64,000 nucleotides of DNA from Balanoglossus misakiensis. Taxonomy: Eukaryota > Animalia > Hemichordata. The stretch is taken from contig CM082581.2 in the NCBI GenBank assembly GCA_040954595.2, positions 8,144,059 to 8,208,058 on the forward strand. The letters are read 5' to 3'. The position numbers were made by a program, and so were the translations under genes. The notes under the pieces are model-generated. The model searched no databases. It was not told the origin of the DNA and worked only from the letters and a program-made list of their open reading frames with translations. Below are positions 1 through 64,000 of the stretch, one piece after another (position 1 is the stretch's first letter; each line of letters starts with the position of its first letter).

Positions 1-342
1 GGAAGACAGGCCATTATAAAACAAGGTTCCTCAAATATCTCCAAAATGAGTACATAACTTCACAATAACCCGTCAGAATATCGATCATTCATGTCTTAAA
101 TGGTGTCCATATTTTCAAGTGTAATTTCAAATGATTGCGATTGCGTATGTATACACACGGCACATCTCACAGCACTTACGCATGGTAAATAAATGTAGCT
201 AGTACGTGTACACAGTAGTTCTCATATGCTAAATTTAGATAATTACAAAACTATGGAAAATGGCCGAAACAGCTTGTTAAATTGGAGAAATGGGCCGTCG
301 TAAACGAGGTTCCGCCGGAATGCCGCCCCCGACAGCAGCTAC

Positions 343-566
343 TGACGTAAATTGCCAACACGCTCTCTTTTCAAAGATATCCTGTGTAAGCCCTAACCGC
401 CACACACACACGGTACCGGTGTATGCAAAAGTTCCTGTCTATTCGCGGAATTGGCCGAAGTGAGCTCGGCTATTTTCGGCTCAAGTGGGGATTCCCTGCG
501 CCGGGTCTACCGTAACCATTGAATGTGTTTCGCGTCATCGACCGGACGTTGAGGACACAATATAAA
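343..566 (+). promoter_or_regulatory. Putative inducible promoter of the cytokine-like gene
   Basis: CRE-like TGACGTAA 343-350, GAS-like TTCGCGGAA 442-450, consensus kB site GGGGATTCCC 487-496, half-CRE CGTCA 533-537 and TATAAA 561-566, all upstream of ATG 687. Motifs are seen directly; function is inferred. Confidence 0.6.
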
Positions 567-686
567 GAGCGCTTGTTCACTGGTGAAAGTAACAGAATTA
601 CTAGCAAGCAAGCAAGAACGATCGAACACATCGCAATAGTCCTGCAACCAGAAAACTTCTTCACGACAACTTACCCACGAGAAAAA

Positions 687-2959
687 ATGACAACTTCAAG
701 GAAAATCTACAATTTTGCTGAAATCGGTTAGTTGCAAATAATGTCTGATTATAATCAACTTTGCTCTCAATTTTTTCCCTCTTCGTCGTGGAAATTCTGG
801 TTTGCACTATTTCTTATTATTTTCCAGCCTAACGATAACATAATCTTTCTTCTCCAACAGCGGTTGCAGTGGCCTTAATGTTGGCAACGTTTATCAATGG
901 AGCACCAACTGTTGCCGCCCCAAGTGAAGACACGGTGGCAGATTCCTACACAACTTTGTACCAGAAGACAGTCGCTTTCTATTCGGAACATCAAGAAATC
1001 TACAAAAAATTTGTAAGTATAGTGATCTCATCACTCAGCCGATTACATAATGTGGTTTTAAAAATAGCTGATTTTTTCATTACCGCATAATTAATTGTTG
1101 GATCCGGGAAATACGGGCTGGATTTAGGCTTATAGGTTCTCTTGTATTTATGTTTCAATGTAGTATTTTATTCCACTCTGGACCCGCTCTGATTCAACAA
1201 CATGTGTGTATGTCTGCACAGTTGAGAAACTGGATCACGCGACCGTGTAATGAGGCCACGGACCACGTTGACTGACCCAAATCATAATATTATCCGAGTA
1301 CACAACATGTGGTTGTCCGCTCCCGCGGCTATTCCACTCAGTAGCAGGTTAAAGGCCAAACAAGCGAGACTATTAAATACGCGCGCTGAAGCCAACTTCG
1401 CTTATATTATGAAACACTGTACAGTTTGCATTTACTTGTACATGTATTCATGTTACGGAGATCTGTTGGTGAAGCCGGAAAAAACTTCAAAGGTGTTTGA
1501 TTTTTTCACTTAAAAGAAGCTCCAAATAATGTCACATTTTACACTGAGGGTCCATGAGTTGTTGCGCACTTTACGGAAATCCAGACGTGCAAACTTAAAC
1601 ATTGGGCTTGTTCTGTGGTGTGAAGTCAAGGAGGAAGTCAATTTAGTATTTACTCGCTGTCAGTGGTCGCGAGGAGACACGCCCAGGCACTTTGATACCC
1701 CGTGAGGCCTTGTAGATACACATACGTTCGAATGTTCGGTTGATTTGTCATCAATTTGCCATTTGTGAAAAAGTACACCCGCACGAAACCCAAAAGTGCG
1801 TGGTGATGACGCGATAGTCAACCGCCTTTACAATGAGGAAATCACAGAGCTATTTTTAGCCCAGACTAATACTTAAATTGTCTCCTCCTTTTTTGGTGTT
1901 TACAGAAAAGCATCCGCCTTGACAACGAAGACATCATGGACGATATCCACAGTTTCAATTTCGAAGGTTTGCCAACTCCAGTCTCAAGATTCTTGGCATT
2001 TCGTATGGAGGTAGGCATACCCTGTTCTTTGAACACTTCCATGAACCAAAGACCGAACATTACAAACAGCAACGTCATTTCCTTGAAAGACCCTAAACCG
2101 TTCCCTAGAGCAATACATGCATGCAGCGCATACCGCTTATCAAGGATATGGATGTTCGATTGAAAGCGCGCCCTCTGGTGGCCTCTACGCCGCACCCTGG
2201 TTCCGAATCGTAATACTTCGTAATACTAATAGTACTTCCTCCATTGACTTTCTCTTTAAAACATCTTTTCTTCATTCAACCAACAGGAGAAAGATTTACT
2301 GGTTCTGCACAGAGACAACTTCCAGGCATTCCTGTCCTTTGTCCAGATTATGTACATGGAAGAGTTGGATCACGAAGCTGAGGGTCTTTCAGATCCCTTC
2401 CACGAGGAGTTCCAGGAAATCCGTCATCATCTGAACATCGTCATCAATAATCTCAATTCATTGGTGAGTACACTTACAAACACAATTATTTTGCCATGTT
2501 TATTATTGGTAAATTTACGTCTTGGCGGGTGGTATATGTTTTCTCTATTCAGCAACAGTAAATGACACGTGTGGTTGTATTACTGAGGTCAGCGGCATAC
2601 TGTTTATACGTCCAAAAAAACTTGTGAACTTATATGAAAAAGGTGAAATGATGATGACGATGGAGGTGGTGGTTGTGATTATAGGCGATAGTAGGAGTGA
2701 TGATTATATGATAAAAAAAAATTCTTGCACAATGCAGAATGATACTGATAGTTGTGTTTTCTTTGACTTTGCTCCGCAGCTGCACGCTTTGGGGTACCCA
2801 GACAGTGTTGACACCAGCGAAGACCCTGCCGGTGCTAGCATGCTGAATTCTGTCCACATCCGCGACATCAGACACGTCAAAGTTCTCTACGAGCTCTCCA
2901 ACTACCTGCCCAGTGCAAGGCAACATTTCGAACATCTTGGCAAGAGCTCGACCATCTAA
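687..2959 (+). CDS. Secreted 217-aa protein, putative long-chain four-helix cytokine (IL-6/CNTF-like)
   Basis: Exons 687-726, 861-1012, 1906-2010, 2287-2463, 2780-2959; all introns GT-AG, phases 1,0,0,0, giving an open frame to TAA. N-terminal hydrophobic signal (IAVAVALMLATFING-AP). Four amphipathic segments; the last, HVKVLYELSNYL, resembles remembered CNTF helix D (LKVLQELSQW). The gene model is well supported; the family call is inference. Confidence 0.7.
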
Positions 2960-3822
2960 AGAAAACTGGTGACTTGTCTAGATTTTGTTGGTTCAAGACC
3001 GTACAATTCTGGGTGTTATACATCTACATCTATAATTTTTCTTTGTTCCTCGCCGGTAATGGCCCGAGTATGGTATGTAGAAAAAAAATCAACAGCAACA
3101 TGCGGTTTGTATGCTTCGTTCAACATTCTCATTGCGCAAACAAAATGCAAAAAAATACAATTTTAGAATCATTTTCATCATTCATCCTGGAAAAAAAAAT
3201 AGTTTACAAGTGTACAAAATAACTATCATGTTGCTGGTTGGTTGATATTCTCGTGTGACAGTCATGTGATTGTCACATGAATCTTTGATTCGATCTGGCA
3301 ATATTTGTCAGGTTGTGTCACTGTCGTCAATGTTTGCTTGACATTAATGTAGGGATTACAATCCCATATTAGTCACTTACACACACTAGAACAGAGAAAT
3401 GAACGAATACAAAAAGTAGCTTGATAGTGAATATATTTCACATTTGTGGGTTTATTGAAAATAATACTTGTTAACCAGAACATGTTTATTAATACTTATT
3501 GAAGTTATCGACACTGAAATAGCCAATTTTCAGATCATTTTGAAAATTTATTTGTATGTTTTTACACAAAGACTGTCAGTACTACTACACTTTATCACTG
3601 GAGTCAGTGTTTTCGATTTCATTTACACATTTTAATGTATTGTTGTTGCCTTTCAGTACTATCATTAGGTTTAAGGGACTTATTATTCAGTAATAGAAGT
3701 GCAGTTTTTTCATAAATAATTTTCTCGGACAATTATTGAAGTGTAATATTTATAAATAAGTTGATTTTCCGACTGGTTCTTGCCACTTTTGAAATGTTCC
3801 CGTGCTGTTTGATGAGGTACTA

Positions 3823-4073
3823 TTATTTATTGTGTCATTTTTTGAAAATAATTTTAACAGCCAATTTGGCTTATTTATTGATCTTTTTGGGAGACAAAAG
3901 ATATGTATCATAAAATACGAAATTTTGGCTTGAACATTTACAATACTTCCAAAAGGGCAATATTTATTGTAATATTTATTGATGGATAACAATATGTCTT
4001 TTTTCATAAATTATTGTGGTTACTATTTATGTACACAGATTGTAAATGGTTTGTCATTCGCTCGGAGAATAAA
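3823..4073 (+). promoter_or_regulatory. AU-rich element cluster and poly(A) signal in the presumed 3' UTR of the cytokine-like gene
   Basis: TTATTTATT at 3823-3831 and 3871-3879, TATTTATT twice in 3961-3980, further ATTTA pentamers, and AATAAA at 4068-4073. Confidence 0.5.
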
Positions 4074-4627
4074 TTACCAGAATACATATTTTTAAAATGC
4101 GTTTCTATCCACAATGCTCTTGTGTTGCTTGTGATCCTGAGCGATCAAAGCCCGGGGTCAAATAATTGAGCATACGGGTCACGGCCATTAAAGGACACAG
4201 CATCATGTGCCTATGGTCGTCTTTTAGCCTATTCAAATCGCGGCCAAAGACTCCAAAGACTTTGACGCAGCCGCGACACATGCAGACGACTATATTTTGC
4301 CATCACCATCATCGAATACCACGACGAAATTACTATCTGTATGATTTCTTCCAAACCAGAACGCAACATTAGCCGTAGGCTAGGCGGCCTCTACGTTCAG
4401 CTTTGCCACATGAGGGCGCTTTTGTTCAACAGTCGTTGAACTTCCGGTCGTTTTTGGAGAGAGGAGGTGACTTAGTGGAGTGGCCATAATCTGAGGACTT
4501 GGCGTTCGCCTGAAACTTTGAAGTCATGTTCGTCTTTAGCCAAGCTTTCACTTGCCTATAAAGCAGGTAGTACCCGAAGACTTTATTATTTCCTGTTTTA
4601 TTTTGTTGAAATAGTCAACGTTTCATC

Positions 4628-7600
4628 ATGCAGGCTCAAGCAAACGGCTCCCAGTACGGGTCGCATGATGTCATCTCAGCACATCCGGTCCCTGGCTCTA
4701 CTGGTGGCCATGGGAAATCCACCCCACTGCCAAACAAAATACAGCTAGCTGCCAGATTTGACCCAAGTTCAGACAGCAGTGATTTCTCAACAGACACCAC
4801 CAGCAGCCTGTCATCGGATTCAGATGATGATTCGCGTGAGGCGAGTTTGAGAAGGCCAGGACAGGAACAACAACAATCCCAGCCTTTGCATCATTATCAC
4901 CACCACCATCATCAACAACAACATGAACCATGGTTCCAAAAGCAAGTTTATCAACCTCAGGTTAAAGAGAAAGTACAGCAGAAGCATCTCAGTGTAACCG
5001 AACACAAGGAACATCCTATGCAAACCGATGTTCGAAGGTTTAATGATGGTCACGGATATAACCTATATTCAGAATCCAAACGTTCCAGAGATGGGGTACA
5101 ACTTCTGCCTCCAGTTGCATTCCAGCAAGAAACAAACGGAAAGCCGGCTCCCGGTGGTTATCCATACGCTCAGCCAGTGGGGCAGAAAGGAGAGTCTGGA
5201 ACCATGAAAACATATAACTATGGTTCCATACGAACACAGAGTCCCACATACGGTGGGTATCTGGAAGAGGAAGATGACAAGGTGCAGGATGGAGACCTTA
5301 TAATGCGCAAAAAAGGAATCAGGAGTGAAGACAGGCCAGCAGTGGAAACTGGGCTACAGTACGGCATTCCATTTCCAGGTAAATGTATGAGCGACTTGCA
5401 ATCCCGTCAGATGCCCTCTGACCCCGAGACAGGTATCGCTGATAGTTACAGCCAGGGGTATCCTAGCGTTAGCCAAGGCAGGGATGACACAAGTGTGGAC
5501 AAGGAGCTGTCTGAGCATAGGAGTTTGATTTCAGAGGCAGATACCGGTGACGTTTCGTCTGTGTCTTCAGATTTAAGTGGCGTATCAGGGCTAAGGAGTG
5601 AGAAATCTTCTCGGCACAGAGGTAGGGTTTTCAAGGCAAATGTCATTATGTATATATATACTAGTATCAGGCAAGCTACCCTATGGACATTTTCCATCTG
5701 AATATTACCCACCAATCAGTTAGGAAAGGGTTCAAAATAGAGTTATGATAAGTTTTCACTGTATTGTGTTTAATTTTGACAGGAATTGGCAGAGGCAACT
5801 TCGGTGCCATAAAAAGCAGTGTTGCCCACCTGCAGGTTGGCAACAGCGACACAGTTCCCAGATCTTCCTCTGATACAACAATGACGAACGCCAACAGGGG
5901 AACTGCGAGGCAGGACTCCCAAGACAGCCCGACTGGCGGAAGTAACTCCTCAGAAAACTTCTGCAGGAACAAGTGGCACGGAAAATCCGACTCGGAAGGC
6001 AATCCTCACGGGCAAGGCGGCTACACCTACAGAGGCAAATTCCGGTCAAGGCGCGGGGTGGGCGGCCATCATCACCACCACCACAAAAGCCGGGCGCACG
6101 GAGGGAAGAAGTTCCATCCTAGCAAACACCTCTCCAGGGAAGACAAGTGGACGACTGGTGCGGATGTGGGTAAACCGTCACCGATTAAAACCAAGGCTCC
6201 CGGAGTTGGTGGCCAAGAGTTAATGGACTCTGACCCTGAAACAAAGAAGAAACCCCAGATGTTACAGATGAATGAGAAAGAGTTGCTGCGAACGGAATAT
6301 GATTGGCAGAAGCATAAGATTGAGAGAAAAGTGAAGATGGTAGGTTTAGCACCCATGATGAACTTACAGTTGTTGGTAATGTCAAACAAACCACTATTGT
6401 AGTAGTTTTGTATTGATAAAAATGATTCAAAGAAAGTATTCAGGAAGAAAGTTAACATATTCTATACCGACAAAGTCTTGTTGTTTCATTACAGGTTCTT
6501 AATGGTTTGTCAGAAAACAAAATGTCTGATGCTGTCCATGAGATAGAAAAGATTCTGAACACTGGTAAGAAATATCAGGTCATGTTTTGAATCTAACCGA
6601 GCAGGCTTATATGCAGTTGTCTTTTTGGAACCTAGTATCACCTAACTGATTGGGCATACTTCCCCATATTCAACCATGCTTAATAACTTGCTACTTGTTT
6701 TTCTACTGACAGGAGTTGCAGAGCTAGCCAAGTTTCCGTGGCCCAAACATCTGTTCATTGCGTTGGATGTGATAATCAGCTATGGTGTTGAGGACTCAAC
6801 TGCTCACGATACAGTCTGTATTTTAATACAGCACTTGGAAGGCAAGTCTTCCCATTGGTAGAATAAAACGATCTGTTGCTGTTTTTTTGTTGAGTTGTGA
6901 ATTTCGACTGATTGTACAATGGTAGAAAAGATGGTAAATTGTTTTTCCTGTAATTCTTTGCCATAAAACTAGGTCTTCATGCTGAGGGGTTTGACCAACA
7001 GATCAGCCAGGTTCTCTGCAAGAAAATGGGAGAGTATATCAAGGTACAGTTATTTCTGCCTTCTGTGCAACTTTATGTTGCGAGTGTACCATCTTTGGAA
7101 AAAGGTTCACGTTATTTGTGTGTAAGGGCTAATCAGTTATGTCTAAAAAGATTAAACGTAATTTGCATCATAAACAGTTGACTCACAGAGTGAATGTTTG
7201 CATTTGTCTTTTCTCAGCCATCTGGGGCCAAGGATCAGCAGTTACTGTCGTACAGTAGACTGCTCGGTAAGTTGTATTTGATGGCTGTGATGAGTACATC
7301 GGGTTTGAAGAAACAAGTGTCAGCGTGTGTGCACAGCAGCATTGAAAAGTGGATCAGCTTCAACAAACAGGTATGTGTCACATAGTTATATTATTATATG
7401 TGCAGAGTCATTGAGAATGGGGTGATTGTTCCACACAGCATTGCGGGGCTCATAATTTACAAGTACTCTGCCCTGTGTAACATGAAGTCTAAACTAAATT
7501 CAATTAGCTTCAGGTGTCATATACACAGTGTAGCAACGCTTTTCTGTTCTGTTGATCCTTCAGGGCCAGAACCCACCTCCAGATGTTCTCGAGACGTACA

Positions 7601-10392
7601 CAAACTGTCTGACAGCACTGCTGAAGGTGATTGGAAGTTACTTGGACAGGTGTGAAGAGAAACTGGCTGGCCAATATGTGGATATGATCCGGGAAAGAAT
7701 CCTGACTGAAACTAATGTACCCAGGTAGGAAGAGAGTAAAATGACAAACGTGTGTGGTTTGTATAGGAGTACATGGAAAGTAAATATTTTAATGTACTAC
7801 AGTGACAATTTTTCCTTGTTAAAATTGAGCTGAAGGTTCGTTTTCCAGGGCTGAAGTTCTGTAGAAGTTACTTATAGAAAAGAAAAAACTGCTGGAAAAA
7901 TTTTAATTAAATATTGATATATTTTACTTAGGACAGTAAGAGAGAAGCTGTTAGACTTTTTACTGCTCCGGGCAGTTGGTTGGGACAATCCAGTGTTGAA
8001 GACACATCAAAGTGTGGAGAATATAGCGTTATCTGACACTGGGGTGAATACTGACAGTGTAGACACTGAGGATACGAGTGTTCAAGTTCAAAGCATTGAG
8101 AATCCTGTAGATGTCAAGGATGTTGGTGTTCAAGTTAACGACATTGAGAATGCTATTGTTGAAGGTCAAGGACAGTGTAAGTGTAATAGTATGTCAGCTT
8201 TCAATGGTAAATGATCACTTTCTTAGGAAGACTTTCACTGCTTTTCTTGGCTTTGTCATGTAAATTAACCACATGCAAAAGTGATAGAAGTTACGCGTGA
8301 GGAAAATTATTGCAGTAAAAATAGTTACTCTATTTTTATTCACAGTCACAGCTCCTGACTGTTGTGGGCACCATGCTAACAATGAGACACTGGAACACAC
8401 TGTTCCAGAAACAGAAAAGCCAGTTGCTGCTGCGTCCAGTCCTTACGGTAATGTACGCAGCATGCTGACAGAGCTAAATCTCGAAGAGCAATTCGACAAA
8501 TTTGTGGAGAATGGAATACGGGTAAGAATATCGCTGCCACACTTTCACTCCTGTTTAGATCCAGCTGCTCACTTGTTACCACTTGCTGTAATTTTTCGGC
8601 ATTTGAGGCATTTACATGACACAGACTGCATTTTTTTTAATTCCGCAGGATTCAGTTCTTATGGCCGATTGGAACGATCTGAAATCACTCCTGAAAGAGT
8701 GTGGTTTTCTTCCAGGGACTATTCTAGAAATCCAGATTTACTTGAGAAACAAAAGTAAGTGATTAAACAGCTAAACAAATTCTACCCCCCCCCCCCCCTC
8801 CCCATTTCCCAAATCCTTGAACTCTCTTTGCAGTTCTTGAAAATTAAAAAGTCGGTGTGGCCTTCCATAATAAACATAAGCTACTTGTCAATATGTGATG
8901 CATCCCTCCTCTTTGACCAGGACAAAGTGATAACTACCAGAAATTGGATTCAGAGATTATGTCAGCCCCAGGCAAGGACAGAAAGAAGGTGGTTCCACTA
9001 TCCACACAGCAGCCAGGTGTAAACGCAGCTGTGAACCTGGCAATGGCCGCAAAATGTCTCCCGACTTCTATCATGATCAGTGGTAGACACGTTCTGAGTA
9101 GTAATGGAGGTGACAATATCCAGGGTAATGTCACTTCAGCTCAATGTCTCAGTGCAAAGGAAACATGCGCAGCTGTTGGTATTACTGCAGAGAAGGAGGC
9201 TGTTGTGTCAGAATCAGCCGAACATGATGATGAAAATTGGGGCAGATGTGAAGAAGAGGAGGTGGAAAATGATGATGTTGTGTGCAGTGCTGTTGTTAAT
9301 GATGAAGATGATGATGGTGGTGGTGGTGGTGACAACAACGTTGATACTGTTGATCTGTGTGGCGATGGTACTTATGATGCTTGTGTTGATGCTGCTGATG
9401 CCGATGCCAATGATGATGATGCTGATGATGATGGTAGTGATGATGATAATATCGAAAGAAGCTCTGGTACCTATGTTGGTGAGATCAGTGGTGGTTGTGA
9501 TCGTGCACCCGAGGACCAAGCTGCCTTCAACAGTGAAGTGTTAGCAAACATGTCTGAAGAAGCAAGAAAACTGATCCAGAGAGACGCCACGCTCAGAAAG
9601 CAGATGTTCCATCAGCAGCCTCCAGAAGGCAAGCCGCCAGGTGGAAACCTTAAAACTGGAACAAAATCTGCAGTGGTTACTGAGGAAAATCCATCCACTA
9701 CTACAGAGAGACACAAGGGGCGTAACATCAGTGAGTGGAATTATCAATCTTTACCTGTAAGAGGTCACCAGAGTGTGGATGCTGTGAGATCACACTCGTC
9801 TGATGGGGAGAGTAAGACAGACAAGAACGACACCAAGGCGGGATATCTCAAGTATGACTTGTCGCCAAGAGCGATGAAGAAAATGCAGTCACGTCAGCGA
9901 GACACAGTTGAAAGTCAGTCAGATTCTTTGCATGGTTATGGCAAGCATGATAAAGTCACTACCAAATATGCAACTCGTCACCCTGGTAAAGCAAGCTCTA
10001 CGAAAACATTTCACGCCACTGAAAACCAGAAGAAGTCCCCCGAAAAGCAGCCAAGACAGGTAGATGGTGTCACGGGCCATCATTCACCACCAAAATCTAA
10101 GAAATCAAACCGTCTCCGCGGCTGCGAGATTTGCGGCAGCAACAGCCACACCCTGAGGGCATGTCCGGTTTTCTGCAAATACGCCCCAAGCTCTCGCAAA
10201 CACAAGGGTGAAAATCCCGAAGAGGAATCGGAAAGCGTTGCCACGCCCCTTGACAGCAGCGAAGGAACCTCAAGCGGGGATGACACGATGGCCACTGCCA
10301 ACTTTGGCGTGCGCAGGGTTTGCAGTGTGTGTTCCAAGCCCGGACATTCCACGTTTCACTGTCCAAAGAAGTTCAACAACTTTTTTCTTTAG
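4628..10392 (+). CDS. ~1377-aa protein with MIF4G domain, SAM-like domain and two CCHC zinc knuckles (putative RNA/translation regulator)
   Basis: Exons 4628-5621, 5783-6339, 6495-6564, 6713-6841, 6973-7043, 7218-7370, 7564-7724, 7932-8176, 8346(or 8352)-8521, 8649-8754, 8921-10392; phases consistent, 4134 nt total. MIF4G-type motifs: RKVKMVLNGLSENK, SRLLGKLY, NCLTALLKVIGSYLD, REKLLDFLLLRAVGW. SAM-like: VRSMLTELNLEEQFDKFVENGI...LKECGFLPG. Knuckles: CEICGSNSHTLRAC and CSVCSKPGHSTFHC. AATAAA at 11094. Confidence 0.75.
9295..9450 (+). repeat. GAT/GGT-rich trinucleotide low-complexity tract (poly-Asp/Gly) in the last exon of the MIF4G gene
   Basis: Runs of gatgat and ggtggt encoding NDEDDDGGGG and DDDADDDGSDDD. 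Confidence 0.7.
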
Positions 10393-11998
10393 CTTGTCAT
10401 GCCATATATCGAAGGTAGTTTTTGACTTTCATTAACTCCTTTTTGAGTGCAAGTACCACACACTTTCCCTGTGACCCACCGCATCACCTGACTGTTGGTT
10501 TGATTTGGGGGTTTAAAAAAATCCCAGACACACTTTGTATGATAGTTACGACAGCTTGCATTCACGCAAATTTGAACCAGTTATCTCAACACATCGAGAA
10601 AACTGGTTTTTGGAAGGTTAAATAAACTGGTTGTCACGTGATGGTTGTGTAAACAGTGGTCACACTGAAATAACATAAAATGGAGGCCGTCTTTGCGCTG
10701 TTGGGATTTCTGATGTGAAGTTGCATGATAATCGGTGGTTGTTGGATTTGTTCTTGTTAGTTGTTAATTAATCTGTCTACGTTATCCTGAACACCCCTGG
10801 ATGAATAGAAATTCACAGATTCAGTCTGTGGGATTTTGGTATAGAAGAAACTGCCATACTGCTGGAAGGATTGTCAACACATCTTTGACAGAAAATCTTG
10901 TTTTGCCCCAGTGAAAAGTATTTTGTTGTGTTAAATGTATTACGGTATAGTCATTTACCTAGAATTCAAGCATACATAATCATTAATGTTCCAAGCATAC
11001 TTTGATACAATTTTCATTTCATAAACCTTTGTTTACACCAACTCTGTTAGAATACATTTCAGTTATGTTACATTTACCTTTTTTGGAACTGTTAATAAAA
11101 GTTAAGACAACTTAATGCATTGTAAGGCTATTTTTGTTCAAATAAGACACTGCAAAACAATTTAGGTTTGGTGCACTGATGAAACATTGTTGCAAAGAAA
11201 TTTAGTATGTCATCTCCACCAGAAATGAAGATGTATTTTTAATTATTATACCCAGAGGCAGTGTGGGTTAACACATTCCAAACCCTTATGTGTAGCAAAC
11301 ATCCATCGTATGCTATCTAACAGTCCATAAGAAATTAGTAAACCACAATATAATATTTAAGATTTTATTTCAAAATACAAATATTAAATATATATTCAAT
11401 AAATAGAAATTAAAAGAAAATTGAAAATGAAATTCTGACATACATAACAAAAAAATTGTCAGCCAAATAATGTGTGGCTCTTTGGTTTCATAATTAAGAA
11501 TAACATTCTGATTAAAATAGCAAACTGATAAGCTCCTTCCTTGGCAAAGTTCAGGAGTACATATTCATGGCAGTTGTCTCAGATCAGGTGACAATATTTC
11601 TCAAAGACTCATCACTAGAGGGCAATGTTCATCCCAGCTTGACGCACTCTCTGTATAAACGGACGGAGCTTCTCAATAGCAAAAGCACTGGTTCATAAGT
11701 TTGTCCTTCACTTTTCAATAGTGCAGGCAATCTGTGGGAGACGTCATGGAGCTTTCTGTAATTGAGAATGAACAAGAAGATGATGAGAATATGACGCATT
11801 TGACTGTATGGTCGGGTGTAGCTGTGGGACTTCAGCATTTGCAAGGACGGTGGTGGAAAATGTTTGAATACTTTGACAGTGAGGCTTTCATTAGAAGAAT
11901 TTCCAATTCAGTCCAGGATGTACCAAGTACCAATACAGACACAGACAGATGAAAATTTGATGAAAATTTAATATGGAATGACATAAAAAATAACTTAC

Positions 11999-23702: not shown

Positions 23703-26700
23703 ATGGCGGCGACGACATCTGGAACTAGTCCCGACCAAGATGTTATCGAGAGCGTTGTGAATTACGTAAAATCAGCGGGACTTTTTGATCAGTTTCGACG
23801 AGACTGCCTGAATGATGTTGATACAAAGGTTTGTGCTCCGTTTTGTGGTTTGGTTGTTATCTATTTTGCATCGTATCATTTTTACCAGAACAGTACACAC
23901 AGATTCATTAGGCTGTCTGGACACCTGGTTATCTCGAAATCGAGTATGGGCAGCATCTACATAGGTGTAAACTGCATTGTGGCCGTGGAGAGACGGAACG
24001 TGTCTGTGTTTTGAAACATCGCTTGCGCTGGTGGAAGCACGCCCCCTACGATTGAATGGCACGGTGCGAACAAAATACTTTGAACTTGAACGTGAAGAGA
24101 CTGTTCATCTTCGACAACAAAGTCAATGTAGCTTGAATTCCAACTATGTTCAACAATGCAAGCCAGTTCGAGTGAACTTGGTGAGTGAGTTTAACATAAA
24201 AAATCTTCTACTGCAGTTCTTTATTGAAATTATTTTTAAATCACAGCCAGCTTATCAGAACTTACGGCAAAGAGTGGAAGGATATGTTTCCACCTTTCTG
24301 TCTCAGCACACCTGGTCTCCCAACCTTAACAAGAACCAGCTACGTGACAGTCTCAGAAGACAGATAAACCAGTAAGTATCATTTTTGTATATTAAAGTGT
24401 CTTTTGGGAAAACATAAAGGCAACAATTTTGAAAATGCAGTGTTCTAGGCCCTTGACGCTGTGACGCTTTTTATGCTCAGCTGTCAACTGTGACTGTTGC
24501 TGCTTTTTCCGTACGCTGCTGGTCGACACCCTCAGAGCAGTCGAATATCACGTCACATATCAGAACATACTCATGTGGAATGTCTATCTTTGTCTCTTGT
24601 AGGTCAGAAATGCTTTCTATGGGTGTAGAAAGAATCGTAGAGCAGGTTGTAGAACCCAAAATTCAACACATCTTGAGACCACAGATTGAAAAGGCACTCC
24701 AGGAGTACACCGAAAAGAAGGAAAGGGAGGCACCTCCAGTGCCAACAACATCTGATGATGGCAAAGCTGCCTTGCCACCTTTACCTCCACATACCACAGG
24801 TAAAAAGAATTGCATTATCTAAATATAATATAATCTAAATATCATCTAAATGTAACTTGCATAATGATGTTAAATAATATTTTCATCATAGGCACTCCGC
24901 CAAGCACCAAGACCAAGGTCAAAGGTGTGTCAGAGAAGTTGCCGCCAGATGTTGTTTCCAGGGTGAAAACAACTACAAGTGGCGAGCAGGCAAAGAAACA
25001 GTCGACAGATAGCGGGGGACCGTCTGAGATCAAGAGTAAGTTGAAAGATGGCAGTGCTGCTAAACCGAGCAAGGATGTCAAGAAAGGCACGGGGAAGGTA
25101 CAGGAGAAATCAAAAACAGGAACCGCCAAAGGTGTATTGCCGAAAACTGGTGAAGCTAAGAAATCGGAACAGGGATCTGTCAAGGGAAAAGTGGGAGAGT
25201 CGGATAAAGGCGGAAGTGGCAAGGGAGAATCCCACTTGAAGACAAAAACGTCAGAGTCGGGCGGGAAGCAGGCGGAGAAGTTGGAGAAACCCAGGGTGGG
25301 AGACGTGTCCCACAAAGCCAAGGGTGAGCCCGGCACAAGACCGGCAGACAAGCAGAAGGCATCCGTCAGTGATAAACCAGGGAGTCGCAAACCGGATCAG
25401 AAGGGAGCTCCTGTGAAAGATGATAAGATGAAGGATAAAGCAGAAGGAAAAGGAAGCGTTAAAGAAGATAGGCTGAAGTCAGATAAAACGGAAAGCAGTA
25501 AGACAGAGCATGTAAAATCCACCGAGAAGTCTGAAAAAGCGAAATCAGTCAAACCTAAGGATGGCTCTGAGAAGAGTCTGGTTGTGACTAAAAAGAAAAC
25601 TGACAAAGTGCTGAAGACACTCAAGGATGATAAGGCAAAATCAAGCAAGTCGGAGGTTTCCTCTGAGAAGAAAGGTGGTGCTGAGGTCAAGCCAAAGAGC
25701 TCTACTGAAGGAAAAACTGCCAAAGACGGTGGGAAAAAAGAAAAGCCGAAAGATGTTAGCAAAGACAAGAAGGCACTCCCTAGCAAGGATAAGGAGGGGG
25801 CTGGTAAGCCAAAAGACCCGGCAAAAGGCAAGTCTGATGTGAAAAAGAAAAGTGAAATCAAACCGAAGGCATCCGAAACGAAACAGTCCGAGACAAAACA
25901 GAAAACAAGTGATAAAAGAGATGAGACTGCAAAAGGAACAAGTGAGAAGAATGAAGATGGCGTGAAAGGGAAGTCGTCAGCTGCTTCTGTCAAGAAAGAA
26001 ACCAAGAAAGACATAAAGAAAGAGACCTCTGACGTGAAACCGGACAAGTCTAAAGACAGCAAAAGTCAGCAGTCTTTCAGAGAAAGCGTTTCGCAGAAAG
26101 CAGAGGAAACACACAAACCTGAAAAGGTGGCATCAGGACTTGAACAAAAGGACACAAGTTCCGAAATGCAGACCGCACCACCAGCTGAATTAAAAGTCAC
26201 GACCCCGGGCGTGGAAAAGCCAGAGTTGTTGAAAACTGAGGATGAGAAAAGACAGGATGGCAAGAAAGTGGCGTCACAATGTGAAAAGGGCGAAGAAGTC
26301 CCAACAGTCGGGAAGAAAAGAGAATTGGAACATCACGATGGTGACTTCTCAGACGATGATAATATGTCTGATGTCACTGTGAGTTCAGTGCATACGAGCG
26401 ACCTTTCTTCCTTTGAAGATGCAATCAGTTCTGTTTCATCAGTGTCATCCACTAGTAGCGATGAAATGTCATCCGATGAAAAAGATGGTAACTATACATT
26501 TTTTATGATCTCAATCCTTGGGGTCCATGCATTGCCCCTGTTTCACACACTATCTGTACATTCAACTCTACCCCTATATATTTCTCGTAGTGTAGAAATA
26601 AAAAGACGGTACTCTCTTAGTAAATAATGTAACTTAACTTTAGTTTTAAACACAAATCATGTTATTAAATCTAACCACCAAAGCTTTAAACTTGAACTTG

Positions 26701-28776
26701 AAAATCTCAACAGCAAACATAACCAGCAAGTTTCAATTTGATTTGTTGCCCTTACAGACACAGATAGATCATTAAACAGAAGCAGAGACTCTCCCTTTGG
26801 AAGCATCAGTGGTGACTCTGAGAAGAGTGGGCTGACTAAACGGAGGCCATCAACCAAAGCCCTGGCTCTCAACCGTTACTATAGCGACAGTGAAGATGAG
26901 GAGGCCCGTGAAGAGAGAAGAAAGAAAGCGGTAAGTTGAAAGCCACCAATTTTTTGGGGTGAGCACTTGCTTGTGCAGTAGTCCACCCTTTATCTTAGAC
27001 AACAATAAAGATGGTTGTGAGAGGGTTATTGTCAGTCTGCCCAGAGAATAAGAAATGTTACCATTCCATCAGCTTGAGTTTGATGTGAATCTTACATAGT
27101 AGGAACACTGCATTCACAGGCAAAGGAGAAGGAAGAACGAGCAGCCAGGAGGCAGCAGATAAAGGAAGACATGAGTGAAAAATTGAAGCAGTGTGAAGAA
27201 GAAAAGAAGAAGAAGAGAGAGGATAAGAAGAAAGTCAAACAGGAAGCCAAAGAGAGAGAAGGTATGTTAGCTTGTGTCCCTCACCTTTCTGTGAAAAAAA
27301 AATACAATATTACTACAAAGGTTGTATGTAACAAACTACTGTACAAAACAATAGGATTATAATTTGATTGTCTTTCATAGAACCATATTTGTGTTTTGTC
27401 TTGCAGAGGCTGAAAAGTCTGGCAGAAGGGGTCGCACCAAGGAGCAGAAGAAAGAGGAAAAGGTCCAAGCCAAGAGAGAACAGAAGGTGCTGGAGAAGAG
27501 AATGGCTCTGCGGAGACAGCGCACGCTGAACAAGAAATATCTCTCGGAGGATTTCACGTCCTTGTTCTCCCAGAAGGAGCCCACCTTCATCACAGGAGAC
27601 GCTGAGTCCAGTGATAAGCAGACGTCTGATTCGAGCGAAAAACAGACATCTGACAGCCCTGCGGCTACTGCTCCTGAAGACTTTGAAGTTCCAGCCGTGA
27701 GGAAGCGGAGTTCTTCGAAAGAATCGGAAGAAAGCGTTACGGCTAAGGCGTTTTTCGTGTCCCATGTACCGGATGTGGGGCCGTCGTATGAGCAGACGTT
27801 CATAGCCAAGGCCATGGAGTTAGGGAATTACAGTTGTGGACTGCGTCGCTCTGGAAGGAGGTCCTGTAATTCGACGGACGCTCCTTCGGGTGAACCGGGG
27901 GAGCAGGGTCTCCAGCTTCCTCCGACGAAGCGAGGTCGTCGAACAAGCAGCGCTTCGGGGTCGTCCTCCGATCACTCTTCGAGTAAAGGACAGCTGCTGG
28001 ACAGCCAAGGTGGCGGTAAAGATAAGGCAGCTTCAGAGAAAAAGGAAGAGAGTCATGGGAGAGAGGCGAAGGAATCTGCGGCGGATGCGGAGCCTGCCGA
28101 GTTGGCGTCCCCGCCCACACCGACCCAAGACGAGCCGTCGTTCCTCGAGGGGGCGAAAGAGGAGGCTGTTGTGGCAACTGCGGGCGATTCCCCGATCCCA
28201 ATCTACAGCCTCCCTTCTCACACGGACCAGCAGCAGTCGCCTCTGAAGTCCATTCCGCTGGCTGCCTCTGATACCTCGAGCAAGGACAGTTTCGCAGGAA
28301 AAAGCACGGAAGTAGAACCGCATGATACGAGGGGGCGCGCGTCTCGGTTGGAAGACCAAGGAAAATGGGACGAACCGTCCAAGTCGGACGATCGTCCCGC
28401 GCGACATCACAGAGAAAGACGCGGTCAGTCTTCGCACCATGAGGGCCAGTTTTACGAGAGGGACGGCAGCAAATCGCCCGGGGCCAGTCGCGACATCCGC
28501 CCGAGAAGGCAGTCCAGCAGAGAACACTACAAACCCATGTCCGACCAGTTTGACTACTACAGCGGCAAGAAACCCCAGCACACCAAAGAGGAGGAACCCA
28601 GACGGAGATACTCCTCCCACTCGCGGGAGAGCCGATCGCGCAACTCGCCCCCACCGAGGGAGAGCAGGTTGCGAAACTCGCCCCCTCCCCGGGAAAGCAG
28701 ATCTCGCAAGAGACACGCATCACCACCGAAAGATCACAGAGCATCAAAATATAGAGGCTATTCTTACAGGCGATGA
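23703..28776 (+). CDS. BOD1L1: BOD1-like protein (biorientation of chromosomes 1-like; N-terminal Shg1/BOD1 domain), 1242 aa
   Basis: Exons 23703-23828, 24247-24371, 24603-24799, 24892-26487, 26758-26930, 27120-27261, 27407-28776 (3729 nt, in phase). Motifs KSAGLFDQFRRDCLNDVDTKPAYQNLRQRVE, LNKNQLRDSLR, SDVTVSSVHTSDLSSFE, YYSDSEDE...AKEKEER, KVLEKRMALRRQR. Confidence 0.9.
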
Positions 28777-31308
28777 AAAAATGTTTCAGAAGACATTTTG
28801 TACACTGTCAGCTCTGAGATTTATTTAATTTCTTTAAAGAAGTAAAGTTTTTATTTTAAACTTATGAAAAAGAGACATACATGTACTTAAATACACCGCA
28901 CACATTATTCTACTTGTTTGTAGTACAGAGAAGTCAGGCTACTTTATGTGCCAACATGTCTGATCTGAAATACTAGTAACACTTCCCTGCCACAAGCCCC
29001 CATTAACACATACCATCGTCCATGCTTTAGGTTGGAAAGACATTCTGTAGCATGTTTGTTTGACAGAGTTTTGTTGCAGTGAGTACGATACAAGTAAGGA
29101 CCATGGACATCACTGTCAATGCAGCAAACCAGAAAAGTGAGTACTACGTGTTCCAAGCAAACCAGGGCATTCAGATACACTTTGTACCTGCTCTAGTAGA
29201 TTGTAAAGAATCTCATTCGTATGACCATATACAAATACTCCGTAGATTCTCTGTAGTTATTCATCTATTGGAGGAATAACATGATCTGCTTGTCCACAGT
29301 TTGCTGTGGCTGTTATGTTTTCAGTTTGTTGACCACCTCTGCTCTTATACTGAATTGCTGACATGTGTTAAACTTCCAATACAATCTAAGATCCTATGTT
29401 CTTAAGACCGGCTTGAATTATTTTTGTACTTTTTACACGGTGTTGAGACTACTAGTTTTTGCGCATTGCAAGCGACTGCCATTGTAAGTTAACGTTTTTG
29501 CAAAATATATATGGTTATAAGTGAAACTATTCAGTGTTTATGTAGGGGGCTCCCTCGTGGTTCACAAGAAAGTATACTGTTTTATGGTCGTGCGATATGT
29601 CGTTGGATATGTACGAGAGGAAAATCAGCACCCAAAGAATTCACAAAAATTCCAGATTTGTTATAATAGAATGCAGTTTACTTCAGGTGTTGACAAATAC
29701 AATACAGTTAATAAAAAATTAACAAAGGATAGCTGCAAAAATATATATCTCATTTAATGATTGTAGGTGACATCTTGCATACTTGTCTATATCATGTCTT
29801 GTCGGAAGAAATTCTGACTTGTAGTGGGCAAGTGTTGCCCATAATTGATTTGACTCAACACTCTGAGTTGTAGGCCTTGTATGACCTTTGACATGACATG
29901 ACCCATTCACCTGTACACTCAATCAATTACTTTTATATTTCTCACACCCCAAAATAATCTTATATGATGGAATAATCCTGCTTAAGTTCTCTCAAAGGAC
30001 GACTCCATTGCTTAACTAGGAGGGGTGTCTAAGTTGAAATTCATACATGGCACATCATGTTTTGCACTAATTTAAGTACACAAAGGTTACATAAAAGAAA
30101 CGTAAAAACAGAAGGATTGCTGGGAAGGCAACTGGTGCAAATTCTGGAACTTTTTTTCTTGCATACATTTTCCACCCGTAAAATTACTCCCCTTTTTATC
30201 ACTTCCGAAAAATCTACATTTTTTAAAAGAAATAAATTTGTTCTGAAATCTGCACTAAAATTAGCCAGAGACTGGGCGAAAACTGAACATTTATTTGTGT
30301 TATTAACTTACTTTGCTGACTGACCATTGTCATGTATACAGCATAATTAAAAGTACAGCATATTCAATTTTCACACATTTTAAATTGTGAAACTATCGAT
30401 GATGGCTATAGCTGAAGGAAAACCAGGTTCGCATATTTCACCCACAATAATCTAATAAGTATCTTTCAATATTCATAAACACTTTCATAGAAGCATAGAT
30501 TAATATGCAAATCACATATCCACTTTTCCAGGATACTGCCCTTTGTACATGTGTTGGGAATTAAATAGTATTTACAATGCTGGGAATGGGCCCGTTCAGA
30601 GATGCAGTCCTGCACGGAATGCAAAATAAATGTGGATTATTCTAAAATATTGCTGTCCTGCAACAACCAACACTCAACACATTCTAAAATACAATGTACC
30701 AGCAATACGGGCTGACCTCCTATAGCACAGTGGTTTGACCCTATGTCGTTGCAGCCTTGTGGCATCCAATCAGAATAAGAGATAGACAACATTTCTAAAA
30801 ATTGACACAAGTACATAAAACACCATATAAAAGCTGCAAAAATAAAATATGTCCAATAAAAGAGAGACAAAGCATGATAAGTGAAACTACCATTCACTTC
30901 TTGTGTAAGTGTGGTGTCGGCAATAAATACATTAAAAAACAAAATAAAATTTCCAACTACAAACTTTGACTTCCTAGCACCAATGCCTTGACATGTTACA
31001 TTTCCGACAAATGTAGAATTTTCTTGTTGGTAATACTGTACTTTTTCAGCAGTCAAGGTTCATAATTTTCACTGGCCAATGTCTCATCACTCATGACTGC
31101 TTACAGCTACATACTAGAGGGGGAAGGGTAAGTCAAGTGATCAGTGGACTGGGCTTCAACCTTGTAAGACAAGATACCATCACAGCATGGAAAGACAAAA
31201 TCCTGTGTGCGAGTACTCTTTGCAGAAATTGCTTCTTTGCGCAGTTAGATGAAGTAGCGGGCAGTATTTTTTCACTTCTTAAAAAATCTTACAATGTTCA
31301 AAGCTTCT

Positions 31309-34300
31309 TCAGTCATCTGGTATGATGGTTATCGAGAGACGTTTGTTTGGCCATGTAAAATGCTTTGGTAGCTCTATCTGTAGACGGAAGAGGAGAAACA
31401 AAATTTAGAGATGAATCCTTCCTAAGTTCCAAAAAAATACTAGTAGTCAGTTCTTGTTTATTGGGAAACAGCAGTTTTGCTGTATATAATATATGCCCAA
31501 TAAGACAATCAAATTTTCCTTCAAGACATCATTCATTTTTCTCAGAGCAAGGAGGATGAAAACAATGGAACCTACTTCACTTGGATTTGTGAGTACATCT
31601 AAGTCTTCTACAACAGAGTCTAGGTCATCATCAGTGATGAGTATCTAGAATGAAATGAAATAAAACATGATCTGTTACTGGTGTTAGGAAGTTAAACAGG
31701 TTCAATGTTATATTATAGAAGTATGCTCATGTACACATATTCAACAAGGTGCCAAGACTTTAGCTCTTCGAGGGAAATTGCTATTTTCCCCAGTCATTTG
31801 AACTTCACCTATTATCTTATGAATGCTGACTTACTTGTAACCATGGTCCGTGCGCAGCATAGCGATGCGTTTCATCGACAATGGACCCTTCCACATGCGG
31901 GGACACTAACGTTACCGCCACATCTCCGGTGATGCTTTTGAAAGTAAAATGGCGACCGTGTTTGAGTCTGCCCCTTAAATCCAGACGAGAAAACAGAAAC
32001 TGGATTAGTCCAATTGAACAATACATTAAGTACACTTGCCATTGAGTTGTCTTGAACAATTCTCATCATATTCCTAAATCTGTAAACGTTTGCAATTGAC
32101 CTACTTGAGTGCCAAGGGTAAGAGAGCCCCAGCTTCCATGTTGAACTTTAGCTTGACTCCGTCCACTGATCTTGTCCTGATCAGCTCCATTGAACTGCCT
32201 TCAATGTCACTTTCTGAACTGCCTCCCAGCGATGGCTTCCTATTGTCCAACATATCTTGGTTGCTAAGAAACCAACAGAGAAATGATAAGCATCACAATA
32301 CATGTAATTCACTTTTTAAATAAAATGAATAAGTTACTAACAAAGAATATATGTCTACAGAACAAAAAATTCACAAATTCAATGGCATTTTAAAAAAGTG
32401 AAAAAATGGCAGCAATTCCACTTACCTATCTCGCTCGTGCCTGATACTGGACGTTTGACTTTGCTGTATTGAAGGTAACACTGCTTTATCTTGCCCTAAG
32501 CCCCTTTGCAATGTGGCTTTAATTTGTTCTGATTCTGAAACACACATGGAGAAATCATCAGATCCAGTCATATGGACCAAACACCAAATAAAAACACTCA
32601 TCTGTGACATCCTATATGTGATTTCTCCATATGGTTAGTCTCACTGAGTTTTCATAATGCTGTATTACTTTATGTGGCTGTCATTTTGGAAAATTCAAAG
32701 AATTCAAAAATGTCACTGTACAATACTTCCTCTGTACAAAACTCACCATATCTCGAAATATGGGGTGCATTCTGCTCAGTTCCACTGCTTTCGCCAGAAA
32801 AATCATCCCATTCTTCCCACGAACACTTTGCGCTGACGCCGCTCAGGTTGGAGCCATCGGTCTCGATCCCACGATCCACCATTTCTTGTAAGTGTGGATC
32901 GATGTCAAAGATCGACTCCCCTCGCCTCATGTCAGTGACCAGCCATGGACCACCAGCACTGTAATGACGCAAGAGAAAATTTGCTGTGATGTAGTGAGTG
33001 CCTAGTCAACGTGCGTGATGATTTAGTGTTTTGATCTTGACATATGCATTGATTTTGTTCAAGTATTCCATTTTCAAAGATGACCACAAAACTAACTTTC
33101 ATGGCTACTTTAGCTCTCTACTTTCTCTCGAACCTCTTGACATTCTGATCACCTACCCAGGTGTTTTACGAATCAAATCTAAAACTGCAGGACCATTCCA
33201 GTGTTGAGCAGCCTGCAGCTCTTCGTTGCAAACTCCTAAAATCTGCAAGACAGAACAGAGTAGTATGTGTGGTTGGCGCAGGTCTTTGGAAATTTCGCAG
33301 TAGAAATTAATACAGTTTAATATCTTGCAGCCATTATGAATGTGACGAGTGAAATATGTTGCTGATGTCTCAAATACCAGGTGTAAATTTTACCTGAACA
33401 AATTGCACGGTGCCAAACTGTGTGACTATTGGGGGAAGCTGCGGGTCTTCTGCCATCAGCATGTGATTGACGCGGGATTCGCTGTTGTCCAGTGGGTTGT
33501 GCCACGACACGTGATCTCCGCTACAGAACACATTCTCTGAAAAGTTACAAGGGTTGGGGTTACCACGATACATTATGACCTCCTCATAGCTAATTAGAAA
33601 TAAGAAAAGAAGTTTTGATCTGCGCTGAACATGTAATTTAACATCCAAATGATTTACCTGACTGGAACACATATCGTGCCAATCCCTGCATCAGCTCTGC
33701 TGGCCACGTCGGCGGGGCAGTTTCTGTTGGCTCCCTTTTTAAACGAAATGTCAATTCAAAACCAAAACCACTGGGCCCTTCACCTCCAGTGAATCTATGT
33801 GTAGAGAATAAAATCAAATCCAATGAGTATATTATTATTATTATGTTACCATCTCAGGAAAAGAAATAGCATTTTCTTTCTTCAGTAACACTCATATCGA
33901 AGACTTGAAATATACTATACTTACTCATGTACTCTTCCGTCGCCATGGAGATCAGTTAGTCCAAAACTCACATAATGCCAGTGAGGAAGAATGCCCCTTT
34001 CTGGGACTCCAGGATTAGCATACATACTAATGTAATCTAGCGGGTCAGGACCACCTAACCTGCAACAGAAAACATGAAAACAATACGTACATTACATGTT
34101 TGTCATGGTAGCTCCATCCTCCATGGTCAGATGTTGTAGAAAGTGAGTCCTTGGGGAAACACCTGGTATAATTATAAAAGCGGTACAGCATGTAAACAGT
34201 GTTACGTGTATGAAAAGTATGTTTACTTGAACAAGCAACATCCTTGTGTCAGCATCATGTCAATTGGGTCCCTGTACACTCCACTAAATTTGTTTCTTGC

Positions 34301-35291
34301 ATAAAACAATTACCCAGTGTTTTTTGCTTTATGATTGCCCCTAATAAACATTGAATTGATGTATGCAAATTGCCTTTTGTTTACCAACAAGTGTGAATCA
34401 CTACCTATGAAAATGCCAGTGCAAGTATAGAACGAATGCATTTTATATCCAAACAGTAACTCTTGATTTACTATATACTTAGAGATTTAATAATTTGGCT
34501 TATAATAAAGCCACATACTGTGAGTGCATCAATCAGTTACAAAAAAAGCATCACTGCGTTATACAGTTGTGATGTCGCCTGGGAGATATTGTTGGGACTT
34601 GAAGATCATTGCCATGGTAACAGTGTTTTCCCATAGAGGCTACAAGTCATCATTTGCATTCCATGAAATTGACAACATGGCTGAAACTGACAAATTTAGA
34701 ATCCGGTAAGAATTTCATAAGCAAAGGCCACACGCATTAAACACGTAGATGGGGCAATATCGATGTATGTAGTGATTGTGAATAATGTACAAAGTATATT
34801 CATTGTACTCAAATCAAGCTGTTGGGCTTCACTTCCGCTATTGTGTCAATGTGTGAAACGGGGATAATCTATTTTTCGCGTCCCGAACGCTTGGTACTGA
34901 TTATTGGCCGTAATATCGCCAATGGAGCGAAGCAAAGCAATCCAGCAAAGTAATAGTCTCGAAGCCCCGAGAAACAGTTTTTGAGTGGCAACAAACAGTA
35001 CATAAAATACGCAAAAGAAGACACGAGCATCTGTAGCTGGCCGTACACAACAACAGACCTCCCTGAAGGCCGCGACCGTGGCAAATGATAGAGGCACAGT
35101 GGATAGAGCAACACGTATGTGAAATGCCTCACAAAATGTTCTTACCAGTATTTCACCACGGCTGTAACCTGCAGCGGGTTGGCCTGATCGGCATAAAGTT
35201 TCCGACAGGCTGAGTGGATCAATTCTAAGCCGATCGGCAACGGCGAAGGGCCAGCGCCCGAGAAAGTTTGAGCTGGATCGCCAGTCTCCAT
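31309..35291 (-). CDS. SUFU: Suppressor of fused (Hedgehog pathway), 467 aa
   Basis: Exons 35291-35146, 34059-33925, 33794-33658, 33536-33394, 33242-33157, 32958-32747, 32534-32426, 32263-32105, 31973-31835, 31644-31576, 31377-31309 (1404 nt). Motifs NPLQVTAVVKYWLGGPDPLDYISMY, SGFGFELTFRLKRE, GGPWLVTDMRRGE, GRLKHGRHFTF. Confidence 0.96.
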
Positions 35292-35903
35292 TTTCACGTT
35301 CGTCTGAGAAACCTAAACAAGGCTGTTCCATTCAATAGTTCAACCCCACCGAAATCTTTAATCATTGCTAACTTGAAGCTCACATGAAGCCTGCATATGA
35401 AATTAGCTGGATGCAGTGGGCGAAAAATGTTTGATTTTCTTTTTGTTTTGTCATATAGTTAGTAACCATTGGCTTCTTGTCTATTCGCTGAGGACATCAA
35501 GACCAAACGCAGCCCTTCGTCTGCTCATGGAGGTACTAGTACCTCCATGGTCTGCTTTCCCATCGACTTACGAAATCGCATAGATCAGTGGGAGGTACAT
35601 AGTTTAAAGAAGCAGCAGAGGACTTCCGTTCTCACCAACAAAGACCACCCACGTGTTATTGAGAATTTAGCATTCACTTATACACTTTTCCTTGTTAAAA
35701 ACAATAAAAGTAAAAAATATATGCTGAAGTGTGGATTTTTATCAAATACTTCAATCAAAGTTTCATTATAGGAGCAAATCCAATATTCCCAGCATGCCAA
35801 AGTAGCAACAATGATGTCATTGATCCACGCATGCGTACCTCTCTGTGTCAATTTCCAATGATAGCCGATGGAAAACTGAAAATACAGGAATAATTTGCTA
35901 AAA
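35292..35903. promoter_or_regulatory. Bidirectional promoter region shared by SUFU and ACTR1A
   Basis: 612 bp between the divergent start codons; ZNF143/SBS-like TTCCCAGCATGC at 35786-35797; 24-bp palindrome at 35526-35549. Confidence 0.65.
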
Positions 35904-39530
<3,627 letters not shown>

Positions 39531-41315
39531 GATTTCACAGAAAATTTTATTGTATGTTGCTTGTATTTAAGCTGGCTAAGTCAAGGGTCTGTGGGGTTGA
39601 GAGATGTTAACAAATCTCATTTTGTACCAACTCTCATTGTGTGCGAGATTATGTAGATTATGCCTATATAAAGGAGTCTGGTAAATTTGACAGCTTGAAG
39701 AGTGCAGTGAGTCACAGATATCCTGCTCCCCACCTCTCTGCCATCTGCCATATGACATCGCAATATGCAAATTTGCATATTATTAGGATAATTTATGCAT
39801 ATCTTGCAAGAAAAATATCCAAAAAGATTGGATGTTCCCAAGCCCTTGATGACGCCGCATTTAAATCAGATATATAAATTGCTGATTTTTTTCATGCCTT
39901 TGGAAAGGTGTTCATTCATGAGTCAAAAATGACAGCCTGTCAGTGCCAATTTTGTTTCTGTTTGTAATTCTTACTATTAAAGCCATACAAGTATGTAACC
40001 TTTTGCCAATAAAACACAGACATATCTGGTCACAGCACGGTAAAAGTTATGTAGAATTTCATTTTTTGATCGCTTATGATTTAATTTCTACATTTCTATC
40101 CTTTCAATATAAACTTTACCTTACCCGTGTTATAATTGGAATGGAGTTAGGGGTCATGACCCCCTAGGCCAACCAAAACTTGCTCTACCTCCATTGGAAC
40201 TGAGACCCATATACTGAAAGTAACATACTTAAAATTCCCTTTGTTTTGTAAGTTATTTATTTTGGCATCTCACTTGTCCTATACCACACAGAAATATTTG
40301 TCTAAATCTTCAAAATTCAGAGCTTGTCTATTAGAGTAAAAATGTCATTTTCCTGGAATTGTTCATGTCCCTATAGTTTGCATAGAACTCATGATTGTGG
40401 AGTATAATTTGCATTCCAAGCCAACGTATTGGACAAAATGATGCTAAGAGAAGGTCTAATGTAAGTTAATAATATGCTCGTTTAACTTTTGTAGGTTTTC
40501 CTTCAAATTTAGGTGCTTTGTAATATACATGTAATTCTATGCTATATAATACTTGATACTTATGTGCATGACTTGTTTTAAAAATAATGGCTATCACTTT
40601 GCATGGGGATTGCAATACTTTGGGGATTTATTTTTTTATTTTTTGCATATTGACATCTGGAGATGTATTTTGTGTTTATATTGTATTCTCTTTTTTATTT
40701 TGCGAAGTCGATGTCAGAGTACATGTGATTATAAAAAATGAATTTTCTTATGTTTTGGATAATTGATCATGTCAGCACAAATTTATGTCTTTCATTGTGT
40801 GGCCATAATATGTAAATGTTTTGGTTAACAACGGTGGTTGAATATTACTGTGAACATGCTTTTGCAATATAGCAGCAGTCTTCCTCAAGCTGCAGGGTCT
40901 ATTGAGCAAAAGTTGCTGGATTTTGGTATTCAGATACGTTCATTGAGCTGTGAGGCTAGGGCTGTAGTAATTTGACTGAAACAGGTAACCACAATCCAGA
41001 GACATTGTTTATAAAGACTTACTTGAAGCGGTGATGTTACAGAGAATCTGTTGAGCGCCCTCTTGTGTAAAGTCAGTTTGGCAACGTATACTTGCAAGCT
41101 ACAATAGTCATGCTGTTGATGAGTAGGGCATTCAAATTATTTTCATATTATGGCCTAGCTGTCTCAGTGTACATGTACAGTCTGTATTGGTGAATAAAGT
41201 GCTTCCATCCTGTACCATTGAATTTCCTGTAATTTTGACTTTAGTTAGTTTCCATGCAGTCAATTACTCCGCGTCTCAGAACCAGTCCAAACTGACCACA
41301 CGAGCCGCTGAACAC

Positions 41316-41404
41316 CCAAAAAGGTCGGTTACCCCATGACACTGTCTGTAATTTACCCCTCGATATCCAAAAAGGTCGGATACCTCGTGATGTTGTCTTT
41401 AATT
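41316..41404 (+). repeat. Imperfect direct repeat, two ~38-bp copies with 51-bp period
   Basis: ccaaaaaggtcggttaccccatgacactgtctgtaatt at 41316 versus ccaaaaaggtcggatacctcgtgatgttgtctttaatt at 41367. Confidence 0.6.
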
Positions 41405-44369
41405 AATTACAAGCAGCAGTAGGATGTGTTGCAACAAGTACCAGTAGCACTTAAGATAAATCAGTTATCGGATGATCGGATGATGGTTCTTCACGAACTT
41501 GTTAAGTAAAGGCATGATATCTAAAACCTTTGAAAGTGTTTAATTTTATCGACAGTCGGCAACACCTCCACTTCTCACAAATTTCCCCCAAAATTTTATC
41601 AGGTACTTTGTGTATTCAAAATTTTTCACTATCATGTTTTTAATAATTTGATCAAAGAAACTAAAACTGTTTGTCTGTACAGCATTGAATACTGTTTTAC
41701 TTGAGTTCGATAACACTAATTTCAGTGGCAATCTTGTCTAGAATCTAGACATCTTATCTGAGGGCTCTCACTATCGATACGACGTCTAGATTTTGGACGT
41801 ATCAATCTGAAGATGGCATTGTTTTCTGTTGCACGCCCCTCTGAATAGAAATAAGGTGCAACTGTTATCTGTAGGAACAGAGATTTCATCTAGTTGTATA
41901 ATTCTGCATGTCAGGACATGATCACGATTGCTGGAATCTATTAAGTATTATCTCACGTTTTAAGTGGCTAACCTATTTCAGTTATTTTATTCTGATAGGC
42001 TATTTGTGTTTGGTCTCACTGACACACACCCAATGGACACTCCACATGCATACTTCCATCATTTAATTTTTGGTCCGTACCAAAAATTATACTGTGGCGA
42101 TATCCTCATGTTAATAATATATATGTACAGAGTAGGGTAAAAACAAAATGTTGTCAGAATATTTTACCTCGGTTAGTTCAACACTAGGGTTTCTGTTTGA
42201 AGATAAAACTTTTGTGTGTGCATTATAGGTTATCATTTTGTCTGCAGGACATCAGCAATCATCAGTACCATTGTACACTGACAGACTTATTCAACATGTC
42301 TAAATCTAAAGCAGTATTAAATGTACATAAAATTCATTATTTATAATCCATGTATTACTATATTGATGGTATTTGAATTAATAATAGATCAATCATATTG
42401 CAGTCGGACAATTTCTCTAGAACTGTTACGACACTGCATTGTTCCTGTAAATTAGGTCTTCATGGTCGTGGCTTTGAGGATTCTGCCCGCCATTGTTTAA
42501 TACAAATAACCAGAGTAATGAGAAAGTACTTTGCAATGGAAAAATGACTGATTAACACGGGGCATTGTCTGTCCTTCTCTACATGCAATGTGTTCAGAGA
42601 GTGCTGAAGGTTGGAAATACAATATCGCATTAAATTTGGCGGACATTGATGAGTCGTGAATCTCAACCAGAGGGATTAGTGTAGCTCAAATTAATGACTG
42701 ACTTTTATTCCAATCCTCTTCTATTCACAGCAGAACATGTGGGATTATTCAATTTCATATGAAGACTACTTTGAGGTAAGTTGAATTTATATGAAAGATG
42801 TATGGCTGTTAGCATGTAATAATAAAATGTCCTGGTGATATTCGATGGTAGAGGGTACAACTTGGAAATAGTCTATTTTTGTCCTCCACTTTGCAAAACG
42901 GTTTGTGTGTACGTGTATCGTTTCCACCCCTGACTGTGTTACCGCAAACAACTCAACTGAAGACCAGACAACAAAGCATTTCTCAACATCACCCTTTATT
43001 GATAAATATTTAATGTGTACAATGGACAGCAAATAAAAGATGTAATTTATACACTCTAGCTGCCTTCGGCAAAACTTTCAAATGAAGGTGTGTACCTCAG
43101 AATCTAACAGGGCAAATGAGGTCAAATATAGGTGAACTAATCTATGATGACCTCTCAATGATGTATAAAAGTTATACATGTACACCTTATTCTGGTCCTA
43201 ATACCACAAGAAACTAAGGGAGTCTTGGTATTTCAATGTGTGTATAGTTCAAAAAATATATTGTACCTCAGGTGCTAGAGAAATTAAAGTAACTGAAATA
43301 ATATCAAAATATCATGAATTTAGCCGTTTAATATGAAAATTTACCAGGACAGCACCAGAAACTGATGGTGGTATTGATACAGGATTCAGCCCCCCAGAGA
43401 AAGAAGATATGACATCAAATTCAAGTTACAATCTACAACCTGATACAAGCTGCAAACAAAAATGTACATGTCTATGATGTGAACATGTTTTGAATGAAAC
43501 ATGGCAAATAAATAGCCAAATAAAACCCACCAATTATGGCGGGGTGTATCTATTGCTGGTCATTGCAGTGAGCAAAGAAATCTATCAGTAAAAGATCTCA
43601 CAAATTATGTTGATTTACTATTCTTATAATACATTATCGCTTTAATAAATAAGATCAATGAAAAAACTGATAAAATACACCACCAATTGCATGGCACTGC
43701 TAGGATTCGTTGATTCAACAAACACAAACCATAATCCATACTTTATTTGATAACAATATTTTCCTGTTGTGTGTTCGATTGGAAATAGTTCTCTGTTGTC
43801 ATGAAATGTGTTTTGGAGACCCATTTGTCAGTCTCTATAATCAATTTATCTGGCCACGTCATTTCTTGATTTTCCTTGTTAAAATTAAATTTTGTAAACA
43901 CCATTTCAATGAGACTGGCAGATTCTCAAAGTGCATTTCAATCCGTTTGCATTAGTTGTGTTTTGAAGGTATACTACCATATTACATGAGTTGCTTAACC
44001 ATATCAATAAAATATCTGTAACTTTCCGTTTAAGATGAAGCTAACATTTTCCATAAACCGAAATATACATATGAAATGAGGGTCCCCAAAAGGACAATTG
44101 AATTCAAACTCACATCATGTTTACATTTCCACTGAATTAAGGCATCCGTGTCAATATTTTAACTTGATAATTACAGTAGTTGGATGTAATGAAATACTAG
44201 TAGTTTGAACATTTTGCTGAATATGTAAAATTGTTGAAATTTTTTGTTTTAAAACTTGGAAACTATCCCTAACTCTGATTATGAGTGGTATAATCCAATC
44301 ATACACCAGCTCATTTCACATGAAATAGGGGTGAAATTTAGAGAGGGAAAGGAACAGTTTGCATTGATG

Positions 44370-46879
44370 TCAGTAATTCTCAGCCATCATGAGAATCACC
44401 AGTGAGGACCAGCCCGTGAACGGATGTGACCCCTGACCCCGGCCGGTTGTATCGTTGTATTGCTCCCACACGTAGCCCGAGCGGTCGTACTCTCGCACCA
44501 TGTTGGTGATGATGCTAGTCCTGAGTTCTGAGTAAATTTCGCCGGCCTGGCTCCGATACGGCCCCTCCGTGTTGGCGTAGTGGTGCAGTGCCCTCACAGT
44601 CAGGTAGTTCATGTTGATCCAGATCTGGCCTCGCCAATATGGCGGGTCGTGCTCTGTGTTGTACTTGGCGTACAGCGGGTCTGATTTGGACAGCGATCGC
44701 AGGCCGTACCTGGTCCACAGCAGTTTGGGATCTCGGATGTCTGTCAGGATTTTCCCCAGTTTTTCCGACGACGGGTCGATCACTTGTAAGAGGAAAGGAA
44801 ACAGGCTAACATAGCCCAGTGCACTGACGTGTTTGTACGCGGGTCCGTTTTTGGATTTGATGGCGCGCACCATTGGGGGTTTGGGGACGTTTTGCGGTTT
44901 TCGCTGCCCTCGGGGCTGCGGTACGGGTGTTGGTGATGGCGGTCGTTCCAGCATTACGTGATCTGAGTGGTTGCCATAGTCACTGTACTGTTTCCCTTTG
45001 GCAGACCAGTGCAGTTTATCGAGGAGCGCATTATCCGTCAAAACTTCGTGCGTCTGCTGATACTGCTGATGCGGCTCTCCGATGGTCTTCGCGATGTCGG
45101 TCATGACTCCGGAAGCGAGAGCGATCCAACACCGCAGATCGACGTGCCGTTCGTCGTCCGAAGGGTGCGAGGCGCGCGGATAGTCATCCAAACCAGACGT
45201 CAGCGTTTTGGGGTTCAATTCTTTGTCGGTAGTGGCATCTCTGCCCCGCCACCTGTACGACGTCGGAACGTTCCCGAGCTGAGTCGTATTGAACCAGTTG
45301 AACCAGACTTTCAATCTCGGGTACATGCGCTTCAGGAAAGCCTGGTCGCTTTCATCGGTGCTCTTGACAAGCTCCTTCATCAGGGACTGAATCGGCAGGA
45401 ACAGCGTCGGCGGGTTGGCGTTCTCGTTGTACTGCACGACGAACTCGGTCGGCACTTTGGCGCGCGCCTCGTTTCCCAGGATCTGCTCTCGCGGGATCCA
45501 CCCGTCCACGTTCATCAGATCGATCCAGTGGCCGATGATCTCTTTGCTGATGCCGGGATCCCACTTGCTGATTAACAGGTTGTGAAACCCCTCGTCCCAC
45601 AGAAACCCGCGGGGGAAGAAGGAGCGAGACGGCACGGCCGTGTACAGCGGCGCGTCCCAGTACTCGACGGGCTCGTCGTTATACCGTGACTTCACGATGG
45701 ACTTCCCGTAGAAGTAACCGATCCCACCCACCAGGTTACTCAGCGTGGCCTTGGCAAAGTTCATGTCTTTCTCTTTGAAACCCTTCTTCTTCAGGTTGAA
45801 TATCTTTTCGAATTTTTCGTCAAAATTTTGAGAGTGATGCGTCAGCAGCTTTGTGAACTCTGGTCCAGCCAGGACTGTCTGCCGAGCAGCGTGGCTGCCC
45901 GACTCGAAGACAATGTTCACCTCAAAGGGCAGCGCGACAGTAATTTGGTGCACCAGGAGATTCGGCTCGTAGTCGTGAAACTGACTCTGAGACAAAATAT
46001 CCCCCACAAGTCCGACCATATTCTTGTTCTGCCCGAAGGGATAGTACTTCATACTCCGGTGAACCACTTCCTTGATGATGTGAATACTCGGCGTGTAGGT
46101 CCTCAAGAAGTTGGACTTCTTTGTGTTCTTGGCCCTCGGGAATTTAATTGTGAAGTCGCCCAGCTCTTTTGTATTTCCTTCAATAGTTGTCATCCGAGTG
46201 CCCTCCACTATTGGCTCCATCTCTCCCTGGCCATCAGTTGCAGCATAAAACATGATCGACACAATAGTTTTGTTTGCAGCTTTATTCTGAAATTCAAAAT
46301 AAAGGGGAAAAAAAAAGAAAAATACAAGAGAGTTAATCATTAAAATTCTCCAAAAGACTGGCCTGTGTATAAATAAAAATATTATACACCTTGTATGTAT
46401 GGATTGTCGCATTAATGTTTGATGGTCTCTCAACCCCACTGTGTTATTATTTTAAGGAAGTGAAAGGTTATATTTACTAATTATTAAATACATCTATGTG
46501 TGGAGTTCTGATTGGCTACCCAATCAGACAAGGAAGGAACATTTCAGATAAAGTGTCCCACTACCAGTTTTAATATTTAACAGTCAGACAGTTACAAAAT
46601 TATACATTGAATGACTAACAAAAACTGCTAGGAGGGACCATGACAATTATTGTCTCCACTCAGAATTGTTTCTGTGTGGTTTCCATAACCAAATAGACGT
46701 ACATTTTACCACAGACTATTAATGTTTTTATACAGTTTTATTGGGCGATTATGATTCCACAGCAGGTGTTTCTGTAAACAGATAAAGCTAGCCTCAACGT
46801 GTAATGATGGTTTCCATATTGTACGTTTGTTTAGATCATAAGAATTGTTTTATTCATTCATTCATTCATTCATTCATTC

Positions 46880-46927
<48 letters not shown>

Positions 46928-47728
46928 TACCTTGGCTTTTCCACTGATGCGGACAGTCCAATCACCACCATGCTTCCCCCCTGGTCGTTTGACGAATTCT
47001 GTCATCAACGTGAAATTTTTGTCGACAATCTCTTGACTACCGAAGTTTATGCCGTCGTGCCTAAGCCAGCCGTATTTTGGCAACTTGTCCGACTGTTCAC
47101 ACGTGTGCCGGATGGGCAAAGTCCTCTCGCGCGTGAACTGGGTGAACCACATCAAGCCGGTCACCATACTTTCCGGGGTCCGTGTCTTCATCCCCCAATA
47201 CACGCCGGGTCGGTACGTCCCCCAGTACCGTTCCGGGGACATGTTGGCCGCCTCCTCTGGGGCGATGACTCGCGGCAGGTCAAGTGGGGAGTAGACCCGC
47301 GAGGCGAGAACGTGTCTGTACCAAAAATAGCCCACCGGAACGCACCCTATTAGCACTATCAAAACAAAGGTGCGAAACCCGATCGGCGGCGAATTTCCCG
47401 GCTTCAGGTACTTTCCCACGTCGATTCCATCTGGTTGCCGGTCGCCGACACTCTCGTCGCTCTCACGACGCACAGCCCGCCGATTTCTCACCATGTCGAC
47501 GTTCTGATCAAAGATATCATCACTGAAATCGGCAGCAGGAGGTATATTTCTGTCGACCTCGTCTTGGTCACTTTCGCCCGTCGTAATGCCGCTGTTTTCC
47601 TCGTCCACGAGATCTAGTAGATCGCCATCTTGGGTACACAGCGATCCGGCTTCTGATTGGAGGAAATCGTGCGGCTGCTCGCCGTCACGATCGTCCGTAT
47701 TCATGCTAATATCATCTGAATCAGACAT
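44370..47728 (-). CDS. MOGS: Mannosyl-oligosaccharide glucosidase (ER glucosidase I, GH63), 904 aa
   Basis: Two exons, 47728-46931 and 46286-44370, joined by a phase-0 intron. Type II TM segment FVLIVLIGCVPVGYFWY; motifs WGTYRPGVYWGMKTR, LYTAVPSRSFFPRGFLWDEGFH, TLTSGLDDYPRA, ERHVDLRCW, YWRGQIWINMNY, PFTGWS. Confidence 0.96.
46852..46926. repeat. Compound tetranucleotide microsatellite (ATTC)n(AATC)n in the MOGS intron
   Basis: Direct reading of attcattc...ttcaatcaatc; it begins right at the minus-strand splice donor (46930). Confidence 0.9.
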
Positions 47729-50700
47729 GTTTTATTCACAAGCAAGGGGAAATGAAAACCGATCGCAGGTGGCATTCGACTCCCTAGCTTTGTGTAAATC
47801 GACGAGGAATAAACCGACATCCATGGATCCAGATCCTTTCACAGTACTTTCTATTACTTTTCAAACGGTACTTGGTTAATTGGTTTCGGAAATTTGATTG
47901 GAGAGAATGGATAATTCTCTGGGAATATGAAATTACAGCAGTTCCGTTTTTGCTGTTTTTGCTTTACTTAGAGGGCTTGGTTAATCCAGGATTCCCAGTG
48001 CGCCTGCGTTATGACCGCGAATGACCGAAAACGCGACTTCCACGAGTTATGCCAGTAATGTTTACATAAAGTAAACACCACGCCTGCAAGAACATACCAT
48101 ATGGCATGGAGCCGGAAGGGTACGTCGAGCCAGGCACAGACTGTGAGTAAGGCATGTCGGCGAGAGAGCCCGGCTATTTGCTGCCGGATGCGCCCACCCG
48201 ACACCGAGGAGTTGGGACATGTGGGAGGCGGAAGTGGCTTCGCTGTATTTTGTTTAGCGACTGCGCCTTGCCATAGAGTGATTGTGACGCGTGGTGCAAA
48301 GCAATTTTGTTTCGTGTTTAAAGTAAAAGACGTCGCCGTTCCCTTCATCTGATTTTAACCAGATTGGGGTCTGGCATGCCGATAACTTCAAGAAACTTGT
48401 TGTAACAGGCATGGCACCAAGTTTACACAATCCGTGTACATGTAGACAGCTCGATGCCTTCTCTTTTCTCCCCCCCCCCCCCCGAGCGCCTTTCGCGACA
48501 GATCTTTAGGTTTAGGCCTATATGCATGATCTGTGTAAGTTAGCAGTTTTACCACATTGGTATTCTTCCATGTCATCGCGCCTGGCATACATGTCCAGAC
48601 GATAGCAAGCAGTACGAGTCAGGAGAAAAACAAACGTTACGAATGTTAGAAACTGTGGTGGCGCGCTCTCATCAGATTTCCCCTTTCTTGAAAACCGAGC
48701 AGCATGCAGCATGTATTAACTTAACCCCACCCCCATTTCACACCGAAATCTCTCCACATATCGATACAAGTTCAAATGCGCAATTGTAGTCTGATGGATA
48801 TTTTTAATTCATTACTTATGTAAAATTAATGAATTGATTTAATACGCTAATGAACACGATTTCTCATAAACACCTCACAACTTTCTGCTCTATTTTAGCA
48901 CGTACACATGGTTCCTTTGGCCTTTCTTTTCCGACCTTTGCAATCTTGGCTAGCTTTGTCTTTCGAATTCTGACTAGTTCCTCCCTGTTCGAGCTCCGAC
49001 ATAAACAGCGCCAGCCTGGGTGATTTTATCAAATGCGCGCAAGAGGTTGAACAATCGTCGTGATTGTCCGTCAGTGGCGCTATTGTGATAGCGTCCCCCT
49101 TTTTCGACCTTGAAGCTTACCGGCGTAACGTGGACTAAGTATTTCTTCATGACCTGGCAGATGTGCCTTTCCTAGAAACACTTTTAAAATTTTACAGCTC
49201 CTTATCTGAATAAAATATATCAGTAACATGACAATATACGTTGGGTTTGACGAGAATTGACAATTTCTGAATTTTTTTCCTATTAATGGTTTTCTGATTA
49301 TTCGTTGTAAATATATAAATAAGTACACTGCAACCAAACCAGTAATCGTGAAGATTTAAACGTAGGCCATACGCTAGGAATGTAAATTATACAAACATCG
49401 GCAAAAAGGCCTCAAATTTGCTGTATTTGCTCAGAAGAAACATGTAAATATCTACACTAATATTTTTCTGTCACAAATAGAAATAAGGTGACATCGAATT
49501 AAAGTTAGACACTGCGTCACACGGACATAGTCCGTACGATCGCGGGCAAAACGAGGAAGCAAATCAGAGTGAATTGGACCTAATTTGATTTTTATTGTTG
49601 TTATTATCGAGAAATTACAACAGTGCAGTGATAATTTGAGCTCTTCTTCGCGCCAGGCGAACCGTCGTATTGACGCAGCTCTGTGTGGTAGCTTTTACCC
49701 CCTCCGCCCAAGAAAGCGCGAGTCCGTGTCTTTTTCAAAAGCTCACGGGAGAGTGTACAGCGTACAATACACGTTATTGCCTTGTGCTCGGAGGGCAAAT
49801 GCAGCCACTGCAAATCCGCTGCAATCGCTCGTATGGGGGGATAAAATTGAGTTCTCAATAAAATGTCTTAATATTTGCCTGTTTGTCGCTAACGACACGC
49901 TGTTTTTTTTCATCAAGGCCTAGGCCACGGGGCCTCTTCCCGGTATTCCGCGACCAAATCCAATTTCCTGGCCATTGAGGAAAAGAACCGCGCGGCAAAC
50001 TCCTCGTCTACACCTACGGTATTCCTTCACTTCTTGAATATTGTAATTTGATAGGACCCCCTTGACGAGAAAATGGAAGATGCGGTACCACTGGGAGACG
50101 GTTTATTAAGTCTCACCATGTACGAGATAATACTTCAAGTTGCTTGAGGGCGGTAATCATCTCTGAGCTGTGTTTTTTTTCCTTTACTTGTCGCGTTGAA
50201 TGGGGGGAATACTTTCAATTCAATAATTCCACCGCCATATTAGCGACAGTCACCATTCTGCGCTATCCATAATTGATATAGGCTGTTCTTGTCACCACAA
50301 AAGACATCCGTTCCGGCGACCACTTGGTCGAATAGTGGGAGGATTGGACAATTTTTACTCAATCTCAAATTGTAACGGCTGGAATGAGTGACACGGGGAT
50401 TATTCACTCGTGATAAATAATACAGAAAGAACAAATTGAAGTCGCCTACGACTGACATTTTTTTCTTTAACGATGCATTTTCTTCAAATTGCGGTATTGT
50501 CCGATTATATTTATTATACTAGCAAAGTGCGCATGCCCCTTGACACGTCATAAACGGAGATAATGCATGGGTAATAGGCGAATGGGCGTGTGGAGTGCAC
50601 GATCGAGAAACTGTGGAAAAGTCGCGTTACGTAGACGGCGGTTGCACAACAAGATCTCTCTTACCGAAGAAATGTCACGAATTAAATAAATACTCTTGAC

Positions 50701-53700
50701 GTTTTCTCTGTTCTTTAAAATACGAGCCCCATTGTAGCGGCGATGTGCAGCGAGATAGGTAGGCGGGGATCAGATAGCCCCGCCAGAATAAAGCGATTGC
50801 TGCCACTCGCCCAGATCCAGACCGTATCTGCGCGCAGCATCGTTATTTACAATCTCGGGAAATCGTGAGATAATGCTCCCTTTGAAAGCACGGTTGAACC
50901 CTATAGCCCAAGATAACAAGGTACTTAGCAGTGGAGCTGATATGCAGTGTGATTAAGCTACAAAGAGTGATATGTCATCTTTTTTTTTTATTCGCTGCGA
51001 AATAAAGATGTTCTCTACATAATGGAAGCAGTATTGACAAAGTGGGAATTTCAGGGATATCGAGAGGATTTCAAATCCAGAGCGTGTCTGTCTGCTGTGT
51101 AGCGACCCGTTTTTTGCATCCTGCTCTTTTTATTTTCTTAATCCCGGCCGCCCGCCCCTTTTCTTCATTTCTCTGGGCCCACTTCAGTTTGCTTATCGTA
51201 CCTGGTTGCGTGGGTATATTTCTACCACATATTCTCGTGCAATGGCTGAATGCGTGTCCTGTGAATGAACGATTAGCCACCGGCGGCACGTATTCGCGTA
51301 TTTGGATTGCAACACGGCGATGTTATTTTCGACTGCATCACGGTTGCGATGCGACCGACTTTATTTCCTCCCCTCTGCATCCCCAGCGAAAACACGCGCA
51401 TGCGTGACTAAGCAAGCGGAGAATCAATAACTAATGGGCCGTGGCAATGTTGTGATGTGACGTGACAGAGAAAGTCCACAAGTTTGTGGGTAGACGTTAT
51501 TTTGTTGTGTCTGGGTCAAACAATTCTAAAACGCACCAAAATACAGCCGCAAAAATTTGAAAAATGAGCTTGTCATTATCGTTCTATTTCTTGAACCCCA
51601 GCCCAATCCTTTATGTTAAATTTATCGTGATATTTTTCAATTTGATGAAAACTAGAAATAATAACTTTAGTTAAAAGTTATCAGAAATGATTTGGCAACG
51701 GTTTAAACTTGATCAGGTTCCACGTAAGGGGCCCGACCGAAACAAAATTACAACAATCCCTGATGCAAATAATGACGAAAACGCGGAAAAATGAAATGGC
51801 GATGATTTCAACGCGAGACATGGATATGTTAGATGGGATTCGCCCTCAAAGCTGACAACTAAATTGCCACTACTCAAAGACACTCAGCCTGTTATCTTGT
51901 CTCTCACTGACCCTGTGCTCACTCCGAATTCTCGTGAAAAAACATCAGATTTTGATAAAATGGCCTCTTTCCACAATAACACATCCCCGATAAGTCGTTA
52001 TTCGAATCGATTGAAAAGGCGATACAGGGCGATTTAAAACCCAGAAGATGCTTTTTAATGCATTGTCATATTTCATTGTTTATTTGCCGCTTTCTCCGGG
52101 CTATTAAGATCCCTTTTATGGTTTTCACAAGATTAGAGTGAAATTTGTACAAATCAGCTAAAGCGTGCTTCGCAACCATTCAGATCTCGTAAATGACTTT
52201 CTTTGCCAATCTCAGTCGTACACGTCAAAGTATAAGTACTTTATATCGCCTCCAAAGAGAGACAGAGAGAGAGAGAAAAAAATAGAAACTCTTCTCACCC
52301 CTTGCCACCGGTGAAAAGACACATAAACAAGATGTGATGTGAAATAGCTTTCATTGAATCCGTCGAGGGACGGCATGTTTTATTGTTATTAAATGTTACA
52401 CGCATGACGTCATGTGCTTCCAGTAAAGGCGAGGAGACAGTTAAGTCAATTCACCTCTGCACTGATTGCTTTCACGGAGGTGAGGGCTCTACTTGCTTGT
52501 GCAATATGTCACTTCTTTGCACGCTATCGACGAGAGCAAGAGGCCGATGCGAACACACACACACGCGTAATATGTGTCATTCAATGATTATTTTAATACA
52601 GCCATTTTCACCATATTTTAATCGATAAAATAGGTTGATAATATGTCTGTGTATATCCATAAGTAAGCTCATTTAACTGGAGCATTCTAATTTTGAAAAT
52701 AGAAATAATGCAAAAAATGTCAGCTATTGGGAATTTAATTGCAGATATTTAGCAAGAAGTATGGTTATAGTTGTATAGTTCAAAAATATTCAAGATGAGT
52801 GTGCACTTGAAGAAAGTGGGCTTCATCGCTGTGCGCATATATACTCCCTTTCCTCCCAGTAAATGGAAATTTTGATTGATTTAACAAAAGTGTACAGTCG
52901 GTATGCGAGAGTCTTCTGGCTCGCTTTAATTGGAGCTGTCGTGCTCGTGATCAAATCCGTGATTTTTCCCTCGCTCAGACGACGTGATAGGATACCCCGC
53001 GAAAGCAAAAGCAAACGGCAACGATGAAGAACGGCGTGAGCGGTGACGTACTTCAAATGCCGGCAGTTGGGCGAAAGGAATCCGGGCGGCCTTCAATTAA
53101 AAAAGCGATGTTTACTCCTTGGGCCAAGAATAACTCTTAATTATGCTCTCAAATCGTGTCAATTTTTCAAAATATCAACCTCGTGCGCGCCGCGTGGGGC
53201 CGCGCATTGGCCACTGGATTTATAGTTGTCCTCCTCGCGCGAAGTGGCGGACGCAGCGGGTCGGAATTTGTCGTGATGGACTCTCCCTGCAATTATCACA
53301 CCTTTCACGTCTTTTCAAACTATTCTGTGTGCCGTCGCAGTCAGTCAAAAGACTTGCGTGTCTGCCGTGTACATTGCACACGTCGAGTTATTTTCTTCGG
53401 GGATTGTCGTTCGATCTGACAAACACAGACCCGATTTGTTTTGCACGTCTGTTACCCTTTGTCTATGGTAAAATGCCGCGCCATGGTATTGAATTATCTC
53501 GATCTATCACGAGTGTATGCACGCAGTACCAAAACGGAAATTTAGGACCGTTAAAGCATTCTGTCAAAACTGAGAAACTTGGGAAACAACACAACCCCTT
53601 GCATGGAACAAACAACAATATTTTCACGTTTGGTAGTTTCGTTCCTGTTATTTCCGCAAACAACACAATTCGTTTAAAATACAAAACAGAATCATGAAAA

Positions 53701-54644
53701 ATAACTCCTACTCTAGTGGTTGTATAGGGAATTTGCTCTTTAGTAATATTTCTTTAACAGCCTCCCCCCTTCTCTCGAGTACTTAGTTGAGCATAGAAAA
53801 CGACGGTATTGTATCAAACTACGGTAATGACTTGCAATTGATGTACATGTATATGTAAACCAATTGAATAGTTTAAAACAACGTTTTCTTTAACGTTTGT
53901 CGTCGCGTGTTTCACGATTTATATAGAAAAAAGGTACGCTATATTAATGTTCAGTTCTTCAATGGGAATTCTCCATGGCCGATTCCTTAGCTTGACAAGG
54001 TGACCTTTATTCACACCCGCCCAGGTGTGACCCCAGGTCATAGCTGGACACAATAGCATACCTGAGCCAATCCACTTATGGAGTGTGAAATTAAACTCGT
54101 CCAGTCTGGCGCTCGCACCGTTCAATGGTCCTGCAGTCATCAACACCTGGCCTCAGCCCTTCAGACGGTTATTACATGTAACTGACTTCCCTCCCAGAAG
54201 GCAAACTGTTTTACCGCCAATTCACACCATCATTTCACGGTAATGAAATGCCCCAAGACTGGGTGACTTTCAATTTTTCTTTTCAATCACTTTGAGACGA
54301 GGTGTCAATTTAATGAGATGGCTGACTTATTGTGCATAGCCCAGACTGTTGTTAATTTCGGTGTCTTCTCTTTGCTTTGTCATCTGCACGTTTTCAACCT
54401 ATCCCCTTCTCCCCTCTCTGTCTTGTATTTCTCTCTCCGCCTCTCTCTGTCTCTCTCTCTAAGCCTCTGTCTGTCTGTCTGTCTGCCAGTTTTTCTCTGC
54501 ACAGTATGTGAAATAAACTAAATTGTGTGAAATGTATACAAATATAAAAGATTGGGATACGCATTCTAATCACCCCTCACTTTTAGACGTGAAAGAACAA
54601 AATATATCATGATGGAGTCTATAAATAAATACATTAATTAATGA

Positions 54645-54647
54645 AAA

Positions 54648-54694
<47 letters not shown>
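54645..54694. repeat. (AAAT)n microsatellite
   Basis: About 12 consecutive aaat units. Confidence 0.92.
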
Positions 54695-57600
54695 CATGCG
54701 TGATAAATAACTAAACACAATCAATTAATCAAATTAATCGATCAGCTATTGAAATGAGTCGTGTCACGGTATCGGCCCGGGAAGAATCGCAGTTTTTTTC
54801 CCTTTTTCTTCTTCTCTTACATGACTTACAAATCGGCGCAACTTGAAATATCCATTTTGTAATGATAATTTACCAGGGACCTTTTGTAAATATAAGCAGT
54901 GCCGATGGTGGTGTACTTTATAAATTGGTTGCAATTTCGGTATGCGTCAATATCTTGAACACGTCTAAGCTCTGACCGCCGGTGATGATCTTTCCAGATC
55001 CTACCCAATCCTGGTCGTTGGCGTCGCCCTGCAAAAATAACTAGGTCCCCGCGTTTTTGTTCTATAAGTGTGCGGTCCACTGATAATAGTCTGAGATTTG
55101 CCGGCATAGGTTTTTGAAATGTCCCATTAAACGTTAACTATCGTTTTTAAATGTTTTACGTGGGCGCGTTTATAAGCCAAGCATGACATTGGAAGTATAT
55201 TGCAGCACCCCCAATTACCGTGGCATACGGCCATTTCGGTTTTATTTTCAGATAGTCGTTTATCGCGTCAAATCGCATCTTGTGTCCTGCGAATGATTCC
55301 TGTCTTGTCGTTTCGCCGTCGTGTAATTGCCTACTATAGGACTAAATTGCGAGTTTGTCTCTATGCACGCCCGAAATGATTCAGCTCTTGTCTCTCATCA
55401 GATATTAGCGTTGTTCGGGAACGTGCAGTTAGTAAAAATATTCCTGCATTATGTACCGCAGATAGTGTTTTTAATTGAGCGCAATTGGTTGCGTATCACG
55501 GAGACAAAACGTGTCTTGACAATCTATCTCCGTTTCATCATCGATCACAGAAACACAAAAAAGGGCAGTCGTTCTGTACACATGTCACAAAAGAACACGT
55601 TCGAATCGGGTACTGTAATTTAAAGTAGGCCCTGGACGCGCAAAGACAACGTGTCATATCCCGTTGACGGTCGACTTGTCTTTATGTCTCGCGTCGTTCT
55701 CCTGTCATTAGTGTAAGCTTTTAAACAAGTGAATCTGGACCATTAACATTTAAAAGCCCTTAAGCTTCGACCATCAACATTTGATGTTAAAATGCCACGT
55801 TCACACACTTTCATGTCGGGGCGAAGTAGGCTATGCGCATGTCATGCATGATTTGGCTGGAGCGGCGTGGTCGTCTGGTACGGAATAGACCTACGGTATG
55901 GTATGATGTGGAGTTCGTCATACATCTCATCTCTCATCGAGTCATCAAATCACCATAAGTGGGGAGCATAATTTGAATAATTTAGCAGTTTACGACATGT
56001 ACGTCACCGCGATAGTCCGGTCGTCCCAATGAACCCGCATATATCGGGGCGCGTCCCGTGCGAGGGCTTTTGAACACGATCTAATATTTTAGCTATATGC
56101 TTACTTTTTCAAGTGTCATTTTTTACAACCGTATTTGCAATAGTTTGGAAAACAAATTAATGCACAGGATTTTTTTTTCTCTCCGCAACAAGCGGACAAG
56201 TCGATCACCTATTCTCCGGCTCGGGCAGTGAGCGGAGGGGGTGAACTTGCACAAAAAATAATACTTTGCATCTTTTATTTTATTGCTGCTGCCAGCGTAC
56301 CAAAGTATTTTTTTCTATAAATTATGTCTCGTCCAAAACAATAAAATAAATATTCCGCTGACGAAAATCACGTACACGTCCATGATATATGAACAGTCAC
56401 TGCATTCAAGAAAAAAAGTCAATTCGAAATGATTTTGCCGCCACATATTGTACCTGGGGGAAATCATTATTCCAAAATACGAAAATTACCGAGATTAAAC
56501 TCGTATTATACTTGTCATTGACATAAAAGACTCGTGTTCATATCTGTGTCCTGGGTAATGAAAAATAAATCAGCGAGCTCTCCGAGAGGGTTTCTCATAA
56601 AATATTGCACACTTTAGCTTGTAGCCTGATCAAATAATGACGATTCGTATTATACGTTATCGAGATTGCTACACGACGATTTAAACCATTCAGGTGGGCT
56701 TTTATTTCACCGTGTTTCTTACCTTCTAGTAAAAGCCTAATCGCTTGACGTTGATAAGATCTGATCTCCGGCTCCACTGTTATAAATAATAAAAGGCGGA
56801 CGTTAAAGAAAATGTATAATTTACAGGCTGTATTAGTGCTTAACGCGTGTGTCTCTCTATATATGTGCGTGCGGGTGTGTGTGTGTGTGTCCGGTTGTCT
56901 GGGCTGCGATAAACACAGAGCCAGCGTCCCCGGCATTTCACGGGTGTCAAATCAATACACGGCTTTCTTAACTACCATAGCTGAAAAAACAACACTTTTT
57001 TCTTATGACATCTTTGTCAGTGAGAGATGTCTGGGCGAAGGAAGCCGTCACTCCTCGCTCTCGACGTTCTTTCATCGTTTCAGCTACGGGGGCTCCTTCG
57101 GTTGTGGCTCGGCTCTGCGATTCAATTTCCTGGCTTTTCAGTCGATGAACGCCGCGTCTCACCTCCTTTAAAGACGCTCTCCATCTTGGCTTATTGTAAC
57201 GCGATACGCACACCCCGAGATCCCGAAGACTTACAGGGGACTCCGCTCATTTTCCCCCCTGGGTCAGATTATAAAGCCTTTTAATACGAGATATATTTTC
57301 ATTTGCTCGGGGAAGAGGGTAATCTCTCCATTGCCCCGATGATGGCTAGGCACAGAGCGGCATAATTTTACCTCTTTGCCTGGCTCGCGACCGTTATTAA
57401 AGTATGGCTATTAATTATTAACATGTGTTGTATCTCTTAAAGGGGAATGTGTCGCCTCAGAGGGAAAGAATTATTGGCAAACCTTTGAAGTAGCTGTATA
57501 TAGCTAGAAGACGCCAGACACGTTTAAATAACTGTCTCCGCTGAAATTTTATTTCTCAAGTAAGTACAATATTGCTTAAGAAAAATATTCTGTTTTTTTT

Positions 57601-60411
57601 TTTTTTTCATTCTAAAATTTAAGACTTTTACTCTCTCTATGTATATCGTCAATGTACTCGGGTCTAACTTAGTGATTGATGCAATCTGATATAGTTGAGC
57701 ATTTGAAAAGAGTGACGTCACACCACAATGGTTTTTTTAAATCACGTACGCTCAAGATTTGCTTTGTTGTGGAGAAGTGAAGAAAGACGAAAGAAACCGA
57801 TCTGAGAGACCCGCGACAGTAGAGAGCCGATTTGTAAAGTGCAAACGTGAAAGATTTGTGCAGATCACTCAAAGGAGAATGTTTTAAGAGACTATAAATC
57901 GTTGAGTATCGCAGACCAACCATTCGCGTTACAAACTACGTCTTTATCAATTTGCCTCGACCACGGTGACATCAGCGCTCAGGGTGTAAGAGACAGCGTA
58001 TACGTGCTAGCCATAATATACAAACAAAGATCGCGGATGCAGGAGAGAGAGAGAGAGAGATGAGGTTCGACTTCAATGACGCTCCCAGCCAGATGTCATC
58101 CCCGAAAAAAACGAAGACATACTCTAACTATACACACTGCACATTGTCACCAGTTTAATAATTTTTTTCTTCTTCAGTAGTTGATGCCGGGGGGAGTGGT
58201 TACATTAACATGCCACCTATAAACCCCCTTAGGTAACACAACACGAATGTAGATCTCTCTCCTCGATATTGCATATTTATTCACATGGATGCTGCATGGG
58301 TGACTCATGCCGGCCCATTAGCAGACGACTCTGCTGTTACTTGTTATAAACCCAGCGCACATATGCCGCCCAGATGCACACCGCCTTCTCCGGCCATTAA
58401 TCATTCATGGCCCATGCCAAGAGGTTATCGAGAGCCGCGCTTGTCTGATAGTGACTTCTGTGAAACGGTGGCGCTACCGGGGCGCAAGAACCGTCACGTG
58501 ATCCGACAAGTTCTCCACGTGGCTCTGTTATTGAATTTCGGTTATTTATCGAGTCTCAGACAACTTGTTTTCCCGGGGTTCCCGACTTTTCCACTTTTTT
58601 ATAATTCCTCGCGTTCCTCTCAAGCCACCTGGGGTTGACCCCGGCTCTTGTTTGAATGCCCGTCGTCTGAAATTCGATGCAGTGCGTCTTAATTCGCAAA
58701 TCCGCAGTGAGAAGGGGATGCGTCGTGCGTCAGCTCAGATTTTTTTTTCTTCCCGGCATGTTATTCAATTTAAAATATTGATTTGAGTGAGCCGATAACA
58801 CAGGACGCCCAGTCAGCGCCAAAATTACAAGTTAAACATTCATGAAGATGTCATCTGTACGTTCTTAGATCCTTTTTTGTTGAATGACTTTTCGATAGCG
58901 TGTGATATTACAAGTGGGACTTGTCATTCTATCCTTCGACTCAGAGATATCGACGTCATCAGTCGAAAGTTACACGAGTTGACTTTCGAGTTTTCGTGAA
59001 CGCCTACGGTGAACATCGTCCGTGTGTACGTTTAATTCTGTATAGTGAAAATAGTTTTGTCGTCAACTCCCAGTTTGTTATTGTCGTTTAGTATTTTTGG
59101 CTTTGGAATGAATTTCCCAGTGGTTGAATTCAGAGGCTGACCTCCCGATACACAAATCAAGCCAACCATCTAGTCTTTTTATATTTACCTCCAACCATCA
59201 ACTCCGATATCCGACCCGCCCATCCATCATCCACCCGTCCACCCTCACTTATACCAATTCAACCTTCCATCGCGGAGGCAAACGACCCTTCAAACTTACG
59301 TCAACCGACCATCGAACTATGATCGTAAAATTATTCAGAGATGCATTGTAATAGAAACGCCTCGGATTTGTGCATTTAACAATGCCGTCGCTACTTTTTC
59401 TATAATAAAACGTCTTTTGGTTGAGAGATTACTCCATGAAATAAGATTTAACAGTTCGCGACTGCCATGAAAAGAGTATTGAAGGCGCAAATGATGGCCT
59501 CGTTTGACTGTTAAACCAATCATACAACATTAAGTGTAATGGTATACTTCTATCCATCGATACTTCGTCATAATTTATGATCACTTTTAGTCTTATCGTC
59601 ACCTGATCTCTAATCTTAGAGCGTCTTATAGTAAGAACCTCGCACCTGCTTTTATTCTGACATGCAATCTTTATAATTTTCCCCTTAAATCCGGCCATTA
59701 GAACCGTTCTCCATTTCCGTTAAGAGGGCAAATTCGTTCAACTGCGATAATAATGGTCACCCGTAAAAAAAGTCAATCACATGCGATCCTCGAAAGTAAC
59801 AGTGACATGATCCAGTTAAAGTCTTTTGTGGGCTACCATCTCCCCTCTTCGCTCTTTCTATCTCCCCTCTCCTGATTCACTCTGTCTCTATTTCTGTCTC
59901 CCCGTTTCTATCATATTTATCTTCTTCTCTCTTATAGTTCGACTGCAGTGCAAGATGTGTGCAGCTGCCGAAATCAGCACCATCCTCGTAAATGGCAACT
60001 CTTGCGTCATCACTTTGGTCTTTCTTGGAAAGGTAAGAAGCAGCGATGATGTTGTTGTGTAAGACGATACCCTCCTTGAGACGCATGCGCAATATTATGG
60101 GGGCTGGGTTTTGTCTCCAGGTGCATGTATACATGCAGTGGATACGCTCCACCACCTACGAAGGCGCCCTCTTACGGAGGATTTGATCCAGTGCATTGAG
60201 TTGTCTGCCAACCTCGTCGTCCGGGGAATCCCAATACATTGTATCCCCCCCCACACACACATAGTAAAGCCACTCGGTAAAAATGCCCACCGGTGTGCGC
60301 CTGCGATACAGATCAATTAGCTCGATGATTTGGAAAAACAACAAGTGCAAATGCGTCGCCTAGCAATTGCGTCGTGCTACACGAATATCTCGGGAGAATT
60401 TGATGATTAGC

Positions 60412-60442
60412 CAAACAAACAAACAAACAAACAAACAAACAA
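60412..60442. repeat. (CAAA)n microsatellite
   Basis: About 7 consecutive caaa units. Confidence 0.85.
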
Positions 60443-63400
60443 CCACTCATTAGTGGCTCAGTTTCCGGACGCAGGGTTTCAACGGCCGGGTACGATGAGA
60501 AGCGTCCGGCGCTTTTTTTTGCGATTTCTGAAGCGTCGTTTCTGTCGTTAATTGAAGATTTACCGATAGATGTTTCTGCTGCCTATAGGTTTTTCTCGGT
60601 GTACGTTGACTTACAGAGTTAAGAAAGTAGACATGAGGATAGTGTTGAGAAAAGAAAGGGCGAAAATGAGAAAAAGGAAGAAAATTGAATATAATGCTTT
60701 CAAGTTGCAACGCCCCCCCCCCCAAATCATAAATTCTACACGTTGTACTTTAAATTGATATACTTCACGGGGTAAAAAGTTCTTGTGGGAATTACTTCTG
60801 GTAATTAGTACAGGAAGTACTAAGTAGTGAACACGTTGTTTCCGTATTGGAGATATGATAAGGAGAAGAAAGGTGAATTCAAACCAGTACACTTATCGAA
60901 TACTAGCATGTACTTGGGAGGTAAAAAAAAACGGTATACCACTTTTCCTCATTATTAGACAAGAATACTCTGTCTTTGACATTTCACCTTTCACTGCCGT
61001 CTCTCCCAGGTGATCATGGAAGCCCTGCCAATTACGTCATTACTAAAATAATCGGATTATTCGAGTTTGACTCATAAGTTTAAAATAATAACTCATTAGC
61101 TGCGCAGTTAGGTGTGGAGCAGCGGCCATATGTCCCAGAGTGGCGCCCATGAGAATCACGAACGATTATGCGCATTTAGTCGGGTACAGATAATTGCCAA
61201 TGGGTCGTCAATGCACAGGGTGGGGCCGTGGAAAGTGATGGAGATTAAGGGAAAATGTCACGATTTTATGTTTGAAGTGGCTGGATCCACGGTTAATGCC
61301 ACACTTGTCGGACACAAGGAAGTGCTTATCAAAGTCTGAGATTTGATCGCGCACGGTGGAGAAATAATAATGAAATCTGTAATACCAGAATTCATTTCTT
61401 GGAAGCGAGTGCTGATGCTGAACTACTCGAGTCAAAAATTGGATGCCTGTTTTTTGTTAGACGTTTTTGTTAGATGTCACTTTAACGTATCTGAGTACTG
61501 ACAACACAACTGTGTCTGTGATGGCAGTGAATTCAACTGAAATCAACAACACACTTGAAAAGGGAACACGAGGGGGGGGGGAGCGTACAACCCCTATAAT
61601 TCAGTTCAAATAATGTCGCACACATCAATTCAAGAATAAAAGAATGCTCCACCAACACTGAAAACGAGATAAGACATCTTTATTAATGACAGATGGGTTG
61701 TGACATAGGTAGTTGGAAAATCTGGTTGTGATTGGTCAGAGCAAAGACTAGTCGAGAAAATATGAATTAAGGGCGCTTCCAGTTATTGTGGAAAGGGGAG
61801 GGCCGGGAGAGTTTGGGGTTGGTCGGCCACGTAAAAGGTGGCCCCTCTACGGCAGGTTTATAAAATGTGACCCTCCCTCGATTCCCCCGACCCACCCCAT
61901 AACCAAAAGCTCCCAACATGACTGGTGTAGATCAATATATTCGGTACGGAAAAGTTAATGTCATAGTATATTTTCATGACAGCGACTGTCCGCGACCATC
62001 ACCAAAATCCAAGAGTCTGATTTTTTTCACAGAGAGTGTCAAGACGTATTATGATAAAAACATATATACGTTGAATATAAATGTTATATACAAGTATATG
62101 ACTATATATAACTATATATATATGTAACTTTATACATATAATTTTCAACTTCTATTTTTTGAACATAAATCACAGTGTCACAATACCGTTATCAGGTAAT
62201 CGCGTATGGTTTAATGAATAAAAGTCAAACGCTTTGGAAGTTTTGACTCGCATAAAAGATGCTGACAACTCCAATAGAAATGACAAAATAGAAGATTAAA
62301 ATGGACACAAACAAAGCGATGTTGCGCGCCATTATCCCGGGGTTTCTTCTCCATTAGACGATTGCGATGGCGCTTTGTTATTTGAATAGAGCGAGGCGCA
62401 GTCACTCGAGATAGCGTCATTTCATCTCCACGTTTATTGCCCAGGCCTGTGCTGCTCATTACACGCTGATATTGACACGGTACAAGCAAAAAAAATCAAA
62501 CACAAGGTTTGTGTACAAAATCTGCTTTTCACTGATTATCATTACTACTTGACGTCACGTGTCCTTTGTAATCGACATCGTATGAATGTGAAATGAACAA
62601 GTGGGCACAATGGCCCGGCCCCGCACTCGCCTAATTTGCGCTCCTGTCGAATGCCGGGAAACTTCTTACAATAGCTTACACCGTAAACCCCGTGCCTCAG
62701 ACCCAGCCATCAACTCTGCTCCTCCTCCCCCCCCCTCATCCCGAAAAAAAATCAATTTAGCCCAGTAATGACAGAGTGGTGCCCCTGCAAGAAACGGTGC
62801 AATCTCGTTGATCATTTTTTATTCGCTCGCTCCACTGTGGTCTGAAAAGTCCACGCTTTCTTCACCGAGACCACTTAGACTTAATGGCTTGTACCAATTT
62901 CCGCCGTTTACACTGAAATCATCTTCCCTTGTAGCAGGAGGACGTACTAATTGGCACAGCCCTTTCAACACACTTTTTTTTCACGGGAAGATCCTGCCTC
63001 AACTCGGGGGGAAAGTCGATCCTCTACCTGCGATTTGTTGAAATTTACACCTTGAATCGGATACGCGCCAAGTAAGCGGTGGAGATCATGTAATTTCTAT
63101 AGTCCGGGATTTAGCACAAACGCAAACTGCCATTAGCGGCATCGAGGTGAAATTTTTAAAAAAGGAAAAGTGAAAGAAAAGTGAGAAAGGAAATGTTTTA
63201 CACACAGATGTCGACTGATTAATGGTTCAGCGCCCACAACATTGGAAAAATAACGCCGGAAAATTAGTCCTTATTACAGGAAAACCTATCACCGGCGCGG
63301 CCAACAATGTTGGTGCTAATTGGGTCCGAGCATGCGCTCTGGTGGGCCAATTAACTCGCCGGACTGCCAGAACCGGTGAGACTATATCGTATATCCGGGT

Positions 63401-64000
63401 GATTGTGGCGGTTAAGATAACAATGGCTGCCTTTCCAACACTGACATAACTTTTGCCCCGAGATATATGCCCCACCTAATATGAGCTCAAGAGTTTTCAT
63501 TATACTCAAAATGATGCAATTTTGAATAATCCCTTTATAGATTTCATTGTGTACACACCAACTTTTTTGGGTTGCAAACGAAGGAATGTCCCTTACAAGA
63601 TCTATCCAACACCACTTGTAGTGTTTGTAAAACCCCAAGTACGTATAATTAAATTTGAAAACGCACTGTTTTATCTGAAACACTGAAATCTGAAAAACTG
63701 TTAATTTTATTAGATCTTGGCACACACAGGAATACTCTAGAATTAATTTACATAAAATGATTAAGCAAAATGTGGATAAGCGTATGCAAAGATGAACTGT
63801 CAACGGAATTTGAATATTGACCTCAATCAACAGGTGATATCGAACCGAGAGCCTCAGGCAATAACTGTGTTTCTTTCTCACACACCATCTGACCACCCCT
63901 TAAAGATGCGAGCGATCCGAATATCTTGGTCCCACACTTCATCCACGGACACAATTTCCAGTCACAAATATGACCTCGATCGCATCCTGGGCAAGAATAA

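Follow-up and report, generated by a model that had tools for sequence, protein, structure and literature searches.

A likely NF-kB-inducible, IL-11/CNTF-like cytokine gene and its predicted promoter in the acorn worm Balanoglossus misakiensis

A 64,000-nucleotide stretch of the Balanoglossus misakiensis genome (GenBank assembly GCA_040954595.2, contig CM082581.2, positions 8,144,059–8,208,058; hereafter the window, numbered from its first letter) contains, close to its start, what is likely an NF-kB-inducible, IL-11/CNTF-like cytokine gene of an ambulacrarian that, by the features tested, is no orthologue of IL-6. That a real gene with a cytokine fold is present here together with its promoter we regard as highly probable, and on balance we favor the reading that positions 343–566 are the promoter of a five-exon gene for a secreted cytokine of the gp130 family (IL-11/CNTF-like), which is switched on by NF-kB after infection or injury.

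Gene structure and relatives

The gene lies on the plus strand. The coding part of exon 1 (687–726) provides the start of the signal peptide and is followed by a phase-1 intron, exon 2 (861–1012) the remainder of the signal peptide and helix A, exon 3 (1906–2010) the A–B loop, exon 4 (2287–2463) helices B and C, and the coding part of exon 5 (2780–2959) the C–D loop, helix D and the stop codon. The spliced frame has GT-AG borders and intron phases 1/0/0/0, and specifies 217 amino acids, none of which is a cysteine. The length falls within the range of 150–280 residues expected of long-chain class I helical cytokines. A hydrophobic stretch at approximately residues 8–27, common to the family, is read as the predicted signal peptide.

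The closest relative is an uncharacterised protein of P. flava, XP_070541380, which aligns from end to end with 126 of 218 columns identical (58%) and covers all five exons, with 5/13, 21/51, 26/35, 36/59 and 38/59 identical residues for exons 1 to 5, respectively. Since identity to the P. flava protein extends to every exon, it independently confirms both the splice model and the choice of start codon. The same protein was the one identified with exon 4 as query, among 26 candidates. When 1.84 billion representative sequences were searched, eight proteins were returned at E ≤0.001, all of them uncharacterised (two from Ptychodera, three from Glandiceps, two from Saccoglossus and one from Asterias), and a profile search added proteins from Patiria and Acanthaster as well as two unnamed ones. 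The Glandiceps members are LOC144450721, LOC144446726 and LOC144446683, those of Saccoglossus LOC100374483 and LOC100374329, and that of Asterias LOC117303514. The relatives that the sequence searches found were confined to acorn worms and sea stars, with no named fly or mollusc protein among them.

In a tree of 14 rows, the protein of the window pairs with the P. flava protein with support values of 92/97, which is below the bar set by the tool, while the sea-star proteins and the two unnamed ones form a clade supported at 100/100. The family has expanded in acorn worms: consecutive accessions in Saccoglossus suggest a tandem pair, and within a Glandiceps pair and a Ptychodera pair the two members come from contigs of equal length. 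There is no paralogue within the 64-kb window. When metagenomes were scanned with the P. flava protein, none of the 195 matching stretches was confirmed. The introns of the gene contain PU.1/ETS-type GAGGAAGT boxes at 1630–1638 (intron 2) and 2234–2242 (intron 3); the PU.1/ETS-type pattern has eight panel matches in the whole window.

Predicted fold and relationship to known cytokines

The fold was modeled with AlphaFold for the P. flava relative, using an alignment of eight sequences, and this model stands in for the protein of the window. The best of the five models has a pLDDT of 78 and a pTM of 0.71, and is the only one to exceed a pLDDT of 60, the other four having scored 45–57. It predicts a signal helix followed by four long helices in the topology of a cytokine, and the exon boundaries follow the helices of the model.

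Comparison of the model with 48,161 chains using VIA-align places IL-11 at rank 1 (Z 19.8, rmsd 2.2, 163 residues aligned), followed by CLCF1 (Z 19.3), CNTF (17.8), LIF (16.9) and IL-27 (16.8), i.e., the first five ranks are all occupied by ligands of gp130. Lower Z scores were obtained for placental lactogen (16.6), OSM (16.5), IL-6 (16.4) and growth hormone (14.1); interferons reached at most 12.1, and the best non-cytokine 8.5. With Foldseek, the best 49 matches are all long-chain helical cytokines or hormones, with prolactin first, and no match was obtained at E 0.001. At the sequence level, a profile of 13 family sequences has CNTF as its best match among PDB sequences, covering helices B–D (E 0.003). 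The Pfam CNTF model was touched below its cut-off by two of the 12 family proteins scanned, and no family member passed a Pfam cytokine cut-off, the best score being 19.7 bits for CNTF against a required 22.7. Queries with single exons or with the P. flava protein yielded nothing meaningful in Pfam or among PDB sequences. In the ESM Atlas, clusters for IL-6, prolactin, LIF, IL-11 and CNTF were retrieved behind a mollusc-dominated cluster of 114 members, of which 11% carry Pfam IL6 (top feature match 0.95).

The predicted fold of the relative is thus nearer to IL-11, CLCF1 and CNTF than to IL-6. These three proteins are the best fold matches, with structural alignments of 11–14% identity. Like IL-11, which lacks cysteines, the acorn-worm protein is cysteine-free; unlike CNTF, which has no signal peptide, it has a predicted one. 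Furthermore, as predicted from the DNA and from protein homology, its gene has the first intron within the signal peptide and three introns of phase 0, an arrangement for which the phase numbers of vertebrate IL6 serve as the reference. Five exons are also usual in growth hormone and prolactin genes. The distribution of the helices over the exons fits the five-exon layout described for IL-6 genes (bioRxiv 2026.04.02.716188).

Two other labels were considered and rejected. An IL-6 orthologue is contradicted by the lower rank of IL-6 in the fold comparison (Z 16.4) and by the cysteines, as IL-6 proteins including those of lampreys and hagfish have two to four conserved cysteines (bioRxiv 2026.04.02.716188), compared with none here. 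An interferon or IL-10 (class II) assignment is at odds with the phase-1 first intron, as the intron phases of interferons are 0-0-0-0 (bioRxiv 2026.05.30.728932), and with the interferon Z scores of at most 12.1. Among the downstream neighbours, five genes were recognized by Pfam, none of which belongs to the TOMM7/IL-6 block, in a comparison where four of ten open reading frames had no Pfam match and the upstream side falls outside the window.

Drosophila Unpaired (PMC13203501) and the mollusc cluster of the ESM Atlas are invertebrate ligands, or candidate ligands, for domeless/gp130-like receptors, and invertebrate ligands with such a fold are therefore not unprecedented.

Motifs and predicted core promoter upstream of the gene

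The original prediction had listed five motifs within positions 343–566, and all five are present where it had placed them, 120–345 bp upstream of the five-exon gene. Their chance levels, assessed with 20,000 dinucleotide shuffles of positions 291–590, differ widely. The strongest element is the kB decamer GGGGATTCCC at 487–496, approximately −104 from the predicted start, whose exact sequence is unique in the 64 kb and was reproduced in only 9 of 20,000 shuffles; the strict kB consensus has four sites per 64 kb and occurs in 559 shuffles (2.8%). The CRE-like 8-mer TGACGTAA at 343–350 (about −248) matches the full CRE palindrome at seven of eight bases, with eight sites in 64 kb and 376 of 20,000 shuffles (1.9%). 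The GAS-spaced TTCGCGGAA at 442–450 (about −149) is non-canonical: it fits the loose TTCN3GAA only, matching neither of the high-affinity STAT patterns TTCCNGGAA and TTCYNRGAA, and this loose class has 29 sites in 64 kb and appears in 1606 of 20,000 shuffles (8.0%). On the opposite strand the site reads TTCCGCGAA, which we take to be a Drosophila STAT92E site, an identity that was given no weight because confirmation in the literature was not found. The half-CRE TGACG (533–537, minus strand) was rejected as evidence, being indistinguishable from chance with 105 sites in 64 kb and occurrence in 10,921 of 20,000 shuffles (55%). The TATA box TATAAAGA (561–568, plus strand, with TATAAA at 561–566) is located 126 nt before the ATG and only 64 nt beyond the kB site; it fits TATAWADR but not TATAWAWR, and the TATAWA class is found in 1348 of 20,000 shuffles (6.7%).

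The kB, GAS and CRE classes occurred jointly in 2 of 20,000 shuffles, and all four classes including TATAWA in none; of the 123 TATAWA sites in the window, the one at 561 is the only one with kB, GAS and CRE within 250 bp upstream. As the motif classes were taken from the observation itself, these joint numbers are post hoc, and a panel of 14 patterns for inducible elements was therefore scored instead, made up of short consensus patterns, each given a weight according to how rare it is in the window. A panel score as high as that of 291–590 (3.97) occurred in 26 of 10,000 shuffles and in 2 of 211 other 300-bp tiles, and positions 201–500 form the top panel window among 179 non-overlapping peaks in the 64 kb; without GAS the result is weaker (187 of 10,000 shuffles). 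The stretch 1876–2175 inside the cytokine gene scores 5.44, higher than 291–590, and comparable panel scores therefore also occur outside promoters. Elsewhere in the window, a perfect CRE at 14016 accompanies CCAAT boxes in the interval separating two other genes, and another strong kB site is located at 60223, so that neither CRE nor kB is specific by itself. The kB, GAS, CRE-8 and TATAWADR patterns are absent from the 500 bp before the ATG in three neighbouring genes, which is a small control with unmapped promoters. The motif load before the cytokine candidate thus exceeds chance, and this excess is carried mainly by kB and CRE with no contribution from the half-CRE. Of the five elements, the kB decamer and the TATA box are the strong ones.

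Transcription is predicted to start at 590–594 on the plus strand, either at T590/A591 or at C593/A594, as deduced from a TATA spacing of 30–33 nt. The pyrimidine–purine step T/A at 590/591 lies 30 nt past the start of the TATA box, and the sequence from 541 to the start codon at 687 is free of ATG. A start near 591, giving a 96-nt leader, is likely and agrees with the earlier proposal of approximately 590. With the motifs preceding a conserved start codon, and with the fold of the relative matching cytokines, the placement of 343–566 in front of a cytokine gene is upheld: very probably, a real gene for a long-chain helical cytokine has its proximal promoter in this segment.

Additional patterns were noted in this region. 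A motif form AAAATGGCCG, presumably similar to a YY1/PHO site, recurs in direct and inverted copies at 255–268, 449–459 and 466–477, and ATGCAAAA at 423–430, between CRE and GAS, is one base off the octamer ATGCAAAT. No tandem repeats overlap the promoter.

Comparison with the vertebrate IL6 promoter

Vertebrate IL6 served as the model for the original prediction, which described the motif set as an IL-6-like promoter grammar. The likeness is partial. As in the vertebrate IL6 promoter, the predicted layout has a kB site some 100 bp from the predicted start, a CRE farther upstream and a TATA box, in identical order. The spacing is wider than in human IL6, where kB is positioned at roughly −70 and CRE at roughly −160, compared with about −104 and −248 here. 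Unlike the vertebrate promoter, that of the acorn worm lacks AP-1, and no C/EBP site separates CRE from kB. For AP-1, there is no TGASTCA in positions 1–4100, a stretch that includes 686 bp before the ATG. For C/EBP, neither the panel pattern nor two looser patterns match in 291–590, and the sole match there to a third loose pattern, at 581, is downstream of the TATA box. Weak C/EBP-like matches to a loose consensus are present at 242–251, outside the interval originally described, and at 282–291; they are considered weak because the loose consensus has 33 matches in the window. The panel likewise gave no ISRE match in 291–590.

IL-6 induction has been reported to proceed via NF-kB, C/EBP, CREB and AP-1 (PMC3027602). 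The absence of AP-1 and C/EBP from the 300 bp before the predicted start therefore makes the grammar that of a generic kB-inducible promoter, and a likeness to IL6 in particular is not supported. The combination of kB, CRE and TATA is common to many primary-response genes. As read from the motifs, it is fairest to speak of an inducible promoter of the kB type, with IL6-like applying only loosely. In the pig, the core IL6 promoter from −191 to −59 depends on a p65 site, and mutation of the kB site abolishes induction by LPS (PMC6206029).

The kB site of the acorn worm is probably functional, and for the CRE-like site the chances of a function are slightly below even. Feedback by STAT through the GAS-spaced site, which the original prediction had considered, would depend on one non-canonical site and is doubtful; in this respect too the promoter differs from vertebrate IL6, for which PMC3027602 gives no known STAT3 site as of 2010.

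Presumed 3′ untranslated region

A predicted polyadenylation signal, AATAAA, is present at 4068–4073 on the plus strand, and on this basis we chose 2960–4100 as the limits of the presumed 3′ UTR. Within it, an AU-rich cluster of six TATTTAT motifs spans 3747–4030 (plus strand), where shuffled sequences contain 0.56 on average (p 0.0002, 5,000 shuffles). Six such motifs are reached by only one of 104 other tiles, which holds a tightly spaced run near 54.7 kb. The shorter ATTTA is not enriched in the presumed 3′ UTR (9 compared with 5.4, p 0.087). A hairpin with an 11-bp stem and a UAU loop is predicted at 3291–3315 (plus strand, −10.9 kcal/mol). It was found post hoc and is matched by 2 of 3,000 shuffles and by 3 of 104 tiles; its stem forms in context, with a probability of 0.55 for the closing pair, and we take it to resemble a decay element of the Regnase-1/Roquin type. 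Several adjacent hairpins are seen at the start of the 3′ UTR (3200–3420), including a long one at about 3255–3284. An Rfam search of positions 1–4300 gave one match at chance level (E 0.66). The AU-rich cluster and the hairpin together suggest that the mRNA is inducible and short-lived. In fish, cytokine mRNAs usually carry instability motifs (PMC3271213).

Other features of the window

Downstream of the cytokine gene, long open frames without a Pfam match are located at 4628–10392 (plus strand), with a Cys/His spacing similar to that of zinc knuckles near its end, and at 11832–13133 (minus strand). A mitochondrial carrier gene at 15950–20236 (plus strand) is read as mitoferrin-like, a gene with a COMPASS-Shg1 domain at 23703–28776 (plus strand) as BOD1L-like, and a glycosyl hydrolase 63 gene at 44370–47731 (minus strand) as MOGS-like. 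A SUFU-domain gene (32670–33005, minus strand) and an actin-family gene (35900–39182, plus strand), the latter probably ACTR1A, face apart on opposite strands, a head-to-head pair that presumably exists likewise in human 10q24. Between the minus-strand gene at 11.8–13.1 kb and the carrier gene, the perfect CRE and two CCAAT boxes at 14016–14110 probably mark a TATA-less promoter. At 60022–60232, approximately 200 bp separate a canonical GAS (TTCTTGGAA) from a strong kB site, with no open reading frame of at least 110 amino acids nearby; this may be an enhancer.

Discussion

In the mechanism that we propose, sensing of microbes or damage would activate Rel/NF-kB, and a Rel/NF-kB dimer would bind the kB decamer, some 65 bp upstream of the TATA box, and promote TATA-directed transcription from a start near 591. 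CREB/ATF-type bZIP factors at the CRE-like site could add an input from stress or cAMP, the AU-rich elements and the stem-loop in the 3′ UTR would bring about rapid decay of the mRNA, and the secreted four-helix protein would act through a gp130/domeless-like receptor on JAK-STAT signaling, perhaps with weak feedback through GAS. All steps beyond the sequence and the fold are inferred. Since the modeled relative is predicted to fold like the vertebrate cytokines IL-11 and CNTF, the gene would likely provide an infection-inducible signal of the IL-6 family outside vertebrates.

Parts of such a pathway are present in acorn worms and sea stars. In Saccoglossus, terms for NF-kB activation and deactivation are enriched 4 h after poly(I:C) (PMC10210618), and in challenged sea stars two gp130-like genes shift in the direction of the IL-17-like genes, with log2 fold changes of 3.2 and 6.8 (PMC13597471). 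IL6R-like receptors have been reported in hemichordates and echinoderms (PMC13203501), and Ciona has a known gp130-like receptor (PMC1963337).

The fold comparison is also compatible with a real helical cytokine or hormone (CNTF-, CLCF1-, LIF- or prolactin-like) that serves mainly development, nerve or tissue maintenance and whose promoter receives cAMP or stress signals by way of the CRE, with kB in a minor role. CLCF1, CNTF, LIF and placental lactogen stand alongside or above IL-6 in the fold ranking, prolactin is first in Foldseek and CNTF is the best sequence match, the five-exon layout is shared with growth hormone and prolactin genes, and 291–590 contains no ISRE, AP-1 or C/EBP match. 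However, the kB decamer is the rarest of the motifs and is placed close above the TATA box, and the AU-rich cluster and hairpin speak for a transient, inducible message; we consider a role mainly in development, maintenance or hormone signaling rather improbable.

It is less probable still that the core promoter with its TATA box works alone and that the upstream motifs are fortuitous, picked out post hoc in a promoter rich in GC and CpG. Positions 280–600 have 51% GC and a CpG observed/expected ratio of 1.24, single motif classes occur in 2–55% of shuffles, and two of 211 tiles score equally high; yet the panel score is equalled in only 26 of 10,000 shuffles, although these preserve the dinucleotide content, 201–500 is the top window in the 64 kb, and the gene was picked by protein features independently of the motifs. 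Finally, the true start could be farther upstream, preceded by a non-coding first exon, with the motifs acting as an intronic enhancer or serving an unseen divergent gene, and the visible sequence before the ATG amounts to only 686 bp. Against this stand the canonical distance of the TATA box from a pyrimidine–purine step and the lack of any ATG from 541 to the start codon, which make such an arrangement very improbable. We retain the NF-kB-switched promoter of an IL-11/CNTF-like cytokine gene as the preferred reading.

A BLAST-based survey from 2026 that included hemichordates and echinoderms places IL-6 in vertebrates only (PMC13203501), and a structure-guided preprint of the same year extends it to lampreys and hagfish (bioRxiv 2026.04.02.716188), with no occurrence of the words invertebrate, hemichordate or echinoderm. 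Of two further reports, one describes an invertebrate screen for the interferon fold only (bioRxiv 2026.05.30.728932), and the other covers IL-1 (PMC13736523). No earlier description was found among open papers, and a prior report may exist. An IL-6-like molecule from the sea star Asterias forbesi is cited from 1996 (reference in PMC4503460).

The gene itself carries most of the interest, and the promoter motifs by themselves are modest. Together with its relatives in Ptychodera, Glandiceps, Saccoglossus, Asterias, Patiria and Acanthaster, the locus provides candidate ligands outside the chordates. The promoter and the 3′ UTR give hints, independent of the protein, that transient expression coupled to NF-kB may be equally old. 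A wider reading, which we put forward tentatively and hold to be clearly less probable than its converse, is that acorn worms and sea stars possess an unannotated gp130-family cytokine with the full inflammatory logic of vertebrates (kB and TATA to switch on, decay through AU-rich elements and a stem-loop to switch off, and feedback by STAT), that it was inherited from the deuterostome ancestor, and that their gp130-like receptors have in it the ligand hitherto missing. If this is true, the IL-6-like activity described from Asterias in 1996 would have a candidate gene in the sea-star orthologue.

What the first reader, a model, noticed from the sequence alone, without database searches (positions are those of the whole stretch)
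687..2959. Hidden 5-exon gene encoding a probable invertebrate IL-6/CNTF-type four-helix cytokine
Seen: five short exons, absent as a unit from the ORF track, splice into a 217-aa cysteine-free protein with a signal peptide: MTTSRKIYNFAEIAVAVALMLATFING-APTVAAPSEDTVADSYTTLYQKTVAFYSEHQEIYKKFKSIRLDNEDIMDDIHSFNFEGLPTPVSRFLAFRMEEKDLLVLHRDNFQAFLSFVQIMYMEELDHEAEGLSDPFHEEFQEIRHHLNIVINNLNSLLHALGYPDSVDTSEDPAGASMLNSVHIRDIRHVKVLYELSNYLPSARQHFEHLGKSSTI. Intron phases are 1,0,0,0, with the first intron inside the signal peptide. Established: this is the gene layout of IL-6, G-CSF and growth hormone. Inference: helix A, long AB loop with GLP, helix B, short loop, helix C, long CD loop and helix D give the long-chain up-up-down-down pattern. 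By eye against remembered human CNTF: EGLP vs DGMP, FHEEF...LLHALGY vs FHQAI...LMILLEY, VKVLYELSNY vs LKVLQELSQW. Ligands for invertebrate gp130/Domeless-type JAK-STAT receptors are poorly characterised outside insect Unpaired, so this may be an undescribed ligand.
Basis: partly seen in the sequence, partly recalled or inferred. Interest (0 to 1): 0.92.

Follow-up and report, generated by a model that had tools for sequence, protein, structure and literature searches.

The report
Acorn-worm CNTF/IL-11-like cytokine gene
This five-exon gene belongs to an unnamed family in acorn worms and sea stars whose likely secreted product is predicted to fold like the vertebrate signalling proteins CNTF, IL-11 and IL-6, making it a testable candidate for the JAK/STAT signal that published surveys report as missing in these animals.

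Summary
The gene model is confirmed. Five GT-AG exons (phases 1,0,0,0) give a 217-aa, Cys-free protein. It matches an uncharacterized Ptychodera flava protein at 126 of 218 columns across all five exons, and each junction scores best among its alternatives. Relatives occur in three acorn worms and four named sea stars, all named ones 'uncharacterized'. An AlphaFold2 model of the Ptychodera relative (pLDDT 81.7) has four long helices. Its best structural matches are CNTF (Z 21.9, 2.2 Å), IL-11 (20.6) and CLCF1 (19.7), above prolactin (18.1) and IL-6 (16.8). Independently, a family profile ranks human CNTF first among 177,635 PDB sequences, weakly (E 0.003). A kB site, CRE-like site, TATA box and AU-rich 3' cluster suggest an inducible gene. 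It is not CNTF itself: it has a signal-peptide-like leader and IL-6's exon layout, and lacks the FXXK motif. Expression, receptor and signalling are untested. Verdict: a real, apparently undescribed ambulacrarian long-chain class I helical cytokine family, probably a gp130/Domeless-type ligand.

The parts
343..350 (+). CRE-like site (TGACGTAA) in the proximal promoter; function inferred
   Evidence: a CRE-like match occurs in 5% of 2000 shuffles of bases 261-600
487..496 (.). Near-palindromic NF-kB consensus site (matches on both strands), about 65 nt upstream of the TATA box; function inferred
   Evidence: found in 3% of 2000 shuffles of bases 261-600; kB matches are not enriched window-wide (6 vs 4.3 expected)
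561..567 (+). TATA box (TATAAAG); transcription start not mapped
687..726 (+). Coding exon 1 (40 nt): start codon and first half of the predicted signal peptide; phase-1 intron follows
   Evidence: 5 of 13 residues identical to P0001
861..1012 (+). Coding exon 2 (152 nt): rest of the predicted signal peptide (likely cleavage after Gly27, base 901) and most of helix A
   Evidence: (21/51)
1906..2010 (+). Coding exon 3 (105 nt): end of helix A and the long AB loop with the conserved G-L-P motif
   Evidence: (26/35)
2287..2463 (+). Coding exon 4 (177 nt): helix B, short BC loop, most of helix C
   Evidence: (36/59)
2780..2959 (+). Coding exon 5 (180 nt incl. TAA): end of helix C, long CD loop, helix D
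   Evidence: (38/59)
3747..4030 (+). Cluster of six TATTTAT AU-rich-element-like motifs in the probable 3' UTR
   Evidence: 6 observed vs 0.54 mean in 1000 shuffles, none reaching 6; highest of 56 equal bins of the window, next highest 2
4068..4073 (+). Candidate polyadenylation signal AATAAA, the only one on the + strand between the stop codon and base 4600
   Evidence: use not shown

Best explanation
This five-exon gene encodes a likely secreted protein predicted to be a long-chain class I helical cytokine closest to the CNTF/CLCF1/IL-11 group, which would be induced by infection or injury and would signal through a gp130/Domeless-type receptor to JAK/STAT. Shown: exon chain, open frame, homology to an acorn-worm and sea-star family, promoter and 3' motifs. 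Predicted (on the 58%-identical Ptychodera relative): helices A-D with long AB and CD loops and a short BC loop. Inferred steps: (1) NF-kB/CREB-type factors switch on transcription; (2) AU-rich elements make the mRNA short-lived; (3) the leader is cleaved after Gly27, releasing an acidic monomer of about 22 kDa without disulfides; (4) the bundle brings together two class I receptor chains, activating JAK and a STAT5/6-like STAT. The LIFR-binding FXXK motif is absent, so the receptor contact at the start of helix D must differ from that of vertebrate CNTF/LIF.
For: Gene and family. Fold: model pLDDT 81.7, pTM 0.74, helices 40-70, 101-130, 139-162, 184-217, from a 16-row alignment holding no vertebrate sequence and no templates. 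All 42 rows shown by Foldseek are long-chain class I cytokines; best TM is CNTF 8d74_D (0.69/0.85, 2.6 Å). VIA-align: CNTF Z 21.9 (2.2 Å, 172 of 174 residues), IL-11 20.6, CLCF1 19.7. In the Foldseek-independent search of 48,161 chains the top 15 rows are all long-chain class I cytokines (IL-11 20.3, CLCF1 19.7, CNTF 18.1); the first non-cytokine is ferritin at 8.9. Sequence: a 12-member profile gives CNTF as its two best PDB hits (E 0.0033, 0.0044; next 0.097); 2 of 12 members hit Pfam CNTF, best E 6e-4. ESM Atlas neighbours at 0.93-0.95 are IL6, Hormone_1, LIF, IL11 and CNTF clusters. Layout as in IL-6 (PMC13081863), unlike IFN's 0-0-0-0 (10.64898/2026.05.30.728932). IL6R-like receptors and JAK are reported from hemichordates (PMC13203501). 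Motifs.
Against: The fold was predicted for P0001, not the window protein (window exons 3-5 were alignment rows only). The single-sequence model was poor (pLDDT 41.8). No Foldseek hit reached E 0.001, and prolactin ranked first by E-value. The Pfam CNTF hit (19.7 bits) is under the 22.7 cut-off, and neither the four window exons tested nor P0001 hit any cytokine family. The 8-member profile gave CNTF only E 0.72. FXXK is absent: CNTF K155 aligns with Asp/Asn/Tyr in the family. The identified downstream neighbours are not among the IL-6 block genes listed in PMC13081863. Plain ATTTA is not clearly enriched (9 vs 5.3, reached by 8.8% of shuffles), and the promoter test was made after seeing the motifs.
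Confidence: 0.75

Rival explanations
1. Same fold, but an endocrine growth-hormone/prolactin-like hormone acting on a homodimeric GHR/PRLR-type receptor, like the amphioxus GH-like protein.
For: Prolactin chains rank first by Foldseek E-value and reach Z 18.1. Hormone_1 clusters are among the top Atlas neighbours, first for the Patiria member. An amphioxus GH-like helical cytokine is published (PMC9010856). GH/PRL genes share the five-exon layout (recalled).
Against: Prolactin fits worse than CNTF/IL-11 (TM 0.60 vs 0.69; rmsd 2.9 vs 2.2 Å; GH Z 14.2). The sequence profile finds CNTF and no GH/PRL. The protein has no Cys, whereas GH/PRL carry conserved disulfides (recalled). The kB site and AU-rich cluster fit an inducible cytokine better.
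Confidence: 0.12
2. A class I cytokine used mainly as a developmental, neurotrophic or regeneration signal, or acting through another receptor such as CRLF3, not as an immune JAK/STAT ligand.
For: Its closest matches CNTF and CLCF1 are neurotrophic cytokines (established). The family is more conserved (35-58% among acorn-worm members close to it) than immune cytokines usually are. FXXK is absent. CRLF3 is reported as a conserved cytokine receptor in insects (PMC12409108, abstract start only).
Against: The kB site next to the TATA box and the AU-rich cluster. Lamprey IL-6 genes with this layout are induced by pathogen patterns and injury (PMC13081863). The two roles are not exclusive.
Confidence: 0.1
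3. A dead or unexpressed copy, or a four-helix protein unrelated to cytokines that converged on the fold.
For: No transcript evidence could be obtained here. Identity to any solved cytokine is only 5-17%.
Against: Intact 217-codon frame over five exons with consensus splice sites, and 58% identity to an annotated gene of another species. Z 20-22 over nearly whole cytokine chains against 8.9 for the best unrelated bundle. Fold, layout, leader and weak sequence match all point to the same superfamily.
Confidence: 0.03

Closest known systems
CNTF (PDB 8d74_D, 1cnt; Pfam PF01110) and CLCF1 (8d7h_D)
   Same: Best structural match (Z 21.9, 2.2 Å over 172 residues; CLCF1 Z 19.7). Only significant-looking sequence match: helices B-D align to CNTF 68-178 with two single-residue gaps.
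   Different: No FXXK motif. [quoted passage not shown] About 14% identity. Receptors unknown.
IL-11 (4mhl, 8dpw, 8qy4)
   Same: Z 20.0-20.6, 2.0-2.4 Å. Secreted, cysteine-free mature chain and five-exon gene (IL-11 features recalled).
   Different: No sequence-level match. No Trp at the start of helix D. The window protein is acidic (pI 5.0), IL-11 basic (recalled).
IL-6 (1alu), including lamprey and hagfish IL-6 (PMC13081863)
   Same: [quoted passage not shown] Z 16.8. kB/CRE promoter and AU-rich 3' UTR as in IL-6 (IL-6 features recalled).
   Different: Lower structural score than CNTF/IL-11. No Cys. No site-3 Trp. Identified neighbours are not from the TOMM7/IL-6 block, though only the downstream side is visible.
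Prolactin / growth hormone family and amphioxus GH-like protein (PMC9010856)
   Same: Long-chain fold (prolactin Z 18.1, GH 14.2). An invertebrate deuterostome precedent for a class I helical cytokine.
   Different: No disulfides, worse superposition, no profile match. No amphioxus protein appeared among the homologues; it was not compared directly.
Drosophila Unpaired 1-3 (ligands of Domeless)
   Same: Secreted invertebrate JAK/STAT ligands of the four-helix type (PMC9601804, PMC13203501 passages).
   Different: No Pfam Unpaired match in any of 12 members. Insect-restricted in the literature read, while this family was found only in acorn worms and sea stars.

Membership tests
Long-chain class I helical cytokines | Four long helices, long AB and CD loops, short BC loop (up-up-down-down), about 170-200 residues | tested here: met
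   Model of P0001: helices 40-70, 101-130, 139-162, 184-217; superposes on CNTF, IL-11 and CLCF1 over 160-172 residues at 2.0-2.6 Å. Predicted, and on the 58%-identical relative.
Long-chain class I helical cytokines | Secreted through an N-terminal signal peptide (most members) | tested here: inconclusive
   Basic N-terminus, hydrophobic core (KD 2.63), G|AP site, similar leaders across the family; no SignalP and no secretion assay.
Long-chain class I helical cytokines | Binds a class I (WSXWS) cytokine receptor and activates JAK/STAT | not testable with these tools
   No receptor sequence of this animal was held; no assay.
IL-6-type gene layout | [quoted passage not shown] | tested here: met
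   against PMC13081863 passages. That the vertebrate phases are 1,0,0,0, and that IL-11, G-CSF and GH share them, is recalled.
LIFR-binding gp130 cytokines (CNTF, CLCF1, LIF, OSM, CT-1) | FXXK motif at the start of helix D (CNTF F152, K155) | tested here: not met
   Motif defined in 10.1101/2022.06.30.496838 and PMC9601804. The window has H-I-R-D at 184-187; K155 aligns with Asp/Asn/Tyr across the family.
gp130-site-3 cytokines (IL-6, IL-11, IL-27 p28) | Aromatic anchor (Trp) at the start of helix D | tested here: inconclusive
   No Trp in the window protein. HMMER puts CNTF F152 against Ile185, a column hydrophobic in all 12 rows that cover it and Tyr/Phe in 5 of 6 sea-star-clade rows; without the gap it falls on His184, which is variable.
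CNTF family (Pfam PF01110) | Score at or above the curated cut-off of 22.7 bits | tested here: not met
   Best member P0004 19.7 bits, E 6e-4; 2 of 12 members match at E up to 1; P0001 and window exons 2-5 none.
GH/prolactin family (Pfam PF00103) | Pfam match and conserved disulfide cysteines | tested here: not met
   0 of 12 members match; window protein and P0001 have no Cys. Disulfide pattern recalled.
Class II cytokines (IFN/IL-10) | Five or six helices, five exons with phases 0-0-0-0 | tested here: not met
   Phases 1,0,0,0; four main helices; IFN Z at most 12.7.
IL-6 orthologues | Conserved neighbourhood with TOMM7 and the ETV1-TAX1BP1 block | tested here: inconclusive
   Identified downstream genes are others; only 686 bases upstream are visible, three nearer genes are unidentified, and no whole genome is held.

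The most novel reading that the evidence does not exclude
This family descends from the same ancestral gene as the vertebrate gp130 cytokines, and specifically keeps sequence features of the CNTF/CLCF1/IL-11 branch. The last common ancestor of deuterostomes would then already have had a secreted, five-exon, NF-kB-inducible CNTF-like cytokine signalling through a gp130-like receptor; vertebrate CNTF's missing signal peptide and introns, and the FXXK-LIFR contact, would be later changes.
Probability: 0.35. Interest if true: 0.85.

Novelty: new member of a known kind. Interest (0 to 1): 0.72.

Why it matters
[quoted passage not shown] A 2026 preprint extends IL-6 only to lampreys and hagfish (PMC13081863). 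Yet hemichordates are reported to have IL6R-like receptors and JAK. This family supplies named candidate ligands in laboratory animals (Ptychodera, Saccoglossus, Patiria, Asterias). That makes the missing-ligand question testable in the sister group of chordates and gives an outgroup for rooting the IL-6/CNTF/GH radiation. The interest is tempered because the fold class is known, invertebrate precedents exist (Unpaired, amphioxus GH-like), and unchecked notes of this scan report similar genes in octopus, an annelid and a springtail.

Tried and rejected
No whole genome is held, so no search for paralogues, receptor or upstream synteny was possible. No RNA holder was listed; this is no evidence on expression, and read laying was not used. 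Pfam on window exons 2-5 and on P0001 found no cytokine family. phmmer of P0001 against PDB gave only unrelated hits at E 0.08 or worse. The word-indexed search with P0001 returned only itself among 420 candidates. The single-sequence AlphaFold model (pLDDT 41.8) was not used for any fold search result. No second copy of the gene was found in the window: the family profile hit only exons 2-5, the next best at E 0.74. No complex was predicted because no receptor sequence was available. Six family identifiers (both Saccoglossus LOC ids, one XP id, and the Asterias rubens, Patiria and Acanthaster LOC ids) occur in 0 papers; Ptychodera and Glandiceps ids were not searched. The Saccoglossus poly(I:C) study PMC10210618 does not name the two Saccoglossus genes in its main text or its one supplementary PDF; its gene-level tables were not seen. 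STAT-like TTCNNNGAA sites were not pursued: they are common window-wide. Considered and rejected: class II cytokine, ferritin-like bundle (Z at most 8.9), and CNTF orthology by membership. Look-ups of earlier findings by sequence, by place and by the long word list returned nothing.

Full report
1. Observation. All four introns (134, 893, 276, 316 nt) are GT-AG, phases 1,0,0,0, and the 654-nt frame gives 217 residues with no Cys or Trp. Exon 4 alone found one protein among 26 candidates: P0001, an uncharacterized 218-aa protein of the acorn worm Ptychodera flava. The spliced product aligns to it end to end at 126 of 218 columns with one gap, with identities in every exon. The junctions therefore rest on homology and splice signals; no RNA run was listed.

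2. Family. phmmer over 1.84 billion representatives gave 8 proteins at E up to 0.001: Ptychodera x2, Glandiceps talaboti x3, Saccoglossus kowalevskii x2 and Asterias rubens, with an A. amurensis cluster member. A profile search added Patiria miniata, Acanthaster planci and two unnamed records (7 hits among 3657 candidates, 4 new). Every named member is 'uncharacterized'. In a tree of 14 rows the window protein pairs with P0001 (92/97) within an acorn-worm group split from the sea-star group at 100/100, so the window is probably from an acorn worm (inference). Acorn worms hold 2-3 members each; one per sea-star species was found. The window shows one copy, but the gene lies at the window's left edge.

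3. Fold. Folded alone, P0001 gave a poor model (pLDDT 41.8). With a 16-row alignment of 13 family proteins and window exons 3-5, no vertebrate rows and no templates, it gave pLDDT 81.7 and pTM 0.74. Helices lie at 40-70, 101-130, 139-162 and 184-217, with a 30-residue AB loop, an 8-residue BC loop and a 21-residue CD loop. Exon 2 carries most of helix A, exon 3 the AB loop, exon 4 helices B and C, exon 5 the CD loop and helix D. Foldseek gave no hit at E 0.001, but all 42 rows shown were long-chain class I cytokines; prolactin led by E-value, CNTF by TM-score (0.69/0.85). VIA-align on those hits ranked CNTF Z 21.9 (2.2 Å, 172 of 174 residues), IL-11 20.6, CLCF1 19.7, IL-27 18.5, prolactin 18.1, G-CSF 18.0, LIF 17.8, IL-6 16.8. 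The independent search of 48,161 chains put IL-11 (20.3), CLCF1 (19.7) and CNTF (18.1) first; its top 15 rows are long-chain class I cytokines and the first unrelated bundle is ferritin at 8.9. The ESM Atlas placed P0001 and the Patiria member among IL6, Hormone_1, LIF, IL11 and CNTF clusters at 0.93-0.95; the nearest cluster to P0001 is an unnamed, mostly molluscan one with Pfam IL6 on 11% of members.

4. Sequence link to CNTF. A profile of 12 family members ranked human CNTF first and second among 177,635 PDB sequences (E 0.0033 and 0.0044; next 0.097), aligning helices B-D to CNTF 68-178. The 8-member profile gave only E 0.72. Two of 12 members hit Pfam CNTF, the best at 19.7 bits, under the 22.7 cut-off. 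Against membership: CNTF's LIFR-binding F152/K155 motif (10.1101/2022.06.30.496838, passages; PMC9601804, passages) is not kept. K155 aligns with Asp, Asn or Tyr; F152 aligns with Ile185, or with His184 if no gap is allowed.

5. Regulatory signs. A TATA box at 561, a two-strand kB consensus at 487-496 and a CRE-like site at 343 precede the gene. In 2000 shuffles of bases 261-600, kB appeared in 3%, CRE in 5% and both in 0.15%, a test made after seeing the sites; window-wide, kB matches are at chance level. Between the stop codon and an AATAAA at 4068 lie six TATTTAT motifs against 0.54 expected, the highest of 56 window bins; plain ATTTA is not clearly enriched. This is the pattern of inducible, short-lived cytokine mRNAs (established for vertebrates; inferred here).

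6. Mechanism. Most likely (0.75): infection or injury induces the gene; the leader is cleaved after Gly27; an acidic 190-residue bundle (about 22 kDa, pI 5.0) is secreted and dimerises a gp130/Domeless-type receptor, activating JAK and STAT. The gene and family are shown, the fold is predicted on the close relative, and induction, secretion, receptor and signalling are inferred. IL6R-like receptors and JAK are reported from hemichordates, and invertebrate STATs group with STAT5/6 (PMC13203501, passages); lamprey IL-6 signals through STAT5 (PMC13081863, passages). Rivals: a GH/prolactin-like hormone (0.12), a developmental or non-gp130 cytokine (0.10), a dead or unrelated gene (0.03).

7. Comparison. 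It works like a gp130-family cytokine on fold and layout. It meets the tested features of long-chain class I cytokines and has IL-6's exon plan, not IFN's 0-0-0-0 (10.64898/2026.05.30.728932, passages). It fails membership of CNTF (Pfam cut-off, FXXK) and of GH/PRL (no Pfam match, no Cys). Vertebrate phase numbers and the gene plans of CNTF, IL-11, G-CSF and GH are recalled, not checked.

8. Novelty. Ten literature searches showed no description of this family; six member identifiers occur in no paper. The library lacks most subscription journals. [quoted passage not shown] The same review describes an amphioxus GH-like helical cytokine and further divergent amphioxus genes, so the class is not new to invertebrate deuterostomes. 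Passages of PMC1963337, PMC4929537 and PMC10210618 (with its one supplementary PDF) added no description of the family; gene-level tables of the last were not seen and could show induction. Unchecked notes of this scan report similar genes in octopus, an annelid and a springtail; I did not test them.

9. Verdict. A real gene and an apparently undescribed acorn-worm and sea-star family of long-chain class I helical cytokines, closest to CNTF/CLCF1/IL-11: a new member of a known kind, interest 0.72.

Noticed in passing
window 17270-20236 (+): Spliced mitochondrial carrier gene (Pfam Mito_carr); looks like mitoferrin (name recalled).
   Followed up: partly
window 23682-28776 (+): Gene with a COMPASS-Shg1 domain and a long Lys/Glu/Ser-rich tail; BOD1/BOD1L-like (name recalled).
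   Followed up: partly
window 32670-33690 (-) and 38757-39182 (+): SUFU exons and an actin-family exon on opposite strands, apparently divergently transcribed. SUFU lies next to ACTR1A in human (recalled), which would be an old conserved gene pair; the 5' ends were not mapped.
   Followed up: partly
window 44370-47731 (-): Glycosyl hydrolase family 63 gene (glucosidase I/MOGS-like), mostly in two long exons.
   Followed up: partly
window 4610-6402 (+), 8288-10392 (+), 11832-13133 (-): Long open frames without a Pfam match directly downstream of the cytokine gene. The 8917-10392 frame has two CxxCxxxxHxxxxC zinc-knuckle-like motifs and an Asp-rich stretch.
   Followed up: partly
window 47800-64000: 62 of the 109 open frames of 55 aa or more were scanned; only two sub-cut-off Pfam matches. 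Probably intronic or intergenic.
   Followed up: partly
P0003/P0004, P0001/P0006, P0005/P0007: Family pairs share a longest-contig length (Glandiceps, Ptychodera) or have consecutive accessions (Saccoglossus), which suggests linked or tandem paralogues. P0005 and P0007 lack helix D and P0006 lacks the leader, probably incomplete gene models.
   Followed up: no
ESM Atlas, rank 1 and rank 10: Unnamed clusters of 114 mostly molluscan proteins (Pfam IL6 on 11%) and 56 mostly arthropod proteins are near neighbours of P0001, hinting at long-chain helical cytokines across bilaterians.
   Followed up: no

Follow-up and report, generated by a model that had tools for sequence, protein, structure and literature searches.

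The window, by which we mean the whole stretch of 64,000 nucleotides of Balanoglossus misakiensis analysed here, carries on its forward strand (4628-10392) a gene whose 11 exons join into a single open frame of 1387 aa, closed by a stop codon at 10390-10392 (Table 1). The introns measure 127-207 nt, nine of them GT-AG and one GC-AG. This model is a prediction from the DNA and from alignment to relatives: the protein is colinear with a RefSeq protein of Ptychodera flava (P0001) from exon 1 into exon 11, and a profile of the family, built without the window protein, matched exons 2 and 4-8 of the MIF4G domain (E 2e-12 to 0.006) and both SAM exons (E 3e-16 and 2e-8); exon 3 reached only E 1, although it lies in profile order with the other MIF4G exons. 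The long disordered N-terminus rich in Ser, His and Gln, the MIF4G-like and SAM-like domains, the acidic linker and the two CX2CX4HX4C knuckles listed in an earlier note on this DNA are thus all found again.

Table 1. Features of the gene, with positions in the window and residues of the predicted protein
Feature	Position	Strand	Residues (aa)	Remarks
Exon 1	4628..5621	+	1-331	Ser/His/Gln-rich, disordered
Short motif	4736-4759	+	37-44	common to Ptychodera, Saccoglossus, sea urchins, Acanthaster
Exon 2	5783..6339	+	332-517	GIGRG motif at start, RG/His patch, start of first MIF4G helix
RG/His patch	6028-6057	+		exon 2
MIF4G, divergent	6283..7986	+	499-730	exons 2-8
Exon 3	6495-6564	+		MIF4G part
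Exon 4	6713-6841	+		MIF4G part; GC donor at 6842
Exon 5	6973-7043	+		MIF4G part
Exon 6	7218-7370	+		MIF4G part
Exon 7	7564-7724	+		MIF4G part
Exon 8	7932-8206	+		end of MIF4G
Exon 9	8346-8521	+		SAM part
SAM	8441..8747	+	836-895	exons 9-10; family's best conserved domain
Exon 10	8649-8754	+		SAM part
Exon 11	8921..10392	+	898-1387	long disordered region, both knuckles, stop codon
Acidic stretch	9226..9468	+	1000-1080	net charge -31; Ptychodera acidic too
CCHC knuckle 1	10123..10164	+	1299-1312	CX2CX4HX4C
CCHC knuckle 2 and tail	10321..10389	+	1365-1378 (knuckle)	9-residue Phe-rich tail; family terminal module

One could object that the model fuses two adjacent genes, or that the knuckles derive from a retroelement gag, as the Ptychodera RefSeq model stops before the knuckles and the Saccoglossus sequence comes in two pieces (P0013, P0019). 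However, exon 11 is one open frame, its start aligning with Ptychodera and its end with Saccoglossus P0019, which itself links the SAM and both knuckles in one protein. Moreover, MIF4G, SAM and knuckle stand on a single chain in Lingula, Owenia, Nematostella, Xenia and one unnamed record, and from cnidarians to hemichordates the knuckle stands at the C-terminal end of the protein. We regard an artefact as largely refuted and highly improbable; this is very probably one gene, as the earlier note supposed.

The same note expected profiles to detect both domains. The family profile and predicted folds do so, whereas Pfam stays below its cut-offs: PF02854 (MIF4G) passed the curated cut-off in none of the 11 window exons and not in the Ptychodera protein, matched four of 16 trimmed family members (best E 5.5e-4), and, in the scan of the family matches, peaked at 20.1 bits, short of the required 30.8. 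The family is annotated as uncharacterised because it escapes Pfam. The folds of the window domains were deduced from the predicted structure of the core of the Ptychodera orthologue, to which the window protein is 60% (MIF4G) and 69% (SAM) identical; a single-sequence fold of the full-length Ptychodera protein (pLDDT 39) was not usable. In the core model the MIF4G region forms ten helices (five HEAT-like pairs, pLDDT mostly above 90) and aligns by VIA with eIF4G (2vso; Z 17.9, rmsd 4.8, 203 residues) and DAP5 (Z 17.6, rmsd 5.0, 198 residues), CWC22 being their equal (Z 17.1-18.0 for the three); DAP5 and eIF4G head the Foldseek list (E 4e-5). Against solved structures, the family profile ranks PAIP1 (E 7e-7) and DAP5 (3e-6) before eIF4G3 (1.5e-4) and SLIP1 (0.03). 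A MIF4G-type fold is therefore predicted for the window protein.

The family shares with PAIP1, DAP5/eIF4G2 and eIF4G (PDB 3rk6, 4iul, 1hu3, 2vso), its closest relatives by profile and Foldseek, the ten-helix fold and a basic patch, R-K-x-K, in the first helix (R in 18, K in 19 and K/R in 21 of 24 members). It differs from them by an identity of only about 20%, and by a first helix that is longer and holds a Trp peculiar to the family (21/24). The position matching DAP5 N86, placed by the alignment and by a presumed construct boundary, is Asn in only 3/24 members, followed by Lys in few; in the window protein it is Asn520, then Gly. According to a passage of PMC4402527, N86 is required for the binding of eIF4A by DAP5. 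Because this Asn is not conserved across the family, a plain eIF4G-like role is weakened; the window protein itself keeps the Asn, and eIF4A-type binding may occur there. Pfam scans of the window exons and of 36 family matches contain neither MA3 nor W2, and a SAM domain comes instead after the MIF4G. The eIF4E-binding motif YxxxxL-hydrophobic does not occur in the window protein and occurs 6 times in 22 family members (8.5 expected); PAM2 is absent from all 22 by a pattern search, and from the window exons, Ptychodera and the 36 matches by Pfam. A putative CWC22-type motif was dropped, as the accessible part of PMC7261170 gave no confirmation.

These data allow us to weigh a translational activator similar to DAP5 or PAIP1, in which the knuckles would select mRNAs and the MIF4G recruit eIF4A or eIF3, so that these mRNAs are translated without eIF4E. 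The ranking of solved structures, the Foldseek result and the retained basic patch would suit it, but the scarcity of the critical Asn and of the Lys after it, the lack of PAM2, 4E motif, MA3 and W2, and the position of CWC22 level with eIF4G and DAP5 make us consider it unlikely. SLIP1 is the best solved match of the Ptychodera protein as a single sequence (E 0.003), and clusters resembling MIF4GD come first in the Atlas search (0.93). SLIP1 itself is a bare domain of about 220 aa (chains of 222-224 aa), in contrast to the multidomain window protein, and it falls below PAIP1 and DAP5 in the family-profile ranking. Mextli differs by its KH domain and by binding eIF4E, for the window protein and Ptychodera show neither a KH nor a 4E motif; what it shares with the family is a MIF4G within a long translation regulator other than eIF4G (as described in a section of PMC9177959).

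RNA-binding SAM domains typically carry a basic patch on their last helix. In this family that helix begins with G-x-I-L-E-I and, by inspection, has no such patch. A SAM-type fold is predicted for the window protein: the domain forms five helices in the Ptychodera model and aligns by VIA with the SAM of Tric1 (8ucy; Z 10.6, rmsd 1.6, 61 residues), while SAM clusters at 0.85 in the Atlas search are a lead only. Pfam finds no SAM above cut-off on single window exons or in the Ptychodera protein, and its SAM_2 matched only two of 16 trimmed members (best E 0.037). Mean identity of the SAM within the family is about twice that of the MIF4G (42% vs 22%, 66 pairs of 12 proteins).

The knuckles too are below the Pfam cut-off on window exons. 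The terminal one finds its best solved match in a TUT4 knuckle (E 2.5e-4), and nucleocapsid knuckles also match. In 15 of the 18 knuckle-bearing family matches, 8-10 residues separate the last knuckle from the C-terminus, and all 18 have a Phe within the last six residues. A second knuckle at the place of knuckle 1 is present in Saccoglossus and three sea stars as well.

We found 36 relatives, 18 of them named proteins, and the named ones come from cnidarians, a brachiopod, annelids, an oyster, echinoderms, hemichordates and amphioxus. The family is at least as old as the cnidarian-bilaterian ancestor, so that the label "lineage-specific" given earlier has to be abandoned. Other searches are silent on this range: weak word-index protein searches returned only Ptychodera (exon 2) or the query itself (core region), and a profile protein search was crowded out and gave two already known proteins. 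A metagenome contig scan with one family member gave no locus. Any module can be lost: sea stars and the oyster have no SAM, and the knuckles are missing from sea urchins, amphioxus and the Ptychodera model. Rapid sequence divergence together with frequent losses of domains might evoke a factor against viruses or transposons that acts outside the piRNA pathway; yet a quick tree broadly tracks the species tree, the named members giving no hint of expansion, and the window holds one family gene. We found no support for the antiviral defence suggested earlier and think it very unlikely.

Lingula, Owenia and Nematostella share one order, extended Tudor, MIF4G, SAM, terminal knuckle, and an N-terminal extended Tudor, one per protein, is also present in Capitella and Crassostrea (5/36 matches in total). 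The Tudor-bearing architecture is the older form of the family; the window gene has lost the Tudor and bears one knuckle more. A family Tudor profile, run on the window in six frames, gave no match (best E 6.7), nor did a Tudor exon turn up upstream of the gene. The closest solved relatives of the family Tudor are TDRD1, Tudor-SN, TDRKH and Drosophila Tudor, Tudor-SN, a general factor, being second. In all five Tudor-bearing orthologues the aromatic cage is incomplete (second position K, K, R, C, R), and one has the cage Asn. According to parts of PMC8249470, the dimethyl-arginine cage consists of four aromatics plus Asn, incomplete cages may prefer unmethylated Arg-Gly peptides, and eTud1 of Krimper likewise has an incomplete cage. 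The five orthologues thus resemble the germline extended-Tudor (T3) proteins TDRD1, TDRKH/PAPI, Tudor and Krimper, from which the window gene differs in having no Tudor. Animal-specific extended Tudors are tied to the piRNA/germline pathway in passages of Piccinini 2025 (PMC12147562), and of the 12 unnamed Tudor groups in that study one may correspond to this family.

The RG-rich patch of the earlier note exists, with only partial conservation in Ptychodera; the conserved Arg-Gly motif of the window protein is instead GIGRG at aa 332. Its general form is G-hydrophobic-G-R-G, which we defined only after inspecting the sequences. Of the 22 near-full-length members, 12 contain it, where local shuffles would give 0.11; GRG is found 50 times in the same set (7.4 expected). 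The motif is present in 12/17 Tudor-less and 0/5 Tudor-bearing members (Fisher p 0.0096, the species being related).

ZCCHC14/GLS-1 and Smaug bring tailing or deadenylating enzymes to mRNA. By analogy, the protein could be an adaptor for mRNA repression or decay in somatic as well as germ cells, its MIF4G binding DDX6 or another helicase, or its SAM and knuckles recruiting such an enzyme. The fold is also matched by the MIF4G domains of CNOT1, UPF2 and CWC22, the TUT4 knuckle points the same way, and a Y-x-P-P-H-L-R motif like that of DDX3 occurs in 3/22 members (0.02 expected). ZCCHC14 and ZCCHC2 combine a SAM with CCHC knuckles and, like Smaug, Daedalus and Gasz, share with the family a SAM in an RNA-pathway adaptor, but all of these are without MIF4G and none is among the 18 named matches. 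The last SAM helix, judged by inspection, may also count against this adaptor, which moreover leaves the ancestral Tudor unexplained, and we are doubtful of it. Daedalus and Gasz further have their own zipper and mitochondrial anchor, unlike the family (PMC12526068, in part).

We rather favour, at about even confidence, the hypothesis that the window protein serves, without enzymatic activity, as a scaffold in cytoplasmic RNA granules, which would probably be those of germline or stem cells. The MIF4G would be a docking platform, probably for a partner other than eIF4A held in the eIF4G fashion; the SAM would bind itself or one fixed partner; the terminal knuckle and Phe-rich tail would bind single-stranded RNA or a partner; G-hydrophobic-G-R-G could be an arginine site read by Tudor proteins, and the long disordered arms may allow the complex to condense. 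In Daedalus, which belongs to the piRNA pathway, a SAM docks an RNA helicase (same part of PMC12526068). In favour we count the shared domain order, the Tudor relatives, the incomplete Tudor cage, the fact that Pfam detects nothing catalytic in the 36 matches, SAM conservation, the terminal knuckle and the Arg-Gly motif; against it, the Tudor in only 5/36, the Tudor-SN match, the module losses, the post hoc motif with its split among related species, and the Asn kept by the window protein. The granule/germline idea of the earlier note is strengthened because orthologues carry an extended Tudor; as the window protein itself has none, its germline link runs via these orthologues only.

As a bolder and improbable extension of the scaffold hypothesis, the family might represent a core factor of the germ granule of ancestral animals that has gone unnoticed, joining the Tudor/PIWI layer and an eIF4G-derived translation platform on one chain. 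Deuterostomes and some cnidarians would then have swapped their Tudor reader for a short Arg-Gly stretch that serves as ligand for other Tudor proteins, and the apparent absence of the factor from flies, nematodes and vertebrates would explain why it escaped attention.

The unnamed family thus combines MIF4G, SAM and knuckle, ancestrally with a Tudor. The earlier note knew of no protein with all three domains; the domain calls and the novelty of the combination are supported, and our literature searches, including those under six locus ids, found no description of the family, of this combination or of a Tudor-MIF4G fusion (PMC4793324, in the part available, lists mussel eIF4G and Tudor-SN and nothing more relevant). 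Work on germline Tudor proteins and on MIF4G translation scaffolds treats the two as distinct toolkits. This family fuses both, in a fusion older than the cnidarian/bilaterian split whose survivors include Nematostella, Capitella, sea stars, sea urchins and amphioxus. For animals that form their germline by induction and have adult stem cells, it offers a direct handle on granule control of translation. The orthologues in laboratory species carry database ids, among them LOC5506343 in Nematostella, LOC119739888 in Patiria, LOC582180 in Strongylocentrotus and LOC118415026 in Branchiostoma, which makes them readily accessible for study.

The gene under study is predicted, with splice sites read from the sequence, to comprise 11 coding exons separated by introns of 127-207 nt (nine GT-AG and one GC-AG), which splice into one open frame of 1387 aa. 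When exon 2 was compared with longer proteins, a single relative emerged from 161 candidates, an uncharacterised protein of Ptychodera flava (P0001, XP_070540901.1, 48% identity); its colinear alignment to the gene model starts at the N-terminus and reaches about residue 1160, and the protein ends upstream of the knuckles. Because P0001 aligns across the model, the exon chain is independently confirmed, and we consider the gene to be real. The nearest upstream gene ends 1.7 kb before the ATG. By eye, an acceptor-like AG 13 bases 5' of the ATG and a donor-like site at about 4468 hint at a short first exon without coding sequence, adjoined by what we take to be an ETS-like motif.

The earlier note had proposed that MIF4G, SAM-like and twin knuckle domains occur in one protein. 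Pfam called neither MIF4G nor SAM, in the 11 window exons scanned singly or in P0001. Against solved structures, P0001 matched SLIP1 (E 0.003) and DAP5 (E 0.027), and its residues 412-655 scored 0.93 to MIF4G clusters of the Atlas. An AlphaFold2 model of P0001 415-790, built from 33 aligned rows (mean pLDDT 84.5), has ten helices joined through a disordered linker to five further ones. Foldseek placed DAP5 and eIF4G at the top (E 4e-5 to 5e-4), and in VIA structure comparisons the MIF4G model matched CWC22, eIF4G and DAP5 (Z 17.1-18.0, rmsd 4.1-5.2, 195-203 residues) and PAIP1 (Z 16.6), while the small domain matched the Tric1 SAM (Z 10.6, rmsd 1.6, 61 residues). The modelled structure is that of the orthologue, which shares 60% (MIF4G) and 69% (SAM) identity with the window protein; family profiles made without the latter recover it with E values of 4e-69 and 1e-28, and match the window exons in order. 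With two knuckles of exact CX2CX4HX4C spacing, the proposed combination is borne out.

The idea that this protein is lineage-specific has to be abandoned. With the core as single query sequence, a full HMMER search retrieved 36 proteins (E up to 0.001); names were looked up for 21, and 18 carry an organism name. These are from Ptychodera, Saccoglossus (two pieces), two Branchiostoma, Patiria, Acanthaster, Asterias, Antedon, Strongylocentrotus and Lytechinus among deuterostomes, and from Lingula, Owenia, Capitella, Crassostrea, Nematostella, Xenia and Sanderia, all with uncharacterised or automatic labels. The combination is older and wider in range than the note had supposed, and named members of the family run from cnidarians and spiralians to echinoderms, hemichordates and amphioxus. 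None of the 18 is from a vertebrate, arthropod or nematode, in a one-sequence search that may miss fast-evolving orthologues; the Atlas offers as leads arthropod MIF4GD-like and nematode DUF7627 clusters.

Among the 36 matches, many of which are fragments, the MIF4G profile finds 27 and the SAM profile 22, while a knuckle is present in 18 and a Tudor in five. In Lingula, Owenia and Nematostella the members run, in one order, from Tudor through MIF4G and SAM to a terminal knuckle, which is two residues short in Nematostella. The Capitella member lacks the knuckle and that of Crassostrea the SAM; sea star members have MIF4G and two knuckles, those of amphioxus MIF4G and SAM, those of sea urchins MIF4G only, and the family's Tudor profile found no Tudor in the window. 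When 23 MIF4G domains were placed in a quick tree (SH-aLRT support only, midpoint root, seven rows on long branches), the window protein grouped with Ptychodera (100), the named deuterostomes formed one group (83), and this joined the spiralians (88), cnidarians lying outside. Judged by its nearest relatives, the source animal is probably an acorn worm. Most simply, the pattern can be read as a single ancient gene that lost domains repeatedly, and part of the apparent losses may come from incomplete gene models. P0021, P0023 and P0067, from among the matches and cluster members (250-350 aa; divergent MIF4G and SAM alone, without disordered arms), would form a compact paralogue group. P0015 (392 aa) links a CABIT domain to a SAM of the family with 65% identity to the window's over 62 residues; this SAM-only match is a different protein, possibly a recent shuffle of SAM exons.

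Each part belongs to a known kind, and the combination appears undescribed within the literature searched, in which few subscription papers were covered: we found no account of MIF4G with SAM and knuckle, with Tudor and piRNA, or of six locus ids, nor of the family in work on Tudor evolution or on SAM, CCHC and Tudor proteins. A review of HEAT domains in translation lists eIF4G, DAP5, NCBP1, CTIF, SLIP1, Mextli, UPF2, PAIP1 and NOM1 (PMC9177959); the family fails the tests run for five of these, eIF4G, DAP5, PAIP1, SLIP1 and Mextli. It may already be among the 12 unnamed Tudor groups, four of them in more than two phyla, that Piccinini 2025 describes (PMC12147562).

What might such a protein do? 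The first MIF4G helix carries a Trp in 21/24 members and an R-K-x-K patch. DAP5 N86A abolishes eIF4A binding (PMC4402527); the equivalent residue, mapped by alignment and an assumed construct boundary, is Asn in only three of 24 members, the window protein included. In 22 near-full-length members a pattern scan found PAM2 nowhere and 4E motifs no more often than expected. We hold a DAP5- or PAIP1-like activator to be unlikely.

Conservation within the family is highest in the SAM (42% versus 22% for MIF4G); its last helix starts hydrophobic, not basic, and it may resemble polymer-forming SAMs. The last knuckle lies 8-10 residues from the C-terminus in 15/18, in most cases with Phe-Gly in front and a Phe-rich tail behind. 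The orthologues' Tudor is an extended one; its nearest match is TDRD1 (E 1.6e-9), followed by Tudor-SN (2e-8), and its aromatic cage is incomplete in 5/5. G-hydrophobic-G-R-G occurs, at varying positions, in 12 of the 22 (0.11 expected), namely 12/17 without Tudor and 0/5 with it; since the motif was selected once the sequences had been inspected, among species that share ancestry, this split is a lead. Other GRG runs occur in three of the five Tudor-bearing members. Y-x-P-P-H-L-R, a motif of DDX3-type proteins, is found in P0005, P0009 and P0014 (Lingula, Nematostella, Xenia; 3/22, 0.02 expected) and is missing in the window protein.

The chain has no enzyme domain; two folded interaction domains, one or two knuckles and about 1000 disordered residues would make it a multivalent adaptor. 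Granules organised by Tudor proteins are suggested by the Tudor of extended type in the ancestral form, together with the Arg-Gly motifs. Extended Tudors are linked to the piRNA pathway (PMC12147562), Arg-Gly peptides without methylation may be read by incomplete cages (PMC8249470), and the SAM of Daedalus docks a helicase (PMC12526068). We infer, with about an even chance of being right, a scaffold within such granules. A general decay adaptor seems improbable to us; these readings overlap, as a granule scaffold could do the activator or the decay job.

Features of the window around the gene under study
Feature	Position	Strand	Remarks
Small gene	878-2959	+	signal-peptide-like start; exons 878-1012, ~1906-2010, 2287-2463, 2780-2959
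Region with putative short non-coding first exon	4440-4627		
Gene under study	4628-10392	+	ATG to stop
Long single open frame	11832-13133	-	433 aa stop to stop, Ser/Glu-rich; converges on gene under study
tRNA-Pro gene	14799-14871	+	
tRNA-Lys gene	23267-23340	-	
Ordinary neighbours (Pfam)	15900-47800		mitochondrial carrier, COMPASS-Shg1/BOD1-like gene, actin-family gene, glucosidase I

Neither the long open frame nor the small gene, whose exons were scanned singly, has a Pfam match. The mitochondrial carrier we assume to be mitoferrin-like. Joined in phase 0, the small gene's four coding exons encode amphipathic helices, and its product may resemble IL-6-like long-chain helical cytokines.
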